The notes under the pieces were generated by a model. That model was given only the letters and a program-made list of their open reading frames with translations, did not search any database and had not been told where the DNA came from. From an uncultured Gammaproteobacteria bacterium (GTDB taxonomy: Bacteria; Patescibacteriota; Patescibacteriia; Patescibacteriales; GWE2-39-37): a DNA stretch of 64,000 nucleotides. The position numbers and the translations under genes are program-made. Of the stretch, positions 1 through 64,000 are shown piece by piece (positions within the stretch are counted from its first letter, which is position 1; each line of letters starts with the position of its first letter). The stretch is from assembly GCA_964443495.1 (NCBI GenBank), contig CAYUCS010000003.1, forward strand, positions 68,031 through 132,030, given 5' to 3'.

Positions 1-588
1 GACATAGGAACGAATCAGGATATCTCTGGTCAGCTTGTCCATTGCCGCAACTGAAATCTTCATGGAAAGCAGCATCTGCTTGGCTCCGGTTTCATCTTTC
101 ATCGGCATGATTACGGCCCAGTATCTCTCTGGCTGCTTATCGAATCCGACCACATTTTCGATCGAGTTATTGTTGCCCGATGTCGTCAGGAAAGCCACGG
201 GCTTATTCTCGCGCCATGCCAAGATGTTCACCGTTTCTTTGGTTACGCGTCCTACAACGCCCTTGTTCAGGCTTGCCACAACCTTGAAATCCTCTCCGGC
301 AGGAGCCAGCAAGTCGGCAGCGACTATCTCGTCATTAAAAAGAGAGATGGCCTCCACCTTGTTTTGCAACTCTCCGAACTTATCAAGATAACCGATCAGC
401 CCGACGTTGATGACGTCGCCGATCGAAATTGCCTTGCCCTGCAAATCTTGATCTATTGCTTTTTGGAAAGAACGTGTAAATATCACCGTATTCAGTATGA
501 TCGCTACCGGGATAAAAACTATCAAGATGATCGAGTAGACAATCTGATAATTCTTTTTGATGAATTGGAATTTTTCCTTGGCCGGCAT
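1..588 (-). CDS. Membrane-anchored sensor-like protein, N-terminal part (gene continues beyond window start)
   Basis: My own translation of the minus strand from the ATG at 588-586 gives MPAKEKFQFIKKNYQIVYSIILIVFIPVAIILNTVIF... It stays open for 196 codons to position 1, so it has no stop in the window and is absent from the ORF track. It has one N-terminal TM helix followed by a soluble domain. It starts 5 nt after the stop of the upstream surface-protein gene. No catalytic domain is visible, so the function is a guess. Confidence 0.6.
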   Translation of the reverse strand, partial: MPAKEKFQFIKKNYQIVYSIILIVFIPVAIILNTVIFTRSFQKAIDQDLQGKAISIGDVINVGLIGYLDKFGELQNKVEAISLFNDEIVAADLLAPAGEDFKVVASLNKGVVGRVTKETVNILAWRENKPVAFLTTSGNNNSIENVVGFDKQPERYWAVIMPMKDETGAKQMLLSMKISVAAMDKLTRDILIRSYV

Positions 589-592
589 ATTA

Positions 593-3496
593 TTAATTCA
601 AAGAAGCTGTTTTTTTACTTCTGATATACAAGAAGAACAAGCCGGCAATGAAAAGTATCAATATGAAACCTGCCGATGCATACCACCACAACATGGTGTC
701 AGTCTGGTTATATACGTTAACATCCGCCTTAAGCAGGTCGTCCTGGCTTACAGCGCGAGCCTCGCTAACAAAGAATGAAAACGGGGCAGATTTGGTTTCA
801 ATCTTACCAGACTCATCGTTCAAAACGACATAAGCCTCATGCTTGCCATCAGTCAAGCTCTTATCCAAATCATATGACCAGTTGCCATTCTGATCCGTCT
901 TTACCGTGACAATGATGGGCAATGAGCTGTAGATGAAAAGGCTAAAAACCTGATCGGGCAATGCCTTTCCGGCCAACCTGACATTGCTGCTGCTGGCGGC
1001 ATTATTAATTTCGACTTTTTCAATCTTCAATGAGGTCGGGTCGGCCACGCCAAAGCTCTTAGGCTGCTCAAAAGTCGCCTTATTCAGCAATGCTTGCTCG
1101 GCTGGTTGCAGCTTTCCAGCTAACATGCCCGCACCCAATGGATTGTGCCCAGTTTTTACTTCGTCGCCATCATTGAAGCCGTCATTATCAGAATCAGCTT
1201 TGTCTATGCTAGTGCCTAAGCGTTTTTCAATGTCGTCAGAAAGGCCATCCGAGTCAGAGTCGATTGACAGCACTGCCCTGACACCGGATTCCGATGAATC
1301 ATTTTCCTTGACGACCGCCAAAACCGTTACGGCAACCTTGCTTTGGTTTTTTGCAAAAGGACTTACCGGAATAATCGCATTTTCCGAATCCGAATCAAGC
1401 TTGGCCATATCCAAACCGTCTTTGACCAAAATCTTCTGTTCGCTGGTCGTGGCAGCCTTGTTGTCATTGCCAATAAACTGAATGTTTTTGCCGACTAGCA
1501 CCTCGAGGGCCCTGCTGGCCATATCAAGCTGCTTTTGTGGAACCAGCTTATCGACAATCACATTGGCGAACAACTGGCCGCATTTCTCTTGTGTCATCTG
1601 TCGGCAAATCGAGGGCTCTCCGAATTTGGCGCGAATATGAGATATGCAGTCCTCCTTGCTTGCGATGTTTTCCTCGCGGCAAGATTGGACAGCTATGCGG
1701 GAAAAACGATAAAGCTCGCAGCGCTGGGCATCCGATATGCCAGCCTCTTGGCAATCAGCAGCCAAGCTTCTTGCCGGTGCTGCTGGCGCAGGCTTATCAA
1801 TAACCGTAACTTGGGCAGTTGAAGTGTTGCCCTGGTTCTCTGGAAGCTGGACAACCGGATTCTTTATGGGAGCTTGGATAGTTTGATAATTTGTCTTGAC
1901 TGGCAAGACCGGCTCTTGGATTGGCGAGGGCTTGGCTGGCTCGACCGGCTTAACTTCGGTAGGCATCGCGACCAAGTTTGTCGATGTTGCCTGCTGGGAG
2001 ACGGCGACTGGCCCCGGCTTAGTTACGGGCGATGTCGTGGCCGTCTTAACCGTGGTTGTTGCCATTGCTTCAGAACGAAGCTGGTTGGCAATATTAATTC
2101 TTAATGTAGAGTTGCTGAAAAATTTATTCGACTGAGTGTCGCGTCCGATGGCCAGAACGTTATAAGTTCCGTCAAGCAAACCATTAGTCACCCATTTATG
2201 CAGCCAATATCCGCGGATATTATCAAAGGTAGCCTGGCCGATAAGCTCCTGAATGCCTGGCTTTTCAAAATAAAAATCCACTTGCTTGATATTAGGAGAG
2301 GTCTTAGCAAAGAGTGACACCGTTCCCGAGGCAACGCCACCGATGGCGCCTGACCCGATATTGATCTGGGTGTCGACGACAGGGACAGAGGTCGTGGCAA
2401 CGACCTGAGTGGTGGTTGCCGGCTTTGGATCGTCCACCGTTGTCACAGGTGCAAGCTTTACGATTGTAATCGGGCCAGACAAAGCCTTCTCCCCATTCTT
2501 GCCAGCTTCTGCCCTGATCGTGTAAGTGCCAGGGTTATAATTTTGGGCATCCCAGATAAATGAATAATTATTATACGTTGAAACGCTAGAAAAAACACCG
2601 GGATACGACCTATGCACGCCGGAGCCGTCGATTATGAAATTAAGGAAATCAGCCACAACATTGGTCCTGGCCAATATTGGCCTTTGGCCCACCGTGCTTG
2701 TTGGCGCCTCCAGCATCCAGGCCTCAATAGACGGTTCGGTCGTGGTCGGCGTCTCTGCCACAGGAGTAGAGGTCGGAACGACAGGATCCTGTATCGGAGC
2801 ATTATACACTACTGACGACATCTCACTGCTAGCCACCGCCGCGTTGCTCTTCAGCGCTTTTGCGGCAATAAAATACTCGCCGTTCGCCAGCGCCGAAGTG
2901 TCAAACGATCGTGCATATACCCCTGGGGACTGAGGAGCGGCCGTGCCGAGCAGAGTGTAAGTCGGGACGGACTTAAGGCGATAGTAAAAGATGACGGAAA
3001 GCGATTGATCATTTGACCTTGCCGACAACAAAATCGTGCCGCCGATAGTTGCATTTGCGGCAGGGGAGGCAAAATCTAGAGTTACTGGCAAAGAGTCATC
3101 AGTTATTACGAACTGCTTCGAGGGGGTTTCGGCAATAGCGAGCAAAGCCGTGTCCAAGGCAACCGCCCTGACCGTATAAGCCCCAGCTCCAACGCTTGAG
3201 GCCTGGAGATAAGAAATGAAATTGAGAGCAGTTGAGGTGGCAAATAACTCGTGCACCTTTACGCTAGATGAGTCATAGACATCGAAGCGAATACGGTGGA
3301 CCGGGGCGCTTACTGAAACGCCAAAGGGAACGCGCCCCGAAACCTGGGCGCCGACATAAACATCTGAAAGCGAAGGCCTTACAACCACTTGTGCATGCGC
3401 ACCGCCAGGCAACAAAAAAACCGCCTGACAAAATATCATGACAGCGGTTACTATTTTTTTTGCCAACACGAAGTCGACAACACTATTCTTGCGCAT
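593..3496 (-). CDS. Large secreted/cell-surface protein with Ig-like segments, TSP3-like Ca-binding repeats and a C-terminal TM anchor
   Basis: The track ORF is 593..3544. I prefer the internal ATG at 3496 (MRKNSVVDFVLAKKIVTAVMIFCQAVFLLPGGAHA looks like a signal peptide). It contains Pro/Thr-rich linkers, a Cys-rich segment and thrombospondin-type-3-like repeats (DSDSDGLSDD..DSDNDGFNDGDEVKTGHNPLG). The C-terminus has a hydrophobic anchor plus basic tail (WWYASAGFILILFIAGLFFLYIRSKK). Confidence 0.8.
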   Translation of the reverse strand: MRKNSVVDFVLAKKIVTAVMIFCQAVFLLPGGAHAQVVVRPSLSDVYVGAQVSGRVPFGVSVSAPVHRIRFDVYDSSSVKVHELFATSTALNFISYLQASSVGAGAYTVRAVALDTALLAIAETPSKQFVITDDSLPVTLDFASPAANATIGGTILLSARSNDQSLSVIFYYRLKSVPTYTLLGTAAPQSPGVYARSFDTSALANGEYFIAAKALKSNAAVASSEMSSVVYNAPIQDPVVPTSTPVAETPTTTEPSIEAWMLEAPTSTVGQRPILARTNVVADFLNFIIDGSGVHRSYPGVFSSVSTYNNYSFIWDAQNYNPGTYTIRAEAGKNGEKALSGPITIVKLAPVTTVDDPKPATTTQVVATTSVPVVDTQINIGSGAIGGVASGTVSLFAKTSPNIKQVDFYFEKPGIQELIGQATFDNIRGYWLHKWVTNGLLDGTYNVLAIGRDTQSNKFFSNSTLRINIANQLRSEAMATTTVKTATTSPVTKPGPVAVSQQATSTNLVAMPTEVKPVEPAKPSPIQEPVLPVKTNYQTIQAPIKNPVVQLPENQGNTSTAQVTVIDKPAPAAPARSLAADCQEAGISDAQRCELYRFSRIAVQSCREENIASKEDCISHIRAKFGEPSICRQMTQEKCGQLFANVIVDKLVPQKQLDMASRALEVLVGKNIQFIGNDNKAATTSEQKILVKDGLDMAKLDSDSENAIIPVSPFAKNQSKVAVTVLAVVKENDSSESGVRAVLSIDSDSDGLSDDIEKRLGTSIDKADSDNDGFNDGDEVKTGHNPLGAGMLAGKLQPAEQALLNKATFEQPKSFGVADPTSLKIEKVEINNAASSSNVRLAGKALPDQVFSLFIYSSLPIIVTVKTDQNGNWSYDLDKSLTDGKHEAYVVLNDESGKIETKSAPFSFFVSEARAVSQDDLLKADVNVYNQTDTMLWWYASAGFILILFIAGLFFLYIRSKKTASLN

Positions 3497-3630
3497 GGGT
3501 TTATTTTTATGTTTGTTTTTTGTTTTATAATACCAGTATAGCACAAATTTTCGAAAAAATCAAGACCTTGTTTTTGCCAAAATTAGAGAAGTCTGTTAAA
3601 TTCATATTAATTAACCAATAATATTTTCAT

Positions 3631-4692
3631 ATGCCACTATCGATCGGAATCGTCGGCCTGCCAAACGTCGGCAAATCGACATTGTTTAATGCCCTGACTA
3701 AAAAGGTAGCTGAAGCTGCCAATTACCCATTCTGTACCATCGAGCCGAACGTCGGTTTGGTCAAGGTTCCGGATGAGCGTATGGCCAGAATGGTCGAAAT
3801 ATCCAAATCAGAAAATATCATTCCCACGATTATCGAATTTGTCGATATTGCCGGCATCGTTAAAGATGCGCACAAAGGAGAGGGGCTGGGCAATCAGTTT
3901 CTTTCGCATATCAGGGAATGCGATGCCATCTGCGAAGTTGTCCGCGGCTTCAAAGATGACAACATCATCCATGTCGCCAACCAAGTCGATCCGGACGCCG
4001 ACAAGGAAACCATCAATTTGGAGCTAATATTCGCCGACTTGTCGACGGTTGAAAAGCGTCTTGATCGGGTTTCGCGCGAAGCCAAAACCGGCAACAAAGA
4101 GCTGATGAAGCTGGCATCGGTGCTTACTAAGCTGAAAGACGCCTTTAACGAAGGACGTGCAGCCCGAGAAGTCGAGCTTAACGAAGAAGAGCGCCTGCTT
4201 ATTCGCGAATTGAACCTTTTGACAATGAAGCCCTTGTTATACGTACTGAACATAGCCGACGCCACCGAAGAAACCCTGCATGCTGACGGCGCGACGATCA
4301 TCAAGATCAATGCCCAGGTCGAAGCTGAAATAGCCTCGCTCCCAGAAGAGGAACAGCAAGACTACATGGAGGCCATGGGCTTAGCCGAAAGCGGTCTCGA
4401 CCGGCTCATCAAGGCATCCTATCAGTTGCTTGACCTTATAACTTTTTTTACCACCGGACCGATGGAAACCAGGGCCTGGACAGTAAAACAGGGCAGTCGG
4501 GCGCCGCAAGCCGCCGGTGTCATTCACACTGATTTTGAAAAAGGCTTTATCCGTGCAGAAGTCATTGCTTATGACGATTTCATCAAAGCGGGCGGCGAAA
4601 GCAAGGCCAGGGAACAGGGATTGCTACGCATCGAGGGGAAGGATTATGTCATCAAGGATGGCGACATCTGCCACTTCTTGTTCAATAGATAG
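3631..4692 (+). CDS. ychF: Ribosome-binding ATPase YchF (Obg-like GTPase family)
   Basis: N-terminal G1 motif IGIVGLPNVGKSTLFNALT, then NYPFCTIEPNVG. Length (353 aa) and the C-terminal TGS-like end (IKDGDICHFLFN) are typical of YchF. Confidence 0.95.
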   Translation: MPLSIGIVGLPNVGKSTLFNALTKKVAEAANYPFCTIEPNVGLVKVPDERMARMVEISKSENIIPTIIEFVDIAGIVKDAHKGEGLGNQFLSHIRECDAICEVVRGFKDDNIIHVANQVDPDADKETINLELIFADLSTVEKRLDRVSREAKTGNKELMKLASVLTKLKDAFNEGRAAREVELNEEERLLIRELNLLTMKPLLYVLNIADATEETLHADGATIIKINAQVEAEIASLPEEEQQDYMEAMGLAESGLDRLIKASYQLLDLITFFTTGPMETRAWTVKQGSRAPQAAGVIHTDFEKGFIRAEVIAYDDFIKAGGESKAREQGLLRIEGKDYVIKDGDICHFLFNR

Positions 4693-4730
4693 CTACGCCT
4701 TTACCGGTTTTGATAATAAGTCGATGATTT

Positions 4731-4763
4731 AAAAATAATCCGCGTATGCGGATTATTTTTTTT
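4731..4763. terminator. Bidirectional intrinsic terminator between convergent ychF and the methyltransferase gene
   Basis: AAAAATAATCCGC-gtat-GCGGATTATTTTTTTT: a perfect stem flanked by an A-run and a T-run. It overlaps the stop codon of the minus-strand gene. Confidence 0.7.
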
Positions 4764-5928
4764 CTAGAATCAATATCTCTCTCCAGACGCGCTGGTCAGA
4801 CCGGCCGTATAAAAGAGTCCGGCGTTCGGTCAGGCGGAGCTTGCTTAGTAGAAAGTCTGGCACCGGCTGGATAATTTTATACTTAGAGGCTATTTCCGTA
4901 TTCAACTTAACCGGCTCGTTCTTGCTCCAATAAACCGGCCAAAGCATTACGATTCTGCCCTCGGGCTTCAACACCTTGTAAAGCTCGGCTAGGCTTGCAC
5001 GATATAGCGCTTCCAGTTCTTTGACCGTACCCCTGATGTCGTTTAAATTTCTCTGAGGTCCCAAATATGGCTCCGTCACCACCGAATCAACGCTTCCTGC
5101 AGGCACAAACTGTGCAATTTCTGTCGCGCTGACATTAAAGAATTTGTATTCAGAATCCTTGCCAGACGTTTGCTTATTTAGCCACTCCAGGTTAGTTTTG
5201 GTGTCCGCTACGGCTTTTGGAGAGATGTCAGAGCCGATCAGCTTCTTAATGCCAAATAAAGACGCCTCAGACAAAACTGTGCCCGAACCGCAAAATGGGT
5301 CCAAGATAACATTTTTTTCTGAAACATTAGCTAAATTTAACATTATTTGAGCCAGTTTCGGCGGCAGCATGCCCGAATGGTCGTCGCGAGCTGGCCGTCC
5401 ATAATCACGCCGCGACAACTCCTTAAACGCCTGTACTGCCAAAGTCCGGCCAACCGAATAGCCCTCATTGGCTTTAAAAAATACAATCTCTTCGCCCTTG
5501 GCCAGCAGGTCGTTCTGCTCCACGACCACGCTCGACAGCACCGAATCCTGGCTGGTTACCCAGCGGCAAGGAATGTTTTGTTCTTTGAGGAACTTTTTAT
5601 ACTCCATGGCCACAGGCTTCAGGTGCAACTTGCCTGAGTAATCGGAAAAACCGAAATTGTGACGCGTGCCGGAATTTTTGAAATTTTCCTTCAGTACAGA
5701 CAAAAATTGTCCAGGCTTAGCACTTTTTTCGATTACCACACCTATTTTGATCGTGCCCCCCAGCCTGCGAATCAGTTTCTCCGGGTCCATTGGCAAATCG
5801 CCCTCATACAAAAGCAGGGACTGTTCAGGGTGCGCTGTGAGATTATTTTTGCTTACATTAGGCAATAGCATGGCCAATTCAGCGGCTGAAATGGCTGGAT
5901 TGCTACCCAAGACGAAATAATATTGCAT
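4753..5928 (-). CDS. Putative RNA (guanine-N2) methyltransferase, UPF0020/Trm11-RlmL-like
   Basis: SAM-binding motif I (ILDPFCGSGTVLSEA) and a DPPY-like motif IV variant (VTEPYLGP), preceded by a ~190-aa N-terminal domain as in THUMP-type RNA methylases. Confidence 0.7.
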   Translation of the reverse strand: MQYYFVLGSNPAISAAELAMLLPNVSKNNLTAHPEQSLLLYEGDLPMDPEKLIRRLGGTIKIGVVIEKSAKPGQFLSVLKENFKNSGTRHNFGFSDYSGKLHLKPVAMEYKKFLKEQNIPCRWVTSQDSVLSSVVVEQNDLLAKGEEIVFFKANEGYSVGRTLAVQAFKELSRRDYGRPARDDHSGMLPPKLAQIMLNLANVSEKNVILDPFCGSGTVLSEASLFGIKKLIGSDISPKAVADTKTNLEWLNKQTSGKDSEYKFFNVSATEIAQFVPAGSVDSVVTEPYLGPQRNLNDIRGTVKELEALYRASLAELYKVLKPEGRIVMLWPVYWSKNEPVKLNTEIASKYKIIQPVPDFLLSKLRLTERRTLLYGRSDQRVWREILILEKK

Positions 5929-5963
5929 AAATTCTTATCAACTCTACCACATTACACCAGCAC

Positions 5964-5992
5964 TTGCAATTTTCAATCATTCGTGTTAGGAT
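5964..5992 (+). promoter_or_regulatory. Candidate sigma-70-type promoter of the rpsF-ssb-rpsR operon
   Basis: TTGCAA (5964-5969), 17-nt spacer, TAGGAT (5987-5992). Sequence match only. Confidence 0.4.
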
Positions 5993-5999
5993 ATTTTTA

Positions 6000-6133
6000 C
6001 AATTTAATACTAATAAACCTTTCCCATTCGCTTTAAGCGAAACGATCCCTGGCTTTAAGACCAGGGAAAAGGTATTCTCATCCACCATCCCGGCTAGATT
6101 AGAATGCCTGGGATTTTTTAATTTTAAAGAGCT
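6000..6133 (+). promoter_or_regulatory. Structured rpsF 5-prime leader (candidate ribosomal-protein autoregulatory leader/attenuator)
   Basis: Two hairpins present near-identical loops: TTCGC-TTTAA-GCGAA (6027-6041) and CCCTGG-CTTTAAGA-CCAGGG (6047-6066). They are followed by ATCCCGG...CCTGGGAT plus a T5 run (6087-6119). That last hairpin competes with GGTATTCT...AGAATGCC (6071-6108). Confidence 0.35.
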
Positions 6134-6607
6134 ATGGCAAAAAACAAATCTGCCGACACTCCGCATTACGAGCTCTTGTACATTATCGCTAATAAATTTA
6201 GCGAAAATGAACTGGAGCCGATAATCGGCAAGGTCACCAAGCTGATCGAAGAGGGTCAGGGCAAAATCACCCACACCGAAGATTGGGGGAAAAAGAAAAT
6301 GGCCTACCAGATTGCAGGCTATTCCCACGGTTATTACCGCCTGGTCGAATTCGACCTTGAGGCCGCCAATCTGGCACGTATCGAAAGAAATCTGCGCATG
6401 ATGCCGGAAGTAATCAGGCATCAAATCGTCCGCAAAGCTCCTTTCGATCCATCCCAGGTCAAGCCAGCCCCAGTGAGGCCGGCGGTTGAAAAAGCTGAGC
6501 CAGCAGTAGCGAAAACAGTTGAAAAACCTAAAGCTAAAGACAAGGCCGACCTCAAAGATCTCGACGAGAAGCTCGACAAGATCCTTGAGACCAATGACCT
6601 GCTCTAG
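6134..6607 (+). CDS. rpsF: 30S ribosomal protein bS6 with a Lys/Glu/Pro-rich C-terminal extension
   Basis: YELLYII..., WGKKKMAYQI and YYRLVEF motifs; sits in the rpsF-ssb-rpsR arrangement. Confidence 0.9.
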   Translation: MAKNKSADTPHYELLYIIANKFSENELEPIIGKVTKLIEEGQGKITHTEDWGKKKMAYQIAGYSHGYYRLVEFDLEAANLARIERNLRMMPEVIRHQIVRKAPFDPSQVKPAPVRPAVEKAEPAVAKTVEKPKAKDKADLKDLDEKLDKILETNDLL

Positions 6608-6637
6608 TCTTTAACAAACATTTAATCGATAACTTCT

Positions 6638-7099
6638 ATGAACCTTAATAAAGCCATGGTTATCGGCAACCTGACCCGCGATCCGGAAGTGCGCAACACG
6701 CCGAGCGGACAGATGGTTGCCAGCTTCTCAGTTGCGACCAGCCAAGTCTGGAACGACCAATCCGGGCAAAAGCAGGAAAAGGTCGAATACCACAACATCG
6801 TGGTTTGGCGCCGCTTAGCCGAGATTTGCAGCCAGTACCTGCGCAAAGGCTCAAAGGTCTATGTCGAGGGAAGGCTTCAGACCAGGGAATGGACCGGCCA
6901 AGACGGTATCAAGCGCTATCGCACTGAGATTATCGGCGAGAACATGATCATGCTGGATCGGGCCGGCGCCGGGAACAACTCGGCTGGCAACAGCTTCCCG
7001 AGTTATTCTGAGCAGCATTCTGCGCCTTCCGAGCCGGTAATCGACGTGAATTCCGGGGCTGACGAGGAAGAGATTAAGGTTGAAAATATCCCATTTTAA
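6638..7099 (+). CDS. ssb: Single-stranded DNA-binding protein
   Basis: OB-fold N-terminus MNLNKAMVIGNLTRDPEVRNTPSG..., a Gly/Ser-rich linker and an acidic C-terminal tip ending ...EEEIKVENIPF. Confidence 0.95.
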   Translation: MNLNKAMVIGNLTRDPEVRNTPSGQMVASFSVATSQVWNDQSGQKQEKVEYHNIVVWRRLAEICSQYLRKGSKVYVEGRLQTREWTGQDGIKRYRTEIIGENMIMLDRAGAGNNSAGNSFPSYSEQHSAPSEPVIDVNSGADEEEIKVENIPF

Positions 7100-7110
7100 G
7101 CACCAAATTT

Positions 7111-7338
7111 ATGGAAACAACCATCAAGCAAGAAAAGCAGTGCCACTTCTGCGTAAACAACATCCAGGAGATTGACTACAAGGACGGACACACTCTGCGT
7201 CGCTTTGTCGGATCCTACATGAAGATCCTCTCCAGCAAGCGCACCGGCACCTGTGCCAAGCATCAGCGCAAGCTAGCAACAGCTATCAAGCGTGCCCGCA
7301 TCATGGCCCTGATGCCATTCGTTAACCAACCAAAATAA
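7111..7338 (+). CDS. rpsR: 30S ribosomal protein bS18
   Basis: CHFC...IDYKD...LRRFV...KILSSKRTGTCAKHQRKLATAIKRARIMALMPF; 75 aa. Confidence 0.95.
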   Translation: METTIKQEKQCHFCVNNIQEIDYKDGHTLRRFVGSYMKILSSKRTGTCAKHQRKLATAIKRARIMALMPFVNQPK

Positions 7339-7350
7339 ACGATAAAGACT

Positions 7351-7908
7351 ATGTACGGAATCAGTGAAATCAAGATTGGCAAATTGATCCAGATCGCCGA
7401 TGAGCCTTACGTCGTCATCAAAGCCGACCACCACAAAATGGGACGCGGCGGTGCCGTACTGAAGACCAAGCTGCGAAATCTGATCAATGGCAACGTTTTG
7501 GAAAAGACCTATCAAGGCAATGACAAAGCCGAGCCGGCTATCACTGAAAAGGGCAAGGCCAACTTCCTTTACAAGGACGAAGCCAACGCCTACTTCATGA
7601 ATAACGACACCTTTGAACAATTTGAGCTCCCACTGGAACAATTGGGCGATCGGATCAAATTCATGAAAGACAACACCGATGTCGATGTCCTGTATTTCAA
7701 AGGAAGCGCCGTGTCGATCGACCTGCCGATCAAGATGACCTTCAAAGTCATCAGCGCTCCTCCTGGCGTCAAGGGCAATTCGGCCGGCAACGTCAACAAG
7801 ACCGTGACTATCGAAACCGGGGAAGAAATCAGCGTGCCGATGTTCATCAATGAAGGCGACGAAATTCGCATCAACACCGATACTGGCGAATATGCTGAAA
7901 GGGCTTAA
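7351..7908 (+). CDS. efp: Translation elongation factor P (Arg at loop-tip position 32)
   Basis: IKIGKLIQIADEPYVVIKADHHKMGRGGAVLKTKLRNL...; 185 aa with three-domain EF-P length. The loop-tip residue is R32 (codon CGC at 7444-7446). Confidence 0.95.
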   Translation: MYGISEIKIGKLIQIADEPYVVIKADHHKMGRGGAVLKTKLRNLINGNVLEKTYQGNDKAEPAITEKGKANFLYKDEANAYFMNNDTFEQFELPLEQLGDRIKFMKDNTDVDVLYFKGSAVSIDLPIKMTFKVISAPPGVKGNSAGNVNKTVTIETGEEISVPMFINEGDEIRINTDTGEYAERA

Positions 7909-7920
7909 TAACCCGACAAT

Positions 7921-7955
7921 AAAAAAACAGGCCGTCATCGACGGCCTGTTTTTTT
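7921..7955. terminator. Bidirectional intrinsic terminator between convergent efp and recA
   Basis: AAAAAAACAGGCCGTC-atc-GACGGCCTGTTTTTTT. Confidence 0.8.
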
Positions 7956-7957
7956 AT

Positions 7958-9004
7958 TTACACTTCTTCGCTTTGTTTCTTTTTCAGCTCCACTTCTTCC
8001 AAAATCTTCTTCCTGATCTGCGATTGGAGTTTTGCGTCAGCCTTCAAGAAGCGCTTGGCATTTTCGCGCCCGACGCCGAGCTTGACCTCGTCAAACGAAT
8101 AGCTGTTGCCGTTCTTCTTGATGATCCCGTACTCAACGCCGATGTCCAGCAAATCACCAGCGATCGAGATGCCCTCATTGTACATGATATCGAACTCGCA
8201 GGTTCGGAAAGGCGCGGCAACCTTGTTCTTGACGATATTTACCTTGACCCGATTGCCGATAATTTTCTCATTCTGCTTGATCTGGGCGGCGCGCCTGACT
8301 TCGATGCGGACCGAGCTGTAAAACTTCAGAGCCGTGCCGCCGGTAGTGGTTTCGGGGTTGCCGAAGAAAACACCGATTTTCATACGGGTCTGATTGATGA
8401 AGATTACCAATGTCTTGCTTTTGGAAACGATGCCAGTCAGCTTGCGCAGGGCTTGGCTCATCAGTCTCGCCTGGAGCCCCATATGCGAATCCCCCATATC
8501 GCCCTCGATTTCCTTCTGGGGAACAAGGGCGGCCACACTGTCCACTACGACAACGTCGATCGCATTGGATCTAACCAGCGTTTCGACGATCTCGAGGGCC
8601 TGCTCGCCGGTGTCCGGCTGGGAGATGAGCATTTCCTTGACGTTAACGCCGATCTTGGCGGCATAGTCGGGGTCGAGAGCGTGTTCAGCATCGACAAATG
8701 CTACGACGCCGCCGCGCTTCTGCGATTCAGCGATAATATGCTGCGCCAAGGTCGTCTTGCCGCTGGCCTCCGGACCGAAAACCTCGATTATCCTGCCGCG
8801 CGGTACGCCGCCCACGCCCAAAGCGATGTCCAAAGAAAGGCACCCTGTCGGAATCGCATCGACCTTGGTTGATTTAGCTTCACCCAAACGCATGATCGAA
8901 CCATCGCCGAAACGGCTCTTGATCTGCTCCAGTGCCGCTTCAACAATCTTGCTTTTCTCGTCCTCAGCCTTGACCGGCTGTTTTGTCTTCTTTTCTTCTG
9001 CCAT
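7958..9004 (-). CDS. recA: Recombinase RecA
   Basis: Walker [23 protein letters not shown] and IVVDSVAAL motifs; 348 aa. Confidence 0.97.
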
Positions 9005-9013
9005 AAATATGGT

Positions 9014-9036
9014 CCAATATTATCATCTAATATTGG
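9014..9036. promoter_or_regulatory. Inverted repeat immediately upstream of the recA start codon (candidate operator)
   Basis: CCAATATTA-tcatc-TAATATTGG has 9-bp perfect arms and ends 10 nt from the recA ATG. On the minus strand it overlaps a TAATAT -10-like hexamer. Confidence 0.4.
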
Positions 9037-9129
9037 TAAATAAATAAATTAATACAAAAAACAAAGCGGTTTCTAAAACCCCCTTGCTTTATTCATTAAC
9101 AGTATAGCATATTTACGAATCGCGCGCCA

Positions 9130-9804
9130 TCACTCCACCAAAACCTGGCGCTTAACGACCGTTTTGCGTCCGAATTTCTTTTGTGCCGTCACGATTATGG
9201 TATTGATGCCGACCTTCAATTCTACTTGTTTTTCAAAATTGCCTTGCAAATCAAGCAAAACCGCCTCGGAATTGACTGAAAGCTCAGTTTCGCTTTCAGC
9301 CCAACCCTTCACCTTAATTGACTTTTCTTTGGTGATAATATTATTGTCCGGCGAGGTCAAGGAGAGTTGCGGCGGTGAAACAATCTTGCCCAGGCGATAA
9401 CCCAAAAACCACAGGCAAAGAAGCACTGCCAATGCGATTAGCAAGTTCTTCGCTATCTTGGGCGTAGCCCAAAAATGCCGAGCTTTGACAACCTGTTTAG
9501 AAAACAGCTCCTGATTAGCCTTTTCTTTAGTGACCGTCATCTCATCGTCAAAAAGCTTCAGAAGCGGCACCGGGTCGAGCTTGAGGAAAATCGCGTATTC
9601 GCGCAAAAAATTCTTCCCGTACACGCCTGATGGCAGGGAATTGAAATCGCCCTTTTCCAGGGCTTCGAGGTATTTGATGCTGATTCCGAGCTCCTTGGCT
9701 GCTTTGTCCAGCTTATAGCCATAACGTTGGCGCTGGCTCCTAAGCTGCTCAGCCACGGTCTCGGAGTCGAGAAATATCTTATTGATCTTGAATTGTGGCG
9801 ACAT
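9130..9804 (-). CDS. RodZ-like HTH (XRE-type) bitopic membrane protein
   Basis: The ATG at 9804 (MSPQFKINKIF...) avoids overlap with the upstream gene. It has an HTH region (LDKAAKELGISIKYLEALEKGDFNSLPSGVYGKNFLREYAIFL), a central TM helix (LLIALAVLLCLWFLGY) and a beta-rich extracytoplasmic C-terminus. Confidence 0.75.
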   Translation of the reverse strand: MSPQFKINKIFLDSETVAEQLRSQRQRYGYKLDKAAKELGISIKYLEALEKGDFNSLPSGVYGKNFLREYAIFLKLDPVPLLKLFDDEMTVTKEKANQELFSKQVVKARHFWATPKIAKNLLIALAVLLCLWFLGYRLGKIVSPPQLSLTSPDNNIITKEKSIKVKGWAESETELSVNSEAVLLDLQGNFEKQVELKVGINTIIVTAQKKFGRKTVVKRQVLVE

Positions 9805-9811
9805 AATGCGA

Positions 9812-10345
9812 TTACGGCGAGACGTTCCAGTTTGCGCTTCCGCCAATGCCGGTGACGATAAAATTTATCACCGCCCAGCTGACAAATACGATTACCAGTC
9901 CGATAACAGCCCCGATGATGATTGATTTTCCCTTGGCCACCTTATCACTTGACCCCTGGGAAAGCAATAGCACGAAGCCGCCATAAACGAACATTAGCAA
10001 AGCCAGGGAACCGACAATGCCCTCGATCCACTTGGCAATGTTCACTGCTAACTGCAGAAAGTCATTAAGCTCATAGTCGCCAGCCTCTTTCTTTGACTTG
10101 CTTGGGTCAACTTTGCTTTGTCCATCAGGTATTATTGCTGTGCCTTTGCAGCATTCTTGGTAATTGGGGTCGCTTGGCGATGTGCCTGGGCACGCACCGC
10201 GTGAAACGCACGAAAGCCCCGTTGCAGGTTTCATGCAGCTTTCCCCTGCCAAACAAGAAGCCGCATTAGCAGTTTTTGCAACCGTCGAGATGAGGAGCAA
10301 CAGCATAAAAGCTATCGCGCATTTTTGAAGTATTTTTTTTATCAT
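9812..10345 (-). CDS. TrbC/VirB2-like pilin-family small membrane protein (Cys-rich secreted N-domain plus two TM helices)
   Basis: Start taken at ATG 10345 (the track start 10354 is TTG). It has a signal peptide and a Cys-rich region. This is followed by WIEGIVGSLALLMFVYGGFVLLLSQGSSDKVAKGKSIIIGAVIGLVIVFVSWAVINFIV, the two-helix hairpin typical of VirB2-like pilins common in CPR genomes. Confidence 0.55.
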   Translation of the reverse strand: MIKKILQKCAIAFMLLLLISTVAKTANAASCLAGESCMKPATGLSCVSRGACPGTSPSDPNYQECCKGTAIIPDGQSKVDPSKSKKEAGDYELNDFLQLAVNIAKWIEGIVGSLALLMFVYGGFVLLLSQGSSDKVAKGKSIIIGAVIGLVIVFVSWAVINFIVTGIGGSANWNVSP

Positions 10346-10350
10346 AAAAA

Positions 10351-11808
10351 TCAATAAACGGTCTGCTGAACCTTTTGCACTGCCCGATCCATCGTGCCGA
10401 CAATGTCATCTTGATTGGCCACGGCCTCATCAATCATCTGATTAAAAATAGTCTCGGCCGCCAATGCATCCTTGCCGCGATACCAGCTTTTGGCGGTAAG
10501 CACCTGGCTGGCAAAAATTCCTAGTTCGGGAATCTGTGTCTGCTGTTCGACTAATGAACGCAAGGCGGTCGGCCTCTTAGATTTAGCGATGTAGGTCTTG
10601 GCTTGCTCCTCCTTAGTGATGAACTGGACAAAATCCCAGGCCGCATCCCTCTTCAGCCGAGGATAATCGCCGCCTTTTTTCAGATTCTCCGGGTTGGTCA
10701 TAATCTTTTTCGAAACCGTCTCGACCCAATAATTAGCATAATTGATCGACTGGCCGCCATTCTCAATCTGCGGCAATTTGGCGATTGCGAAGTTCAATTT
10801 AGGCGCCTCGGCCTTGATGGTTGGCAGGTGATAAGAATAGCCAAACATCATAGCCAATTGATTATTGACGAAAAGCTTCAAAGAATCGTCCATTTCCTTA
10901 TTCCAGCTATAGACCTCTTTTGACGGATTGGCAAAGTCGGTATAAAAACGCAAAGCTTCCAAGCCAGGGTTGTACTTAATACCCTTATCTGGCGGCACCT
11001 GATTGAACAACGGCTGGCCCGCCGCCGACATCATGTCTGCGCCGTTCTGCATCATCAGCGTGGAAAGAATATCGAATGAGCGCTGGATATTGGCCGCACC
11101 GCCCAAGGCGACACCCGACTGAATGATCTGGCCCTTAGTGTCTTGCTTGGTCAGCTTTTTAACATACTGCTGAAAAGTGCGGTCCCAATATACTGGAGGT
11201 TCGGCGATGCCGGCATTGTTAAACAGGTCCTTGTTGTAATAAAGCGCCAAGGTATCGATAAACAACGGGAGACCATATACCTGTTCCTTCAAGGTCTTGT
11301 TGTCTTTTTGCAGCACCTTGATCACTACGTCATCATAAACGGTGTCGACAAAGGTCGTCTTGATGTCTTTCGGTTTGATTGATTCGGTCGTTTTGACGAC
11401 ATTGACCAGCTCCTTCTTAATGCTGCCCTGGGTGGTCTGATAAACCAACGAGGTCTTGTCCGGCATCGGCTCGATCTTGTTCTGGTATTTTTTGATCCAA
11501 GTGCTCGGGATAGAGAAGATGTCCGGTCCGCGATCTTCAGCAAAAGCGTTCAGAAGCTCGCTTTCATATTCCTCATAACGGAATTTGCGGTATTCGATCT
11601 TGATATTCGAGTGCATCTCAGAATATTTCTTCAACTGCTCTGAAAAAGTGCTCGTATCATCCCAGACACGCCAATAAGTCAAGGTAATCGGCTTTAATCC
11701 GGCCGTCACGGTCGCGTCCTGCGTCTTGCAGCCGAAGCCTGAGGTTACAATGAAGATACCCAGCAAGAAAATTATTCCTTTCTTTTTATTCATATGGTTA
11801 TTTTTCAT
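10351..11808 (-). CDS. Extracellular solute-binding lipoprotein (ABC-type, family 1); no permease or ATPase genes adjacent
   Basis: Lipobox-like FIVTSGFGC, then TLTYWRVWDD...LLNAFAEDRGPDIFSI, typical of sugar/oligosaccharide SBPs; 485 aa. Confidence 0.85.
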   Translation of the reverse strand: MKNNHMNKKKGIIFLLGIFIVTSGFGCKTQDATVTAGLKPITLTYWRVWDDTSTFSEQLKKYSEMHSNIKIEYRKFRYEEYESELLNAFAEDRGPDIFSIPSTWIKKYQNKIEPMPDKTSLVYQTTQGSIKKELVNVVKTTESIKPKDIKTTFVDTVYDDVVIKVLQKDNKTLKEQVYGLPLFIDTLALYYNKDLFNNAGIAEPPVYWDRTFQQYVKKLTKQDTKGQIIQSGVALGGAANIQRSFDILSTLMMQNGADMMSAAGQPLFNQVPPDKGIKYNPGLEALRFYTDFANPSKEVYSWNKEMDDSLKLFVNNQLAMMFGYSYHLPTIKAEAPKLNFAIAKLPQIENGGQSINYANYWVETVSKKIMTNPENLKKGGDYPRLKRDAAWDFVQFITKEEQAKTYIAKSKRPTALRSLVEQQTQIPELGIFASQVLTAKSWYRGKDALAAETIFNQMIDEAVANQDDIVGTMDRAVQKVQQTVY

Positions 11809-11838
11809 ATTATACCAGATTTATCGCTGCAAACAAAA

Positions 11839-13359
11839 CTAATCTTCTTTTGCTCGATACTGCAACGCCTCAGCCACGTGCAACTGGCTAATTTCTTGCT
11901 CTTCAGCCAGGTCGGCGATCGTTCTGGCAAGCTTGATTATGCGATAATAGCTTCTTGCCGACAAATGGAGGCGCTCGACAGCTTGGCGTAGCAACTCAAG
12001 TGTCGACTGGTCCAGTTTGTTGGTTTCCTTGACTAGCTGGGTCGGTATTTCAGCATTCGTTAGGAATCCCGACTTTGCATACCGCGCTTGCTGTATCTTC
12101 CTTGCTCGTGTCACTCGTTCCTTTATCTTCCTTGAGCTTTCGCCGGCAGAGACTTGGTTCAACTTATCAAAAGAAATCCGAGGAACCTCGACATGGATAT
12201 CGATGCGATCAAGAATCGGTCCGGATATCTTCTTCTGGTAAGCAAGCGTCTGACTGGCTGAGCATACGCAAGCTCTTTCCGGATCATTCAAATAACCGCA
12301 TGGACACGGATTCATCGCTGCAACTAGCATAAACTTCGCAGGAAAAGCTACCGTGCCGGCCACCCTTGAAACGGTCACTACGCCGTCTTCCAGCGGCTGC
12401 CGCAAATTTTCCAATGTCTGTCTTGAAAATTCAGGAAACTCATCGAGGAAAAGCACCCCTCGATGAGACAATGATATCTCCCCAGGCTTAGGCCAGGTGC
12501 CGCCGCCCACCAATGAAATTCCTGAAGAAGTGTGGTGGGGCGAACGGAATGGGCGAGCCCTGACCAGAGAACCGTGAGATGACAAGCAACCGGCAACGCT
12601 GTATATCTTGGTTATTTCCAATGCCTCTTCCAAAATAAGGTCAGGCAAAATCGAACACATTGCTCGAGCGAGCATGGTTTTTCCTGATCCGGGCGGTCCG
12701 CTCATCAACATATTGTGGCCGCCGGCCGCGGCGATTTCCATTGCCCGCTTGACGTGCTCTTGTCCCTGGACCGAAGACATGTCAATGGGCGCTGCCACAG
12801 CCGCCGCTTCAAAGCCGCCAGGCTCGTGTCTTTGCATAGTCCGCTTGCCAGTCAGGTGCTCCAATAATTCAACGATGTTTTTTGGTCCATACACCTCAAG
12901 CCCCGGGGCTAAGCTCGCTTCTTTGACGTTCGCTTCGGGAACGAACAACTTCTCAATTCCCCATTTTCTAGCAGCCAAAGCTATGGGCAAGACGCCATGG
13001 ACCGATCTTATTTCGCCATTCAAGGCAAGCTCACCCAAAAAAAGGGCTCGTCGAGTCGCGTCAGCGAAGCTTGTCTTTGCCGCTGACTGCAGAATACTCA
13101 TCGCGATCGGCAAATCATAGCTCGGTCCTTGTTTCTTCAAATCGGCTGGAGCCAAGTTGACCGTGATTTTTATTTTTGGAAATTCGATGCCTGAATTGCG
13201 TATCGCGCTGCGCACTCGCTCCTTCGCTTCCTGGACCGCCAAATCAGGCAATCCGACGATCGAAAAAGAACCTAGCTGGCCGCCGCCCGTATCAGCTTCG
13301 ACTTCCACTGGCATCGCATCAAGACCGAGGCATGCCCCCGACAAAATTCTTGCTGGCAT
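11839..13359 (-). CDS. comM: YifB/ComM family Mg-chelatase-like AAA+ ATPase
   Basis: Lon-protease-like N-domain, Walker A MSGPPGSGKTMLA, Walker B VLFLDEFPEF and a C-terminal ChlI-type domain; 506 aa. Confidence 0.9.
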   Translation of the reverse strand: MPARILSGACLGLDAMPVEVEADTGGGQLGSFSIVGLPDLAVQEAKERVRSAIRNSGIEFPKIKITVNLAPADLKKQGPSYDLPIAMSILQSAAKTSFADATRRALFLGELALNGEIRSVHGVLPIALAARKWGIEKLFVPEANVKEASLAPGLEVYGPKNIVELLEHLTGKRTMQRHEPGGFEAAAVAAPIDMSSVQGQEHVKRAMEIAAAGGHNMLMSGPPGSGKTMLARAMCSILPDLILEEALEITKIYSVAGCLSSHGSLVRARPFRSPHHTSSGISLVGGGTWPKPGEISLSHRGVLFLDEFPEFSRQTLENLRQPLEDGVVTVSRVAGTVAFPAKFMLVAAMNPCPCGYLNDPERACVCSASQTLAYQKKISGPILDRIDIHVEVPRISFDKLNQVSAGESSRKIKERVTRARKIQQARYAKSGFLTNAEIPTQLVKETNKLDQSTLELLRQAVERLHLSARSYYRIIKLARTIADLAEEQEISQLHVAEALQYRAKED

Positions 13360-13463
13360 AGTATGAAAATCCTAAATTTTGGAAAATTAAACTAAAACAA
13401 AAAAACTCAACCGGCTTTCAATGATTTGCATATCCGAAAATCTATTTCATTTTACCACAAAAC

Positions 13464-13497
13464 AAAAATAACCGCCTTGTGTAAGCGGTTATTTTTT
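13464..13497 (-). terminator. Intrinsic terminator downstream of smc
   Basis: AAAAATAACCGC-cttgtgtaa-GCGGTTATTTTT; T-rich on both sides. Confidence 0.7.
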
Positions 13498-13516
13498 ATT
13501 GAAAATTGGATGCGAA

Positions 13517-16138
13517 TCATTGCTTATCGACCGCCCTGGCATCTTCCAGCTTGATGCTCAAAAGCTTGGAAACGCCATCATCGCCCATGGTTACGCCATA
13601 CAAGACATTGGCCTTGCGCATGCTTGCCCGATTGTGAGTTATGACGATGAACTGCGTCTTATACGACAGGTCATCGAGGATCTTGGCCAGACGCTCGGAA
13701 TTAGCTTCGTCCAGCGCCGCATCGACTTCGTCCAGAACGACGAACGGCGACGGGTTGACGTTGATAATGGCGCAAATCAGGGCGATCGCGGTCAGGGCAC
13801 GCTCGCCGCCAGACAGCATGGCGATCGACTTGATCTTCTTGCCTGGGGGAGTGGCCTGAATCTCGATGCCCGCCAAGCCGGTCGCATTATACTTCTGCAG
13901 ATACTTTATCTTCTTGATCTGTTCTTTCCGAAGCTCTTCTTGGGTAACAAGGGGAGCGTCCTCGGCTTCAGCATCCTCGCTGTTTTCCATAACCTTGATA
14001 ATCTTAGCCGAGCCGCCATTGAACAATATCTTGAAGTACTCCTCGAACTTGGCGGCGATAACCTTGAATTTCTTGTCGAACTTATCCTTGATGACTACGT
14101 CAAGCTCCTTGATGATTTTCTCCAAAGACGAAATGGCGTCAGCTAAATCCTTGATCTGATGCGACAAGAAATCGAATCGCTCCTTGGTTTGAAGATATTC
14201 CTTTTCAACCTCGGGATCGATGCCGCCGATATGCTCCAGCTGCCGCTTAAGGCTGTTGATTTTCTCGCTGATCGGCCCTATTTCAACGGCACCCTCGATC
14301 CTTTCCGCCTTCACCTCCTTCAAGCTGCCCAAAGATTGCCTGATTTCTCCCTCCAAATCCTCCAGCTTGGTTCCATATCTGGTCGACCCGACTTGCAGGT
14401 CGTTCAATTGGCGGCTAAACTGGTTGATTTCGTTTTGCAACGACTGAAGGCTGTTCTGCATCTCGAACAGCATGGCCCTTTCAGCCGCCTCAGATTTTCC
14501 GACTTCGCTGATTTTGGCACGTAATTCAGCTAAGTTGGCTTCAATCTCTGAGGCCCTGGCCTTAAGCTGCTCCTGTTCCTTGCTTAGTTCGCCGAAGTCC
14601 AGTTGATTCTGATGCTGCTTGAGCTTCTGCTCCAGCTGCCTCAGCTCTTGTTCAAGCTGCTGCCTATGCTGTTTCAAGACCTTGGCTCGCTCGATCTGCG
14701 GCCAAGACTTGGCGCTCTGTTCGCCCAATCTTTGCGTCAGCTCCTCCCTCTCCTCAGTCAAGCGGATCAGCTCAGTGTGGATCTGTTCCAAAGTTTCGCC
14801 GCCGCCCACTTTATTGGATAGTTTCAAGATTTCTTCGACGTCGTTTTTGATTTCGGAAAATATAAGTCGTGCCTGATCGATGTCCTGGGCTTGTTCCGCT
14901 TGCTCCAACTTGACGAAAAGGTTCTTAAGCTCCTGATTGATTTTCTTTATCTCCTCCTCATTCAACGAACTGCTGGTTTTAACCAAATTCGAATTCAGCT
15001 CCCTGATTTTTGCGGTCAAGGCATCTCTTTGCTGGACAAGGCTCTTTTCCGCTCGCTCGAAACTCTCGATATTTCCCATGAGGCTGGAAATCTCTTCATC
15101 CAGCTTCGACTTTTCGACGGTCAATTCCCCTTGCTTATTCTTGAGCCAAGACAAGTCGAACTGCCCGCTAGATTCAAGGCGAACCTCGAGCTGCGCATCG
15201 ATTCTTGCCAGCTGGCGATGGATTGATTCGCGCTCAGACTCCAGCTGCGCAACCTCAGCGCGCCAAGCCACCAGCTCCTGATTGACGAGGCTCTTCTGCT
15301 GCAGTTGCGACAATCTCTGCCTTAATGATTCCAGCTTCCTGTCCTTCTCCAATTTATTCTTTTCAACTTGCAAATATTCCTGATTATACTGCGAAAATTT
15401 GTCATTGATCTCGTGCCAAAGCTTGCGATAATATACCAGCTCCAAGCTCCTTAGTTCCAGCTCTAATTCGCCCCGGCGCTGCAATCGGCTGACCTGTTTA
15501 GTGAGGCTTTTGAGGCGCGGTTCGATTTCCGCCAAAATCATCTCGGCTTGTCCGGAATTCTCATAACTTGCGAGCAGCTTATTCAAGGCCTCGTCTCGCT
15601 TTATCTGATACTGCTTCACTCCTGTGGCCTCATCGAAAAATTCCTTGCGTTCAGACAAACTAGTATTTAAGAACCCTTCAACCATGCCCTGCCCAATGAC
15701 GCTATAAGTCTTTTGTCCGAAGCTTGATTTAGCCAAAAGCAATTGGATGTCTACCAGTCGTACGCGATTGTTGTTGATCAGATATTCGCTATTGCCATCC
15801 CGATAAAGGCGCCGAGTCAAAACAACCTGAGCATAATCTATCGGAGCTTTGCGGTCCTCGTTATTCAAAAAAAGAGAGACTTCGGCCATGCTTAATTTTG
15901 ACTTCTTGTCTGACCCGGAAAAGATCACGTCTTCCGACTTCTTGCCTCGCAAGGTTTTCATGCTCTGTTCGCCTAAAACCCATCTTACCGCATCGGCCGT
16001 ATTAGACTTGCCAGAGCCATTCGGCCCGACGATGGCAGTGATCCCTCTTTTGTCCTCAGTCACCATGCCAGGAAAAACCAGCAAATTCTTGCTGGCGAAT
16101 GACTTGAAGCCCTGGATTTCCAATTTTTCCAAATACAT
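13517..16138 (-). CDS. smc: SMC-family chromosome partition ATPase, short form without a recognisable hinge
   Basis: Start taken at ATG 16138 (MYLEKLEIQGFKSF...). It carries Walker A GPNGSGKSN, the signature LSGGERALTAIAL and Walker B FVVLDEVDAALD. At 873 aa it is shorter than typical SMCs (about 1150-1200 aa). The middle ~480 aa is uninterrupted coiled-coil-like sequence. Confidence 0.85.
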   Translation of the reverse strand: MYLEKLEIQGFKSFASKNLLVFPGMVTEDKRGITAIVGPNGSGKSNTADAVRWVLGEQSMKTLRGKKSEDVIFSGSDKKSKLSMAEVSLFLNNEDRKAPIDYAQVVLTRRLYRDGNSEYLINNNRVRLVDIQLLLAKSSFGQKTYSVIGQGMVEGFLNTSLSERKEFFDEATGVKQYQIKRDEALNKLLASYENSGQAEMILAEIEPRLKSLTKQVSRLQRRGELELELRSLELVYYRKLWHEINDKFSQYNQEYLQVEKNKLEKDRKLESLRQRLSQLQQKSLVNQELVAWRAEVAQLESERESIHRQLARIDAQLEVRLESSGQFDLSWLKNKQGELTVEKSKLDEEISSLMGNIESFERAEKSLVQQRDALTAKIRELNSNLVKTSSSLNEEEIKKINQELKNLFVKLEQAEQAQDIDQARLIFSEIKNDVEEILKLSNKVGGGETLEQIHTELIRLTEEREELTQRLGEQSAKSWPQIERAKVLKQHRQQLEQELRQLEQKLKQHQNQLDFGELSKEQEQLKARASEIEANLAELRAKISEVGKSEAAERAMLFEMQNSLQSLQNEINQFSRQLNDLQVGSTRYGTKLEDLEGEIRQSLGSLKEVKAERIEGAVEIGPISEKINSLKRQLEHIGGIDPEVEKEYLQTKERFDFLSHQIKDLADAISSLEKIIKELDVVIKDKFDKKFKVIAAKFEEYFKILFNGGSAKIIKVMENSEDAEAEDAPLVTQEELRKEQIKKIKYLQKYNATGLAGIEIQATPPGKKIKSIAMLSGGERALTAIALICAIINVNPSPFVVLDEVDAALDEANSERLAKILDDLSYKTQFIVITHNRASMRKANVLYGVTMGDDGVSKLLSIKLEDARAVDKQ

Positions 16139-16252
16139 AATAATCAATATAAAAGCTAAGGCTTTTGGATGGTCTTGAATTAATGCTTCTTGACCAAAAA
16201 TAAAGCGAATTACGCCCTTGTTATCCCCATTATACTACATATATAGCCAAAC

Positions 16253-16277
16253 AAAAACCGCCCTGCCGGGCGGTTTT
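16253..16277. terminator. Intrinsic terminator ending the 16.8-16.25 kb minus-strand transcription unit
   Basis: AAAAACCGCCC-tgcc-GGGCGGTTTT. On the minus strand the hairpin is followed by TTTTTGTTT. Confidence 0.7.
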
Positions 16278-16395
16278 CCCCATGCTTGTCTCACCTTAGG
16301 AACTAAGATGACACAAGAAAGGGAGCCATGTTGGTTAACCAGTCTCTTTTTTGGCTGTTAAATCAGCATGGCTTTCTTTAGGAATGGTGTTCCCT
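16278..16395 (-). ncRNA. Candidate structured RNA segment (unknown family; 3-prime UTR element or small RNA)
   Basis: Minus-sense pairing: a 9-bp hairpin UCAUCUUAG-uuc-CUAAGGUGA (16291-16311) and a 13-bp stem AAGAAAGCCAUG / CAUGGCU(CCC)UUUCUU (16315-16378). A U:G pair becomes a C:A mismatch on the plus strand, which favours the minus orientation. No ORF covers the segment. Confidence 0.3.
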
Positions 16396-16479
16396 TTGTT
16401 ATTTAATTGTTAAAAGAGCGTTTTAATTTATTAATTTTTGTATTTATTTTTTAAGCAGCGCTATTTTTCTTGGCTGCTT

Positions 16480-16761
16480 TTAGCATAAATATGCAAATGA
16501 TAATTTATTTGTCTCTTCTTGCATCACATTTCCCTGTTCCACTTTCTGATTTTGCAATTGTTCGGCAGACACAATCCCCTGGTACGTTACCGACAAAGCC
16601 TGGGCACTTCCTAAGACAATAAAAAAAGCAATGGACAGACTAAGTATGAGTCCAGACATGCTGAACTCCTGCTCCATTGCTTTCTTTTTGATCGAATTGT
16701 ACGAGCGCCAGGTCATCAAGCCGAACTTGAACTCAACCGAACGCAAATTGCGAGTGGCCAT
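16480..16761 (-). CDS. Hypothetical small bitopic membrane protein (93 aa, or about 65 aa from the internal Met)
   Basis: This is the only ORF in a promoter-to-terminator unit. It has one TM helix (GLILSLSIAFFIVLGSAQALSV) and a Gln/Glu-rich tail. I see no recognisable family and no clear SD. Confidence 0.4.
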   Translation of the reverse strand: MATRNLRSVEFKFGLMTWRSYNSIKKKAMEQEFSMSGLILSLSIAFFIVLGSAQALSVTYQGIVSAEQLQNQKVEQGNVMQEETNKLSFAYLC

Positions 16762-16794
16762 CTTTTTATTTTTGTTTTTTATTTTGTTAATTTA

Positions 16795-16823
16795 AGTATA
16801 GCAAACAATCGAAATTTTGTCAA
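16795..16823 (-). promoter_or_regulatory. Near-consensus sigma-70-type promoter for the small ORF / structured-RNA unit
   Basis: Minus strand: TTGACA (16823-16818), exactly 17 nt, TATACT (16800-16795). Confidence 0.5.
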
Positions 16824-16834
16824 TGTGTATAACT

Positions 16835-18280
16835 CTACTTTATAGCTAACTTTAGCGCTTTTTTATATAATTCTACGTACTGTTTTGCCGGTTTTAACCA
16901 AGAATAGTCCTGACACATGACAGTAGCTTGGCGCTCTTTCCATGCTAAAGGACTGGAGCAATATGCACGCATCGCCTTTTTTATGCTTTTCGACAATTCC
17001 TTAGCCTCATATTTCTCAAAAACAAAGCCCTTCCTGTTTGTAACGGTGTCAGCCAGGCCGCCCGTCTTGCGCACCAGGGGCAGGGTACCGTATCGCATGG
17101 CAATAAGCTGGCCCAGTCCGCAAGGTTCATACCTGGAAGGCATGAGAAAAACATCTGAGCCGGCATAAATCCGCTGAGCCAATTTAGCGTCAAAACCGAT
17201 TACTGCCTTGACCGTCTGGGGATATTTTTGTGACCAACTCCTCAACCGTTCCTCAACCTCTTTCTGGCCTGTGCCCAAAAAAATGAATTGCGCCTTGAAT
17301 TCGGCAATTTTCTCTTCAAGCAGATCCAGTCCTTTTTGACTGACTAAACGTGAAACCAAGCCGAAAACCGGCGTATCCGGCGATTCAGGCAGGCCTAATT
17401 CTTTTTGCAACTCCAGCTTATTTGCAAGTTTTTTATCAAGACAGGTGGCGTCGTAATTTTGCAGCAAGCAAGGGTCGGTGGCCGGATTGAAAAAGCTTGC
17501 ATCGATGCCGTTAACTACGCCGTAAAGGTCCGCTTGCCTTCGTTCAAGGATCTTTTCCAGGCCGGCACCCTGTTCGGAGGTCAAAATCTCTTTGGCGTAG
17601 GTCTTGCTAACAGTGTTGACTATATCCGCGCCCAGGATTCCCATGGCCATAAAATTGACATCTTTGCCATCAAGACATGACATGTCAACAATATTGTTGT
17701 TCGGCAATCGTAACTCAGACCGGCTATATTTTCCCTGATTGGCTAAATTATGGATAGTGTATACTGTTTTCGTGTCAGCAAAATATGAGCTTGCTTTTTT
17801 CTTTTCCTCCTCTAAAAATGCTAAAAGGGTAGCCGTGTGCCAATCGTTCAAATGGATTATTTGCGGCTTGAATCTGATCGCCTCCATCGACACTAATGCT
17901 GCTTGACCGAATAAGATGAATTTTTCCACTTCGGAAACCTTTAAATCCGTCCCGATTATCTGCTCATGAGAATAAATTTCTTGCCCGGAAAAAAATGGAT
18001 GCTCCAGCAGGCACAATTTGACCCTGCTGTCGGGCAGAGTTGTTTGCCAGACGGAAAGATTGAAACCGCCCCCCTGATCCACAGTCAAGTCTTTCGCCAA
18101 CAACTCTAGCTTCAAGGCACTCCTATCAATCGAACCGTAAAAGGGAATATACACTGTGACATCGATGCCGACATCAAGCAAGGTTTTTGGCAACGCTCCG
18201 ATAACGTCGCCCAAACCGCCAACTTTGGCAATAGGTGTCAACTCAGCGCCAAGAAGCGCTACGGATATTTTTTTAGGCAT
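16835..18280 (-). CDS. glgA: Glycogen/starch synthase (GT5, GlgA-like), copy 1
   Basis: N-terminal KVGGLGDV motif and C-terminal PSRYEPCGLGQLIAMRYGTLPLVRKTGGLADTV; 481 aa. Confidence 0.9.
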   Translation of the reverse strand: MPKKISVALLGAELTPIAKVGGLGDVIGALPKTLLDVGIDVTVYIPFYGSIDRSALKLELLAKDLTVDQGGGFNLSVWQTTLPDSRVKLCLLEHPFFSGQEIYSHEQIIGTDLKVSEVEKFILFGQAALVSMEAIRFKPQIIHLNDWHTATLLAFLEEEKKKASSYFADTKTVYTIHNLANQGKYSRSELRLPNNNIVDMSCLDGKDVNFMAMGILGADIVNTVSKTYAKEILTSEQGAGLEKILERRQADLYGVVNGIDASFFNPATDPCLLQNYDATCLDKKLANKLELQKELGLPESPDTPVFGLVSRLVSQKGLDLLEEKIAEFKAQFIFLGTGQKEVEERLRSWSQKYPQTVKAVIGFDAKLAQRIYAGSDVFLMPSRYEPCGLGQLIAMRYGTLPLVRKTGGLADTVTNRKGFVFEKYEAKELSKSIKKAMRAYCSSPLAWKERQATVMCQDYSWLKPAKQYVELYKKALKLAIK

Positions 18281-18289
18281 TGCTAATTT

Positions 18290-18868
18290 CTATTTTTTAA
18301 AAATCATCAGGTTCTTGCTTACCCACCAGACGACATCGGAACCAATCATTTCCTCTCTTATCATTTCCGTCGTCTTTTCGTCGTAAGCAAGCCCTCTTTG
18401 AGAAAATTTATCGATCCAATAATCATGCGGCTGCTCATTGATGTGGCCGATGCTTTCCGGCCCTTGCCCTGGCGTGGCAGCCGTGAACACCAAAATGTCT
18501 CCCAAAGAGCATAGGGTGTCAACTAGAACATCTGCAAACTCCTTTTCAAGGTGTTCGGCAACCTCGACGCATAAGACCAGGTCGAACCTCCGGTTAAGCG
18601 ACAGCGGGGTTGTCAGGTCATGAGCCTTTATCTTGGGTCCGACTAGCGAACCCTCAACCGCGGCCGGCGATCCGTCAAAGCCCTCAATATCTACCCCGTG
18701 CTGTTCGAATTCGCGCAGATAGATGCCAGCGCCACAGCCGATGTCGACCACTGATCCGGGGTTGAAATGCTTCACCAGGATATCAACGACCGCCTTTGCC
18801 GACGGCCCTTCGAACTTGATCGTGTTTTCAAAGAAACGCTTGTCGTAAATGTTAGTATTCACTGCCAT
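18290..18868 (-). CDS. Class I SAM-dependent methyltransferase
   Basis: Motif I VVDIGCGAGIYL and post-I/II motifs (FDLVLCVEVAEHL); 192 aa. Confidence 0.8.
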   Translation of the reverse strand: MAVNTNIYDKRFFENTIKFEGPSAKAVVDILVKHFNPGSVVDIGCGAGIYLREFEQHGVDIEGFDGSPAAVEGSLVGPKIKAHDLTTPLSLNRRFDLVLCVEVAEHLEKEFADVLVDTLCSLGDILVFTAATPGQGPESIGHINEQPHDYWIDKFSQRGLAYDEKTTEMIREEMIGSDVVWWVSKNLMIFKK

Positions 18869-18879
18869 CCGATACTTTC

Positions 18880-19749
18880 TTATTTGTTAATAATCTTACC
18901 GACCCCCTTGAGGTATTGGCCGTCAATCTTGAAATAATTCCAAGAGTTGGTCAACGATGCCGGATTGTCGCTTTCGAATCGATGAAAATCCGACCCGCCC
19001 GTCATTATCAATCCGTATTCTTCGGCCATGAACTGCGCATACATCATGGCGCCGATCGAATGGTGCGGCGACATCACCTCGATGCCGTCGATGCCCATCG
19101 CCTTCAAATCATGGATAATGGGCTGTTTCAATTGGTTGTATTTTCCCGGATGATTGAAGATAATTTCGCCCCCGATCCTTTTGCGCAATGCGAAAATCCG
19201 CTTGATGTTTATATAGCTATTGTCGAATTTTGGCAGCTTCGGGTTGTAAAAATAGTAACGTATTATCTCTTCTTCGCGCGGCTTCTTATTGCCCATATCC
19301 GCCTTGATTTTCTGGCGGTTGTGCGGCGTAGCCCAGATGTCATCGATCAAGTGGTTGATCGAGACATAATGGTTGTACTTGTCCAGCACTTTGTTTATGT
19401 CTATCTTAAATCCGTTCGCGACCATGTTTTCTAATATTTTGCGCGCGCGGCTGCGCCTCCTAGCTTGGCTATTGCGCAAAATCTCGTGCAATTCAGGATC
19501 AGCGTGGTCGAAGTTGAACCACAAAAGATTAAAATGCTTGTGGTTCAGCTTGGTGTAGAGCTCGATGCCGACTATCGGCTTGATGCGGTATTTCTTGCAG
19601 GCTCGCTGGAATTCCTCGACTCCGCCAACCGTGTTATGATCAGTCAGCGCCGCCACTTTGACTCCCTGGTTAGCCAAAAAGCCGGCCACTTCGGTCGGCG
19701 TCAAATATCCATCCGAGTACGTCGAATGGACTTGCAAATCGATCAACAT
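18880..19749 (-). CDS. PHP-domain phosphoesterase (TrpH/YciV-like)
   Basis: MLIDLQVHSTYSDGYLTPTEV...ALTDHNTVGG...GIELY...NHPG...GIEV...GGSDFH: the PHP metal-ligand motifs appear in order. Confidence 0.85.
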   Translation of the reverse strand: MLIDLQVHSTYSDGYLTPTEVAGFLANQGVKVAALTDHNTVGGVEEFQRACKKYRIKPIVGIELYTKLNHKHFNLLWFNFDHADPELHEILRNSQARRRSRARKILENMVANGFKIDINKVLDKYNHYVSINHLIDDIWATPHNRQKIKADMGNKKPREEEIIRYYFYNPKLPKFDNSYINIKRIFALRKRIGGEIIFNHPGKYNQLKQPIIHDLKAMGIDGIEVMSPHHSIGAMMYAQFMAEEYGLIMTGGSDFHRFESDNPASLTNSWNYFKIDGQYLKGVGKIINK

Positions 19750-19758
19750 ATTTTTGAT

Positions 19759-20784
19759 TTAGGAAATTATTTTCAAATTCTTGGCAACTTTGGCTATCAT
19801 CGGCTCTGCGCGCTCGGGTTGCGGATCGTGCTTCAAAAGGAAATAACTGGCCGTCCTGATCGTGGTCCAATTGTAATAGATATCCATCCTTGCTTGCAGG
19901 TCATCAGACATTTTCATTCCGCTCCGGCCAAGATAGCTCGACAAGAAGATGTCCATCGCCTTCTTGGCGAAACTGGGATCATCCATCTTCCTTTCGATCA
20001 TGAACTCCAACTGCTGTAAAAACGTTCCAAGATCTCTTGCCACGTCACCCAGCGACATGTCCGTGAAATCGACCACGCCGAGCCTGCCGTCATTCAATCG
20101 AATCACGTTTTCCGGATGAGCGTCTCCGTGGATCAATCTCAAGTGCCGACCCTCAGAAAAAATACGTTCTTCGCTTTCATTGAAGCGCTGGTAAAAAGCC
20201 TTATAGAGGTCGTAATTTGCGGGGCAGCGGTGCTGCACCTCCGATAATACGTGTTCTGCCCCCGGAAAAACGGTGGCGATGCGGCTATTCGGCTGCATGA
20301 AAAGCTTGTTTTTCCTGACTGGCAAAGCATGAAGCTTGGCAAACCATGAAGCGGTCAAGGGCAGCAGCCTTTCCACCTCGGCGTAATCATTATTCTTGAT
20401 GAAACTATACAGATTTACGCCGACCATGCCTTGATAGAACGCGGCATTGAATTTCTTGCTATAAAAAAGCGGCTTGGGTATCGTCAATTCTCCCTCGGCA
20501 AAATCACGCCCCCAAAGATAACTCAGCACGTCATAAACGATCTTGCGCGGTTCCGAACTGTGGGCAGAACAATAGATTTCAATAGCTTCGCTACGCCCAG
20601 AACTCATCGTCAGCGTCGCATCATACCTAAAAACGATATGGTAAGTCGTGTGCCAGATCATTTTTTTTACCGGACTTATCTTGTCCAGCCTGATGCTTGT
20701 TGCGCCTTCATACAAGGGCAACACTTTCTTTTCAAACAGCTTTTGCACATATCCTTCTTCCAACAAACGCAAAATTACATTCAT
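19759..20784 (-). CDS. APH/choline-kinase-fold phosphotransferase (substrate unknown)
   Basis: The ATG at 20784 (MNVILRLL...) removes the 37-nt overlap with the upstream gene. Catalytic loop LIHGDAHPENVI and DFTD metal-binding motif are present. Confidence 0.8.
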   Translation of the reverse strand: MNVILRLLEEGYVQKLFEKKVLPLYEGATSIRLDKISPVKKMIWHTTYHIVFRYDATLTMSSGRSEAIEIYCSAHSSEPRKIVYDVLSYLWGRDFAEGELTIPKPLFYSKKFNAAFYQGMVGVNLYSFIKNNDYAEVERLLPLTASWFAKLHALPVRKNKLFMQPNSRIATVFPGAEHVLSEVQHRCPANYDLYKAFYQRFNESEERIFSEGRHLRLIHGDAHPENVIRLNDGRLGVVDFTDMSLGDVARDLGTFLQQLEFMIERKMDDPSFAKKAMDIFLSSYLGRSGMKMSDDLQARMDIYYNWTTIRTASYFLLKHDPQPERAEPMIAKVAKNLKIIS

Positions 20785-20789
20785 ATTGA

Positions 20790-21950
20790 TTATTTGGCTA
20801 TTTTCTTTTTCCAATGGCGAGTCCAAATGTCCTTTCTGATTCTTTGCGCCAGTTTTTCTGCCTCAATCTTGGTACTCAAGTCGGTCGAGCTCTCTAACGC
20901 ACGAATCGAGCGAAGAAGCTCATTAATTCCTTTTTCAACCTCATCAGGACTCCAGGCGACTGGTCCATAAACCTTGCGGAAATCATGGGAAGAGGCCCAC
21001 CACCAAACGCAGCTAGCCAGGCCACGAACCAGATGCCAACGTGACCACCAAATATTCTTGTCAGCAGCATGCTTGCGGTTCAAGTCTTGTGCGAGATTGG
21101 CTAATTGCCAAAGATCTCGATGCAGCTTGTTCTTCGGGTCGCTCCACAACTTATAAGGATTGTTATTTAAAATTTCCTTCTTGGTTGATTGCCACGATGA
21201 TGGATGAAGCACGACTGACTCTGCGTTTTGTCGGCTGCTGACAAACTCTGAACCCGTCAACGTGCTTACATTTGGCAATTTCAAAACTTGTTCGAATTCC
21301 GCCAAAGGATCCAGGTGGCGCAAACCATATAGCTCCGCATCCGAAGCCGAAACGATCGTGTGGCTATGATCGGGACGCGCAGCCAGCTTCAACAAGGTGG
21401 AGGGCACATAGCTTTCAGAATAATTCCTGGCGCGAAACACGATTTTCAGGCCGCTAACCTGATCGATATACGCCTTACTCCAATCGACTTTGGCTTCAGA
21501 CAAGCTCGTCTCATCCAAAACCAACCATTCGTAACCTAATCGCTTGATTAGCTTAGCTACCTCGGGTGAATATGCCAATTCGGGCAGAAAAAATCCCTTC
21601 AAGGAGATCTCTCCGAAATATTTGCGCAAAATTTCAGATTGATCGATGATTTGAGCTTCAGCTTCCTCAATTGAAACTAGAGGCAGTAATGCATGATAAG
21701 CGGCGCTGCCCAGAAACTCAATCTGTCCGCGCCCAACCAATGTCCTAATTCGGGAAATCAGGTCGTCGTAATGAAACTCTTCGTCCCAACGCTTAACTAA
21801 GCATCCGGCGATGTTCAGAGTCATTTTTACTTCCGGATGCTGTTCAAGCGCCCGTACGATCCTTTCATAGCTTTGCTGCGTCGCCTCAACAACTTTAGCC
21901 GACTCAAGATTGGCCGGCTGATACAGATGCAGTATATTTATCCATTCCAT
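20790..21950 (-). CDS. Glycoside hydrolase family 57 protein (alpha-glucan branching/transferase-type)
   Basis: LHLYQP N-terminal motif, nucleophile region GFFLPELAYSPE and acid/base region ASDAELYGLRH. Confidence 0.8.
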   Translation of the reverse strand: MEWINILHLYQPANLESAKVVEATQQSYERIVRALEQHPEVKMTLNIAGCLVKRWDEEFHYDDLISRIRTLVGRGQIEFLGSAAYHALLPLVSIEEAEAQIIDQSEILRKYFGEISLKGFFLPELAYSPEVAKLIKRLGYEWLVLDETSLSEAKVDWSKAYIDQVSGLKIVFRARNYSESYVPSTLLKLAARPDHSHTIVSASDAELYGLRHLDPLAEFEQVLKLPNVSTLTGSEFVSSRQNAESVVLHPSSWQSTKKEILNNNPYKLWSDPKNKLHRDLWQLANLAQDLNRKHAADKNIWWSRWHLVRGLASCVWWWASSHDFRKVYGPVAWSPDEVEKGINELLRSIRALESSTDLSTKIEAEKLAQRIRKDIWTRHWKKKIAK

Positions 21951-21959
21951 GATTTGAAT

Positions 21960-23435
21960 TTATTTTTTACCGTTCAAGGTTAGCGCCTTTTTGTATAGCG
22001 CAATGTATTTTTTCGCCGGAAGCTCCCAGCTGTTCGATTCTTTCATCGCCCTGACCACCAGGTTTCTCCAAGAATCTTTATGTCGATAATTCTCCAAGGC
22101 GCGCACGATGGTGGCGAACAGAGAAAACTGATTGAAATTTGAAAAACTGAAGCCGGTTCCTCGTCCGGTGCGCGGATTGAAGTTGGTTACCGTATCATGC
22201 AAGCCGCCAACCCTTCTAACTACAGGTATGCAACCATACCGCATAGCGATAAGCTGGTTGATACCGCAAGGCTCATGGTGCGAAGGCAACAAAAAGATAT
22301 CGGAAGCGGCATAGACCATGGTCTCTAGCTGTTTGTTGCCAGAAAACGGAATCCAAACTAATTTTTTAGGATGCTTTTTCTGCTGTTTCTTCAATTCACT
22401 GATATACTTCTTGTCTCCATCGCCCATGATCACGATCTGGACATCGAGGCCGGTTAATGGCTCAAGCAAAGGCAAAACCAACTCAAAGCCCTTTTGAAAC
22501 GTCACACGTGAAGTCAAGCTGATCAATGGAATGTCGCGGTCAACCGGCAGGCCAAGCTTCTTTTGCAGATGTTCTTTGTTCAGCTTTTTACGATGAATCT
22601 TACGATAATCGTAGTTCTTGAACAAGAATTTGTCGTTTGAAGGGTTGTACGTGCGATAATCAATGCCATTGATAATGCCAAATAAACGATCTTGCCGGTG
22701 GCGTAAAATGCGGTGCAAATCTTGACCGAATTTTCTTGTCATAATCTCTTCTCGATATTGCTCACTTACCGTATTGATAACATCAGCCGACAAGATGCCC
22801 CTCTTGGCCAGATTGACGTATTCAAAATCCGGATTATTGATATCGGGCAACGCTTTTTTGCCATAATCCTTTTTTGCCAAAGGAACTTCCCACCAATTCC
22901 TGCCTAGCTGAAAGACGAGGTTATGGATAGTATACACCGTCTTAGCTTTGCTTAGGACTTTGGAATATCGGAAATCGTTCTTTAATAAAAACGGGATCAG
23001 TCCGGTCTGCCAATCATGGCAATGGATGATGTCAGCCTCAAAGCGAATCAACGAAATCAACTTCAGGGCAGCGGCGTCAAAAACCATAAAACGAGCATTT
23101 TCGTGGTCTGATCCATAAAGTGCCTTGCGCTGCGAAAAATATTTTTTCTGCTCAACGAAATAAACAGGCAGCCCTTTCATAAGATAGGCCTGCCAATAAT
23201 TAACCAAGACATACTCGGTCGAATTCAAATAAACCTTAACATCGCGATGCACTAGCTTCAGTCCATGCTCCTTCGCATCGATTGCTTTAGCATAATACGG
23301 CATGATTATTATGACATCATGCCCTAGGCGCTTCAGGGCTTTTGGCAAGCTACGCGCCACATCGGCCAGGCCTCCGGTCTTGGCAAAGGGAGCGACTTCG
23401 CTTGATATGCTGGCAATCTTCAGTTTTTTTATCAT
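21960..23435 (-). CDS. Glycogen/starch synthase (GT5, GlgA-like), copy 2
   Basis: KTGGLADV motif and PSHHEPCGINQLIAMRYGCIPVVRRVGGLHDTV; 491 aa. It has a 4-nt overlap with ruvC. Confidence 0.9.
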   Translation of the reverse strand: MIKKLKIASISSEVAPFAKTGGLADVARSLPKALKRLGHDVIIIMPYYAKAIDAKEHGLKLVHRDVKVYLNSTEYVLVNYWQAYLMKGLPVYFVEQKKYFSQRKALYGSDHENARFMVFDAAALKLISLIRFEADIIHCHDWQTGLIPFLLKNDFRYSKVLSKAKTVYTIHNLVFQLGRNWWEVPLAKKDYGKKALPDINNPDFEYVNLAKRGILSADVINTVSEQYREEIMTRKFGQDLHRILRHRQDRLFGIINGIDYRTYNPSNDKFLFKNYDYRKIHRKKLNKEHLQKKLGLPVDRDIPLISLTSRVTFQKGFELVLPLLEPLTGLDVQIVIMGDGDKKYISELKKQQKKHPKKLVWIPFSGNKQLETMVYAASDIFLLPSHHEPCGINQLIAMRYGCIPVVRRVGGLHDTVTNFNPRTGRGTGFSFSNFNQFSLFATIVRALENYRHKDSWRNLVVRAMKESNSWELPAKKYIALYKKALTLNGKK

Positions 23436-23932
23436 ATAGTCTTTTGCAGTTTTTCGTTAGCAGCGCAAATGGCAATCGCCAGGGCATCAGCCGCGTCATC
23501 CGGCTTAGGAATTTCGGTTAACTGCAAAAGCAGCTTCACCATCCGTTGCACCTGGGCCTTGTCCGCCTTGCCATAAGCCGAAACGGCTTGTTTGACCTGA
23601 AGAGGAGTGAATTCGTATGTTGGAACCTTTTTCTGGCTCAAGGCCAGCAAGGCTACTCCTCGTGCCTGACCGACAACGATAGCGGTCTTGGCATTATTAC
23701 AGAAAAACAATTGCTCAATAGCAGCGATATCCGGCTTGTATGTCGCAATAACGCCCTCAAGCTGGTTGTGCAACTCACTTAGCCGAACGCTCAGTGCCGA
23801 TGTTGCCTTCGTACGCAAAGATTCATAATGCAGGCACGATAGCTTGCCACCTTCAACCTCGATTATGCCAACACCAGTGTCGGCAATGCCTGGGTCGATG
23901 CCCAAGATAATTTTCTTCTTGTTTGTAGCCAC
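23432..23932 (-). CDS. ruvC: Crossover junction endodeoxyribonuclease RuvC
   Basis: ILGIDPGIADTGVGII...AIEQLFF...DAADALAIAIC; 166 aa. Confidence 0.95.
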   Translation of the reverse strand: MATNKKKIILGIDPGIADTGVGIIEVEGGKLSCLHYESLRTKATSALSVRLSELHNQLEGVIATYKPDIAAIEQLFFCNNAKTAIVVGQARGVALLALSQKKVPTYEFTPLQVKQAVSAYGKADKAQVQRMVKLLLQLTEIPKPDDAADALAIAICAANEKLQKTI

Positions 23933-23953
23933 TTGTTTAAAGACGGCTCAAAA

Positions 23954-24676
23954 TTAGAAATTGCTCAAATTGTGATAGTAGTCTGCCACGTCGTCGTTGT
24001 CTTCCAAGTCCTCGACAAACTTTTCGATAGCCGGCAAATCCTCATCATCAAGTTCTTGAGCCTCTTTCGGCACATACTCGATTTGCACCGAGTCGGCATC
24101 GATCTTTTCGTTATCCAGCCATTCCTTCATTTTTTGCAAATCAGATACGGCCACGATAATAGTCATTCCCTCATCAGCCTTGATAATATCTTCAGCCCCC
24201 GCATCAATCAGTTGCAGCTCCAACTCGTCCCAATCGCGGTCACCGATCTTCTCCTCACTCACCCGCAATACTCCTTTTTGGCCGAAGTTCCAGGCTACGG
24301 TACCCATTGAGCCGCCATGCTTGGAAAAAATATGCCGCATTTCTGACGCGGTGCGGTTTTTGCTATTGGTCAGGCACTTGACGATAAACTGGACCCGGGC
24401 TGGACCAACGCCTTCGTAATATAGTTCTTCAATGCTTTCGCCGGCCAGCTCGCCAGTACCGCGCTTAATCGCTCTTTCAATATTGTCCTTGGGCATATTG
24501 GCATCACGCGCCTTATCTATAGCTACGCGCAGGGCGAAGTTGGTTGTCGGGTCGCCACCCTTGTCGCGGGCCGCAATAGTAATCAAATTGGCAACCTTAG
24601 TGAAGATTGAGCTGCGCTTGGCATCGGTAACGGCTTTTGCCCGTTTGGTTGTGGCCCACTTGCTGTGTCCTGACAT
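23954..24676 (-). CDS. yebC: YebC/PmpR family DNA-binding regulator
   Basis: Start taken at ATG 24676 (MSGHSKWATTKRAKAVTDAKR...); the rest is a full-length YebC pattern. Confidence 0.95.
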   Translation of the reverse strand: MSGHSKWATTKRAKAVTDAKRSSIFTKVANLITIAARDKGGDPTTNFALRVAIDKARDANMPKDNIERAIKRGTGELAGESIEELYYEGVGPARVQFIVKCLTNSKNRTASEMRHIFSKHGGSMGTVAWNFGQKGVLRVSEEKIGDRDWDELELQLIDAGAEDIIKADEGMTIIVAVSDLQKMKEWLDNEKIDADSVQIEYVPKEAQELDDEDLPAIEKFVEDLEDNDDVADYYHNLSNF

Positions 24677-24837
24677 ATTCGTTTGATTAGAGTGATAAAA
24701 ATAAAGCAGGCAAACGGCCTGATTATTGATTATTGTACCATATAAAACAGCAAAAATCAAGGTCAATTCCCCATAAACTATGTTTCAATTCCGTTTCAAA
24801 TGATATAATAATTCCATCTTAACAATTAATCTACGCT

Positions 24838-25911
24838 ATGTTAGATGATTTGAACCGCATAAAGAAATTCGACACCGGCAAAGTTGCCGAGTCCATGAGC
24901 TCGTTGCCACAGCAGATGGCCCAAGTACTTAAGGAGTCCAAGACCATCAAGGTCCCGGCTGAATACAAAAAAATCAACCAGGTGGTCATCAAGGGCATGG
25001 GCGGATCCAACTTGGGCGCGCACATCATCATGCACGCCATGGCCGACCAAATCAAGGTGCCTTTCAGCATCTCGCCCGATTACACACTGCCGGCGCACGT
25101 TAACAACAAGACTCTTCTGGTCTTATCATCTTACTCCGGCACCACCGAAGAGGTGCTCAGCGTTTACACTGAAGCCAAGAAGCGTCAAGCCAAAATCGTG
25201 GCCATCGTCTCCCAGGGCAAAAGCGATTTGGAAAAAATCATCAAACGCGACAAGCTGCCAGCTTATATCTTCAAGCCAGAAGCCAACCCTTCGAACCAGC
25301 CGCGCCTAGGTCTTGGCTACTCGATCCTGGGCATTGCCAGCCTCCTTGCCGCTGCCGGGTTATTCAAGCTCGAGTCTGACGCTTTGAACAAGATCATTTC
25401 TTCGCTCGAGCAGTGGGACAAAAATCTTAATCCGCTCTCACCAACTAAAAACAACGAAGCCAAACGCTTGGCTCTCGGCGCTTTCAAAAAGCAGCCGATC
25501 CTGGTCGGTGCCGAGTTTCTGACCGGCAACCTCCATGCCATGCGCAATCAGATCTGCGAAAACAGCAAGAACTTCGCCTCCTATCTGCCGCTGCCAGACC
25601 TGAACCACTTCGCCATGGAGGGCTTGGCTAACCCGAACAGCAATTCAAGCGACTTGGCTTTTATATTTTTCAATTCATCACTTTATTCTGCCCGCATCCA
25701 AAAGCGTGCCCGACTGACAAATGAAGTAGTAAAGAAAAACAAGATCAGCACGCTAGAATACGTCATGAAAGGCGAAACCAAACTAGAACAAGCTTTCGAG
25801 CTTTTACAGCTCGGCGCCTGGTTCAGTCTTTACCTAGGCATCCTTAACCAGGTCAACCCGGTCGAAATCAAATGGGTTGATTGGTTTAAGCAAAAATTAG
25901 CCGAAAACTAG
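24838..25911 (+). CDS. pgi: Bifunctional phosphoglucose/phosphomannose isomerase (SIS-domain, archaeal-type PGI/PMI)
   Basis: Two SIS-like halves (VVIKGMGGSNLGAH..., LVLSSYSGTTEE); 357 aa. Confidence 0.8.
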   Translation: MLDDLNRIKKFDTGKVAESMSSLPQQMAQVLKESKTIKVPAEYKKINQVVIKGMGGSNLGAHIIMHAMADQIKVPFSISPDYTLPAHVNNKTLLVLSSYSGTTEEVLSVYTEAKKRQAKIVAIVSQGKSDLEKIIKRDKLPAYIFKPEANPSNQPRLGLGYSILGIASLLAAAGLFKLESDALNKIISSLEQWDKNLNPLSPTKNNEAKRLALGAFKKQPILVGAEFLTGNLHAMRNQICENSKNFASYLPLPDLNHFAMEGLANPNSNSSDLAFIFFNSSLYSARIQKRARLTNEVVKKNKISTLEYVMKGETKLEQAFELLQLGAWFSLYLGILNQVNPVEIKWVDWFKQKLAEN

Positions 25912-25913
25912 AT

Positions 25914-25964
25914 GTCAACAAACCAAAAACGCCCCATCTTAGGGGGCGTTTTTGGTTTGTTGAC
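25914..25964. terminator. 22-bp perfect hairpin terminator after pgi
   Basis: GTCAACAAACCAAAAACGCCCC-loop-GGGGCGTTTTTGGTTTGTTGAC, starting 3 nt after the pgi stop codon. Confidence 0.8.
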
Positions 25965-25988
25965 AATATTATGCATTTGTTTTATATT
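25960..25988 (+). promoter_or_regulatory. Candidate promoter of tRNA-Glu
   Basis: TTGACA (25960-25965, partly within the right arm of the hairpin), 17 nt, TATATT (25983-25988). Confidence 0.5.
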
Positions 25989-26034
25989 GTTAACAGTCAA
26001 AAACGCCCTTTACGGGGATTTTTTATTTATTCGA

Positions 26035-26106
26035 GGCGCTATCGTCTAGTGGTTAGGACACCAGGTTTTCATCCTGGTAACCGGGGTTCGATTCCCCGTA
26101 GCGCTA
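26035..26106 (+). tRNA. tRNA-Glu (anticodon UUC); CCA not encoded
   Basis: Manual cloverleaf. Acceptor GGCGCTA/TAGCGCT (G1:U72). D stem GTCT/GGAC. Anticodon arm CCAGG-TTTTCAT-CCTGG. T arm CGGGG-TTCGATT-CCCCG. Discriminator A. Confidence 0.9.
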
Positions 26107-26216
26107 CAATTAATTTTTGGTACTCCAAAAAATGATTGTGGGGCTACGGGGCGGCAAAGAACCCTGAGTACGGCGTGGGGCTTCCGCCCCTTCGATTCCC
26201 CGTAGCGCTACAATTA
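26087..26216 (+). repeat. 26-nt perfect direct repeat of the tRNA-Glu T-loop-to-3-prime end (copies at 26087-26112 and 26191-26216)
   Basis: TTCGATTCCCCGTAGCGCTACAATTA occurs twice, 104 nt apart. Each copy is followed by a hairpin with the same loop context: TTTTTGG-tact-CCAAAAA and TCCTGG-cact-CCAGGA. Confidence 0.85.
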
Positions 26217-26278
26217 GTCCTGGCACTCCAGGAATTTCAAGATTCAAGCCGGGCCTACGCTCGGCTTGAATTATATCT

Positions 26279-27313
26279 ATGAGAATACTTGCTATTGAAT
26301 CCAGTTGTGACGACACTTCCGCAGCGGTGGTTGAGGACAATCAGTCGCTGATTTCGGTTATTTCCAACGTGGTCAGCTCGCAAACCGACCTCCACCAGAA
26401 ATTCGGTGGCGTCGTGCCCGAACTCGCTGCTAGAGAGCATGTGGGCAATGTTTTACCGGTCATCAACGCGGCTCTTGCCCAGGCCGGAATCGATATTAAA
26501 GAAATCAAGAACAGTATCGATGCCATTGCCGTCACCTCCGGGCCCGGACTTGTGACCTCGCTCATGGTTGGCATTGAAACCGCCAAGACTCTGGCACACA
26601 CGCTAGGGCTGCCGCTGATCAACGTCAATCACGTCGAGGGGCACATACATGCCAACTTTATTGACCGCGACGACATCCAACTGCCCGCCATAGTGTTGAC
26701 CGTTTCAGGCGGCCACACCAACTTGGTCATGATGGACGAGAACAAAAACCTGACTATCGTGGGGCAGACTCGCGATGACGCAGCGGGCGAGGCTTTTGAC
26801 AAGGCAGCGCAACTGATGGATCTGGGTTATCCGGGCGGCCCGATAATTTCCAAGCTGGCAGGCGAGGCTTTTGACGAAGATAAGTTAAGATACCACATCG
26901 ACTTGCCACGTCCAATGATCGGCAGTCACGACCTGGATTTTTCCTTTTCCGGACTCAAGACCGCCCTGCTGTACGCCCTCAATAATGATCCGGAGTGGCG
27001 CAAAAAGATTTCGTCCTACTGCGACGCTTTCGAATCTGCCGTCGTCGACGTCTTGGTTTCAAAAACCTTGGCCGCCGCCAAAAAACATAATGTCAAAACC
27101 ATCATGCTCTCAGGCGGCGTCTCGGCTAATCGTAAATTACGCGCTACCATGAAAGAGTCGGCCGAACATCTTAACTACAGCTTTTCAGCCCCAGACCTGG
27201 CCTACACTTCAGACAATGCGGCCATGATCGGAGCAGCAGCATGCCACAAATTTTACCAAAATCAATTTACAGACATCACAACACTTCGAGCTGAGCCTAA
27301 TCTGGAAATATAA
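26279..27313 (+). CDS. tsaD: tRNA N6-adenosine threonylcarbamoyltransferase TsaD
   Basis: MRILAIESSCDDTSAAVV...VNHVEGHI...SGGHT...: Kae1/TsaD motifs; 344 aa. Confidence 0.95.
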   Translation: MRILAIESSCDDTSAAVVEDNQSLISVISNVVSSQTDLHQKFGGVVPELAAREHVGNVLPVINAALAQAGIDIKEIKNSIDAIAVTSGPGLVTSLMVGIETAKTLAHTLGLPLINVNHVEGHIHANFIDRDDIQLPAIVLTVSGGHTNLVMMDENKNLTIVGQTRDDAAGEAFDKAAQLMDLGYPGGPIISKLAGEAFDEDKLRYHIDLPRPMIGSHDLDFSFSGLKTALLYALNNDPEWRKKISSYCDAFESAVVDVLVSKTLAAAKKHNVKTIMLSGGVSANRKLRATMKESAEHLNYSFSAPDLAYTSDNAAMIGAAACHKFYQNQFTDITTLRAEPNLEI

Positions 27314-27347
27314 AAACAACCTCGCAATATTGCGAGGTTGTTTTTTT
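27312..27347. terminator. Bidirectional terminator between convergent tsaD and the YibE/F gene
   Basis: AAAAACAACCTCGCAATATTGCGAGGTTGTTTTTTT. Confidence 0.8.
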
Positions 27348-27356
27348 ATAACATTA

Positions 27357-28472
27357 TCAAGATCTCTTAGCCCACCAGGCGGCCAAAAGGGTGGATACCG
27401 GCACTGCCAGAACCAAACCGATGCTGCCCGCCATAGTGCGGACGATTTCCGTGGCGATAAGCTCGTTGTTGACCGCTTGCCCCCAGCCGGCAAAACCGCT
27501 CTGGCCGCTACCGAACAAGACCAGAAGCGAAAGCGAAGCGCCGGCATACGCCAAAAACAAGGTATTGGTCATCGAACTGATGTGCGAAACTCCGACCCTA
27601 TACGCGCGCTTGAATATTTCCGCCCTACTCAAATGACTATCAGCCTTATGTATTTCCAAAGCAGTGGCTACTTGCGAAATAACGATGTCATCCAGCACGC
27701 CCAAGGCACCGATAATAATTCCCGCCATCAAAAGTCCCTGGAAATTGATCGTACCCGTGCCGACGCCGATCAAGAAGCTGCTTTCCTCGCTTGATAAGCC
27801 GGATAGCTTCGTCAGTCCGACGAACAGCCAGGATAGGCCAACGGTAATCATCAAGCTGATGAAAATGCTCGCCACGCTCAAGTGCGAAAGCTTGCTGAAG
27901 CCTTCGGTCAGATAGATAATGATCATCAGGATCACGAACGACCCGATAACCGTCACTACAATCGGGTCGGCGCCGGCAATGATCTGCGGCACGATGTATT
28001 TCATGATAACCAAAAAGCTTAGCCCCAAAGACAGGATCGAGCGCAAGCCTTTCAGTCCGCCGACCGCAATCAAGCTCAACAAGAATATTATGCCCAGAAG
28101 CAACAGGCTGTTGGTCCTGACATAGTCGGTCACGTAAAAAGTCGTTTCGCCCTGGTGGTCCATCGAAGCCACCACCAAAACCTTGTCGCCCTGGCTATAG
28201 ATATTCTTTTTGATCACATCGACATCGCCGATGCCATAATAATTCACGACCTTGTCCTTGTATTCTCCTTCCAACCCTTTGAGCCTGAGGTTCTGCTGCT
28301 CGACTTGCGTGCCGTCGGGCAAGGTGCTCAGCTGCTGCTTAACCACCTCCTGCACCAGCGCTTTGAATGTCGTGTCCGCCGCGGTTTTTTCCTGCGCGAA
28401 CGCAGAAAAAAACGGTAGCATCAAACTACCGCTAACGATCGCTATTAAGAAAATCTTTTTCTTTAATACCAT
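27357..28472 (-). CDS. YibE/F family polytopic membrane protein
   Basis: Signal/TM start at MVLKKKIFLIAIVSG (ATG 28472; an alternative ATG lies at 28487). It has an extracytoplasmic N-domain and then multiple TMs with the GALGVLDDIVISQVATALE motif. Confidence 0.75.
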   Translation of the reverse strand: MVLKKKIFLIAIVSGSLMLPFFSAFAQEKTAADTTFKALVQEVVKQQLSTLPDGTQVEQQNLRLKGLEGEYKDKVVNYYGIGDVDVIKKNIYSQGDKVLVVASMDHQGETTFYVTDYVRTNSLLLLGIIFLLSLIAVGGLKGLRSILSLGLSFLVIMKYIVPQIIAGADPIVVTVIGSFVILMIIIYLTEGFSKLSHLSVASIFISLMITVGLSWLFVGLTKLSGLSSEESSFLIGVGTGTINFQGLLMAGIIIGALGVLDDIVISQVATALEIHKADSHLSRAEIFKRAYRVGVSHISSMTNTLFLAYAGASLSLLVLFGSGQSGFAGWGQAVNNELIATEIVRTMAGSIGLVLAVPVSTLLAAWWAKRS

Positions 28473-29674
28473 TGTATTAATAACCATATTCCCAGGATAA
28501 TCATAATTATTCCACCGAACAGATTCGACCACTTAGTCACGCGCGAACTGATAGCCGTGAGCCGCATCGAAAATACGGCGATTAAAAATATTGCCAACTG
28601 AGGAACGACGTAAAAGAAAGAGTAAAGCGCAAGATAGGAATAATACTGCCATTGAGGCAGGCCTGCCTGCGTCAAGACCGGGACATAAATGGCCGGCAAT
28701 CCAGCACTGCACAGCAGCTCAATTAAATTGATTACTGATGCTAGCGAAACTACGCCGACGAAAGCGATCCATAAAGAATTATGTCGGGCCGCCTCGCGCA
28801 GCTTCTGCATGATCGCCTGGCGTTTCGGCGCGTCCTTGATCTCGCAGCCCCCTTTACGATTGCGCCAGTACTCGCGCAAGTTATATGCTCCAGCAAAAAC
28901 AGCCACTGCAATGATCAGCATCTTCAACCAGCCCAGCAGCCCGATCAGCTGATAAACATTCAACCAGGCCGAGAGGAAAAGAAAATATGTCAGCGCCGAG
29001 GCGCCGATGAACCCACTTCCCAAAACGATCATTCGCTTGCGATCACCGCCAACCAAAAGCAGGCTCAACAAGAATAGCAAAACCCACATTGCGCAAGGGT
29101 TAAGGCTATCCAATAATCCTATTACGGCGGTTAGGGCTGGCAAAGAAAGCTTCTTGATGTCTATTTCGCCAAAAAATGCTTGCACTTTGGTCGTGTCAGA
29201 TGAGCTATCGTTATCAGCCTTTTTTGAGTCTTTGTCTCCGCTTGCGACGCCGCCCTCTTTGAGCAAGTCTGCGATCAGGTCGCGCTGAGGGCCTTTGCTG
29301 GCTTTTTTAATGAGGTCGTTTATCTTCACGCCGGTTGTTTCCGGCTCATCAAATCCAACGACCGCTTCGCTGCCGATAATCGTAACCGGCACGCCGCCGA
29401 AGCTCAAGCCAAGCATCTTTGCCGCGCTCGCCAGCAGGGCCTGATTTTCTTTATTCTTCCAAACCTCATAACGATACACTTTCAACGAACTATCGGTCTT
29501 CTCAAGATAGTCAAGAAACTTTTCCTCCTTAGCGCAGTGCGGACAGCCATTACCGTAAAAAAAATACAAACTAGTCGTTGTTGCGTTCGCAGAAAAAACT
29601 GGAAAAAGCGATATAATGACCGCCGACACACCCAGTAACACCCTGTATTTTAATGTAAGCTTTTTCGTATTCAT
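28463..29674 (-). CDS. Thioredoxin-fold (CPHC) domain fused to a DsbD/CcdA-like thiol-disulfide membrane domain
   Basis: Start at ATG 29674 (MNTKKLTLKYRVLLG... signal). The exported domain has YFFYGNGCPHCAKEEKFL. The membrane domain has LDSLNPCAMW and ELLCSAGLP Cys motifs. Confidence 0.65.
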   Translation of the reverse strand: MNTKKLTLKYRVLLGVSAVIISLFPVFSANATTTSLYFFYGNGCPHCAKEEKFLDYLEKTDSSLKVYRYEVWKNKENQALLASAAKMLGLSFGGVPVTIIGSEAVVGFDEPETTGVKINDLIKKASKGPQRDLIADLLKEGGVASGDKDSKKADNDSSSDTTKVQAFFGEIDIKKLSLPALTAVIGLLDSLNPCAMWVLLFLLSLLLVGGDRKRMIVLGSGFIGASALTYFLFLSAWLNVYQLIGLLGWLKMLIIAVAVFAGAYNLREYWRNRKGGCEIKDAPKRQAIMQKLREAARHNSLWIAFVGVVSLASVINLIELLCSAGLPAIYVPVLTQAGLPQWQYYSYLALYSFFYVVPQLAIFLIAVFSMRLTAISSRVTKWSNLFGGIIMIILGIWLLIQWY

Positions 29675-29716
29675 AAAAACTATCCTAACATAAAAAATAC
29701 CATTTACCAACCCTGT

Positions 29717-30082
29717 TCAGGCAATGTCCTTGTAGTGCCGAATCTTCGCCACACCACTCTCCCGATTGACATCAATGGCTATAAAATCCAGCCTGATCGA
29801 ACGAAACTTCAATTTGTTCGATAATAAATAAACACGGGCAGCCTGTTTCATGTTGCGTATTTTCTTATCATTGATCATTTCGACAGCTTCGCCATATCGG
29901 GCTCCGATACGAGTCTTAACCTCCACGAACACCAAAACATCTTCGTGCCAGCATATCAAATCCGTCTCTTTGTAGCTCGTCTTAACATTGCTGTCAACCA
30001 TCCGGTATCCTCGCTCGCACAGATAACCGCTTGCCAGCCCCTCTCCCCAAGCGCCCACAGATTTATTGTAAGAATTTTCCAT
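29717..30082 (-). CDS. yraN: YraN family (UPF0102) endonuclease-like protein
   Basis: GEGLASGYLCERGYRMVDSNVKTSYKETDLICWHEDVLVFVEVKTR; sits in the classic rnhB-yraN neighbourhood. Confidence 0.85.
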   Translation of the reverse strand: MENSYNKSVGAWGEGLASGYLCERGYRMVDSNVKTSYKETDLICWHEDVLVFVEVKTRIGARYGEAVEMINDKKIRNMKQAARVYLLSNKLKFRSIRLDFIAIDVNRESGVAKIRHYKDIA

Positions 30083-30118
30083 GGCATAGCAAAACAGCCT
30101 CATGCGAGGCTGTTGTAT

Positions 30119-30508
30119 TTAGGGGATGTATTTTTTTATCTTCCGTTCCTCTTCGATCTGGGCTCTGATTTGCGGGATTCTTTGAATATCTTTGCCAATT
30201 AGCCAACCCCAACCAACCATCGAGAAAAACCAAACGAGCGGCCAAAATCTCATTGACAATATGGGAACTGCTTCATACTCAAAAAACAGCAGCAACAACC
30301 CAAGGCCAGCGTTGGTAAAACCAAGAGTCATAACGCGACCATAAATTTTACGATAAAGCCCTTTAGCATTCTCTTTGCGCCACCACCACGAATATGCGCC
30401 GATAGCCGCCAAGATGACAATCAGGATTAAAAAGCCCGCTTGTGCTTGCAAGGTCAAATCGCCAGGATTAGCGCTGAACCAAAATTTTAGCGTCAGAAAG
30501 TTTTTCAT
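30119..30508 (-). CDS. Hypothetical membrane protein (3-4 TM)
   Basis: Hydrophobic segments and a Trp-rich sequence, with a basic C-terminal tail. I recognise no family. Confidence 0.55.
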   Translation of the reverse strand: MKNFLTLKFWFSANPGDLTLQAQAGFLILIVILAAIGAYSWWWRKENAKGLYRKIYGRVMTLGFTNAGLGLLLLFFEYEAVPILSMRFWPLVWFFSMVGWGWLIGKDIQRIPQIRAQIEEERKIKKYIP

Positions 30509-30513
30509 GTTTT

Positions 30514-31068
30514 CTACATTTTAGTAAATACGATGCCGTAATGATATTCCCCGGCCTGGAATTCCTCCTCGATGATTATGCCCAATTTTTTTGCTGCCGC
30601 ATGCAACAACTCCTCGTTCACCCGCTCTTCAACGGGCGGGCCAAGCGGCGAGCTGATGTTTTTCCATTCGACTACTAGCAGTCGCCCGTCCTTCTTCAGC
30701 ATCCTTATTGCTTCCCGCAATATTTCGGCACGATGCTGTGATTGATATAAAACATTGACAAGCAATGCGGCATCAAGAGAGCCTGACTCGATTTTTGTCG
30801 CATTGAATATTTCCAAATTACTCCAAATGGTTTCTACATTCAGATACCCCTCCTGCTTGGCTCTTCGCGTCACCCTCTCAAGCACCGTTTTTAGAATATC
30901 CACGGCGTAAACCTTGCCCTTTTTTCCAACCAGGTCAGCTACGGGAAATACGAAATGTCCCGAAGCGCCACAACCCAGATTTGCCACTGTCATCCTGTCG
31001 CCGATTTTGGTTTTTTTCAATATCAAATTAACATCTAAAAGGACGCTTCCTCCTACTCCTGGTATCAT
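30514..31068 (-). CDS. Class I SAM-dependent methyltransferase
   Basis: ATG at 31068 (MIPGVGGS...). Motif I VANLGCGASGHF and LLVVEW motif. Confidence 0.8.
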   Translation of the reverse strand: MIPGVGGSVLLDVNLILKKTKIGDRMTVANLGCGASGHFVFPVADLVGKKGKVYAVDILKTVLERVTRRAKQEGYLNVETIWSNLEIFNATKIESGSLDAALLVNVLYQSQHRAEILREAIRMLKKDGRLLVVEWKNISSPLGPPVEERVNEELLHAAAKKLGIIIEEEFQAGEYHYGIVFTKM

Positions 31069-31139
31069 ATAATTTAAAATTATTTTATTTGTTCTAATTA
31101 TAAATAATTTTACCAGTAATAACAAGTTAAGGACTTATT

Positions 31140-31763
31140 TTAGATAAAATTCTTAATTGGGGCAAAAGTTTTTCTGTGAATCGGGGTTGGTCCGAAGCGC
31201 TTTAAAGCGGCTAAGTGCTCGACAGTTCCATACCCCTTGTTCTTCTTGAAACCATACTGGGGATATTGTTCATCAAAATCTAACATAACCCGGTCGCGAG
31301 CAACCTTGGCAATGATCGATGCCGCAGCTATGGCAAAAACCCTCGAATCGCCCTTAACGTAGGTTTTTTGGGGCAGGTCCAAATTTTTTATACTTTTATT
31401 TCCATCAACCAACACTATGCAGTTGCTAGGCTTCTCGAGCTTTTCGACTGAATTTTTCATCGCTAGCAATGTTGCCTGAAGTATGTTTATCTTGTCTATT
31501 TCCGAATGGTCAACCAATGAATATGCCAGCATTCCGCCGAAGTCGTTAATGAGCGTATCATATATATAGTCCCTTTTTATCTCGCTCAGCCTCTTTGAGT
31601 CATTCACACCCTTAAGCGCCGGCATGTTTTTTGATCCGGGCATGAACAAAAAGCTGGCCGCGACCACCGGTCCAGCTAAGGGGCCGCGACCAGCTTCATC
31701 TACCCCGATAACTCCTTGGTAGCCGAGGCGAATCAACTTATTTTCATGCGAAAATGACAACAT
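31140..31763 (-). CDS. rnhB: Ribonuclease HII
   Basis: GVDEAGRGPLAGPVVAAS...DSKRLS...ASIIAKV. Confidence 0.95.
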   Translation of the reverse strand: MLSFSHENKLIRLGYQGVIGVDEAGRGPLAGPVVAASFLFMPGSKNMPALKGVNDSKRLSEIKRDYIYDTLINDFGGMLAYSLVDHSEIDKINILQATLLAMKNSVEKLEKPSNCIVLVDGNKSIKNLDLPQKTYVKGDSRVFAIAAASIIAKVARDRVMLDFDEQYPQYGFKKNKGYGTVEHLAALKRFGPTPIHRKTFAPIKNFI

Positions 31764-31774
31764 TATTGCTAATA

Positions 31775-32728
31775 TTAGCTCTTTTTACTTAAATCTCGTA
31801 CCACGGTTTTTTCTTTGCCCTGCTTGATTTGCAAATATTGATATGCTGCCAGGGCGGCAACGGTCCCCTGTCCAGAAGCGATTGAAATTTGCTTAAACTC
31901 TCCATTGGTCACGTCGCCAGCCGCAAAAATTCCAGGCTGTGATGTCTGACACTTGTCGTCAATCACAATCTGTTTTTGTTCATTCATTTCAACAACCCCT
32001 TTCAATATGTCAGTATGCGCAATCCTCCCTATCTCAATAAACACTCCATCAACCTCCAACTTAAAACTACTGCCATCATTTTTTTCAATCATTATGCTGC
32101 CCACTTTTGATTCGCCCAAAATTTCTTTTACCACTGAGTGATCATGAATTTCGATATTCTCCCTTTCCTTTACTTCATCTACCAACATATCGAATGCCTT
32201 GAACTTATCGCTTCGATGAATCAAATGAACCTTATTGGCTATTTTTGACAAAACTTCGGCAGCATCCAATGCTGCGTTACCACCGCCAACAACGGCCACA
32301 GTTTTGTTTTTAAACAATGGTCCGTCACAATTAGCACAATACGACACGCCTTTCCCATTAAACTTTTCTTCGCCCGCAATTGCCAGCCTTCTTGGAACCA
32401 GCCCCATTGCAACTATGACTGTTCTGCTCTCATAAGACTCTTTCGCAGTAAACACTTTAAAAGTGTCACCTGTTTTTTCTACCGCTTTAATCTCCGCAAG
32501 CTGCAATTCAACGCCTGCGCTTTTAAGATGCTTTTCAAACAACCCAACCAGTTCATAATTCTTTATCGTAACGAAGCCTGGATAATTCTCAATTTCGCCT
32601 GCCCAACCAACCTGTCCACCAACGTCCTTGCTGATAAGCAGCGTTTTCATTTCTCGCCTAACCGCATAAATTGCAGCGGCAACCCCGGCCGGCCCGGCAC
32701 CAATGATTATTGTGTCGTACATATTCAT
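31775..32728 (-). CDS. trxB: Thioredoxin-disulfide reductase
   Basis: FAD motif IIIGAGPAGVAAAIYA, redox-active CANC in GVSYCANCDGPLF, and NADPH motif VVGGGNAALDAA. Confidence 0.95.
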   Translation of the reverse strand: MNMYDTIIIGAGPAGVAAAIYAVRREMKTLLISKDVGGQVGWAGEIENYPGFVTIKNYELVGLFEKHLKSAGVELQLAEIKAVEKTGDTFKVFTAKESYESRTVIVAMGLVPRRLAIAGEEKFNGKGVSYCANCDGPLFKNKTVAVVGGGNAALDAAEVLSKIANKVHLIHRSDKFKAFDMLVDEVKERENIEIHDHSVVKEILGESKVGSIMIEKNDGSSFKLEVDGVFIEIGRIAHTDILKGVVEMNEQKQIVIDDKCQTSQPGIFAAGDVTNGEFKQISIASGQGTVAALAAYQYLQIKQGKEKTVVRDLSKKS

Positions 32729-32819
32729 TCTTATGATTTAATTTCACCTTTTCATTATACTTGCAGGACTTCACATAAACAATACCCCAAAAACTTTAGT
32801 CCACATTAGCATGGACAAA

Positions 32820-32870
32820 AATGTTCCACGTGGAACATTCTTCCGTGCAATTGTTCCACGTGGAACAATT
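32820..32870. promoter_or_regulatory. Two perfect palindromes sharing the core GTTCCACGTGGAAC (candidate twin operator)
   Basis: AATGTTCCACGTGGAACATT (32820-32839, 20 bp perfect) and AATTGTTCCACGTGGAACAATT (32849-32870, 22 bp perfect). The centres are 30 bp apart. They lie between the tRNA terminator and the trxB promoter region. Confidence 0.5.
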
Positions 32871-32940
32871 CACAATATAAACTGAGTTGAACCTGGTACC
32901 AAACTGTAAATATGAAGCATGATTTTACACTCAAAACAAA

Positions 32941-32967
32941 GAAAGCAAGCTTATTCAGCTTGCTTTC
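32941..32967 (-). terminator. Intrinsic terminator after the tRNA-Arg/tRNA-Ala pair
   Basis: GAAAGCAAGC-ttattca-GCTTGCTTTC. On the minus strand it is followed by TTTGTTTTG. Confidence 0.7.
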
Positions 32968-32973
32968 TTTCTG

Positions 32974-33047
<74 letters not shown>

Positions 33048-33070
33048 ATTTTTTGCTAATATTAGCCAAG

Positions 33071-33142
33071 TGCCCCCGGGGGGAATCGAACCACCATCGA
33101 GACGTTAGGAGTGTCTTGTTCTATCCATTAAACTACAGGGGC
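33071..33142 (-). tRNA. tRNA-Arg (anticodon CCU); CCA not encoded
   Basis: Reverse complement: GCCCCTG TA GTTT AATGGATA GAAC A AGACA CTCCTAA CGTCT CGAT GGTGG TTCGATT CCCCC CGGGGGC A. There are two stem mismatches (31:39 A.C and 51:63 U.C). Confidence 0.8.
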
Positions 33143-33233
33143 TCAACCTGATCCAGAGGGAAATAAAAAATAAAATACCTCGAACGATATTTTATAATTT
33201 TATTCAAATTTAGTCTACACTATATTTTTATTT

Positions 33234-33263
33234 TTGACAAATGTTTGCATACTAAACTAGAAT
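33234..33263 (+). promoter_or_regulatory. Candidate promoter of the bactofilin operon
   Basis: TTGACA (33234-33239), 18 nt, TAGAAT (33258-33263). Confidence 0.4.
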
Positions 33264-33299
33264 TAAACTAATAACTAAGAATGCTAAGAATAAAAAATT

Positions 33300-33680
33300 A
33301 TGTTTTCCAAAGACGAGAAGCTGAAGGGCAAAGACATTGAAACAATCATTGGTCCGTCCGTAAAGGTAAAAGGCGAGTTCAACGGCCAAGGCGATATTAT
33401 AATAGACGGAATCTTTGAGGGCACGCTAAAAACCGCCGGCAGCTTATTTGTGGGAAATAAGGCTCGAGTTCAAGCCAATATAGAGGCCCGTGATGGAAAA
33501 ATATCAGGAGAAATCAATGGAAACATAAACATGAGGGGTTTTGTTGAAATTACCGCCACTGCAAAAATAAATGGGGACATGACAGTGAACCAAATTTCTG
33601 TTGAGCAAGGGGCTATCATTAATGGAAACTTGACCATGAAAAAAGGCTCGGACGCCGGGCAGCCCGTGATGGAAAAATAA
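33300..33680 (+). CDS. Bactofilin family cytoskeletal protein
   Basis: Repetitive beta-helix pattern: IIGPSVKVKGEFNGQGDIIIDGIFEGTLKTAGSLFVGNKARVQANIEARDGKISGEINGNI. Confidence 0.9.
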   Translation: MFSKDEKLKGKDIETIIGPSVKVKGEFNGQGDIIIDGIFEGTLKTAGSLFVGNKARVQANIEARDGKISGEINGNINMRGFVEITATAKINGDMTVNQISVEQGAIINGNLTMKKGSDAGQPVMEK

Positions 33681-33693
33681 AAACTCAAAATAA

Positions 33694-34449
33694 TTGATGC
33701 ACGTTTATATCTACGATGGATTTTTGGGTAATCACAAATATTCAAAAATTCTTGCAAAAATTGAAACCAGACTTACTGACCTGGGGCTGAACGGGAAGAT
33801 TTGCAGGCTTGGGGTAATTAAAAATTACCAAGATTTGATAATGGGCGAGATTCGACGTGGCGCCAAAACCATCATCGCGGTAGGAAACGACGAAACGTTG
33901 AGCAAGGTCATAAACTCTTTGGGGGGCTACGACATTCCCGTTGGCTTCATCCCTGTTGGAAAAGAGAGAAACTCAATTGCTGAATTTCTTGGCATTGATC
34001 TTGAGTTGGCTGCTTGTGACATCTTGTCGGCGCGACGTCTGACAAAAATAGATCTTGCTCAGGCAAATCAATATTACTTTTTGACGGAAGCGTCGATTTC
34101 CGGCAAGGACACGCTTGTTGCGCTGGAAAAAGGGTATTCAATCGAAGCCCCGAATTCAGCACTGATAAAAATCATCAACCTTCCGCTAACTCATGACAAA
34201 AGCGGCCTGGCGCGCTTCGACCCAAACGATGGGCAATTGGAGTTATACATAAAAACAGAGGAAGATTCGGGTTTTTTAAAAAAGAAAGCTTTTGGAGAAA
34301 GCATCTTTACTGCTGAAAGGTTTTTTATTGAAAATAAAAAACAACAAACACTTCTTCTGGATAACTCTGTCGGAATAATACCCCCCGTTGAAATTAAATT
34401 AGCAAAACATTCAGTCACGCTAATCGTTGGCAAAAGCCGTTCATTTTAA
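33694..34449 (+). CDS. Diacylglycerol-kinase-catalytic-domain-like protein with a degenerate GGDGT motif (GNDET)
   Basis: Layout resembles YegS/BmrU lipid kinases (IIAVGNDETLSKVINSL...PVGFIPVG). The nucleotide-binding GGDGT motif reads GNDET (33883-33897). It is short at 251 aa. Confidence 0.6.
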   Translation: MMHVYIYDGFLGNHKYSKILAKIETRLTDLGLNGKICRLGVIKNYQDLIMGEIRRGAKTIIAVGNDETLSKVINSLGGYDIPVGFIPVGKERNSIAEFLGIDLELAACDILSARRLTKIDLAQANQYYFLTEASISGKDTLVALEKGYSIEAPNSALIKIINLPLTHDKSGLARFDPNDGQLELYIKTEEDSGFLKKKAFGESIFTAERFFIENKKQQTLLLDNSVGIIPPVEIKLAKHSVTLIVGKSRSF

Positions 34450-34491
34450 TGCTTCCGTGTTTTTAAATAATTAAAAATAGATTATTCACAT

Positions 34492-34523
34492 AAAAAAAGA
34501 CCGTCCACTGGACGGTCTTTTTT
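34492..34523. terminator. Bidirectional terminator between convergent genes
   Basis: AAAAAAAGACCGTCC-actg-GACGGTCTTTTTT. Confidence 0.8.
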
Positions 34524-34532
34524 GAGTGTCTA

Positions 34533-35258
34533 CTAAGCTTGTTTTTTCATTCTGAAAACCAAGAACTGCTGCAATACTGTTAATAGGGTCATGACAAGCC
34601 AATATAGAGACAGGCCTGCCGGCAAAGTTATGCCAATAAATACGGTTAACGCTGGCATCATGTACAGCATCTGCTTGTTCATCACGGCTGCGAAATCCTC
34701 ATCTTTTGCGCCTTCATCCTGGACGGTTGGCCGCTGGTTCGAAAGCATCTTGGCCTGCCAGAACTGGGCCAAGCCGGCAAGCACAGCGAGTAAATAGTTC
34801 GGGTTGGCAAGATTAATGAGTCCGAAAAATCCCTGCGGATTAATTGCCTCCGGCCTACTGACAAACCCGTAAAGGTAATCCAATATTTGCTTGTTTGTGC
34901 TGATTTCACGAAAAACCTGAAAGACCGCAAAAAAGAAAGGCAGCTGGATCAACAAGGGCAGACACGAAGAGAAGGGGTTAATCTTGTGTTCACGATAAAG
35001 CGCCATGGTGGCCTTGGCTTGCTCTTCTTTGTTGCTGGCGTGAACTTTTTTAATTTCTTCCAGTTTAGGCTGCAGTTCTTGAAGTTCTTTTTGAGCCTTG
35101 ATCGCTTGCCGAGAAAATGGCCACAAGAACAATTTAATCAAAATCGTTATGATAATTATCGCGATGGCTAAATCATGCCCAGGGATGAAGTTATAAATAA
35201 CTACCAATAAATTAAGAATCGGCTTATAACAAACCGCGATAAACAAATCATTAAACAT
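34533..35258 (-). CDS. yidC: Membrane protein insertase YidC (short form)
   Basis: KLFLWPFSRQAIKAQKELQELQPKLEEIKK...NPFSSCLPLLIQLPFFFA...LYW; 241 aa. Confidence 0.9.
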   Translation of the reverse strand: MFNDLFIAVCYKPILNLLVVIYNFIPGHDLAIAIIIITILIKLFLWPFSRQAIKAQKELQELQPKLEEIKKVHASNKEEQAKATMALYREHKINPFSSCLPLLIQLPFFFAVFQVFREISTNKQILDYLYGFVSRPEAINPQGFFGLINLANPNYLLAVLAGLAQFWQAKMLSNQRPTVQDEGAKDEDFAAVMNKQMLYMMPALTVFIGITLPAGLSLYWLVMTLLTVLQQFLVFRMKKQA

Positions 35259-35280
35259 AAAAGGTTGTTTGTATTATTTT

Positions 35281-35526
35281 TTAAACCGGGTCAAACCCGC
35301 CTTTGCTCCAAGGATTGCATCGTAAAATTCTCCAAGAGGCCTTGAATGTGCCCTTGACCGCACCGTGTTTTTCAATCGCCTGGATAGCATACTCCGAGCA
35401 GGTGGGGTAATACCGGCAATAACCGTGCGGATAAAGGTGCTTTAGCCAACCATGGTCAAAGGAGAGCGTCTTTTGGTAAATCTTTATGAGCCCGATAAGA
35501 AAATACTGGGGCAAGGCCTTTAACAT
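35281..35526 (-). CDS. yidD: Membrane protein insertion efficiency factor YidD
   Basis: [23 protein letters not shown]...RILRCNPW. Confidence 0.9.
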
Positions 35527-35527
35527 A

Positions 35528-35869
35528 TTATTTTTTTATTTTTAAACGCCTCATATTATAAAGATAAGACTTCTCCAAATCAGCAAAAGGCTGCCCAAGG
35601 GCAGCCGGTAGTGCTATAACAACCAAGTCGTTGCCAAAATCAGCATCAAGGGTATGTTTGGTTGCGATGTATCTAATTTGCCTTCGCAAACGATTTCGTA
35701 ATACAGCTTTTTTGCTAACCTTATTGCTAATTATTATACCCAACCTCGCCTCCGAGAGGGTATTCGGCTTTGCTTTAATGCCCAATAATTGGTCATAACT
35801 AGCCCTCCCTGTTTTAAAGACGGAATCAAAGTCCTTTTTTTTCCGTAAATGACCAATTGGGCTAGGCAT
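35528..35869 (-). CDS. rnpA: Ribonuclease P protein component
   Basis: Basic 113-aa protein with the RNR-like motif ([12 protein letters not shown]); positioned between rpmH and yidD. Confidence 0.9.
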
Positions 35870-35881
35870 AAGCCTGATCGA

Positions 35882-36019
35882 TTATTTGGTTAATTTCTTG
35901 CGGCCTTTTGCGCGGCGCCTTTTAATGACATTGCGGCCATTCTTAGTGGCCACCCTTTTCAAAAAACCATGCTTCTTGCTCGCTCGTTTCTTGTTGGGCT
36001 GATAAGTTCGTTTTGGCAT
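35882..36019 (-). CDS. rpmH: 50S ribosomal protein bL34 (below the ORF-track size cutoff)
   Basis: My own translation of the minus strand: [45 protein letters not shown]. Confidence 0.9.
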
Positions 36020-36279
36020 AACCTTTACATTATTATAAATATCCTTAAGATAAAAAGGTCTAGGTACTTTGTATAAGTAAAAAGCCCCTGACCTTAAAAG
36101 AAGATTCTAAAAAATACTAACATCTTTAAAGCTTTTAGTCAATTGTCGACAGGGCATGCATTTATAGACATATCAACAGTTTATACACAGCCCAAGCCCT
36201 TTCTTATAGTTGAAGCCCCTGTTATACTTTCATCATCAAAGACCTCTCATTTTAAATCTTCAAAATAACCCCCTTGCTT
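36020..36279. other. rpmH-dnaA intergenic region with weak DnaA-box-like motifs (possible upstream oriC/dnaA-promoter part)
   Basis: TTATACACA (36181-36189, 1 mismatch to TTATCCACA) and TTATAGACA (36162-36170, 2 mismatches). Confidence 0.35.
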
Positions 36280-37638
36280 ATGAACAATGAACAGCTTTGG
36301 CAGGCTGCCTTAGGTGAAATCGAGCTAACACTATCCCGAGCAAACTTCACCACCTGGTTCAAAGACACCTTTATTTCCTCCTTTGAAAACAATCAAGCTG
36401 TTGTTTGTGTTCCTAACACCTTCACTAAGGCTTGGCTGGAAAAAAAGTATCATCAAGAAATCTTAAGCGCTTTAAAAAGCGTAACCAGCCAACCAATAAA
36501 GGATATTTTTTATAAGGTTGAAGCGCGTAAGACGGCCCCGGTCTCCGACATTGTAAAACGCGTACGACCAACCGATACGGAAAGGCTGCACACCGAAGTC
36601 CTGCCAATCAATCGTTTCGGGTTAAACAACCGCTACACCTTTGACAACTTCGTCGTTGGCAAGGGCAATGAACTGGCACACGCCGCTTGCCAGGCGGTAG
36701 CCTCCAATCCTGGCAATGCCTACAACCCTCTTTTTATATATGGCGGAGTCGGGCTGGGCAAAACCCACCTACTGCAAGCGATTGGACACAACCTCTCAAA
36801 AAAGACCGACAAGATCATGTATATCACCTCTGAGAAGTTTACCAACGACTACATTCAGGCGGTTAAAAGCGGTCAAGCTCGCGAGTTCAAAGAAAGATAC
36901 CGTAACGTTGATCTCCTCCTTATTGATGATATACAGTTCATGGCTGGAAAAGATGGCACGCAAGAAGAGTTTTTTCACACCTTCAATGAACTCCATCAAA
37001 ACAACAAGCAAATCGTCCTAACTTCCGACCGTCCTCCAAAATCCATTCCAGCTTTAGAAAAACGCCTGCTTTCGCGCTTTGAATGGGGCATGATTGCCGA
37101 CGTCGGACAGCTCGACGTCGAGACAAGAATGGCCATCCTTGAACGTAAATGCCGAGAAAAAAACTATTCACTTGAAAATGAAATACTATCCTATGTGGCC
37201 GCCAATGTCCAAAACAACATAAGGGAGTTGGAGGGCGCCCTCAACAGGTTGATTGCTTATCACGAATTCAACAACTACAAGCCAACCATGGAAACTGCCA
37301 AAAACATCTTGGCAAGCATCATTATCAACTATCAACAAAAATCCACCAATGCCAAGTCGGTTATCGATGCCGTGGCACGTTTTTATGATGTGGCCGTTAA
37401 AGATATCACTGGCCAGAGCCGCAAGAAGGAGTTGGTTACGCCGAGGCAAATAATCATGTTTCTTTTGCGAGAAGAGGTAAATGCCTCATTCCCAACCATC
37501 GGCCAAGAGCTGGGCGGACGGGATCACACAACAGCGATGCACGCACACAATAAAATATCTAAAGAAATACAGGAAAACGAGCGCCTAAAACAAGAGTTAG
37601 AATCCATTAAACAACTTATCTACAGTGCCAGTGTATAA
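36280..37638 (+). CDS. dnaA: Chromosomal replication initiator DnaA
   Basis: ATG at 36280 (MNNEQLWQAALGEI...). Walker A GGVGLGKTHLL, Walker B LLLIDDIQF, and a C-terminal DNA-binding domain (...GGRDHTTAMHA). Confidence 0.97.
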   Translation: MNNEQLWQAALGEIELTLSRANFTTWFKDTFISSFENNQAVVCVPNTFTKAWLEKKYHQEILSALKSVTSQPIKDIFYKVEARKTAPVSDIVKRVRPTDTERLHTEVLPINRFGLNNRYTFDNFVVGKGNELAHAACQAVASNPGNAYNPLFIYGGVGLGKTHLLQAIGHNLSKKTDKIMYITSEKFTNDYIQAVKSGQAREFKERYRNVDLLLIDDIQFMAGKDGTQEEFFHTFNELHQNNKQIVLTSDRPPKSIPALEKRLLSRFEWGMIADVGQLDVETRMAILERKCREKNYSLENEILSYVAANVQNNIRELEGALNRLIAYHEFNNYKPTMETAKNILASIIINYQQKSTNAKSVIDAVARFYDVAVKDITGQSRKKELVTPRQIIMFLLREEVNASFPTIGQELGGRDHTTAMHAHNKISKEIQENERLKQELESIKQLIYSASV

Positions 37639-37901
37639 CTTTTGTGACTCCTTTTACGGCACAAACGCTCCGTGCAAAACCTTGAAGAGATTTTGGATAA
37701 GTCGGGCCAATTCAAGGATTACCCACAAAAGCAAAAAATAACCCACACAGCCACCAAGAACCCCGCACAGGTTTGCCAAAAAATTTCACGCAAACATTAA
37801 AGCCAAAACCAGGTTTTCAACTTATCCCGCGCCTTATTATCATTATTACTGTATCTTAAATATATATTTATTAATTAATAAATAACTAGTGAAGATTGTG
37901 T
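37639..37901. other. Probable oriC core: DnaA-box cluster plus AT-rich unwinding tract between dnaA and dnaN
   Basis: TTTGGATAA (37693-37701, reverse complement TTATCCAAA), TTACCCACA (37720-37728) and TAACCCACA (37740-37748). They are followed by a ~65-bp tract of almost pure A/T (37825-37890). Confidence 0.55.
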
Positions 37902-39026
37902 ATGAAATTTTCTAGTCTGCAAGAGAACCTAAAGCAAGGGTTATTTATAGCGGGACACCTGACTGGTAAAAATCAAAACCTCCCGATTTTGAATAATGTG
38001 CTGATTGAGGCTAAGCAGGGGAACATAAAACTAGTTTCAACAAACCTGGAGATTGGCATAAGTTGTGTCGTTCGGGGTAAAGTTGATCAAGAGGGGTCCT
38101 TTACGGTTGATGCGAAGATACTGGCTGACTATATTAACTTGCTGCCTAATCAAAAGATAGATATAGGGCTCAATAATAACTCCCTTACGATTACTTGTGA
38201 TAGTTACAACACTAAGGTCAAGGGTCAGTCAGCTGAAGATTTCCCCCTGATCCCTGTTGTAGAAAGGGGGAACTTCTGCAAAGTTCCGGTTCATCAATTT
38301 CGCAAAGCCCTGAATCAGGTTGTTTTTGCGGTTTCAACAAATGAAACCAGGGTTGAGCTCACTGGAGTTTTATTCAATTTGAATAATAAAGAGCTTGTTT
38401 TAGCCGCAACTGATAGTTATAGGTTGGCTGAGAAAAAGATCGGGGTTAAGGAAAGCACCATTGAGAGCGCCAGTGTCATAGTGCCGGCAAAAACGATCCA
38501 AGAGGTTGTTAGGATTATTTCGGGAACGAAAGATGATGTGGCTGGTGAAACGGAAGACGTTGAGGTTTATATTTACGAAAACCAGATTCTGTTCGTTTAC
38601 GGCTCAACCGAAGTGGTGTCTCGACTCATTGAAGGTCAATATCCGGATTATCGACAAATAATACCTGGTCAAGCCAAAACTAAGGCGGTTATTGAGCAGC
38701 AGCAGATTATGCGTGCCGTCAAGGCTTCGTCATTATTTGCTAAAACAGGAATTAATGATATTAATTTAGACTTCCCCAAAAACAAAGGCGGACTAGTCGT
38801 GTCCTCAGCCTCGGGGCAGACTGGTGAGAATATTGTCGAGGTTCCAGGCAAGATTGAGGGTGAGGATAATTTTGTGGTGGTGAACTATCGTTATTTATTG
38901 GACGGATTAAACACGATTGGTGGTGATGAGGTGGTGTTTGAGGTTGTGGATGGCAACACGCCATGTCTTTTGCGGCCCGCCGACAGCTCTGATTATCTTT
39001 ATATAGTGATGCCAATAAAACAGTAG
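37902..39026 (+). CDS. dnaN: DNA polymerase III beta sliding clamp
   Basis: ATG at 37902 (MKFSSLQENLKQGL...). Three-domain length (374 aa), with the ATDSYRLA motif. Confidence 0.95.
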   Translation: MKFSSLQENLKQGLFIAGHLTGKNQNLPILNNVLIEAKQGNIKLVSTNLEIGISCVVRGKVDQEGSFTVDAKILADYINLLPNQKIDIGLNNNSLTITCDSYNTKVKGQSAEDFPLIPVVERGNFCKVPVHQFRKALNQVVFAVSTNETRVELTGVLFNLNNKELVLAATDSYRLAEKKIGVKESTIESASVIVPAKTIQEVVRIISGTKDDVAGETEDVEVYIYENQILFVYGSTEVVSRLIEGQYPDYRQIIPGQAKTKAVIEQQQIMRAVKASSLFAKTGINDINLDFPKNKGGLVVSSASGQTGENIVEVPGKIEGEDNFVVVNYRYLLDGLNTIGGDEVVFEVVDGNTPCLLRPADSSDYLYIVMPIKQ

Positions 39027-39036
39027 ATAAGGGTTT

Positions 39037-39067
39037 AAAAAAACCGTCCGATTGGACGGTTTTTTTT
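39037..39067. terminator. Bidirectional terminator between convergent dnaN and the PBP gene
   Basis: AAAAAAACCGTCC-gatt-GGACGGTTTTTTT. Confidence 0.8.
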
Positions 39068-41939
39068 ATTTTACATCAATTGATAGCGGAGGTGATGAAA
39101 CGGTTTTATTGTCCCAAGTTACCCCGTTGATAATTATCTTGTAATTACCCGCTTGCTTGGGGGCTAACCAGGAGTAAGTTGAGGGAGAAGTTAGGTTTGG
39201 TTGGGTAAGGCTGCTAATAATCTTTTTTTCTGATGATGAGGCGGATTGCTCGAACATTATTTTACTAATAGCGCCAAGCCCCTCGATTGAGTAGCTAAGC
39301 GATAAGGACTCTGACTTGTTTGTCTCAATGGATAAGGATGGCTGGTTCCATGAGATTATTGGGTCGATCAATGCTTCTGTTGGGAAGTTGAGGTTAATGT
39401 TTAGTTTTTTTTCAGAGCAGTTATCGATATCGTCACAAAGGCGGACTGTTAGTTCCTGGAAGCCGCTTTTCAGAAAACTGATCGACTGATCAAGATTGAA
39501 TGGGTAGGTTGAAACAGTGGCAAGCAGATTGCCGTTTATATAATATTCAGCCCTATTAACGCCTCGAGGGGCGGTTACGCTACTTAAGGAAACCAGGAGG
39601 CGCGGCTCACTGATTGTTTGACCATCTAGCGGCTGTTCCACTGTAAAGAGCGGTTGGTTTTCTGCTTTGTGAAGATTATCCTTTTCAGTTGGGGGTGTGC
39701 TGGTTGATAGTAGGTTATTTTTTCTTGCCCAGGCTTGTACGGGGCCCTCCCAGAGGGCGAACTGAGAGTCGCTCGAGGGGTTGGTGGGGGCTGGTCCGCG
39801 AGGATTATTTTTATCAACATAGTATAGGATGCAGTGGGGTTGTCCGAAGTTTTTTTCCTCGATGAAGGAGGCTGGGGTGAGTTCGGTAGCCAGCAAACCA
39901 GACGCGCGATCAATTTTAACTGTCTGTGAACTGCTTGCAACACCATCAAGAACGGCCTTGCCAGTTTTAATCGGCTCGGGTGCTGTAAAAGCTTCAGTTG
40001 GGCTGCCAGCCAGAGCTTTTTTCATGTAAGCATTCCAGATGGGCGCCGCCACGACACTGCCATCCGCTCCACGCTTCATTGAAGTGGCGTCGTTGTTTCC
40101 AACCCAGACACCAGTTACGAGCGAGGGGGTATAACCAACCGTCCAAGCATCTTTATAGTCGTTGGTGGTGCCGGTTTTTGCTGCAACCTGACGGTCGGGC
40201 AGGGTCAAGAAGTTGCGCGAGCCGAAAACATAAGCACGGGCGTTGTTGTCCGATAAGATGCTGGTGATTTGCCGCGCGACTTGCGGATCAAAAGCTTTTG
40301 TCTTTTGTTCTTTATATTCTTCAAGCACCTTGCCACCGCGATCCTCAACCCGAAGGACCGGGGAAATTGCGTGGACGTCGCCATCTTGGGCGAAGGCGCT
40401 ATAAGCATTAACATGTTCAAGCAGCTGCACTTCTCCGCCGCCTAAAACCAAGGACAAACCGAAACGATCCTTGTCGTTCAGAGTGGAATACCCTAGCTTT
40501 TTAGCGACATCCATTACCGTGTTTACGCCAGCGAGGTACATTGCCTTGACGGCAGGAATATTCAAAGAACCAGCCAAGGCCTTCCGGATGGTTACTGGGC
40601 CATGCTCAGCTCCGTCGTAGTTGTGCGGTTCGTACTTTTTGCCAGGGTCGGTTGAAAAGTTGGTAACAAGGTCGTAAAGAATCGTGTCGGGAGTGTAACC
40701 CTTGGTGAATGCGGTGGCGTACACGATCGGCTTGAAAGAGGAACCTGGTTGTCGCGGACTGGTGGCAATATTCACCTGGCCGTCTATCTTGTCGCTAAAG
40801 TAGTCCTTAGAGCCCACCATGGCCAGAATTTGACCAGTTTTGGGGTCTATGGAAACTAGGGCTGCGTTGCTTGCTTGGTATTTTTCGTTTTTTTCCGCAC
40901 GTTCAGCGATTGCTTCCTCGGCAGCTTTTTGTTTTTCTATATCGATTGTGGAAATTATTTTCAAACCGCCCTGTTCGACAGTTTTTTCTCCGTATTTTTC
41001 CGACAAAACATCCTTGAGGTACATTACGAAGTGAGGAGCGATAATGTTCTCTTTCGGCTTAGTGAAGACAAGTTCGGTTTTTTTTGCCGCCTCTGCTTCA
41101 TCTTTGGAGATGTAGCCCTGTTCAGCCATCACATCTAAAACGTATTTTTGACGGCTAATTAACAGCTCTCGATTCGGTCCATAGGGCGAATAGCGGCTTG
41201 GCGCCTGAGGTAGTGCGGCTAGAATCGCTGCCTCCGCCAAGCTTACGTCTTGTATCCTTTTGCCAAAATATCTCTGGCTTGCCGACTCAACGCCATAAGC
41301 TGTCGATCCGTAAGGGATTTCATTTAAGTACATTTGGAGAATTTCGTCTTTTGAGAAACGTTTTTCCATTTGGTAAGCCAAAATCAGCTCCTTGATTTTT
41401 CTTACATAGCTTTTTTCATTAGTAAGGATGGCGTTCTTAACTAATTGTTGGGTGAGGGTTGAGCCGCCGGCCTTTTGATTCCGTAAAATATTGGTAATGG
41501 CTGTCCTGAAAATAGCCCACAAGCTGAACCCGCCGTGCTTGTAAAAGTTTTTATCTTCAATGGCGACGGTTGCATTGCGTACGTTTTGAGGAATGTCATT
41601 AAGTCCGACCAAGGTGCGTTTTTGGTCGCCATATATTTCATATAAGACTGTTTGGCCAGCACGGTCGTATATGCGCGTGCTTTGGGCGACCTGCCGTTCA
41701 ATCAGCTTGTTTGGGTCAGGGAGTCCTTGTGATAAATAAATGAAGCCGCCAACCATTAAGATGGTCATAACAACAATTGCGATAAGTGCACCCTTTTTTG
41801 TAATATAACGTAAAAATGAAAACTTAGCCGAAAGCTTCTTCTTTTTGGTTTCAGTGTTTTGAGGACGAATTGGCGAGTAAACCTGCCCGGGAGAGTCAGT
41901 GTTTTTCTTGTGTATAAACTGTGGAATAGGCATATGCAA
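39066..41939 (-). CDS. Class A penicillin-binding protein (glycosyltransferase GT51 plus transpeptidase) with a ~250-aa C-terminal beta-rich extension
   Basis: GT51 motifs EDKNFYKHGGF and GGSTLTQQLVKN. Transpeptidase motifs SSFKP, SLN and KTGTT. N-terminal TM anchor. Confidence 0.9.
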   Translation of the reverse strand: MHMPIPQFIHKKNTDSPGQVYSPIRPQNTETKKKKLSAKFSFLRYITKKGALIAIVVMTILMVGGFIYLSQGLPDPNKLIERQVAQSTRIYDRAGQTVLYEIYGDQKRTLVGLNDIPQNVRNATVAIEDKNFYKHGGFSLWAIFRTAITNILRNQKAGGSTLTQQLVKNAILTNEKSYVRKIKELILAYQMEKRFSKDEILQMYLNEIPYGSTAYGVESASQRYFGKRIQDVSLAEAAILAALPQAPSRYSPYGPNRELLISRQKYVLDVMAEQGYISKDEAEAAKKTELVFTKPKENIIAPHFVMYLKDVLSEKYGEKTVEQGGLKIISTIDIEKQKAAEEAIAERAEKNEKYQASNAALVSIDPKTGQILAMVGSKDYFSDKIDGQVNIATSPRQPGSSFKPIVYATAFTKGYTPDTILYDLVTNFSTDPGKKYEPHNYDGAEHGPVTIRKALAGSLNIPAVKAMYLAGVNTVMDVAKKLGYSTLNDKDRFGLSLVLGGGEVQLLEHVNAYSAFAQDGDVHAISPVLRVEDRGGKVLEEYKEQKTKAFDPQVARQITSILSDNNARAYVFGSRNFLTLPDRQVAAKTGTTNDYKDAWTVGYTPSLVTGVWVGNNDATSMKRGADGSVVAAPIWNAYMKKALAGSPTEAFTAPEPIKTGKAVLDGVASSSQTVKIDRASGLLATELTPASFIEEKNFGQPHCILYYVDKNNPRGPAPTNPSSDSQFALWEGPVQAWARKNNLLSTSTPPTEKDNLHKAENQPLFTVEQPLDGQTISEPRLLVSLSSVTAPRGVNRAEYYINGNLLATVSTYPFNLDQSISFLKSGFQELTVRLCDDIDNCSEKKLNINLNFPTEALIDPIISWNQPSLSIETNKSESLSLSYSIEGLGAISKIMFEQSASSSEKKIISSLTQPNLTSPSTYSWLAPKQAGNYKIIINGVTWDNKTVSSPPLSIDVK

Positions 41940-42023
41940 TGTGTTTATAGAAGGTTAATAACTAATTATATTTTACTAATATTTGCAAATTTTTACAAAT
42001 AGTGGTATTACTTGCTTATCTTA

Positions 42024-42065
42024 GAAAAAAAACACCCCAACGTCAATTGACGTTGGGGTGTTTTT
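42024..42065 (-). terminator. Intrinsic terminator after the galT-like gene
   Basis: AAAAAAAACACCCCAACGTCAATTGACGTTGGGGTGTTTTT. Confidence 0.8.
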
Positions 42066-42074
42066 ATGGTGAAA

Positions 42075-43001
42075 TTATTTTTTATAAAATTTAGCCGCCT
42101 CCTCCGGGGGCACCGAGTTGATGATTAGGCCTGAGCTGATTTCAACGCCAGCCCAGACTGAATCACGAGGCTGTAACTTGAGATAGAAATGCTGCTTTGG
42201 TTCGGAAATTGCCTGTTGAGTAAAAAAATTATAAGGGATGCCTAATAGGTGGAGCTTGATCAAGGCTCTTTTAAGGGCGTAGGCCAATGATTTGATTTCC
42301 CCCTGGTTGAGCTCGGTCATATTATCGACGTGACGCTTGGTGGTGAACCAAAGTTCGTAGTGATATTCGCTGGCGTAGGGGGTGAAGACTAGGATTTGAG
42401 CATCTTCATAAACCTTGCGTTTGCTTTTGGCCTCTTTCTTGATGATGTCGCAGTATGGGCAAGCCCCATGTTCGCTTTTATACTTTTCGGCCTCAGACAT
42501 CTCGTTAATTAATAGCGGGGGCAGGATTCGGGTGGCAAAAACCTGTGAATGAGAATGTGCCAATGAGGCGCCAGCCTTGGAACCGCTGTTCTTAAAGATC
42601 AGTATGTAGTCAAGTTTTTTGTTCTTGCTTAAAACAGTCATCCGGCTTCGATAAGCGTGCAAGACTTTTTCAAGCTGTGCCAGTGAAAATTCGTGCATCT
42701 CAGTACCATGCAAGGGTGTCTCAACAATGACTTCTTGCACTCCGAAGGCCTTGGGGTTGTTGGGGGTTACGGCAGGATATTTATTCTTAAGTACCATTAC
42801 TTCCCAATTTTTTTTGCCGCCAACGGCATCGATAATGAGATTCTTTTCAATGCCCTCGGGACAGAGCCCACACTTTACGTCTTTGTGGACAACCGAACTT
42901 TCTCGAACGTCCCGCGGGCGCTTGGCGCGTCCAGGAGTTATGATGACATATTTGTCTAAAAAATAATCTTTGCGGATTTCAGACTTAGGTTTTATTAACA
43001 T
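42075..43001 (-). CDS. galT: Galactose-1-phosphate uridylyltransferase-like (GalT/HIT superfamily nucleotidyltransferase)
   Basis: Zn-site Cys pair KCGLCPEG and the active-site H-x-H-x-Q motif (ASLAHSHSQVF); 308 aa. Confidence 0.75.
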   Translation of the reverse strand: MLIKPKSEIRKDYFLDKYVIITPGRAKRPRDVRESSVVHKDVKCGLCPEGIEKNLIIDAVGGKKNWEVMVLKNKYPAVTPNNPKAFGVQEVIVETPLHGTEMHEFSLAQLEKVLHAYRSRMTVLSKNKKLDYILIFKNSGSKAGASLAHSHSQVFATRILPPLLINEMSEAEKYKSEHGACPYCDIIKKEAKSKRKVYEDAQILVFTPYASEYHYELWFTTKRHVDNMTELNQGEIKSLAYALKRALIKLHLLGIPYNFFTQQAISEPKQHFYLKLQPRDSVWAGVEISSGLIINSVPPEEAAKFYKK

Positions 43002-43052
43002 GAAGTTTTGGTTTGATTTTAATACTAACAGTATAGCAAAACATCGGACAAC

Positions 43053-43082
43053 AAAAAAACAGCAAAGAGTCTGCTGTTTTTT
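43053..43082 (-). terminator. Intrinsic terminator ending the copper operon
   Basis: Minus strand: AAAAAACAGCA-gactctt-TGCTGTTTTTTT, 28 nt after the copA stop. Confidence 0.7.
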
Positions 43083-43109
43083 GCGACTTTTAACCAGGAG
43101 TACGTTTGG

Positions 43110-46100
43110 TTATCGTGAGGGGGTCTTTAGAGCGAAGTCTTGACCGATGAAATGCATCGTGTCGAGTGCCGTCTTGGTTTCGGGCAGGATGCTAGCAATA
43201 ATGACATCGTTGCCAAAGAAATCCTCTATCGTGTCACCCGGCTTGTTGATAAGCTTAGCCTCGATCATCATCTTGGCCTCAGCGCTGCCGACGTATACGG
43301 GCAGATATTTCCTGTCACCCAATGCCACTTCGTCAAAACCCTTGATCGAAGCCTTTAGCCTCTCTGGAGTGTTGGTCGCATTAACGAAGTAGAAGTTCTT
43401 GGTGACATCTTTTTCGGCCACAAACTTGATCTCGGCCGTGTTGGTTATGTATGACAAGGTTTTGCCATTGACGAAGTGATATTCGTCGATCAAGGTGCCG
43501 GTCGGTTCAAGGATGCCGACGACCTTGATGCTGGAAAGGCCGAAGAAGTCTTTGAGCGAATCGCCCGGTCCTTGGATCAGTTTTTCCTCCTTCATCATCA
43601 TTGCCTCTTTGTAGCCGACAACCATTTCGTAATCGCTCAAAGCCAAGGTGCCAGCTTCAGCTTTCAGGCTGCCTGGCAGGCTTTCGGCACCCAGGAATAG
43701 CTTGGGGTTGCCTTCGGCAAAATTGATCTTAGTTTCGCCGTTGGCCAGAAAGGTATTTAGAGTAGTGGCCATTTCAACGGAAACGGTTTTTTTCATCCCC
43801 TGGTCTTCCATACCGGAACTGAATTTAGCGAACTCGAAAAAGCCGAGGGTGAAGACGATAATCATGATCAACGGCGCGACTAGTGATGCATAGTTGCGTT
43901 TAGCGGGCCGGAAATAGCGCAAAAGCAAAGAGTTGGACACGACCGAGATTGAGCTAAGGGCCATGGCGAGTCCGGCCAACTCGGGCTTAAGGATCAGGCC
44001 GAAACCGGCGAAGACTCGAGCAGCGATCGGAATCCCGATGACATTGTAGAAGAGGGCAAAGAACATGTTCTGCTTGATCTTGCCCATGGTTTCGCGGGCT
44101 AGCTCGAGTGAGGTGACGACATCGTTCAGGTCGTTCTTCATGATGACGATACCGCCGGTTTCCATGGCTACGTCGGTGCCGGAGCCCATTGCGATGCCCA
44201 AGTTAGCTTGTGCCAGGGCGGGCGCATCATTGATGCCGTCGCCGACCATGGCGACGCGCCTCCCAGTGTCCTGTAGTTTTTTGACCTCATTCGCCTTATC
44301 TTCTGGCAAAACCTCTGCCAAGACATTGGTGATACCTACTTCGCGAGCGATAGCTTGAGCGGTGCGCTGATTATCGCCGGTAATCATATAGACTTCGATG
44401 CCCATGGCCTTGAGCCGGTTGATAGCGGCAGTGGTGGTCGGCTTGACCGTGTCAGCCACGGCAATGGCGCCGAGGACTGTTTCTTTGGTAGCCAGAAGCA
44501 TGGCAGTCTTTCCTTGCTCTTCCAGTTTGGCCAGTTTGCGGTTGATCTTGTCGATCGGGTGGCCTAAGGTTTCGCTTACTAGTTTGCGGTTGCCGAAGTA
44601 GTAAACAGTGCTGTTGATGGTGCCTTGGACGCCGTGTCCAGGGATGGCAGAGAAGTCGTGGACTTCATCGAGGCCGAAGTCTTCGTCCTGAGCGTGGGTG
44701 TAGATCGCCTCGGCCAAGGGGTGTTCGGATAATTTTTCCAAGCTGGCAGCAACTGTAATTACCTCGTCTTCGTCAAGGCTGCCAAATGAAAGAATGTCGG
44801 TCACTTCCGGCTTGCCCTTGGTCAAAGTGCCGGTCTTGTCGAAGATGACGGTATTTATTTTGCAGGCTGCTTCCAGCGGTTCACCACCCTTGATCAAAAT
44901 GCCATATTCGGCGCCTTTGCCAGTGCCGACCATTAATGAAGTCGGAGTGGCTAAGCCGAGAGCGCAAGGGCAAGCGATAACGATGACGGCGGTGAAGGCC
45001 ATCAAGGCGAAGGTTAGGGTTGAGCCGAGCAGGAAATACCAGACCGCGAAGGTGATAATGGCGATGCTGATGACGGCTGGGACGAACCAAGCAGAAATGC
45101 GGTCGGCCATATTTTGGATCGGAGCTTTCGAGCCTTGGGCGTCTTCGATCAGGCGTATAATCTGGGCTAAAGCGGTTTCTGAGCCGATGCGGGTGGCTTC
45201 GAACTCGAAGCTGCCGACCTTGTTGACAGTGCCGCCGATAACTGAGTCGCCGACATGTTTTTCAATCGGCAGGCTTTCACCGGTAATCATAGACTCGTCG
45301 ATGGCAGAGCCGCCCTTAGTGATAGTGCCGTCAACCGGCACCTTTTCGCCTGGGCGCACTATGATGATGTCGCCATGCATCACCTCTTCGACCGGAATAT
45401 CCAGTGTCTGGCCGTTGCGGATGACGCGTGCAGTCTTAGCTGACAGGTCCATCAGCTTCTTGATAGCGTCTGAGGTTTTGCCTTTGGTGCGGATCTCCAG
45501 CCACTTGCCCAGGATGACAAAGGTGATTAGGAAGGCGGCAGTCTCGAAATAGAGGTCGGGTATTTTGCCGTTAAGTCCGATCAGTGAGCGGTTGTTAAAG
45601 TAATAAATCGCATAATTGACCAAACTATAGATAAAGGCGGTCGAGGTGCCGATGGCGATCAAGCTGTCCATGTTAAAGGTCTTCATCTTGAGCGAGGACC
45701 ACATGCCCTTATAAAAGCCGGCACCGATGACCAGCTGGATTGGCAAGGTGAACAGCAATGAGATGATGCCGATGTATGGTGATAGGGCGATCTTGCCAGG
45801 CAACCACGCGAAGAAATCAAGGAACATGAAATACAGCATGGGCAAGCTTAGGACGAAACTGATCCAGAACTTGTTTTTGTAAGAAGAGATTTCCTTTTCA
45901 CGCTTCTTGCTTTCGTATTCGCTGTCTTTGGCATCGACTTCTTCGGCCTTGTAGCCGGCTTTTTCGACGGCCATGATCAGTGTTTGCAGGTCGGCGGAAG
46001 CTTCGTCGAAGACGACGGAAGCCTTTTCGGCCGCGAAGTTGACATTAGCCTGCTTGACGCCAGGCACCTTCTTGAGTGAGCGCTCGATCAAGCCGGCGCA

Positions 46101-46739
46101 GGACGAACAGTGCATGCCGTAAAGCGAGAGGTTGGCGCGCTTGGCATGGTCGGCGCCAGCAATCGGATTGGCATTTAAGAGCGGAGCTGAGGCCTCATTC
46201 ATTTTCGCCGCTGCCACGGTGGGGGTGGGTGCCGCGGTTTTGTGGCTGCCTAGTAAAGAATCGAATAAGCCGGCCAGATTGGCAGTGTTGCTCAGTTGGT
46301 CGACGAATTCCTTGGCTTCGGCCTGGCCTTCTGGCACGCTGAATTCGGCCAGCTTGTCGTTATGGATCTTGCCTTCGAAATATGGCCGGCCGTTATTGTC
46401 GGAAAGCACGCGCCCTTCGGCTTCAATCTTGGCCTCAAGCTTGATTTTTAATGGTTGATCGTCGCCAGCCCGTTGTTTTTTGACCGCAATCTGGCTGGCG
46501 GCCAGCTTGGCTGGGGCGGCCGGATTAGCAATGGTCGCCTTGTAGCCGGCTCGTTCGATGGCAGCTAGGATATCATCGGGGGACGCTTGGGCAGGGTCCA
46601 GTTGCACCGTGGCGCGGCCAGTCTGGTGGTCGATGCTGATGTTAGTGACTCCTGCCAACTCCTCCAGCTCAGCGGCAATGATCTTTTCGCAGGATGCGCA
46701 GTGCATGCCCGAAATAAATAGTTCTATCTGTTGTTTCAT
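43110..46739 (-). CDS. copA: Copper-translocating P1B-type ATPase with two N-terminal HMA domains, an extra C-terminal TM helix and a ~235-aa C-terminal repeat domain
   Basis: HMA motifs GMHCASC and GMHCSSC, TM6 CPC ([12 protein letters not shown]), [13 protein letters not shown] and TGES. The core ends about aa 950 ([12 protein letters not shown]). A further 259 aa follow in the same frame. Confidence 0.9.
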
Positions 46740-46744
46740 AGGGG

Positions 46745-46948
46745 TTAGTTAATTGAGTAATCGGTTCCCTTGAGCGCGTCTTTGACCTCTTCGAGACTGA
46801 CTTTCCGCTCGGCCGTAATGGTGGTGCGGCCGGTTGCCGAATCGACGAGGATATTGCTGACGCCCGGGATTTTGGAAAGTTTCATGGTGCAAAGCTTAGC
46901 ACAAGCACTACAAGTGAGTCCTTGTATCGAAAATGTTTGCGTATTCAT
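46745..46948 (-). CDS. copZ: Copper chaperone CopZ (single HMA domain)
   Basis: [19 protein letters not shown]...; 67 aa. Confidence 0.85.
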
Positions 46949-46956
46949 ATGAAGAG

Positions 46957-48768
46957 TTAATTAACAGTGATGTGGCCTCGGACCATGCCCATGCCGCAGG
47001 TGATCTGGTAAGTGCCAGGCTCGGTCGGGGTGAATTGCATGGTGATTTTCTTACCCGCTTCCAATAATTGCGGCTCTTCGGCCAGGTCGGATACCTTAAT
47101 GTAGCTCATGCAACCGCCGCCATCCTCTTGAGCATCGATTTCGAAGCGGACTGGCTTGCCGGCCTTGACCGTGAATTCGCTCGGCTGGATGTCAGCGGCC
47201 TGGGTATAGACAGCTTTAATCACCTGTTCATTAGTTGTTGAGTCTTTTGTGGTTACGGCAGGCTTGGTGTTAGTCGGGGCAGTTTTTTTGCCTCCGCCGC
47301 AACCGCAACCGCCGGCAGAACCGCACGAGGCGCCGCCATCGATTGCCGCCGGAGCGGTATTGTCTGCCGGCTCGTCAGCCGCTGTTCCGCCACCCCCCGA
47401 AGAATCGACCACATTGAAGCTTCCGGTATACATGCCCATGGAGCAGGAGAATTTCAAGGTGCCTGGTTCCTTGGGCGTGAATTCTATTATATTCATGCCT
47501 GCTTTCAAGGATTTGCTGATGTTGAGTTGGCGAACGACCAAAGCGCTAGCGCAGGAATAAGGAGCCTTGGCATCGATTTCCCAGCGGACCGGAACTCCCG
47601 CCTTGATAGTGAAGCGGTTGGGTTCGTAGCCGCGGTTTGTTTCCGACATACTGACCACCTGTACCCCATTTTCCATTTTGACATTAGGGTCCTGCGCTGT
47701 GACAGTCTTGGCTTCAGTGGTATTGAATTCAGGAGTCCAACCCAGAAGGGTTAAGCCGTTTTTCAAGTTAAACAGCGAGAGCAGGACCACGACCGTGCCG
47801 GCAAACCTGAAGAATCTTTTGGCCGACTCGCCCTTAAAGATGGAGGTAAGACCGCCGACGCTCAAAAGGCCGGGCGCCGTTCCCAATGCGAACAAGCCCA
47901 TAATCACGGCACCATCAAAAGCGCTACCGCTCGAAACGGCGTAGAGCTGCATGGCCTGAGTGAAACCGCAAGGAAGAAAAAAGGTAGAAGCTCCTAGAAT
48001 CATCGAGTTCTTGTGGCTATACTCCTTGTTTTTGGAGCCGATGCCCAAAGTTTTGGCCACTCCCTTAGGCAGAGCCAGCTTGAAGGTGTTAAGCCTCGGC
48101 ATCAGTTCAGTGAGCTGCAAGCCCATGAGCAACATGACAAGTCCGACTAATACGGTAAGAAGAGCGCTGAGGGAAGGCGAAAGCTGGAAGGCTGAGCCGA
48201 TCATGCCAAGCAAGGCTCCGAAAAAGGCGTAGCCCAGTATGCGGCCGCCATTGAAGTATAGGTGAGGACGAAATTTCTGCTTGGGAGTAGCCTCTGGATG
48301 GGCTTCAGCGAACTTGGCCGACATGCCCAAAGTCAGGCCGCCAACCAAGGCCATGCAGGTCGAAAATCCGGCGACTAGGCCGATAAGCATGACCACCCCG
48401 ATGCTCGAAGGGTTGTTGGCCGCGCCAACGTTCATGTCGGTCAGGCCGAAAAATCCGAGGATGCCGTAGATGAAGAAAACTATAAGCAATGAATTGAAGA
48501 TTGCCTTGTAGTCGCCGGGATTCTTGCTGAACCAGGGCATTTTTTTCGTTTCGCCGATGGTATAGCCCGCTTCGACAACGGCTTTTTCAAGATTGTGAAT
48601 GCGAGGCGAAGATTCGGCTGCGAAAAAGACGTCAGCCTGGCCCTTTTTGTAGTTTACCTCGACTTTTTTGACGTGCTCGACCGAAGAGAGTTTTTCCTCA
48701 AGCAGCATTTCGCACGAGCGGCAATGCATGCCGCTGATCGGCAGGGAGATTTTATGTAATTCGTTCAT
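46957..48768 (-). CDS. HMA domain - DsbD_2/TauE-like polytopic membrane domain - two cupredoxin-like domains
   Basis: ATG at 48768 (MNELHKISLPISGMHCRSCE...). The membrane core has GFSTCMALVGG and FFLPCGFTQ. A Gly/Cys-rich linker (CGSAGGCGCGGG) separates two C-terminal beta-sandwich repeats, ending ...LKFSCSMGMYTGSFNVV and ...YQITCGMGMVRGHITV. Confidence 0.8.
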   Translation of the reverse strand: MNELHKISLPISGMHCRSCEMLLEEKLSSVEHVKKVEVNYKKGQADVFFAAESSPRIHNLEKAVVEAGYTIGETKKMPWFSKNPGDYKAIFNSLLIVFFIYGILGFFGLTDMNVGAANNPSSIGVVMLIGLVAGFSTCMALVGGLTLGMSAKFAEAHPEATPKQKFRPHLYFNGGRILGYAFFGALLGMIGSAFQLSPSLSALLTVLVGLVMLLMGLQLTELMPRLNTFKLALPKGVAKTLGIGSKNKEYSHKNSMILGASTFFLPCGFTQAMQLYAVSSGSAFDGAVIMGLFALGTAPGLLSVGGLTSIFKGESAKRFFRFAGTVVVLLSLFNLKNGLTLLGWTPEFNTTEAKTVTAQDPNVKMENGVQVVSMSETNRGYEPNRFTIKAGVPVRWEIDAKAPYSCASALVVRQLNISKSLKAGMNIIEFTPKEPGTLKFSCSMGMYTGSFNVVDSSGGGGTAADEPADNTAPAAIDGGASCGSAGGCGCGGGKKTAPTNTKPAVTTKDSTTNEQVIKAVYTQAADIQPSEFTVKAGKPVRFEIDAQEDGGGCMSYIKVSDLAEEPQLLEAGKKITMQFTPTEPGTYQITCGMGMVRGHITVN

Positions 48769-48831
48769 AGTTAAGTCAGTTAAATAAAATAAACTTGCAG
48801 GCATGGGGCTGCCTGTTTAACTGAGCCAACT

Positions 48832-49224
48832 TTAGATCCGTAGCACGATGGTATCGAGAGCAATCTGGCTAGGAGGTGCCTGAAAGCTTTTTGGCTTCGG
48901 CAAACCATGGCTAATGGGCAATGATTCGCCGAGACGTGATGATGGTATTAGAAAAGATTTGTTGAATTCGTAAATCGCCAGCAGCGGTGCAGCGGTGCTG
49001 CCTTTCTTGTCGGCACAACATGGCAGGATATCTTTTTGCGCGCCGTCTTCCTTCTTTTCCCCGCCGGCTTTTTCGTGAGCATGGCAAGCGCCATAGCTTT
49101 CCGCAGCCGACAAAGAGGGGGCGGCGTTCATAAGAAACGCGTGAAAAAAATTCGCCATCATCAAGCCGATGATTACGGAAATCATCCCGACATGACGCAA
49201 GTTTTTTATTATTCCCCCAGTCAT
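48832..49224 (-). CDS. Hypothetical Cys/His-rich bitopic membrane protein of the copper operon
   Basis: Its ATG directly abuts the csoR stop (TGAATG). It has one TM (VGMISVIIGLMMANFFHAFLM) and then CHAHEKAGG and LPCCADKK motifs. I recognise no family. Confidence 0.6.
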   Translation of the reverse strand: MTGGIIKNLRHVGMISVIIGLMMANFFHAFLMNAAPSLSAAESYGACHAHEKAGGEKKEDGAQKDILPCCADKKGSTAAPLLAIYEFNKSFLIPSSRLGESLPISHGLPKPKSFQAPPSQIALDTIVLRI

Positions 49225-49494
49225 TCAGTTGAATTTTTTATAAACTTCAAGAAGCTCCGCGACGGTTTGCTGCTCACGGTCCTCCTTGATGGCATTGACC
49301 ACGCAAGTCTTCAAGTGGTTTGATAGCAGAACCTCCTCAGCCTTTTTAATAGCCCCGCGGACGGCCGATGCCTGCTGTATGATGTCGAGGCAGTAGGCAT
49401 CCTGCTCGATCATCTCGATGATCTTGTTAAGATGTCCGGCGGTTATCTTCAGTCGCCTGGTGGCGTCTTTTTTGGCGCAAGAAATGGGGCTCAT
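49225..49494 (-). CDS. csoR: CsoR/RcnR family metal-sensing transcriptional repressor
   Basis: ATG at 49494 (MSPISCAKKDATRRLKITAGHLNKIIEMIEQDAYCLDIIQQ...HLKTCV). The Cys-His-Cys ligand pattern matches Cu(I)-sensing CsoR. The operator lies just upstream of this start. Confidence 0.85.
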   Translation of the reverse strand: MSPISCAKKDATRRLKITAGHLNKIIEMIEQDAYCLDIIQQASAVRGAIKKAEEVLLSNHLKTCVVNAIKEDREQQTVAELLEVYKKFN

Positions 49495-49506
49495 AAATAT
49501 TCTTAT

Positions 49507-49525
49507 TACCCCCCTGGGGAGGGTA
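49507..49525 (-). promoter_or_regulatory. CsoR-type operator (GC-rich pseudo-palindrome TACCC-N9-GGGTA)
   Basis: TACCCCCCTGGGGAGGGTA lies between the -10 element and the csoR ATG. CsoR operators in other bacteria are TACCC...GGGTA-type G/C-tract inverted repeats. Confidence 0.55.
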
Positions 49526-49530
49526 CTGTT

Positions 49531-49559
49531 AATATATCCGGTGCAGGAGAATAAGTCAA
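49531..49559 (-). promoter_or_regulatory. Candidate promoter of the csoR-copA operon
   Basis: Minus strand: TTGACT (49559-49554), 17 nt, TATATT (49536-49531). Confidence 0.5.
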
Positions 49560-49613
49560 GCGAGCGGGAATGTAGGCGGTGCATATGAGCGGGAAATTAT
49601 TTTTTGGCCATAT

Positions 49614-49646
49614 AAAAAACCGGCGTCGCTAGAGGCCGGTTTTTTA
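49614..49646 (-). terminator. Intrinsic terminator after the DsbA-like gene
   Basis: AAAAAACCGGC-10 nt-GCCGGTTTTTT. Confidence 0.75.
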
Positions 49647-49653
49647 TATGGAG

Positions 49654-50397
49654 TTATTTCAATTCAGCTTTGATCATGCCTTCGATTGTTGAAAAGGGAA
49701 CGGCTCCTGGAATGGATTTGCCATTAATGAAGCTTCCGGGGGTGCCCCTGACACCAAGGCCTTGACCCTCTTGCAGGTCGGCGCTGACTTTGGCAGCCAT
49801 TTTTCCAGAGGAAAGGCAGGTGTCGAATTTGCCAGTGTTAAGTCCAAGCTCTTTGGCGGCAGCGGCAAAATATTCGGCGCTTAAACTGCTTTGGTTGGCA
49901 TAGAGCTTGTCAGTATATTCCCAAAATTTGCCCTGTTCGCCAGCGCACTCGGTTGCCTCAGCCGCTTTTCTGGCCATCGGATGAATGGAGTCAAGCGGAA
50001 AGTGGCGGAATACCCAGCGCACGTCTTTCGGATAATTTTTCATGACCTGAAGCATCGTGTCGTGATACCGCGAGCAGAAGGGGCACTGGATGTCTGAGTA
50101 CTCGACAATGGTGATCTTGGCGTTCTTGTTGCCGCGTATGTGGTCGTCTTTAGCGATTTTGATATCGACTTTGGCGCCAGCGTCAGCGCTTGGCTGTGCC
50201 TTAGTTCCGGTGTCGTCATTCTTGACGATCGGAGCCGAGTCGTCATTTCCGGGATCGAAGCTGCCGTCAGAAAACTGGGTTTTAAGATATAGTCCTAAAA
50301 AAAGCAGGAATCCGATAAATGAAATGGCGGCTGCCCCGCTGACCAGCCCCAGAATAAAGCTGGTTTTGGAACGAATTAATTTCTCTTGGCCTAGCAT
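49654..50397 (-). CDS. DsbA-family thiol:disulfide oxidoreductase with an N-terminal membrane anchor
   Basis: TM anchor (FILGLVSGAAAISFIGFLLFLGLYL) and a thioredoxin-fold active site (YSDIQCPFCSRYH). Confidence 0.85.
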   Translation of the reverse strand: MLGQEKLIRSKTSFILGLVSGAAAISFIGFLLFLGLYLKTQFSDGSFDPGNDDSAPIVKNDDTGTKAQPSADAGAKVDIKIAKDDHIRGNKNAKITIVEYSDIQCPFCSRYHDTMLQVMKNYPKDVRWVFRHFPLDSIHPMARKAAEATECAGEQGKFWEYTDKLYANQSSLSAEYFAAAAKELGLNTGKFDTCLSSGKMAAKVSADLQEGQGLGVRGTPGSFINGKSIPGAVPFSTIEGMIKAELK

Positions 50398-50415
50398 AGG
50401 TATTGATTGTTATTA

Positions 50416-50760
50416 TTAAGCGTAATAATGAGGCTTGTGGACGCATCGGTCGCAATATTCGATCCAAGGTTCCCGTCGCAAGTCTTCTTCTTTTATTTCC
50501 GTGCCGCACTCGATGCATCGGCCGTAAGTGCCGTCTTTGAGACGTCCAAGCGCGTCTTCGATGCGTCCCAGGATTTCTCGGTGCACTTTTACCAATGATT
50601 CTTCGATGATGTCCTCGGTGGCATCGTGCGCCAGGTCTTCGGCGCTAGGGTTGTCCATCGTTTCTTCAGGCGAAGTTAGTTTGGCGATTTCTTGTTCGAC
50701 CGCAGCCCGTTCCTCCTCTAAGCGCTGGGTCAGTTCCCTGATAAGTGAGTCACTGTACAT
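50416..50760 (-). CDS. DksA/TraR family C4-type zinc-finger protein
   Basis: Coiled-coil N-half and C-terminal GTYGRCIECGTEI...YCDRC. Confidence 0.8.
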   Translation of the reverse strand: MYSDSLIRELTQRLEEERAAVEQEIAKLTSPEETMDNPSAEDLAHDATEDIIEESLVKVHREILGRIEDALGRLKDGTYGRCIECGTEIKEEDLRREPWIEYCDRCVHKPHYYA

Positions 50761-50819
50761 GAGAAAAGCTTAGTTTTTAAGTGGTTTTATTTTAGCACAA
50801 GGATTTTAATAAATAAACC

Positions 50820-51338
50820 CTAGCGCTGGTATAAATAAATCGACGTTTTTCTGGCCGATGGCTTGCTTATTTCGCTAGGATCCCAACCGTTTATGGCGAA
50901 AGCGTAGGAAATGACGCGCGCCCCGGGCTTTAATTCGCGCTCCAGCTTCGGCCGCAGCCTCGTTTTCAGTTTGTCCGGGATGCCGAACACGTAAATTACG
51001 TCGTATTCGGCCAAGCTGATCGTGAACAGGCTCCCCCAAAAATAGGAAAGATTCCGTCGTTTACCAAAAAGACCTCGGAGCCAGGACCATAGGTACAAGG
51101 GGATGGCTAATTCGATGCCATGGATAATGGCATCGGAGCGCTCGGCGATAAAGCGTGGCACAGTGCCGGTGCCGCAGCCGAGGTCGATGAATTTTTCATC
51201 AGGCTTGAGATTGGCCAGCTCAAAAACCCTGGAAAGGTCTTCTTTGCGCGTGGGGACCCACACGATCAAGGACATGGAAGCGATGGCCATCGAAAGCAAG
51301 GGGATAAAAATCAAAATGTAGATTAGCCAAATCATCAT
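50820..51338 (-). CDS. Membrane-anchored class I SAM-dependent methyltransferase
   Basis: N-terminal TM helix, then motif I FIDLGCGTGT; 172 aa. It has a 4-nt overlap with the upstream gene. Confidence 0.7.
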   Translation of the reverse strand: MMIWLIYILIFIPLLSMAIASMSLIVWVPTRKEDLSRVFELANLKPDEKFIDLGCGTGTVPRFIAERSDAIIHGIELAIPLYLWSWLRGLFGKRRNLSYFWGSLFTISLAEYDVIYVFGIPDKLKTRLRPKLERELKPGARVISYAFAINGWDPSEISKPSARKTSIYLYQR

Positions 51339-52615
51339 TTAGGTTCAGCAACGGTTTCGGTGCAAAGACTTTTTTCATTGCACGAGTTCGGCTGGTAGCA
51401 GTAAAGGAAGCGATCGTCTTTGCAGCAAGCGGCGTCACGGTAGCCGCAACTGACGCGCTTAATGAAAACTTGAGTAATGATGAAATAATCTTTGACTTGG
51501 GCTACGCCGACACCGGCCTCATTGTAGTCGCCGTTCAGGATGTTGCGCCTGTGCCCCGGACTGTTCATCCAGCCGGTGACAGCCCGCCGCTCTACCTCTT
51601 GGGTGCTGTAATATGTCGTTTCAAGTACGGTAATAATCGGAGAGCCCTCTAACAAGCTTTCCCGGCGCTTGACCTCCGCCTTTAAAATGTCGATTTTCTG
51701 CTCGGTTGTCGATGCTTGGTGAATTTTCCGGTCGTATTCGCCATTGGCCTGCGTTTGCTCTGCTTGGCAGTCTTGTTCCTGGATGCCGGTGCTTTCGTAG
51801 GTGCCATCCTTGACTTGCGGCGTCAAGGCGATGTTTTCTGCGCTGCCGCTGAAATAGAACAACCCCCGGTTGTTCAGCCGTTCGCCCTGGTAGAGGCCGA
51901 AACGCTGGCCTTCATGATGGATGAAGGGGTAGCTGCAAAGCCTGATGGTGCTGATCAGGTATTTGTTTTCTTCAGCCTGATTCTGGCTGTGTTCTCGGGC
52001 GACGGCTGCCACCTCATCATTCCAAGAAAGCGGCGCCAATCCGCCGCCGGCGCGCTCTTTGTTTATCAAGACATGAATTTCTTTCTCCATTTGTCCAAGT
52101 AACGGTGACGGGTTTTTGAGCGATGCCGGCTTTTGTTCCGGTTGCGCGCTGGCTGGTTGGCTGACAAAGCCCAAGGGGATCTTGTTAAGCTCCACATCCT
52201 TTATGCCAAGTCCTAGACGACGCATGGCATTGAATGCATCGGTTGGTCGTCCGAGAAAATGCAGCGAGAGGTCGGCGGGGTTGATATACCAAGCTTCGCC
52301 CGATTTCTGGGTCCGTATCAATATTTTGCCCGCTAAGCGTTTTTTTGCGGCAGGACCAAGCTTGCCAAAATCGGCCTCATTGATGCCCAGTCCTAGTTGC
52401 TTCATGACGGAGAAAGCATCGGCGGGCCGGCCAAGAAAATACCGCCTGTCGTTAACGGGGTTGATGTACCAAGCTTCGCCATGCTGCTCAACCTGGATCA
52501 GGATGCGTCCGCGGAGCCGGATATTGGCAGTTTCTGCCTGAAGCAGCGGCAAGGGCAAACTTAGCCAAAGGGACAAAGAGAGAAACCAAAAAAGTCTTAG
52601 GTGGGATTTTTTCAT
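51335..52615 (-). CDS. Secreted protein: two tandem ~55-aa GEAWYINP modules plus an SCP/CAP (YkwD-like) domain and a Cys-rich tail
   Basis: Signal peptide. The repeats are RGRILIQVEQHGEAWYINPVNDRRYFLGRPADAFSVMKQLGLGI and AGKILIRTQKSGEAWYINPADLSLHFLGRPTDAFNAMRRLGLGI. CAP motifs: LSWNDEVAAVAREHSQ and GWMNSPGHRRNIL. Confidence 0.8.
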   Translation of the reverse strand: MKKSHLRLFWFLSLSLWLSLPLPLLQAETANIRLRGRILIQVEQHGEAWYINPVNDRRYFLGRPADAFSVMKQLGLGINEADFGKLGPAAKKRLAGKILIRTQKSGEAWYINPADLSLHFLGRPTDAFNAMRRLGLGIKDVELNKIPLGFVSQPASAQPEQKPASLKNPSPLLGQMEKEIHVLINKERAGGGLAPLSWNDEVAAVAREHSQNQAEENKYLISTIRLCSYPFIHHEGQRFGLYQGERLNNRGLFYFSGSAENIALTPQVKDGTYESTGIQEQDCQAEQTQANGEYDRKIHQASTTEQKIDILKAEVKRRESLLEGSPIITVLETTYYSTQEVERRAVTGWMNSPGHRRNILNGDYNEAGVGVAQVKDYFIITQVFIKRVSCGYRDAACCKDDRFLYCYQPNSCNEKSLCTETVAEPK

Positions 52616-52641
52616 ACGGAGAAAGTGTTAAGACGGTGAGA

Positions 52642-52902
52642 TTAAAATTTGCTCCACGGGCGTGCGCTTTTTTTGCTTGGCATCAGGCGAGGATTGGCGC
52701 GGAAAACCGAGGCGTTTTTGGTCCAGATAGACAGGGCCCTGACATTGATTGCGAGCACGCTGCCGATAATCAGGTAGCTGCTCAGAGGCTGTGGCCGCAC
52801 CTCCACGATCAACCAGACTGAAAGAAAAAGCAAGGCGAGGCTCAAAGGCAGCTTGCTGGAAATATCGGATAGCAATTCGCTCAATAGCTTAAGAATAAAC
52901 AT
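52642..52902 (-). CDS. Hypothetical small membrane protein
   Basis: 86-aa ORF with two hydrophobic segments. I recognise no family. Confidence 0.4.
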   Translation of the reverse strand: MFILKLLSELLSDISSKLPLSLALLFLSVWLIVEVRPQPLSSYLIIGSVLAINVRALSIWTKNASVFRANPRLMPSKKSARPWSKF

Positions 52903-52986
52903 GGTTTTATTGATGCATAATCATTATATATCATCTTTCAGATTTTAACAGTTGTCATTTTGGCAGGATAGGTTAAAATTAGCTTA

Positions 52987-53418
52987 TTGTTTTTAAGCAG
53001 CAGAATGATGAATTGGGTAAAAGTTATTGTAATGAAAAAACGGCGCAGGCCGAAAAGAAGAAGGGTGGTTTCTGAGAGAGAAGCCAAGAGATATCTGGCT
53101 TATCGGGAAGATGCCAGGCGCAAAATTCATGAAATATTAGCGAATGTAAACCAGTGCTATCGATTCGACTACGGCCGAGTGGCTATCAGGAATCAGCGAA
53201 GGTCTTGGGGGAGCTGTTCCCAGGCGGGCAACCTCAACTTCAATTACAAGATAATGTTCCTGGCAGAAAGATTGCAGGAATATATTGTCGCGCACGAGCT
53301 GTGCCATCTTCAGGAATTCAACCATGGTCCGGATTTTTGGAGGCTGGTCGAAGAGTTCGTGCCCGATTATAAGGATATCAGAAAAACATTAAAAAATATT
53401 CCAATTTCATCATTATGA
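52987..53418 (+). CDS. YgjP/DUF45-like (M48-related) metal-dependent hydrolase, short form
   Basis: WGSCSQAGNLNFNYKIMFL...YIVAHELCHLQEFNHGPDFW (HExxH). The start is ambiguous (in-frame ATGs at 53005 and 53032). Confidence 0.7.
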   Translation: MFLSSRMMNWVKVIVMKKRRRPKRRRVVSEREAKRYLAYREDARRKIHEILANVNQCYRFDYGRVAIRNQRRSWGSCSQAGNLNFNYKIMFLAERLQEYIVAHELCHLQEFNHGPDFWRLVEEFVPDYKDIRKTLKNIPISSL

Positions 53419-54053
53419 TAAAACTTTTGTTAGAGCATATCGCACTATGGGTAACCGGACTTATCGACGCCTATGGCGGGTGGTCTATTTTTGGCTTGAT
53501 GGCCGCAGAGTCGGCCAATATCCCGATACCGTCAGAAGTAATTCTGACATATGGCGGCTTTTTGGTAAGCAAAGGGCAGCTTAATTTTCACGTCGCAGCA
53601 CTGAGCGGCGCTCTTGGGTGTCTAGCCGGCTCGGTAATTTCTTATTTTATCGGCCTCAAGCTTGGCCGACCATTCCTGTGGAAATACGGCAAATGGCTGC
53701 TAATCTCGCGTCGCGACTTGATCAAGGCTGAAAAGTTCTTAGAAAAATACGGCACGGCGACTTACTTTATCTCCCGCTTGCTGCCGGTAATCAGAACCTT
53801 TATTTCATTGGTAATCGGCGTTTCGAAGGGCAGTTTTATAAAGTCGAACCTTTATGGCTTCTTCGCTTCCTGGATATGGAGTTATGTTTTGGTTTATGTC
53901 GGGGTGAAGCTTGGGGATAACTGGGAAGTCCTTCGTCCCTGGTGGGACAGATTCAGTTTCGCTATTATCGGATTCATCTTGCTGGCCGTAATTTGGCATG
54001 TCATTCGCGTTTTTCGTCACGAACCGGAGGCGTTCGGTGCCGATATCGAGTAG
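53415..54053 (+). CDS. DedA family membrane protein
   Basis: FGLMAAESANIPIPSEVILTYGGFL motif; 212 aa. It has a 4-nt overlap with the upstream gene. Confidence 0.9.
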   Translation: MIKLLLEHIALWVTGLIDAYGGWSIFGLMAAESANIPIPSEVILTYGGFLVSKGQLNFHVAALSGALGCLAGSVISYFIGLKLGRPFLWKYGKWLLISRRDLIKAEKFLEKYGTATYFISRLLPVIRTFISLVIGVSKGSFIKSNLYGFFASWIWSYVLVYVGVKLGDNWEVLRPWWDRFSFAIIGFILLAVIWHVIRVFRHEPEAFGADIE

Positions 54054-54063
54054 GGAGGAAAAC

Positions 54064-54092
54064 AAAAACAGCCGCGAAGCGGCTGTTTTTTT
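54064..54092. terminator. Bidirectional terminator between convergent dedA and the NRAMP gene
   Basis: AAAAACAGCCGC-gaa-GCGGCTGTTTTTTT. Confidence 0.8.
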
Positions 54093-54105
54093 ATCTCCGG
54101 TCTGA

Positions 54106-55530
54106 TTAGAGGAACAAGGAATAAATGGTAGCAATCCCTGCAAAAACCATCAAAGCGACGACAGCCCAGCCGAAAATCTTGTTAAGGGTTCCGTTCGCAT
54201 GCTTGCCCATGATTTTCTTATCGCTGCTGATGACGACTATCGGAATTAAGACCATTGGCGCCACCAAGCCATTGGCGACAGCAGAATAGATCAGTGCCTT
54301 GATGGGGTCAAGGTTGATAAAGTTCAGCGCTAGGCCGACAAAAACTGAAATGATAATTACGCCGTAAAATGCTTGGGCTCGATCTAGCTTGTTGTAAAGA
54401 CCTTCGCGCCAACGGAAGCTTTCAGAGAGCGCGTAAGCGACTGATCCGGCAAGCACCGGTATGGCAAGCAGGCCGGTGCCGATAATGCCAAGGGTAAAAA
54501 GCAGATAGGCATTTTCTCCTGCCAACGGCTTGAGGGCGGCGGCGGCATCGGCAGCCGTGTTGATGTTTGTGATGCCGCTGGCAAACAGGGTTGCCGAGCA
54601 GGTGGCAATAATGAAAAACATGACAAGGTTTGACAGGAGCATGCCGGACCAAACATCCAGTCTCATTTCTCTAACCTCTTGGTCCGTGGCGCCGACTCGG
54701 TCCTTAATGCGGGTTTTGCCTTTAAGGATTTCTTCTTCAACCTCTTGGGATGTCTGCCAAAAAAACAGATAGGGGGAAATGGTTGTTCCTAAAACGCCGG
54801 TAATTAAAATGATTGATTCTTTGTCCCAGGAAAAAGTCGGCACAAAGGTCGATTTCAAAACAGCCGCCCAGTCGATATCGACAAGCATGGCGGTGAACAC
54901 GTACGACAACAGGATCAGTGCCAGCCATTTCAAGTATCGGGCGTATTTTTGGTAAGTGGTAAAAATTTGCAATCCGAGCGTCAGTCCTGCGAAAGCGAAA
55001 ACTAGCAGGCCGAAATCGAGATCAGGAAAAAGCAGCTGGGTGGTCTTGGCCATTGCCCCTAGGTCGGCGCCGATATTGAAGGTGTTGGCCGCGAACAAAA
55101 GCGTTGTTGCAGTATAAAGCACCCAGGGAGGCAGGAATTTTTTGATATTCGAAGCCAACCCGCGGCCGGTAACCAGCCCGATGCGTGCGCACATCTCTTG
55201 GGCGACGGCCATCAATGGGAAGGTGAAAGTCGCCAGCCATAACCACTGGAAGCCGTAGCGTGCGCCGGCTTGCGAGTAGGTGGCGACGCCCGAGGGGTCG
55301 TCATCTGCAGCCCCTGTAGTCAAACCTGGGCCGAGCAGGTGCCAGTATTCCGCCGCTTTCTTTACGGTCTTCTGATTGGCAAAAAGCGATGCTATTTTTT
55401 TTGATTCGTCGATGGTTTTCTCCAATATTATGGCCGGCTCTTCCGCGATCGTTTCAGCCAATGAATGGCGGCGCGTCGGCAACTTTTTCTTTTTAGTTTG
55501 CGCCTTTCTATTGGTTTTTGCTTTTTCCAT
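54106..55530 (-). CDS. mntH: NRAMP family divalent metal (Mn/Fe) transporter with a ~60-aa basic N-terminal extension
   Basis: GPGLTTGAADDDPSGVATYSQAGARYGF motif and 11-12 TM segments. Confidence 0.85.
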   Translation of the reverse strand: MEKAKTNRKAQTKKKKLPTRRHSLAETIAEEPAIILEKTIDESKKIASLFANQKTVKKAAEYWHLLGPGLTTGAADDDPSGVATYSQAGARYGFQWLWLATFTFPLMAVAQEMCARIGLVTGRGLASNIKKFLPPWVLYTATTLLFAANTFNIGADLGAMAKTTQLLFPDLDFGLLVFAFAGLTLGLQIFTTYQKYARYLKWLALILLSYVFTAMLVDIDWAAVLKSTFVPTFSWDKESIILITGVLGTTISPYLFFWQTSQEVEEEILKGKTRIKDRVGATDQEVREMRLDVWSGMLLSNLVMFFIIATCSATLFASGITNINTAADAAAALKPLAGENAYLLFTLGIIGTGLLAIPVLAGSVAYALSESFRWREGLYNKLDRAQAFYGVIIISVFVGLALNFINLDPIKALIYSAVANGLVAPMVLIPIVVISSDKKIMGKHANGTLNKIFGWAVVALMVFAGIATIYSLFL

Positions 55531-55617
55531 CCTTGAAGTATTTAGAAGTAAGTGGTAACAATATTGTACACTAAATCAATTGGCTTCGCCAACGTTTTTG
55601 TCTTATAATTAAGTGAT

Positions 55618-56739
55618 ATGTCCAGGATCGCCATAGTTTTGCCATTCATCTTGTTTGCCATCGGCCTCATATTCGCGGCCCATTATTTCGTTTACCGGTC
55701 GATCGTATTTTTTTTCAAGCCATCGCCGTCATTGCGGCTATATTTGGCTTGGGGCTTCGTTGTTGTCGGATTCAGTTTTCCGATTGCTATGACTATGGTG
55801 CATTATTGGGAGAATAAGATTGTGCGGGCATATTATTATTTGGCTGGCGCGGGGCTCGGCCTGATTCTTTATTTGATATTGGCTTTTGCCGCGGCTTGGC
55901 TCGCATATTCGATAGCGTTCTATTTTCAGGCCAGGTTGCCGTTGGCCGCTTTCGGCTTGGCAGCCCTGTTGTTGCCGGCATTAATCGCGATCATTGGCCT
56001 TTGGAATGCGTATCAACCGAAAGTGACAAGGGTTGTGGTGCCTGTCAAGAATTTGCCCTCAGCGTGGGAAGGAAAAGTTTTGATTCAGCTTTCCGATGTG
56101 CACCTCGGAGCCATATACGGTTTGCGCTACAGCACCAAATTGGTGCGACAAGTGAATGAGCTGCAGCCGGAGCTCATATTTATCACTGGCGACCTTTTCG
56201 ACGGCATGGATGGACGACTGGATGAGCTGGGCAAGGCCGTTTCCGGGCTGCGATCGAAAAAGGGAACCTTTTTTATTACTGGAAATCATGAAACGTATCT
56301 CGGGGTGGACAAGAGCTTGGCCGCCATCAAAGGAAGTTCGATCCAGCATCTAGGAGACAGAGCCATGAGCATAGAAGGGCTTTCTGTCGTCGGCATCGAT
56401 TATCCGGTTAGGGGCGAAAAAAGCGCCTTTTTGGACAAGCTGAATGGTTTGGAATTTTCGCGCCCAGCTATTCTTCTTTATCATGAGCCCAGAAACGTTA
56501 AGGAGGTCGCCGCGCTTGATCGCTTTGACCTGATGCTTTCGGGGCACACCCATCGAGGGCAGCTTTGGCCATTCGAGTTCGTGGTACGAAGCATGTATGG
56601 CCGGTTCGCATACGGACTCAACCGGATCGGCGATTTTTACAGCTACACATCGGTTGGCACCGGCACGTGGGGGCCGCCAATGAGAACCGAAGGGCGGTCG
56701 GAAATTACCGTCATTACTCTAACTAAAATCGAGGACTGA
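55618..56739 (+). CDS. Membrane-anchored calcineurin-like metallophosphoesterase
   Basis: About 4 N-terminal TMs, then the motifs LSDVHLG, GDLFDG, GNHE and GHTH. Confidence 0.85.
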   Translation: MSRIAIVLPFILFAIGLIFAAHYFVYRSIVFFFKPSPSLRLYLAWGFVVVGFSFPIAMTMVHYWENKIVRAYYYLAGAGLGLILYLILAFAAAWLAYSIAFYFQARLPLAAFGLAALLLPALIAIIGLWNAYQPKVTRVVVPVKNLPSAWEGKVLIQLSDVHLGAIYGLRYSTKLVRQVNELQPELIFITGDLFDGMDGRLDELGKAVSGLRSKKGTFFITGNHETYLGVDKSLAAIKGSSIQHLGDRAMSIEGLSVVGIDYPVRGEKSAFLDKLNGLEFSRPAILLYHEPRNVKEVAALDRFDLMLSGHTHRGQLWPFEFVVRSMYGRFAYGLNRIGDFYSYTSVGTGTWGPPMRTEGRSEITVITLTKIED

Positions 56740-56753
56740 TTCCTCGATTTTTT
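56726..56753 (+). terminator. Intrinsic terminator overlapping the phosphoesterase stop codon
   Basis: AAATCGAGGA-ctgat-TCCTCGATTTTTT. Confidence 0.65.
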
Positions 56754-56754
56754 C

Positions 56755-56782
56755 TTGACATTTTTTAAGCAAATGTTAAGAT
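56755..56782 (+). promoter_or_regulatory. Candidate promoter of the marR-MFP-RND operon
   Basis: TTGACA (56755-56760), 16 nt, TAAGAT (56777-56782). Confidence 0.45.
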
Positions 56783-56813
56783 AGTTTTTCTAATAGTTAG
56801 ATAGGCTAACAAT

Positions 56814-57230
56814 ATGTCAAGAAAAAGCGATCAGTTGACCTCTTTATTGCTTTTGGTTCAAAGAATGGTTCAGCGTCATGCAAGGCGGCACAGCTGTGCC
56901 GTAAGGCAGATGACAGTCATGCAGCTTGAAGCTATGAGGTTCATCAAGGAAAACGAGGGGGTGACGATGAGGCAATTGTCGCAATATTTGGGCATCACCC
57001 CTCCGTCAACTACTGCGATTATCGACGATTTGGCTAAAAAAAAGCTGATCGAGCGTCAAGCCGATGAGGAGGACCGCCGAAAAATACGGCTGGTGATAAG
57101 CAAAATCGGCGACGAGCAGTTAACTGACTGCTTCGCTGATTTCGTCAAGCGCTTTGACCGGAGCATGAAGCGCCTAACTGACAAAGAAAGGGAGCAGCTT
57201 GTCAGCCTGCTGTTAAAAATTATCGATTAA
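56814..57230 (+). CDS. MarR family transcriptional regulator
   Basis: Winged-helix region: MRQLSQYLGITPPSTTAIIDDLAKKKLIERQADEEDRRKIRL. Confidence 0.85.
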   Translation: MSRKSDQLTSLLLLVQRMVQRHARRHSCAVRQMTVMQLEAMRFIKENEGVTMRQLSQYLGITPPSTTAIIDDLAKKKLIERQADEEDRRKIRLVISKIGDEQLTDCFADFVKRFDRSMKRLTDKEREQLVSLLLKIID

Positions 57231-57234
57231 CAAC

Positions 57235-58977
57235 ATGAAAGAAATTATCCGAAAAAATTACAAAAAATTTATTTTCGCCGGCCTGGCCCTTGTGGCCGTC
57301 ATTGCTATTAGCAGGTACTTTTACGCAAGGCCAGGCGAAAAAAACGCTCAGAAGAAAGATGTAAAAACGGTTGGCGTGGCTGAACTCAAATCAGTTTCAT
57401 CACAGGACGAGCTGGCAGTCCAGGGAGTCGTTAAAGCTGATAGCAAGGTTGACGTGGTGGCGATGGCTAACGGCACGGTCAAGCGATTTGATTTGAAAAT
57501 AGGCGGCAAGGTGCTTGCCAACCAGCCTGTCGCCGAGCTTTACGATAATGTTTTGTTGACAAACCTGATGAACGCGGGGGTTAATGCCAGCAACGTAAGC
57601 CAGAACTATCTGAACGCCAGCAAGGTCGCTGACGAGTCGGTCAATCAGGCAAAGCTCGGACTTTCCAGGGCGGAGGAGGGGGTTGTGGCAGCAGAAATCG
57701 GCGTAAAATCCGCTAAAGACGCCCAGGCGAATAGCCGTAGCTTGATTGAGAAGAACCGCCTCGATATCAGGGGCAACGCCGCCATAGCCTGCTCTAACTT
57801 TTTAAACACGATCGAAAGTTATCTGGATCAGGCAAATTACCTCATTAAGGCAGAAGGCAATGAACAATTGCCAGGTGTCAGCTTGACGCTCTCTGCCGAA
57901 GACGGCCAAAGCCTTGTCGATGCCAAGACGTATTATCTTGCCGCGAAAAGACGATATGACTCGTTATCAAGGAAAAACATAGCCCCTGATGAGTCAATGA
58001 ATGCAATCAATGAAATTCTGAAGAACCTTGATGAGACTAAAAAGCTGGCCGATAAGGTTGTCGATGTCCTTGAGGCGACGGTGCCGCATTCCCAGTTCAC
58101 CGAGTCAGCTCTTTCTGCGCAGAAAGCCAGTTTTGCCGGTTTGCGCAGCACGATTATCAATACCCAGACCGCTGCGCAGGGTACGATGCAAAGCCTGCAG
58201 AATTTCGAATTGACCAGCAAACAGCAGCTTGATGGAGCAAGCAATGCAGTAAAAGCGGCTGAAAGCCAGCTTGCGCAAGCTAAACTGGCTTTAGACTCAT
58301 CACGATCTGGCGCTGCGGGAGCTGAGAAGAGCCGTCAGCAACAGCTGGATTTGGCCCGCACCTCCTTGGACGGAGCTCAGGGGCAATATCGGTTACTAAG
58401 CGAACAGGCGGACGACCTGACAGTCAAGGCGCCGATCGCTGGTGAAGTTACGGCTAAGCTGGTCGAGATAGGCACCGAAGTCAGGATCGGGCAGAAGATC
58501 GCCGAAATTTCCAAAGTCGATTCTGTTAAAATCATTGCCAGTCTGGGTCCCGAAGACGCTTTAAGGATCAAGCTTGGCCAGAGCGTCACTGTAAATGGCA
58601 GATTCAAAGGGGTGGTCAACCAGGTGAACCCTGCGGCCGACCCTTCGAGCAAAAAGATCCAGGTAGAGGTGGTTTATGATAATAAAAACAAAGACTTCAT
58701 ACCCGAAACTTTGGTTGACCTGTCTTTGCCGCTTAAGCCCGTCGGGCCATCGGGTAGCGGAGTCTATCGGTTGCCTTTGAAGGTTTTGACGATAGGGCAG
58801 AATGAAAATTTTATATTTATCGCCGAAAATGGAAGGGCGAAGAAAATCAACATAACGCTTGATCGAATTGACGGAGAGTCCGCGTATGTGCGCACGGATT
58901 TGCCAGGAGACACAAAAGTCATCATTGATGGCAATAAGATGCTTGAGGACGGCGAGGAGATAACCATTGAGAGATAA
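57235..58977 (+). CDS. Efflux membrane-fusion (HlyD/RND adaptor) protein with an unusually long alpha-helical region (580 aa)
   Basis: N-terminal TM anchor and a beta-barrel/lipoyl-like start (GVVKADSKVDVVAMANGTVKRF). About 280 aa of Ala/Gln/Ser/Leu-rich helical sequence follow. The end reads LTVKAPIAGEVT... Confidence 0.8.
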   Translation: MKEIIRKNYKKFIFAGLALVAVIAISRYFYARPGEKNAQKKDVKTVGVAELKSVSSQDELAVQGVVKADSKVDVVAMANGTVKRFDLKIGGKVLANQPVAELYDNVLLTNLMNAGVNASNVSQNYLNASKVADESVNQAKLGLSRAEEGVVAAEIGVKSAKDAQANSRSLIEKNRLDIRGNAAIACSNFLNTIESYLDQANYLIKAEGNEQLPGVSLTLSAEDGQSLVDAKTYYLAAKRRYDSLSRKNIAPDESMNAINEILKNLDETKKLADKVVDVLEATVPHSQFTESALSAQKASFAGLRSTIINTQTAAQGTMQSLQNFELTSKQQLDGASNAVKAAESQLAQAKLALDSSRSGAAGAEKSRQQQLDLARTSLDGAQGQYRLLSEQADDLTVKAPIAGEVTAKLVEIGTEVRIGQKIAEISKVDSVKIIASLGPEDALRIKLGQSVTVNGRFKGVVNQVNPAADPSSKKIQVEVVYDNKNKDFIPETLVDLSLPLKPVGPSGSGVYRLPLKVLTIGQNENFIFIAENGRAKKINITLDRIDGESAYVRTDLPGDTKVIIDGNKMLEDGEEITIER

Positions 58978-58978
58978 T

Positions 58979-61900
58979 ATGAATGAGATCAATCAAAAAG
59001 AGGCGGGCCAGGGCTCTGATTATAAATATTTAGAAAAGCTGGAGTTTGATCCGGAATTGCGCAAAAGTTTTTTGAATTTTTTCGTGGTCAATTTCAGGGT
59101 AGTGTTGCTGTTGATATTTTTGATCAGCACGATCGGTGTCTTTTCTTTCATGCAGCTGCCGCGGGAGTCCAATCCGGAAGTCAGGATTCCTGTAGCGGTC
59201 GTTGCGACCGCTTATCCTGGAGTAGGGCCGACTGACATCGAAGAGCTTGTTACGAAAAAAATAGAAACCGGCGCCTCGGGACTGAAAGGCGTAAAAAAAA
59301 TATCCTCAAATTCTTCAAATTCACTTTCCACGGTGACGGTTGAATTCGAGCCGAGCGAAAATCTTGATGATGCCATACGCCGGCTGCGCGACAAGGTTAA
59401 TACAGTAAAAAACGACCTTCCGGAAAATGTAAGCGAGCCGATTGTTAAAGAGATTTCATTCGACGACACCCCGATTTGGAGCATAGCACTAACGGGTCCT
59501 TATGACGGTTTCACCATGCGTAAGTATGGCGAAGATATCCAGGATGAGTTGGAGAAGATCGCCGGGGTGCGCGAAGTGGTGATTTCTGGCGGTGATCAAC
59601 GGGAGTTTTCGGTAGCATATGATCCGCAGAAGCTGGCTTTTTATAACATTTCTGCCGATCAAGCCAATCAGGCCATAAAAGCAGCAAATTTAGTCGTTCC
59701 GGCAGGAAACTTCGAAGGAAAAGAGTACGTATATCCGGTCCGAGTCGATAACAGGGTTTTTGATGTCCAGCATTTGGCTAATTTGCCGGTTTCGCACAGT
59801 GACGATGGAGCTGTCATCTTGTTGCGTGACTTGGCGACGGTCCGCGAACAAGCCATCAAGCACACGATTTATTCCCGGGTGGCTTATGGCGGCAAGGCGC
59901 CGCAAGAAGCGGTCACGATTTCCGTGATAAAAAAGACGGGCGGGTCGATCCTTGATACGATCAACCAGTCCCAAAAAGCCGTGGATTCTCTTTTGACGAC
60001 GTTTCAGCCGGGGGTAAATTACGAAGTCGTGGTTGATTTTGGCAAAAGGATCAAAATGGACTTCGACCAGCTGACGCATGATTTCATACTGACTTTGCTG
60101 ATGGTTTTTCTGATTCTTTTTCTTATTGTCGGCCTAAAGGAGGCTTTCGTCGCGGGCTTAGCCATTCCTTTAGTTTTTTTCGTGACTTTTGCGGTCATGC
60201 AATTGACCGGAATTTCGTTGAATTTCCTATCCATTTTTTCGCTCATACTCTCTTTGGGCTTGCTGGTTGATGATGCCATTGTCGTCGTTTCTGCGACAAA
60301 GCAATATCTAAGGACCGGCAAGTTCACGCCTGAGGAAGCGGTTTTACTTGTACTCAATGATTTTAAGGTCGTGCTTACAACCACGACACTGACAACCATC
60401 TGGGCCTTTTTACCGCTGCTGATGGCAACCGGCATAATCGGCTCATTTATCAAGTCCATACCGATTACAGTGTCCGTTACGTTGTTTTCTTCTTTGATAA
60501 TCGCTCTGATAATCAACCATCCTTTGGCGGCTGTACTGGAGCGGATCCGACTGACCAGAAAATTTTTCTTTGTCAATGTTTTTCTCGCCCTAGCAGCTGT
60601 CGCATTCGGCTTGTGGCAGAGGGATGTTTATGGCTATATCGTGTCCGCGCTAGGCCTTGTCGGTGCTGGCATGATGTTTCGTTGGTATTTTTCCGTCGGT
60701 AAGGACAAGCTGGCACAAAATCAGGAGCTCGCAGCAAAGGAGTGGCGCGACGACGAGCTTATAAAAGAAAAATTGCGAACGCAGGGTGATGGCGAAAACG
60801 AGGGTTATATCAGCAGATTGGTGCATGGCATCGTTCACTTCAACAGGGTGCTGCCGACGTATGAAAAATATTTGAGAGCCGTGCTGGCTACCAAGAAATC
60901 ACAAATCGCCACAGTCGGCGTAGCCGGCGTCTTGTTCATTACCGCGGTAATGCTTCCGGTGTTCGGTATCGTGCCGACCGAATTCTTCGGCCCGAGCGAT
61001 CAAGATACCATTTTTGTCAACCTGACTGCAGCCACGGGGCTTAACATCAATGAGACTGACAAGATCGTTTCACGGGTGGAGCGGGAGCTGCTTTCATATC
61101 CGGAAATAGTCAATTTTTCTTCGGTAATCGGAATGCCGGGGTCAAACGGAAGCGGGGCAACCGGAGTTTCCGCCAATTCTTCCAACCGAGCCGGTATAAC
61201 GATCAATCTGAAGCCTAAGGAAGAAAGAAATATCACGTCGTATGAACTGGCTGATGAATTGAGGCAAAAGCTCGATGTCATCGATGATGCTGAAATAACG
61301 GTTGACTCTCCTCGCGGAGGTCCGCCAAGCGGCGCGGCATTCGAGGCCAGGATCAGCGGTGAAGATCTGCAGACTTTGGACAGGATAGCCCGGGAGCTCA
61401 AAGGCAAGCTGCAGTCGATTGATGGCGTGATAAGCGCCGACACCTCCCTGAAATCATCTCCGGCAGAATATACCTTTGAGCTTAATCCAGCCAAGCTAGA
61501 GCTTTATAATTTGAACGCGGCATATGTCGGCTCAACATTGCGCACCGCGATTTCCGGCACCAAAGTAACGACAGTTATAGTAGGCGGGAAGGAAATATCG
61601 GTGAATGCGACTTTTGCCGCAGACAAAATAACAGATTTGGCGGCAATCCAAAACATCCAGATATTGAATCTGAGAAAACAGCCTGTTTACCTGAAAGATG
61701 TAGCTAAAATCGAGCTCAAGCCTTCAGTCGATAGCGTAACCCGCGTCGATCAAAAGCGGACCGTCTTGCTGACTGCCGGAGTCGAGGCGAATACTAGGCC
61801 GAACGAGGTGGTGAAAAAATTCCAGGAGATGGTGGCCGATGATTATAGGTTGCCCAAGGGCTACTCGATCACTTATGGTGGAGAAAACGAACAGAATGCC

Positions 61901-62395
61901 GAGTCGGTCCTGTCCATTATACGTGCTATGGTTTTGGCCGGATTGCTAATCGTTTCGACTCTTATCATCCAATTCAACTCTTTCAAGAAGTCAATGATCG
62001 TTTTGGTTACTATCCCGTTGGCGTTGATCGGCGTGTTTTATGGCATGGCGATCGCTCGCGTCAATTTGAGCTTTCCGGGCCTGATAGGAATCTTGGCGCT
62101 ATTCGGCATAGTTGTGAAAAACGCGATCATACTTATGGATAAGATGAATCTCAATCTTGATAGCGGCATTGAATTCATGGAGGCGGTAATCGATGCGGGC
62201 AAATCAAGATTAGAGGCGATTTTCATAACGTCAGTTTGTACCATAGTCGGCATAATACCGATTACGCTTTCCAATGAGACTTGGCTTGCCCTGGGGAGCG
62301 CGGTCATTTTCGGACTGATGCTCTCGTCGTTTCTTACCTTGTTCATAGTCCCGACTCTGTTCGTCTTGCTGGTAAAGCCGAGCAAAGTCGATTAA
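58979..62395 (+). CDS. RND-superfamily efflux permease (AcrB/HAE-type, 12 TM)
   Basis: ATG at 58979 (MNEINQKEAG...). Two large extracytoplasmic loops and conserved TM4 region GLLVDDAIVV; 1138 aa. Confidence 0.9.
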   Translation: MNEINQKEAGQGSDYKYLEKLEFDPELRKSFLNFFVVNFRVVLLLIFLISTIGVFSFMQLPRESNPEVRIPVAVVATAYPGVGPTDIEELVTKKIETGASGLKGVKKISSNSSNSLSTVTVEFEPSENLDDAIRRLRDKVNTVKNDLPENVSEPIVKEISFDDTPIWSIALTGPYDGFTMRKYGEDIQDELEKIAGVREVVISGGDQREFSVAYDPQKLAFYNISADQANQAIKAANLVVPAGNFEGKEYVYPVRVDNRVFDVQHLANLPVSHSDDGAVILLRDLATVREQAIKHTIYSRVAYGGKAPQEAVTISVIKKTGGSILDTINQSQKAVDSLLTTFQPGVNYEVVVDFGKRIKMDFDQLTHDFILTLLMVFLILFLIVGLKEAFVAGLAIPLVFFVTFAVMQLTGISLNFLSIFSLILSLGLLVDDAIVVVSATKQYLRTGKFTPEEAVLLVLNDFKVVLTTTTLTTIWAFLPLLMATGIIGSFIKSIPITVSVTLFSSLIIALIINHPLAAVLERIRLTRKFFFVNVFLALAAVAFGLWQRDVYGYIVSALGLVGAGMMFRWYFSVGKDKLAQNQELAAKEWRDDELIKEKLRTQGDGENEGYISRLVHGIVHFNRVLPTYEKYLRAVLATKKSQIATVGVAGVLFITAVMLPVFGIVPTEFFGPSDQDTIFVNLTAATGLNINETDKIVSRVERELLSYPEIVNFSSVIGMPGSNGSGATGVSANSSNRAGITINLKPKEERNITSYELADELRQKLDVIDDAEITVDSPRGGPPSGAAFEARISGEDLQTLDRIARELKGKLQSIDGVISADTSLKSSPAEYTFELNPAKLELYNLNAAYVGSTLRTAISGTKVTTVIVGGKEISVNATFAADKITDLAAIQNIQILNLRKQPVYLKDVAKIELKPSVDSVTRVDQKRTVLLTAGVEANTRPNEVVKKFQEMVADDYRLPKGYSITYGGENEQNAESVLSIIRAMVLAGLLIVSTLIIQFNSFKKSMIVLVTIPLALIGVFYGMAIARVNLSFPGLIGILALFGIVVKNAIILMDKMNLNLDSGIEFMEAVIDAGKSRLEAIFITSVCTIVGIIPITLSNETWLALGSAVIFGLMLSSFLTLFIVPTLFVLLVKPSKVD

Positions 62396-62396
62396 C

Positions 62397-62427
62397 AAAA
62401 ACACCCATGGATTCCATGGGTGTTTTT
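62397..62427 (+). terminator. Intrinsic terminator after the RND gene
   Basis: AAAAACACCCATGGA-tt-CCATGGGTGTTTTT. Confidence 0.8.
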
Positions 62428-62594
62428 GTTTCGAAGGATCAATCAATCGGCGTTTTGTCGTTGCCTTCCGCGCTAGAAGGCGTATCGGACAAACCTAGCG
62501 CCAAAATCAGAATATCCTTTTGCCATTAAGTCGTCATTAAGAGGTATTTACATTTGGCGTAAAAGGCTTAAGATGGAAGTAAATAGGCTAAAAT

Positions 62595-64000
62595 ATGCTG
62601 AAAAAAATAAATCCGACCAACAAGTATCTAGCAGTCGTCCAGGCGGCGGTAGCTGTGGCGGTTCTGTATCTTACCAGCTGGTACAGTTATATCTTTTTTC
62701 ATAGCTTGGTGGAGATTTTCAGCATCGTGGTGGCTATCGGCATTTTCGTGGTCGGTTGGAACTCGAGGCGGTTCATTGATAATTATTACTTTCTTCTGGT
62801 GGCGATCGCATTCTTGTTCGTCGGTCTTTTTGACCTGCTGCACCTTTTTGCTTATGAAGGCATCGGCGTGCTGAAGATGTCTTCGGTCAACCTGTCTTCC
62901 CAGCTGTGGCTCTGCGCGCGCATTTTCGCCGGAACCTCTTTGCTTATCGCGCCGATTTTCGTAAAAAGGACATTCAATGCGAAGCTGGTTTTCTTTTCGT
63001 ACCTCCTTCTTTTCCTGACAATCCTGTCACTAATCATTCGTTGGCAAATTTTTCCGGATGCTTATACGGAAGCGGGCGGAGTCACTCAATTTCAGATTTA
63101 CGCCGAGTATTTCATAGTCGCCTCGTATGCCGGCGCCCTGGTCCTGCTGTTTCTTAAAAGGAAGAGCTTCAACCATGAGATATATCGGCTGCTAGCCCTT
63201 TCGCTTTGCTCCATGCTTATTATGGAGGGCTTATTGCTGAATCGCTTGGCGCAGTCGGGCTTTGCTAATCTTTTGAGCCATCTTTTTAAGACAGCATCGT
63301 TTTATCTGCTTTATTTGGGAATCATCGAGATGGGCTTGATGAAGCCGTACAGGCTGCTTTTCAAAAACCTTAAAGATGGCGAGAAGGCGCTTAAGCACAG
63401 CGAAGAGCGGTATAGGCTGTTGGTGGAATTTTCTCCCGACGCGATGATCGTCCACGATTTCGGCAAGATAATCTTTGTTAACGCAGCGGCCTTGACCATG
63501 CTTGATGCAAAAACGGAAAATGATCTGGTTGGCAAGGATATTCTGCAATTCGTACACCCTGATTTTAAGGAAGTCATAAGCAATCGAATGGGGCAGCTGA
63601 AGGCCGGTAAGAGTGAGCTGCCGTCTCGTGAGATCCAGATGATATCTTTGCGCGGGCGTGCGATTGATACCGAAATCAAAGGGGTTGTCGTTACGTATGA
63701 AGGAAAGTTGGCCGTGCAGACCATGATTAGGGACATTACCTCCAGGAAACTGGCCCTTGAAGATGCCTCAGATCATGTCGTCATCACAGACAAGGAGGGG
63801 CGCATAATCTATGCCAACAAGGCCGCTGAGCGCATGACGGGCTATGACCGCATGGAGATGATGGGTAAAAGACCCGGACTTTGGGGCAATTGCGCCGGCA
63901 AAAATTTGGACGCCGACATTTCCGTATGCCATCGTGCCTGGGACATGATAAGGCAGGGCAACGCCAGCTTTGTCGGCGAGGTCGTCAATCAGAGGAGGAA
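62595..64000 (+). CDS. MASE3-domain membrane sensor with at least two PAS domains (probable histidine kinase; runs off the window end)
   Basis: My own translation from ATG 62595 is open to position 64000, so the ORF has no stop and is absent from the track. It begins MLKKINPTNKYLAVVQAAV... The MASE3-like core reads FFHSLVEIFSIVVAIGIFVVGWNSRRF...FDLLHLFAYEG...QLWLCARIF. PAS-like segments follow: SEERYRLLVEFSPDAMIVHD... and LEDASDHVVITDKEGRIIYANKAAERMTGY. Confidence 0.8.
   Translation, partial: MLKKINPTNKYLAVVQAAVAVAVLYLTSWYSYIFFHSLVEIFSIVVAIGIFVVGWNSRRFIDNYYFLLVAIAFLFVGLFDLLHLFAYEGIGVLKMSSVNLSSQLWLCARIFAGTSLLIAPIFVKRTFNAKLVFFSYLLLFLTILSLIIRWQIFPDAYTEAGGVTQFQIYAEYFIVASYAGALVLLFLKRKSFNHEIYRLLALSLCSMLIMEGLLLNRLAQSGFANLLSHLFKTASFYLLYLGIIEMGLMKPYRLLFKNLKDGEKALKHSEERYRLLVEFSPDAMIVHDFGKIIFVNAAALTMLDAKTENDLVGKDILQFVHPDFKEVISNRMGQLKAGKSELPSREIQMISLRGRAIDTEIKGVVVTYEGKLAVQTMIRDITSRKLALEDASDHVVITDKEGRIIYANKAAERMTGYDRMEMMGKRPGLWGNCAGKNLDADISVCHRAWDMIRQGNASFVGEVVNQRR

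What the first reader, a model, noticed from the sequence alone, without database searches (positions are those of the whole stretch)
13517..16138. SMC homologue with canonical ATPase heads but no recognisable hinge domain (about 300 aa shorter than usual)
Seen: the 873-aa product has a normal SMC N-terminal head (FKSF..., Walker A GPNGSGKSN, roughly aa 1-165). It also has a normal C-terminal head (LSGGERALTAIAL signature, Walker B FVVLDEVDAALD, roughly aa 700-873). Everything between about aa 170 and 650 reads as continuous Q/E/K/L/R-rich coiled-coil-like sequence. The only obvious helix breakers are KTSSS (about aa 391-395) and KVGGGE (about aa 446-451). I cannot find the ~150-aa glycine-rich globular hinge that sits in the middle of bacterial SMCs. 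Established: SMC homodimerises through the hinge, whereas relatives such as RecN and Rad50/SbcC use other apex solutions. Inference: this could be a minimal-apex SMC that folds back at a short loop. If so, the condensin ring would have to close in a different way.
Basis: partly seen in the sequence, partly recalled or inferred. Interest (0 to 1): 0.6.

Follow-up and report, generated by a model that had tools for sequence, protein, structure and literature searches.

The report
Hinge-less SMC with small helical cap
This ultra-small (Patescibacteria/CPR) bacterium and hundreds of its relatives have a chromosome-organising SMC ATPase in which the supposedly universal globular "hinge" is replaced by a conserved ~55-residue helical cap, so nature offers a test of what the hinge is for.

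Summary
Window 13517-16138 (minus strand) encodes an intact 873-aa SMC. It has canonical heads, neck and joint, and scores above the NCBIfam SMC cut-off (631 vs 567 bits). No hinge was found by Pfam, by PDB sequence search, by tblastn with hinges of related CPR SMCs, or by AlphaFold2, which predicts only helix between the heads.

It is not an assembly artefact. Hundreds of independent assemblies of Falkowbacteria and other Parcubacteria carry colinear 860-915-aa versions, and dN/dS to the closest relative is 0.014.

The nearest hinge-bearing relatives (about 1000-1060 aa, e.g. Magasanikbacteria) have arms of similar length. Their ~165-aa hinge sits where this protein has aa 390-447: loop, helix, loop, helix, loop. 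This module is conserved. An HMM built from it recovers a left-out member at E=1.6e-17 and none of 10 hinge-bearing proteins.

Hinge-less relatives come in three length classes that differ by paired indels in both arm strands. Related copies sit at the canonical smc locus, next to rpsP-trmD-rplS.

How the protein dimerises, and whether ScpAB is present, could not be tested. A 2025 paper reports hinge-less SMCs in ocean data; none found describes them in CPR.

The parts
13517..16138 (-). smc gene, 873 aa, hinge-less
   Evidence: ORF and translation. SMC_N at E=6e-68 with no PF06470. TIGR02168 631 bits against a cut-off of 567. dN/dS 0.014 to the 97%-identical relative.
15644..16138 (-). N-terminal half of the ATPase head (aa 1-165), including Walker A GPNGSGKSN at 16001-16027
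   Evidence: Aligns to B. subtilis Smc heads 5xg3/3zgx at E~1e-103.
14972..15616 (-). N-terminal arm strand (aa 175-389). Helix breaks at aa 283-286 and 324-326; GQFDLSWL motif at aa 325-332.
   Evidence: AF2 helices 175-282, 287-323 and 327-389. The motif is duplicated in the 1040-1090-aa relatives.
14960..14971 (-).
   Evidence: Helix break in both AF2 models. Indel hot spot: 80 of 82 relatives have an insertion after aa 393.
14891..14959 (-). Cap helix T1 (aa 394-416)
   Evidence: AF2. Core positions 397, 400, 407, 408 and 411 are >=0.84 hydrophobic across 83 diverse relatives, and Gln404 is conserved in 37 of 83.
14882..14890 (-). Inner loop of the cap (aa 417-419, AQD). The heptad spacing collapses to 3-3-3-3 around it.
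14807..14881 (-). Cap helix T2 (aa 420-444)
   Evidence: AF2. Positions 420, 423, 430, 434, 437 and 441 are >=0.83 hydrophobic.
14798..14806 (-).
   Evidence: Helix break. 76 of 82 relatives have an insertion after aa 447.
14021..14797 (-). C-terminal arm strand (aa 448-706). Break at aa 511-515; joint insertion at aa 603-642 (nt 14213-14332).
   Evidence: AF2 helices 447-510, 516-602, 620-637 and 643-706. The arm next to the head is the best-conserved part of the arm.
13520..14020 (-). C-terminal half of the head (aa 707-873): signature LSGGE at 13802-13816, Walker B FVVLDEVD at 13721-13744
32822..32867 (.). Context: two identical palindromic parS-like sites TGTTCCACGTGGAACA (32822-32837 and 32852-32867), about 3.5 kb from dnaA
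   Evidence: 3 matches at <=3 mismatches against 0.32 expected; 0 of 100 shuffles reach 3. Sequence read.
36274..39026 (+). Context: dnaA-dnaN at the GC-skew switch. The replication origin region lies about 20 kb from smc.
   Evidence: Pfam. GC skew changes sign at about 38 kb.

Best explanation
This is the lineage's ordinary chromosomal Smc (the Smc-ScpAB type condensin ATPase). Its globular hinge has been replaced in evolution by a small, conserved, all-helical apex module.

Shown:
- The heads, the neck motif and the joint are canonical and under strong purifying selection.
- The arm strands run aa 175-389 and aa 448-706.
- Between them, where hinge-bearing relatives carry ~165 aa of hinge, lie loop 390-393, helix 394-416, loop 417-419, helix 420-444 and loop 445-447.

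Supported by modelling: the two short helices fold back onto the ends of the arm strands to form an up-down-up-down four-helix cap. KTSSS and GGG are then the two distal loops.

Inferred:
- The protein still works as a homodimeric SMC-kleisin motor, loaded near the origin. parS-like sites lie 3.5 kb from dnaA.
- The two subunits are held at the apex by cap-cap packing (side by side or domain-swapped) and are reinforced by arm-arm zipping.
- The mean arm length of ~243 aa falls at a length mode that is known to be functional.
For: Identity as Smc:
- TIGR02168 scores above its cut-off.
- The heads match B. subtilis Smc at E~1e-103.
- Rad50, RecN, ASRP and defence models score far below cut-off or match the head only.

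No hinge.

Conserved, selected trait:
- The 120 best hits are 799-953 aa (all but three 868-892), and none has PF06470.
- 137 of the 150 closest 50%-identity representatives are hinge-less.
- At least 156 GTDB species genomes encode a relative.
- dN/dS is 0.014 for the whole gene and 0.009 for the cap.

Orthology:
- Hinge-less copies in other lineages, and the hinge-bearing P0150, both lie upstream of rpsP/KH/trmD/rplS.
- P0150 (with hinge) and P0151 (without) are 56% identical and colinear except at the apex.
- Named hinge-bearing hits are Magasanikbacteria and never Falkowbacteria. Named hinge-less hits are Falkowbacteria or Parcubacteria.

Apex anatomy:
- AF2 helix boundaries.
- The hinge of relatives aligns opposite aa ~393-447.
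- Paired indel hot spots after aa 393 and aa 447.
- Paired deletions and duplications in both strands of the 750-aa and 1040-1090-aa classes.
- Conserved core pattern with hydrophobic doublets.
- The cap HMM finds left-out P0151 at E=1.6e-17 and 0 of 10 hinge-bearing proteins.
- The fragment model has pLDDT 84 and pTM 0.69. Its best TM-scores are to four-helix-bundle folds (0.46-0.62), against 0.30-0.36 for plain hairpins.

Plausibility from the literature:
- B. subtilis Smc works with 253-267-aa arms and with its hinge replaced by a Rad50 zinc hook. Natural arm-length modes lie at 238 and 341 aa (PMC5344682).
- Arm contacts contribute to dimerisation of hinge-less Smc (PMC5526789).
Against: - No dimer model or experiment exists. 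The cap's hydrophobic positions could all be used within one subunit, leaving nothing for dimerisation.
- The distal loops are variable, so they are unlikely to be an interface.
- ScpA, ScpB and ParB were not found in the 64-kb window or in ~1 Mb of related flanking DNA. The latter was only a strict motif search.
- A second, hinge-bearing smc elsewhere in the genome cannot be excluded from one window.
- The folded-back topology rests on non-significant Foldseek matches (best E=0.07) and on my recollection of the TorS fold.
- The full-length AF2 model has poor heads and only 59-74 pLDDT at the cap.
Confidence: 0.6

Rival explanations
1. Same protein and same orthology, but the cap is only a helix terminator. 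The two Smc subunits are not joined at the apex at all. They are held together by arm-arm zipping, ATP-dependent head engagement and the kleisin bridge, so the SMC compartment is not covalently closed at the top.
For: - The cap can satisfy all its conserved hydrophobic positions within one subunit as a four-helix bundle.
- The distal loops are variable indel hot spots.
- The cap is no better conserved than the arms (dN to P0003).
Against: - In B. subtilis the hinge could be replaced by another dimerisation domain, the zinc hook, not simply removed (PMC5344682).
- The cap is a recognisably conserved module across very divergent classes, which suggests more than a turn.
- The hydrophobic doublets exceed what a plain two-stranded coil needs.
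Confidence: 0.3
2. It is an extra, specialised SMC-like paralogue (repair or defence, RecN/Lamassu/MADS-like) that coexists with a normal hinge-bearing Smc encoded outside the window.
For: - The whole genome was not available.
- PADLOC gives mad3 at 201 bits and LmuB at 71 bits.
- In this window smc is not next to rpsP/trmD.
Against: - The defence hits are generic head similarity, and the neighbours are housekeeping genes.
- TIGR02168 scores above its cut-off, whereas RecN scores 41 bits against a cut-off of 408.
- Relatives occupy the canonical smc locus.
- No Falkowbacteria-named protein appears among the 120 closest hinge-bearing CPR SMCs.
- The 2025 ocean study likewise found no co-occurrence for its hinge-less cluster.
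Confidence: 0.06
3. Artefact or misreading: an assembly deletion, a decaying pseudogene, or a hinge too divergent for profiles to recognise.
For: Profile searches can miss very divergent domains. Metagenome assemblies can collapse sequence.
Against: - The same architecture appears in hundreds of independent assemblies from NCBI, JGI, ENA and Logan.
- The reading frame is intact and dN/dS is 0.014.
- Only ~55 residues are available where a hinge needs ~165, and they are predicted as all-helical with pLDDT 65-84.
Confidence: 0.02

Closest known systems
Canonical bacterial Smc of Smc-ScpAB (B. subtilis type; NCBIfam TIGR02168)
   Same: The heads match at E~1e-103 to 5xg3/3zgx. Walker A, signature, Walker B, neck motif (ERKEFFDEATGVKQYQIKRDEALNKL) and joint are present, with an antiparallel coiled-coil arm. 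The protein scores above the equivalog cut-off, and relatives lie at the smc/rpsP-trmD locus.
   Different: There is no PF06470 hinge; a ~55-aa helical cap takes its place. The arms are ~243 aa (mean of the two strands), against 344 aa in B. subtilis. Kleisin partners were not seen in the available DNA.
Hinge-bearing Patescibacteria Smc (e.g. Magasanikbacteria MBI5728833.1 = P0247; P0150)
   Same: 39-44% identity to the window protein and similar arm length. P0150 is 56% identical (heads ~80%) to the hinge-less P0151 and sits in a similar genomic context.
   Different: They carry a ~165-aa PF06470 hinge (E=1e-26 to 1e-31) exactly where the window protein has aa ~393-447.
Engineered mini-Smc and Smc(Zh) chimeras of B. 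subtilis (Burmann et al. 2017, PMC5344682)
   Same: They show that Smc can function with 253-267-aa arms and with the hinge exchanged for a different apex dimeriser. They also show that arm length is quantised: natural modes at 238 and 341 aa, with a period of ~91 aa. The hinge-less classes here differ by ~90-97 aa per strand (long vs middle class).
   Different: Those proteins are artificial and use a Rad50 zinc hook. This one is natural, has no Cys pair, and uses an all-helical module.
'Hinge-less' SMC cluster from ocean metagenomes assigned to Actinomycetes (PMC12153180, 2025)
   Same: SMC heads plus a coiled coil, with no hinge and no CxxC motif. The authors judged it not to be a paralogue.
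   Different: It has a different taxonomic assignment and habitat, and Patescibacteria are not mentioned. That paper describes no apex module or arm-length classes.
RecN; Rad50/SbcC; archaeal ASRP/ClsN
   Same: These are SMC-superfamily ATPases whose coiled-coil tips lack a globular hinge and dimerise by other means: tip-to-tip helices in RecN (from memory), and a zinc hook in Rad50 and ASRP (PMC9389158). They are functional analogies for a hinge-free apex.
   Different: The head sequences are not of these families: RecN 41 bits against a cut-off of 408, Rad50 models 39-48 bits against 700-1087, ASRP 71 against 300. There is no CxxC motif.

Membership tests
Bacterial Smc (TIGR02168, Smc-ScpAB condensin) | Split ABC-type head: N-terminal Walker A, and C-terminal signature, Walker B and H-loop | tested here: met
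   GPNGSGKSN, LSGGE, FVVLDEVD and ITHNR are present. SMC_N at E=6e-68. B. subtilis Smc heads at E~1e-103.
Bacterial Smc (TIGR02168, Smc-ScpAB condensin) | Whole-protein score at or above the curated equivalog cut-off | tested here: met
   631.1 bits against a cut-off of 567.35.
Bacterial Smc (TIGR02168, Smc-ScpAB condensin) | Long intramolecular antiparallel coiled-coil arm with a joint near the head | tested here: met
   AF2 predicts only helices over aa 175-706, with a joint insertion at aa 603-642. The fragment termini (aa 340s and 490s) are modelled at pLDDT 96-97. Foldseek TMt is 0.52 to the Pyrococcus head, coiled coil and joint structure 5xei.
Bacterial Smc (TIGR02168, Smc-ScpAB condensin) | Central globular hinge dimerisation domain (PF06470) | tested here: not met
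   No Pfam hit at E<=10. phmmer with two CPR hinges gives no hit on the window protein, and non-hinge proteins reach only E>=0.19; the 10 hinge-bearing relatives score 1e-27 to 1e-50. No PDB hinge hit. No hinge-coding DNA in the window. No beta strand in the model.
Bacterial Smc (TIGR02168, Smc-ScpAB condensin) | Kleisin ScpA and KITE ScpB encoded in the genome | not testable with these tools
   None among about 41 window ORFs scanned with Pfam. A strict ScpA/ScpB motif search of 1.07 Mb of related DNA found nothing, but this is uninformative.
Bacterial Smc (TIGR02168, Smc-ScpAB condensin) | Conserved chromosomal context (smc upstream of the ffh/rpsP-khpA-trmD-rplS region, as in Firmicutes) | tested here: inconclusive
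   Met in many hinge-less relatives: S16, KH, TrmD and L19 neighbour clusters occur in 16-22 of 82 loci, and also in L084/L085 and hinge-bearing L083. Not met in this window, where the neighbours are glycogen synthase and comM.
Bacterial Smc (TIGR02168, Smc-ScpAB condensin) | Homodimerisation | not testable with these tools
   Only monomer prediction was available.
RecN | TIGR00634 score at or above cut-off; short coiled coil (~550-aa protein) | tested here: not met
   40.9 bits against a cut-off of 407.85. The protein is 873 aa.
Rad50/SbcC and archaeal ASRP | CxxC zinc hook at the coiled-coil apex; family score | tested here: not met
   A single Cys, at aa 789. Rad50 models score 39-48 bits against cut-offs of 700-1087, and ASRP 71 against 300.
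Defence SMC-like ATPases (Lamassu LmuB, Wadjet JetC, MADS mad3) | Specific profile match plus the partner genes of the system nearby | tested here: not met
   mad3 at 201 bits is a head-only 374-position profile. LmuB scores 71 bits and JetC <=35 bits. The neighbours are housekeeping genes and are syntenic in relatives.
Ocean 'hinge-less SMC' cluster (PMC12153180) | SMC heads and coiled coil, with no hinge and no CxxC; membership of the same clade | not tested
   The architecture matches the description, but the sequences were not compared.

The most novel reading that the evidence does not exclude
A large part of the Patescibacteria organises its chromosome with an Smc that has no apex dimerisation domain at all. 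The four-helix cap merely ends each arm, and the two subunits are joined only through arms, heads and kleisin. If so, a topologically closed SMC lumen and a DNA-binding or DNA-gating hinge would not be required for bacterial condensin function. In addition, hinge and cap would behave as exchangeable cassettes: the close pair P0150/P0151 differs only at the apex, yet P0151's cap is homologous to caps of distant lineages.
Probability: 0.25. Interest if true: 0.85.

Novelty: new variant of a known kind. Interest (0 to 1): 0.66.

Why it matters
The hinge is treated as a defining and essential part of SMC proteins. It is the stable dimerisation site, a DNA-binding surface and, in some models, a DNA gate.

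A broad natural radiation of orthologous Smc proteins has swapped it for a ~55-85-residue helical cap. These proteins keep heads, neck, joint and quantised arm lengths (about 243 aa, and about 337 aa in the long class, against published modes of 238 and 341 aa). They provide a ready-made comparative system for asking which hinge functions are dispensable.

They also offer a compact natural module to test in B. subtilis chimeras, as was done with the Rad50 hook. Finally, the result warns annotators that these genes are often labelled only 'AAA family ATPase', and that protein length alone does not indicate a hinge: the 1040-1090-aa hinge-less class is as long as hinge-bearing CPR Smc.

Tried and rejected
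- **Fold-back at the GGG loop (aa 445-447; register i+j ~891).** Rejected. It would need extra residues in the N strand, whereas the joint insertion is in the C strand. The helix lengths, the paired indels and the hinge position in relatives all fit aa 393 pairing with aa 447 (i+j ~838-840).
- **Finding the register by correlating hydrophobic profiles of the two strands.** Ambiguous: several sums score alike.
- **NJ tree of the heads, to count hinge losses.** The tree is star-like and unresolved. Only the P0150/P0151 pair is informative.
- **Homologue search with an isolated CPR hinge.** It returned 1 protein from 187 candidates, a limit of the word index. A search was wasted.
- **Regex search for ScpA/ScpB motifs recalled from memory in 1.07 Mb of related DNA.** No hits, but this is not informative.
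- **Conserved-neighbour clustering, looking for an apex partner.** It found only housekeeping genes and a 93-aa membrane protein restricted to close relatives.
- **Foldseek of the full-length model.** It only recovers SMC-family heads and arms.
- **dN/dS against the 91-92% identical relatives.** Synonymous sites are saturated, so the 97% relative was used instead.
Full report
**1. The observation**

The finding's coordinates hold one ORF on the minus strand. The ATG is at 16138 and the stop at 13517-13519, giving 873 aa that begin MYLEKLEIQGFKSF. Homologues start at the same Met.

Walker A (aa 38-46), signature LSGGE (aa 775-779), Walker B FVVLDEVD (aa 799-806) and the H-loop ITHNR are intact. 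Pfam finds SMC_N over aa 2-857 (E=6e-68). It finds no SMC_hinge (PF06470) even with the threshold raised to E<=10. NCBIfam's bacterial SMC equivalog TIGR02168 scores 631 bits, above its cut-off of 567. RecN (41 against 408), the Rad50 models (39-48 against 700-1087) and archaeal ASRP (71 against 300) fail by a wide margin.

The heads match B. subtilis Smc heads (5xg3, 3zgx) at E~1e-103. The middle 180 residues match no solved hinge at E<=10. There is one cysteine in the whole protein, so no zinc hook.

AlphaFold2 with a 38-sequence alignment predicts nothing but helices between aa 175 and 706. The heads were poorly modelled there, but that does not bear on the question.

A tblastn search with the hinge domains of two related hinge-bearing proteins finds nothing in any frame of the 64-kb window or of the 82 hinge-less loci. 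The hinge-bearing control locus is recovered at 5e-103.

**2. Not an artefact**

The 120 best database hits are 799-953 aa (all but three 868-892), at 59-97% identity. None has PF06470. They come from NCBI, JGI, ENA and Logan assemblies, and the named ones are Candidatus Falkowbacteria or the Parcubacteria group.

A 91%-identical copy lies in a syntenic 195-kb Falkowbacteria contig, GCA_013336275.1. Against the 97%-identical relative (86% nucleotide identity), dN/dS is:
- 0.014 for the whole gene;
- 0.009 for aa 390-447;
- 0.020 for the arms.

The gene, apex included, is under strong purifying selection.

**3. How widespread, and what the relatives look like**

An exhaustive search of 1.84 billion cluster representatives lists 150 closest relatives in distinct length classes:
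- about 83 at 840-925 aa, colinear with this protein at 36-60% identity;
- about 44 at 715-785 aa;
- 10 at 1039-1092 aa;
- 10 at 995-1060 aa.

Only the last ten contain a hinge, shown by Pfam on two of them and by phmmer with their hinges on all of them.

In one-genome-per-species GTDB data, at least 156 loci encode relatives. Named sources include Falkowbacteria, Nomurabacteria, Buchananbacteria, Kerfeldbacteria, Komeilibacteria and the Parcubacteria/Patescibacteria groups.

The 1039-1092-aa proteins are also hinge-less. They carry one ~90-aa insertion in the N strand and one ~97-aa insertion in the C strand. These duplicate the GQFDLSWL discontinuity and its partner, the '(K/D)FD' break. The ~750-aa proteins lack about 50 residues in each strand.

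The arm has therefore been lengthened and shortened by paired changes in both strands. The long-versus-middle step of ~90-97 aa per strand equals the ~91-aa functional period and ~100-aa natural step reported for Smc arms (PMC5344682).

**4. Anatomy of the apex**

Alignment with hinge-bearing CPR relatives places their ~165-aa hinge opposite aa ~393-447 of this protein. In canonical SMCs the residues just before and after the hinge pair in the coiled coil, so aa ~393 should pair with aa ~447. Independent support comes from four observations:
- AF2 helices 327-389 and 447-510 have matching lengths, as do 394-416 and 420-444.
- Across 83 diverse hinge-less proteins, the two sharpest indel hot spots are after aa 393 (80 of 82 sequences) and after aa 447 (76 of 82).
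- The paired indels of the other length classes fit the same register, with sums of 822-838.
- The heptad spacing collapses to 3-3-3-3 only around aa 414-423.

With B. subtilis-equivalent head boundaries, the arm strands are ~233 and ~254 aa (mean ~243). The long class reaches ~337. Published natural modes are 238 and 341 aa, and the functional B. subtilis window is 253-267 aa. The arithmetic is my own.

**5. The apex is a conserved module, probably a four-helix cap**

Hydrophobic core positions in aa 394-474 are 80-98% conserved as hydrophobic across the 83 proteins. There are doublets at 400/401, 407/408, 437/438, 460/461 and 467/468. Glutamines are conserved at aa 404 (37 of 83) and aa 454 (43 of 83).

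An HMM of the region built from the 840-925-aa class, leaving out P0151, gives these results:
- P0151's own apex at E=1.6e-17;
- 25 of 44 proteins of the ~750-aa class;
- 4 of 10 proteins of the long class;
- none of the 10 hinge-bearing proteins.

A second AF2 run on aa 340-500 with a 25-sequence alignment gives mean pLDDT 84 and pTM 0.69, with the same four helices and termini at pLDDT 96-97. Foldseek finds no significant PDB match (best E=0.07). The highest TM-scores are to the TorS sensor domain (0.62, rmsd 5.1 A over 158 columns) and to long designed four-helix bundles (0.46). Simple two-helix hairpins reach only 0.30-0.36.

**6. Orthologue or paralogue?**

In many hinge-less loci smc lies next to rpsP (S16), a KH-domain gene, trmD and rplS (L19). 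From memory, this is the conserved neighbourhood of smc in Firmicutes.

The hinge-bearing P0150 and the hinge-less P0151 are 56% identical overall, with heads about 80% identical. They are colinear except at the apex, and both lie upstream of that ribosomal-protein cluster.

A search seeded with a Magasanikbacteria hinge-bearing Smc returns 120 proteins of 1006-1071 aa, all with PF06470. The named ones are Magasanikbacteria, Parcubacteria or Patescibacteria, and never Falkowbacteria.

These patterns favour replacement of the hinge within the single chromosomal smc. A second smc outside the window cannot be excluded. P0151's cap is homologous to caps in distant lineages while its heads are closest to a hinge-bearing protein. 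This hints at repeated loss or exchange of the apex cassette, but the head tree is unresolved.

**7. Context in the window**

- dnaA and dnaN lie at 36.3-39.0 kb, where the GC skew changes sign. smc is therefore ~20 kb from the origin.
- Two identical palindromic parS-like sites (TGTTCCACGTGGAACA) lie 30 bp apart at 32822-32867. No shuffle of 100 reaches the observed count. This fits ParB/parS-dependent loading, as known for canonical Smc, but ParB itself was not seen.
- No ScpA, ScpB or second SMC is present among the ~41 window ORFs scanned.

**8. Mechanism**

Shown: a selected, canonical Smc ATPase with neck and joint, whose hinge is replaced by a conserved helical module.

Inferred: it still acts as an Smc-kleisin complex. 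The cap either joins the two subunits by bundle-to-bundle packing or domain swapping (my preferred reading), or merely terminates each arm, with dimerisation left to arms, heads and kleisin (the main rival).

Published engineering shows that the B. subtilis hinge can be replaced by a Rad50 zinc hook and the arms shortened to 253-267 aa (PMC5344682). Arm contacts are also reported to contribute to dimerisation of hinge-less Smc (PMC5526789). Both readings are therefore plausible.

**9. Novelty**

Full-text searches found no description of hinge-less Smc in Patescibacteria. [quoted passage not shown] The general phenomenon is therefore already published.

The following appear to be new:
- its breadth across Patescibacteria;
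- the conserved cap module;
- the three arm-length classes;
- the close hinge-plus/hinge-minus pair.

I classify it as a new variant of a known kind.

Noticed in passing
window 32822-32837 and 32852-32867: Two identical perfect palindromes TGTTCCACGTGGAACA lie 30 bp apart in an intergenic region ~3.5 kb from dnaA. They differ from the parS consensus by a complementary pair of changes. No shuffle of 100 reaches the observed 3 matches. No ParB gene was seen in the window.
   Followed up: partly
window 34533-39026: Replication-origin region: yidC (34533-35258, -), dnaA (36274-37638, +) and dnaN (37896-39026, +). The GC-skew sign changes at ~38 kb. DnaA boxes were not searched for.
   Followed up: partly
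window 16480-16761 (-): A 93-aa single-pass membrane protein with no Pfam family (motif W[KR]YYNxIKKKAMEQEFSWSGLLISLSIAFF). It is conserved upstream of smc, nearly always on the same strand (15 of 16), in 16 of 82 related loci, all close Falkowbacteria-type relatives. It is probably unrelated to smc.
   Followed up: partly
loci L006, L010, L015, L027, L030 and many others: Many GTDB/ENA third-party (TPA) assembly records that carry this Patescibacteria-type smc are titled 'uncultured Gammaproteobacteria bacterium'. One is titled Planctomycetota. These are probably mislabelled or mis-binned records.
   Followed up: no
window ~43100-62400: Metal-handling island. The 44-48 kb part has higher G+C (0.53-0.545, against 0.41-0.50 elsewhere). 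It holds a 1209-aa P-type ATPase with HMA domains, a DsbD-HMA-cupredoxin fusion, a DsbA-like thioredoxin, Nramp, and an HlyD/CusB-like gene plus an AcrB/CusA-like RND pump. An RND tripartite-type pump is unexpected in a Patescibacterium. Horizontal acquisition is possible.
   Followed up: no
P0150 (L083) vs P0151 (L084/L085): A closely related pair of Patescibacteria Smc proteins (56% identity, heads ~80%). One has a PF06470 hinge and the other a ~85-aa helical cap. That cap is homologous (E=1.6e-17) to caps of distant hinge-less lineages. This suggests recurrent loss or exchange of the apex cassette.
   Followed up: partly
window 16835-18280 and 21960-23435 (-): Two glycogen/starch-synthase-like genes (Glyco_transf_5 plus GT1) flank a GH57 gene, a PHP-domain gene, a kinase-like gene and a methyltransferase gene. 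The arrangement is conserved in the related Falkowbacteria contig.
   Followed up: no
window 9812-10354 (-) and related loci: A T4SS-pilin-like small protein and an HTH_25 plus Glucodextran_B-domain protein (RodZ-like N-terminus) are conserved downstream of smc/comM in 23-28 of 82 loci.
   Followed up: no

Follow-up and report, generated by a model that had tools for sequence, protein, structure and literature searches.

A CopA-Type Cu(I) ATPase with a Ninth Helix and a Tandem-Module Domain Predicted to Lie Outside the Cell

The window, the whole 64,000-nucleotide stretch of DNA that was analysed, encodes a copper-transporting P-type ATPase whose reading frame continues for 259 residues past the pump, raising the questions of whether this tail belongs to the protein, on which side of the membrane it lies and how it serves the pump. 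The initial annotation described a CopA core followed by a ninth transmembrane helix and a tandem-repeat domain, a description borne out by the ORF, the ends of the family models, hydrophobicity and repeat alignment; the sequences and coordinates that it quoted were correct. The gene and the parts of its pump are as follows.

43110-46739, reverse strand: whole gene, a single ORF encoding a 1209-aa CopA-type Cu(I) P1B ATPase with a C-terminal extension (stop codon 43110-43112).
46527-46733, reverse strand: HMA domain 1 (aa 3-71), N-terminal, cytoplasmic; HMA-type matches in two stretches.
45942-46133, reverse strand: HMA domain 2 (aa 203-266), cytoplasmic; best PF00403 stretch aa 208-264.
43902-45869, reverse strand: P1B-1 pump core (aa 291-946) with MA, MB, M1-M6 and the A, P and N domains, from family models and motifs.

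The catalytic P-type motifs are all present (TGE 486, DKTGT 634 and GDGIND 833) and the protein is matched by PF00122 and PF00702. The Cu(I) ligand signature is likewise complete, with CPC 590 in M4, YN 898 in M5 and MxxSS in M6 as MALSS 926, a combination that we take to be the mark of P1B-1 pumps in the Arguello classification. The 1209-aa protein scored above the cut-offs of NCBIfam models TIGR01511 (cut-off 397; score 634.3 bits) and TIGR01525 (cut-off 346; score 666.6 bits), and under that of NF007952, the E. coli CopA equivalog (725, cut-off 1316). The Pfam and NCBIfam CopA/P1B models stop at aa 940-946, and no family of either collection matched the last 259 aa (window 43113-43889). The canonical CopA proteins of A. 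fulgidus, L. pneumophila and E. coli agree with the window protein in having every catalytic and Cu(I)-ligand motif, a pair of HMA domains at the N-terminus and family HMM scores above cut-off; however, they have eight helices and a cytoplasmic C-terminus (PMC7558416), whereas the window protein has an extra helix (aa 951-973) and a folded 236-aa domain. The window protein is a P1B-1 CopA in its core and a variant in its topology.

A lost stop codon, a frameshift or an assembly chimera could have joined copA to an unrelated downstream gene, and a frameshift-broken gene in some draft assemblies (L001, L007, L072, L085) together with split forms in archaea would fit such an artefact. A search for related loci with a 20-sequence alignment as query found the CopA core and tail in one ORF at 69 of 80 genome loci (GTDB), two modules being present at 58 of these and one at 11; nearly all of the record titles name Patescibacteria lineages or unclassified bacteria. 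The junction is conserved in frame as LLL[RK]xF[KR]P[NG]KRN[YW][IL]S followed by the helix in these 69 species-level genomes, which come from many independent studies and include the complete chromosome CP066698. An identical 1209-aa protein is encoded on a 203,788-bp NCBI contig and two fused versions at least 90% identical to it were found in independent Logan assemblies, giving near-identical fused proteins in three independent assemblies. In addition, the tail has a conserved fold of its own. An in-frame fusion at 69 of the 80 loci excludes both a lost stop codon and an assembly chimera; the artefact, to which we assign a negligible probability, was rejected on the comparative data.

The extension is composed of the following parts.

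43821-43889, reverse strand: ninth transmembrane helix (aa 951-973) with a basic stretch just before it, from hydrophobicity, AlphaFold, positive-inside bias and conservation.
43779-43820, reverse strand: short linker next to the membrane (aa 974-987), in which a Met, M977, is often conserved; pLDDT about 62-79.
43449-43778, reverse strand: module 1 of the outer domain (aa 988-1097), from repeat alignment, conservation and AlphaFold pLDDT >95.
43470-43622, reverse strand: core motif of module 1 (aa 1040-1090).
43113-43448, reverse strand: module 2 of the outer domain (aa 1098-1209), from repeat alignment, conservation, its own model and fold matches.
43146-43298, reverse strand: core motif of module 2 (aa 1148-1198).

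Kyte-Doolittle hydropathy averages 2.31 over the hydrophobic segment at aa 949-975, as high as in the helices of the pump itself, and AlphaFold predicted a 25-residue helix at tail residues 4-28. Lysine and arginine residues in the 12-aa flanks of this helix averaged 3.9 before and 1.2 after it in 69 fused proteins, a distribution that predicts an in-to-out orientation. The tail domain is very likely located at the outer face of the membrane because CopA has eight helices and a cytoplasmic C-terminus (PMC7558416) and the positive-inside bias is strong, a predicted topology that agrees with the outside location originally proposed. Of 81 sequences, 47 have the linker methionine (M27 of the tail, M977).

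The two halves of the tail are 37% identical over 100 aa (BLASTP E 9e-15), with a Smith-Waterman score of 127 compared with 27.5 ± 4.8 in 1000 shuffles (z = 20.6). The AlphaFold model of the tail had a pLDDT of 94.3 and pTM of 0.84, and that of module 2 alone a pLDDT of 92.2 and pTM of 0.85. Each module carries the conserved pattern E-A-x-M-M ... G-D ... F-F-G ... T-x-T-x-x-D-x-x-H. In the family alignment, the tail pairs M99 and M208, D135 and D243, and T130 and T238 are at least 90% conserved; H138 is found in 85 of 94 sequences, H246 in 85 of 95, E95 in 85 and E204 in 91. In full-length numbering, the Met-Met, Asp and His positions are M1048/M1049, D1085 and H1088 in module 1, and M1157/M1158, D1193 and H1196 in module 2. 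The candidate ligand positions (Met, Asp, Thr, His and Glu) are retained by the one-module variants, in most of which module 1 is the sole module, and the Met-Met and His positions are missing from a few divergent members of the family (P0085). No cysteine is found in the modules. Judged from the order of strands and helices alone, Met, His, Asp and Glu may be clustered in space in each module.

A separate protein of ~260 aa with its own N-terminal helix was encoded at nine of the 80 loci, mostly archaeal and always beside copA, as in Methanoculleus palmolei DSM 4273 (WOX55638.1, with its CopA on CP137641). Five more free-standing examples were found outside of the 80-locus scan, each adjoining copA, and all 14 of the 14 free-standing homologues with sufficient flank adjoin a P1B ATPase gene on the same strand. 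The free-standing protein consists of an N-terminal helix followed by two modules, that is, a single-pass protein with an ectodomain, and is the form found in one bacterial MAG as well as in most of the relatives from archaea. The copA genes of archaea terminate at a normal stop codon. Archaea do have orthologues in which the frame stops after the core, which the initial annotation had listed as refuting the extended pump; however, with the separate gene downstream they represent a split form of the same pair, which strengthens the functional link rather than refuting it. Since the helix-plus-two-modules unit stands separately beside copA, it is a dedicated partner of this pump lineage. One Woesearchaeota homologue has an additional YncE-like beta-propeller, and the unit therefore tolerates added outer parts. 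Proteins of the outer-domain family are annotated by NCBI as hypothetical and have no Pfam or NCBIfam model; the longer relatives P0138 and P0125 and a 130-aa ORF of the cluster likewise had no Pfam match.

The pumps associated with the unit form one Cu(I)-type lineage, represented in many Patescibacteria classes and several archaeal orders. CPC and YN are present in all 64 fused and all nine adjacent pumps that were analysed, and MxxSS in 71 of the 73 (62/64 fused, 9/9 adjacent), a pattern that the ordinary CopA paralogues of the same loci do not have. A neighbor-joining tree placed the fused pumps and the adjacent pumps in two sister clades, separate from those paralogues. These results establish in silico the architecture and its conservation, a confident fold and a strict association with CopA of the Cu(I) type, and we regard the architecture and the partnership with CopA as highly probable. 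The gene fusion (the Rosetta-stone argument) and gene adjacency further suggest that the separate unit may form a complex with the pump. No description of a CopA with a ninth helix and tandem outer domain was found in the literature, subscription journals lying outside the coverage, in agreement with the initial annotation, which knew of no characterised CopA of this architecture.

It had also been noted that the repeats resemble MacB/FtsX-type domains. The best PDB fold matches to the whole tail and to a single module were all outer domains of the MacB/LolC/LolE/YbbP type (Foldseek), those of module 2 including LolC, MacB and HrtB, although with weak scores (E of at least 5e-3, TM 0.26-0.52), and the outer domains of FtsX proper were absent from the fold matches. 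The resemblance noted by eye was a useful lead, although none of the comparisons reached significance. The window tail did not match PF12704 (MacB_PCD) even at E ≤ 10. Sub-threshold matches to this model were obtained for 14 of 95 relatives (best E 7e-6) at profile positions about 119-198; all of those that were scanned individually scored 11-21 bits, under the gathering score of 27 bits. Because these matches are below threshold, the MacB link is a lead only. The block shared with MacB-type domains comprises a strand, a helix, a G-D strand, a hairpin, a V-x-G-[IV] strand and then D-x-x-hydrophobic. The outer-domain sequences of E. coli and A. baumannii MacB, checked against PDB chains beforehand, gave hhalign probabilities below 1%. 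One Parcubacteria MacB-type permease gave 42%, below significance, and a 116-sequence profile of its family 16% with module 2 and 1% with module 1, the register being constant across these permease comparisons. In the hhalign alignment, one Met of the Met-Met pair is aligned with a structural Leu of MacB-type domains. The M. palmolei homologue is labelled MacB-like in UniRef. A PDB sequence search with the family profile returned only the CopA overhang and YtrF at E 7.7, and a profile search of a 5.8-billion-protein set (A3) returned only family members, with no bridge to FtsX/MacB permeases.

The likeness to the MacB superfamily (type VII ABC proteins MacB, LolC/LolE, YbbP, HrtB and YtrF; PF12704) lies in the best, near-exclusive fold matches. 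In contrast to that superfamily, the window protein has neither the FtsX four-helix permease domain nor an ABC ATPase, PF02687 being absent from it and its relatives, and the partner is a P-type ATPase; the tail has one helix whereas the MacB type has two flanking helices; it consists of a ~110-aa module duplicated in tandem and not of a Porter and Sabre pair; and the helix within each module has an E-A-x-M-M insertion specific to the family, together with a His. The results suggest that a P-type pump took over part of the outer domain of an ABC transporter, and such an exchange between superfamilies of transporters is unusual.

The gene stands in a cluster that includes the following.

46745-46948, reverse strand: CopZ-like HMA protein of 67 aa, directly upstream in the same orientation (PF00403, E 1e-9).
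46957-48804, reverse strand: 615-aa membrane protein with an HMA domain, a DsbD_2 transmembrane region and two C-terminal cupredoxin-like domains.
49225-49584, reverse strand: CsoR-type metal-sensing repressor at the head of the cluster (PF02583, E 5e-23).

The CopZ-like gene occupies the same position at most of the related loci, and the CsoR-type gene also recurs. An upstream DsbD-containing ORF was found at 57 of 82 related loci, with the cupredoxin part also matched in 56 of these. A small cupredoxin-like ORF lies directly downstream at 9 of 80 loci, and some related loci have no cupredoxin neighbor.

To our knowledge, E. coli CopA and CusF are the only case in which the exit of Cu(I) from a P1B pump and its receiver have been worked out in detail, and we know of no exit-side Cu(I) acceptor in single-membrane bacteria or archaea. 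We propose that the outer domain is a pump-tethered domain for capture and hand-off of Cu(I), a reading to which we give somewhat less than an even chance. The ninth helix would cross the membrane from inside to outside after M6, the last helix of the pump, carrying the two ~110-aa alpha/beta modules to the outer face near the site of copper release, the exit funnel of the pump being near E398 of the YFE motif at the outer end of M2; in the fused lineage, the dedicated partner unit has become part of the pump. A pocket in each module, formed by the conserved Glu, Met-Met, Thr-x-Thr, Asp and His, would take up Cu(I) leaving the pump, keep the ion away from the membrane and pass it either to the medium or to the cupredoxin-like outer domains that the cluster encodes. 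The domain would do, in cells that lack a periplasm, what CusF does for E. coli CopA. E. coli CopA passes Cu(I) directly to periplasmic CusF, the ligands of which are one His and two Met (PMC7558416), and the same ligand types are conserved in each module here; copper binding and hand-off by the modules are plausible. The proposed system would resemble the E. coli pair in that a Cu(I) P1B-1 pump gives the ion to a dedicated exit-side protein instead of setting it free. As to differences, CusF is soluble, forms a small beta-barrel and docks only transiently, whereas the candidate acceptor is anchored in the membrane or fused to the pump, its alpha/beta fold is unrelated, and the cells that carry it are thought to have no periplasm. 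The 50 best Foldseek PDB matches of each model included no CusF, CopC/PcoC, PCuAC or cupredoxin-like CupA fold, and no Pfam or NCBIfam match to a copper chaperone family was found in the tail. Against capture, one Met of the pair may serve only in core packing, and the conserved residues could form an interface with the pump instead. The absence of cysteine, a fold unlike that of any known copper chaperone and the divergent members without Met-Met and His also weigh against it.

An alternative that we consider unlikely is that the unit is an accessory part analogous to Na,K-ATPase beta, KdpC or Cdc50, separate in archaea and fused in Patescibacteria, that binds no copper and would stabilize or insert the pump or gate or cap its exit in the E1-E2 cycle. 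The archaeal form is indeed a single-pass protein with an N-terminal helix and large ectodomain, encoded beside and dedicated to one P-type pump as are the subunits of Na,K/H,K-ATPase, KdpC and Cdc50, although in contrast to these an entire lineage of bacteria has the tail fused to its pump. The T/S, Y/F and F positions of the ninth helix are kept in both fused and free-standing forms in the family alignment, suggesting helix-helix packing. MacB-type outer domains, moreover, work mechanically and not as ligand carriers. Such an accessory role nevertheless leaves unexplained both the Met-Met, His, Asp and Glu as the most conserved side chains and the strict restriction to Cu(I)-type pumps, and neither Pfam nor Foldseek linked the unit to known beta subunits by sequence or fold. 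Outside-facing accessory subunits are listed in a 2023 review for P1A, P2C and P4 ATPases, and P1B pumps are described as having none of this kind (PMC10654040).

The modules might instead only recruit an extracellular acceptor, such as the cupredoxin-like domains of the cluster, which would itself bind the copper, an idea that we find improbable. The analogy is with LolC, the Sabre subdomain of which recruits LolA, and the best fold matches are indeed the partner-binding outer domains of LolC, LolE, MacB and YbbP. The proximity of cupredoxin-like domains at most loci and the beta-propeller of the Woesearchaeota homologue also favor such a platform, whereas the cupredoxin neighbors are not universal, as the counts above indicate, and the fold similarity is weak.

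Returning to capture and hand-off, the outer domain seems to be a hitherto undescribed partner of copper pumps on their exit side. We tentatively propose, with some doubt, that it represents the first accessory outside-facing subunit family of P1B pumps, a helix and duplicated module recruited from a type VII ABC outer domain to receive the ion at the exit of the Cu(I) pump, separate in methanogens and DPANN archaea and fused once in the ancestor of the Patescibacteria CopA clade. If so, exit-side hand-off of copper without a periplasm becomes testable, including in the cultured M. palmolei DSM 4273. The conserved and confidently folded domain is a concrete candidate for the missing exit-side step, and the natural fused and split pair suits experiments.

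A terminator scan 3' of the stop codon called none; a hairpin followed by a T-run was observed there by eye.

The copper pump gene of the window and the features immediately around it are as follows.

43050-43109, minus strand: AAAAAACAGCAGACTCTTTGCTGTTTTTTT, just past the stop codon of the pump gene, able to form a hairpin with a T-run behind it
43110-46739, minus strand: single long ORF encoding a CopA-type protein of 1209 aa
43113-43889, minus strand: the last 259 aa of this protein, here termed the tail
46957-48804, minus strand: 615-aa protein in which an HMA domain is joined to a DsbD_2 transmembrane region and to a pair of cupredoxin-like domains, with the Gly/Cys-rich linker GGASCGSAGGCGCGGG between the two
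48832-49224, minus strand: 130-aa ORF between the genes for a CsoR-type repressor and the HMA-DsbD-cupredoxin protein, with a single hydrophobic helix and a stretch that contains Cys and His (CHAHE, PCCADKK)

The pump itself belongs to a known family and is unremarkable there: Pfam identifies a pair of HMA domains along with E1-E2_ATPase and the HAD hydrolase domain, and NCBIfam assigns it to the copper-translocating P-type ATPases (TIGR01511, 634 bits; cut-off 397). Every one of these models stops at aa 940-946, and the tail matched no Pfam or NCBIfam family. It opens with a hydrophobic segment (aa 949-975) having a Kyte-Doolittle mean of 2.31, equal to that of the pump's own helices. The remainder is an internal duplication of two modules (aa 988-1097 and 1098-1209), the halves aligning with 37% identity over 100 aa (E 9e-15) and a Smith-Waterman score of 127 compared with 27.5±4.8 for 1000 shuffles. 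These results confirm every element of what the initial annotation had observed, namely an in-frame extension after the CopA core, a hydrophobic helix and two related repeats. The terminator scan made no call on the hairpin at 43050-43109, perhaps the result of A/T runs pairing with each other.

Searching the tail against about 5.8 billion proteins returned 35 relatives, all uncultured; in relatives P0008, P0009, P0018 and P0030 a single chain contains the CopA C-terminus, the helix and both modules. From 1.84 billion cluster representatives, an exhaustive HMMER search yielded 172 clusters, among them full-length fusions (954-1125 aa) and numerous proteins of ~250-280 aa with their own N-terminal hydrophobic helix. 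A survey of related genomes for the same extension, as had been proposed, was conducted with one genome per GTDB species and returned 80 loci, which were translated stop-to-stop in six frames and searched with the window's own proteins. The CopA core and tail were found in a single ORF in 69 loci and a free-standing tail protein in 9, while 2 were cut by a contig end. By record title, which for some third-party bins reads Gammaproteobacteria or similar, the fused loci span many Patescibacteria classes (Falkowbacteria, Paceibacteria, Gracilibacteria, Peribacteria, Berkelbacteria, Levybacteria, Woesebacteria, Shapirobacteria, Collierbacteria, Doudnabacteria, Gottesmanbacteria and others) and include the complete chromosome CP066698. 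The fusion junction is conserved as LLL[RK]xF[KR]P[NG]KRN[YW][IL]S followed by the helix. The exact window protein is present on a 203,788-bp NCBI contig, and independent assemblies supply two fused proteins at least 90% identical to it. A lost stop codon or assembly chimera is excluded by the number of fused loci, the conserved junction and the independent assemblies. The gene is broken by frameshifts in a few drafts (L001, L007, L072 and L085), which explains some short database entries.

Free-standing tails occur in the archaea Methanoculleus palmolei DSM 4273, Methanosphaerula subterraneus, a Methanoregulaceae MAG, three Woesearchaeota, an unclassified archaeon and a Micrarchaeia MAG, and also in an Acidobacteriota MAG. 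In all nine loci the adjoining gene is a copA on the same strand; it has normal length, and its stop codon directly follows the M6 helix. The initial annotation had regarded a separate gene downstream of a core stop codon as grounds for rejecting the extension; that arrangement exists in archaea, where it is the split form of the pair and strengthens the functional link, and the fusion itself is conserved in 69 of 80 loci. Five more free-standing tails on metagenome contigs adjoin a pump gene, upstream or downstream, bringing the total beside copA to 14 of 14 among those with enough flanking sequence. This classic fused/split pair argues that tail and pump work together. One free-standing protein (Woesearchaeota MAG JAYVHA010000011.1, L077:5851-7650), encoded right after copA, continues past the helix and two modules for about 350 aa as a YncE-like or cytochrome-D1-like beta-propeller (PF21783, E 9e-14), giving a 600-aa outer protein.

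The CPC and YN motifs were present in all pumps analyzed (64/64 fused and 9/9 adjacent) and MxxSS in 71 of the 73 (62/64 and 9/9), a combination that marks Cu(I)-type pumps in the P1B classification. It is missing from five ordinary CopA paralogues of these Patescibacteria loci. In a neighbor-joining tree built on the cores, the fused pumps group in one clade whose sister comprises the pumps with a neighboring partner gene, with the ordinary paralogues outside both; since the tree is midpoint-rooted and without support values, it suggests but does not prove that the fusion arose once. Second P1B ATPases of normal length (about 748-775 aa), which lack the CPC-A-L-G pattern and group with neither the fused nor the adjacent pumps, lie 1-4 kb downstream of the fused pump in several Patescibacteria loci (L015, L025, L038, L040, L046 and L075).

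Both termini of CopA are cytoplasmic. The eight helices of CopA (PMC7558416) are followed in the 69 fused proteins by an extra helix whose hydrophobicity averages 2.19, with 3.9 Lys+Arg in the 12 residues before it and 1.2 after it, an excess that by the positive-inside rule indicates the helix runs from inside to outside. AlphaFold predicted a 25-residue helix at this position, and the free-standing forms have the corresponding type-II layout, in which a short basic N-terminus leads into the helix and the helix into the domain. The outer domain is thus very likely outside the cell, upholding as a prediction the location initially proposed. The helix keeps T/S, Y/F and F positions, often with a Met after it at the membrane surface.

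The AlphaFold2 model of the tail, built from a 95-sequence alignment, had a pLDDT of 94.3 and pTM of 0.84, and module 2 modeled alone 92.2 and 0.85. The predicted order within a module is beta-hairpin, strand, helix, strand, strand, short helix, strand. Eleven fused pumps (L051, L054, L059, L062, L070-L073, L075, L085 and L087) have one module in tails of 158-180 aa, mostly module 1, with module 2 in L087 alone; these natural variants indicate that the module is an autonomous unit. The second module of L085 is a separate short ORF, possibly via a frameshift.

A resemblance to MacB/FtsX-type outer domains had been noted initially. Foldseek against 350,542 PDB chains gave no match at E 1e-3 for the tail or a single module. 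The top matches to the whole tail were exclusively MacB-superfamily outer domains (YbbP, MacB of three species, LolE and LolC; probability 0.84-1.00, E 5e-3 to 0.17, TM 0.26-0.33), and the top twelve to a single module almost all LolC, LolE, MacB, HrtB and YtrF (TMq 0.41-0.52, E 0.08-0.8), a uniformity unlikely to arise by chance. The MacB_PCD family (PF12704) was matched by 14 of 95 relatives (best E 7e-6), with every individually inspected score below the 27-bit cut-off, and the window tail matched no Pfam family including this one. Both modules map to one block of the PF12704 profile, at about positions 119-198 of 207. The M. palmolei protein is annotated MacB-like in UniRef and hypothetical at NCBI. 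Profile-profile comparison with E. coli and A. baumannii MacB returned nothing; one Parcubacteria MacB-type permease gave 42% probability and a 116-sequence profile of that permease's family 16% and 1%, always in the same register. The tail has no FtsX permease domain, second flanking helix or ABC partner, and FtsX outer domains proper appeared in no search. The resemblance noted initially was a useful lead, but no test of it reached significance. The tail is not a member of the MacB-type family; the module probably descends remotely from the helix-hairpin portion of such a domain, presumably the Sabre subdomain, a tentative homology. In Parcubacteria GW2011_GWC2_38_7 (L088:1-4479) the DNA directly upstream of the copper cluster encodes a MacAB-like set of one membrane-fusion protein, one ABC ATPase and two MacB_PCD+FtsX permeases, so that at least one genome has genuine MacB-type outer domains encoded beside a member of the CopA tail family.

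Both modules contain the pattern G-x-x-E-A-x-M-M-x-x-E-x-L-[FI]-x-x-x-G-D-x-[IL]-x-x-F-F-G and, after a gap, V-x-G-I-L-x-x-T-x-T-x-x-D-x-x-H-F. In tail numbering, M99, M208, T130, T238, D135 and D243 are at least 90% conserved, H138 is present in 85 of 94 sequences, H246 in 85 of 95, E95 in 85 and E204 in 91. Compared with MacB-type sequences, the helix is longer by the E-A-x-M-M stretch, an extension specific to this family, and the His stands where MacB-type domains have a hydrophobic residue. The modeled strand-helix order places Glu and Met-Met at the helix start and Thr-x-Thr, Asp and His in the loop and strand past the long strand; all these residues would line one candidate pocket.

The tail gene cluster includes a CsoR repressor, a CopZ-like protein and a membrane protein with cupredoxin-like domains. 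Of 82 related loci, 57 have an upstream DsbD-containing ORF, with the cupredoxin part matched in 56 of the 57; a small cupredoxin-like ORF is directly downstream in 9 loci. The 130-aa ORF at 48832-49224, which matched no Pfam family, may from its sequence be another small copper-handling membrane protein.

LolC recruits LolA, and by analogy the tail could be a docking platform for a separate acceptor, although we consider this improbable. A beta-subunit-like structural or gating partner binding no metal, in line with the accessory subunits of other P-type pumps (PMC10654040), is somewhat less doubtful but still unlikely. E. coli CopA passes Cu(I) to periplasmic CusF by direct docking, never freeing the ion, and the CusF site consists of one His and two Met (PMC7558416), ligand types that occur twice in the tail. 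The tail was found only with Cu(I)-type pumps among the 64 fused and 9 adjacent analyzed. Based on these ligands, the tethering at the pump exit, the restriction to Cu(I) pumps and the clustering with copper genes, we tentatively favor, at a little under even chances, a pump-tethered domain that would take Cu(I) at the exit and hand the ion on in cells without a periplasm. The readings part on one point, Cu(I) binding by the isolated domain.

The ninth helix and outer domain are absent from the Pfam and NCBIfam libraries, and a literature search found no description of them; the only pumps for which a 2023 review lists outside-facing subunits are those of types P1A, P2C and P4 (PMC10654040). 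The family is of real interest as it is widespread, confidently folded and exists in both fused and split forms, one of the latter in a cultured methanogen.

Elsewhere in the window, yidC (34533-35258, minus strand), dnaA (36274-37638, plus strand) and dnaN (37896-39026, plus strand) are grouped, and the GC skew changes sign near 38 kb and reaches its cumulative minimum at 36-38 kb; 34533-39026 probably contains the chromosomal replication origin, which would lie some 5 kb from the copper cluster. At 57235-62395 the window encodes a 580-aa CusB/HlyD-like membrane-fusion protein and, after it, an AcrB-family RND pump of 1142 aa that shows a weak HMA-like match; no outer-membrane factor was noticed, an odd finding in a lineage thought to be single-membraned. 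An Nramp transporter is encoded at 54106-55530. The class A penicillin-binding protein at 39066-41939 (minus strand), with transglycosylase and transpeptidase domains, has a C-terminal extension of ~300 aa containing a Big_7 Ig-like domain and a BatD-like match.
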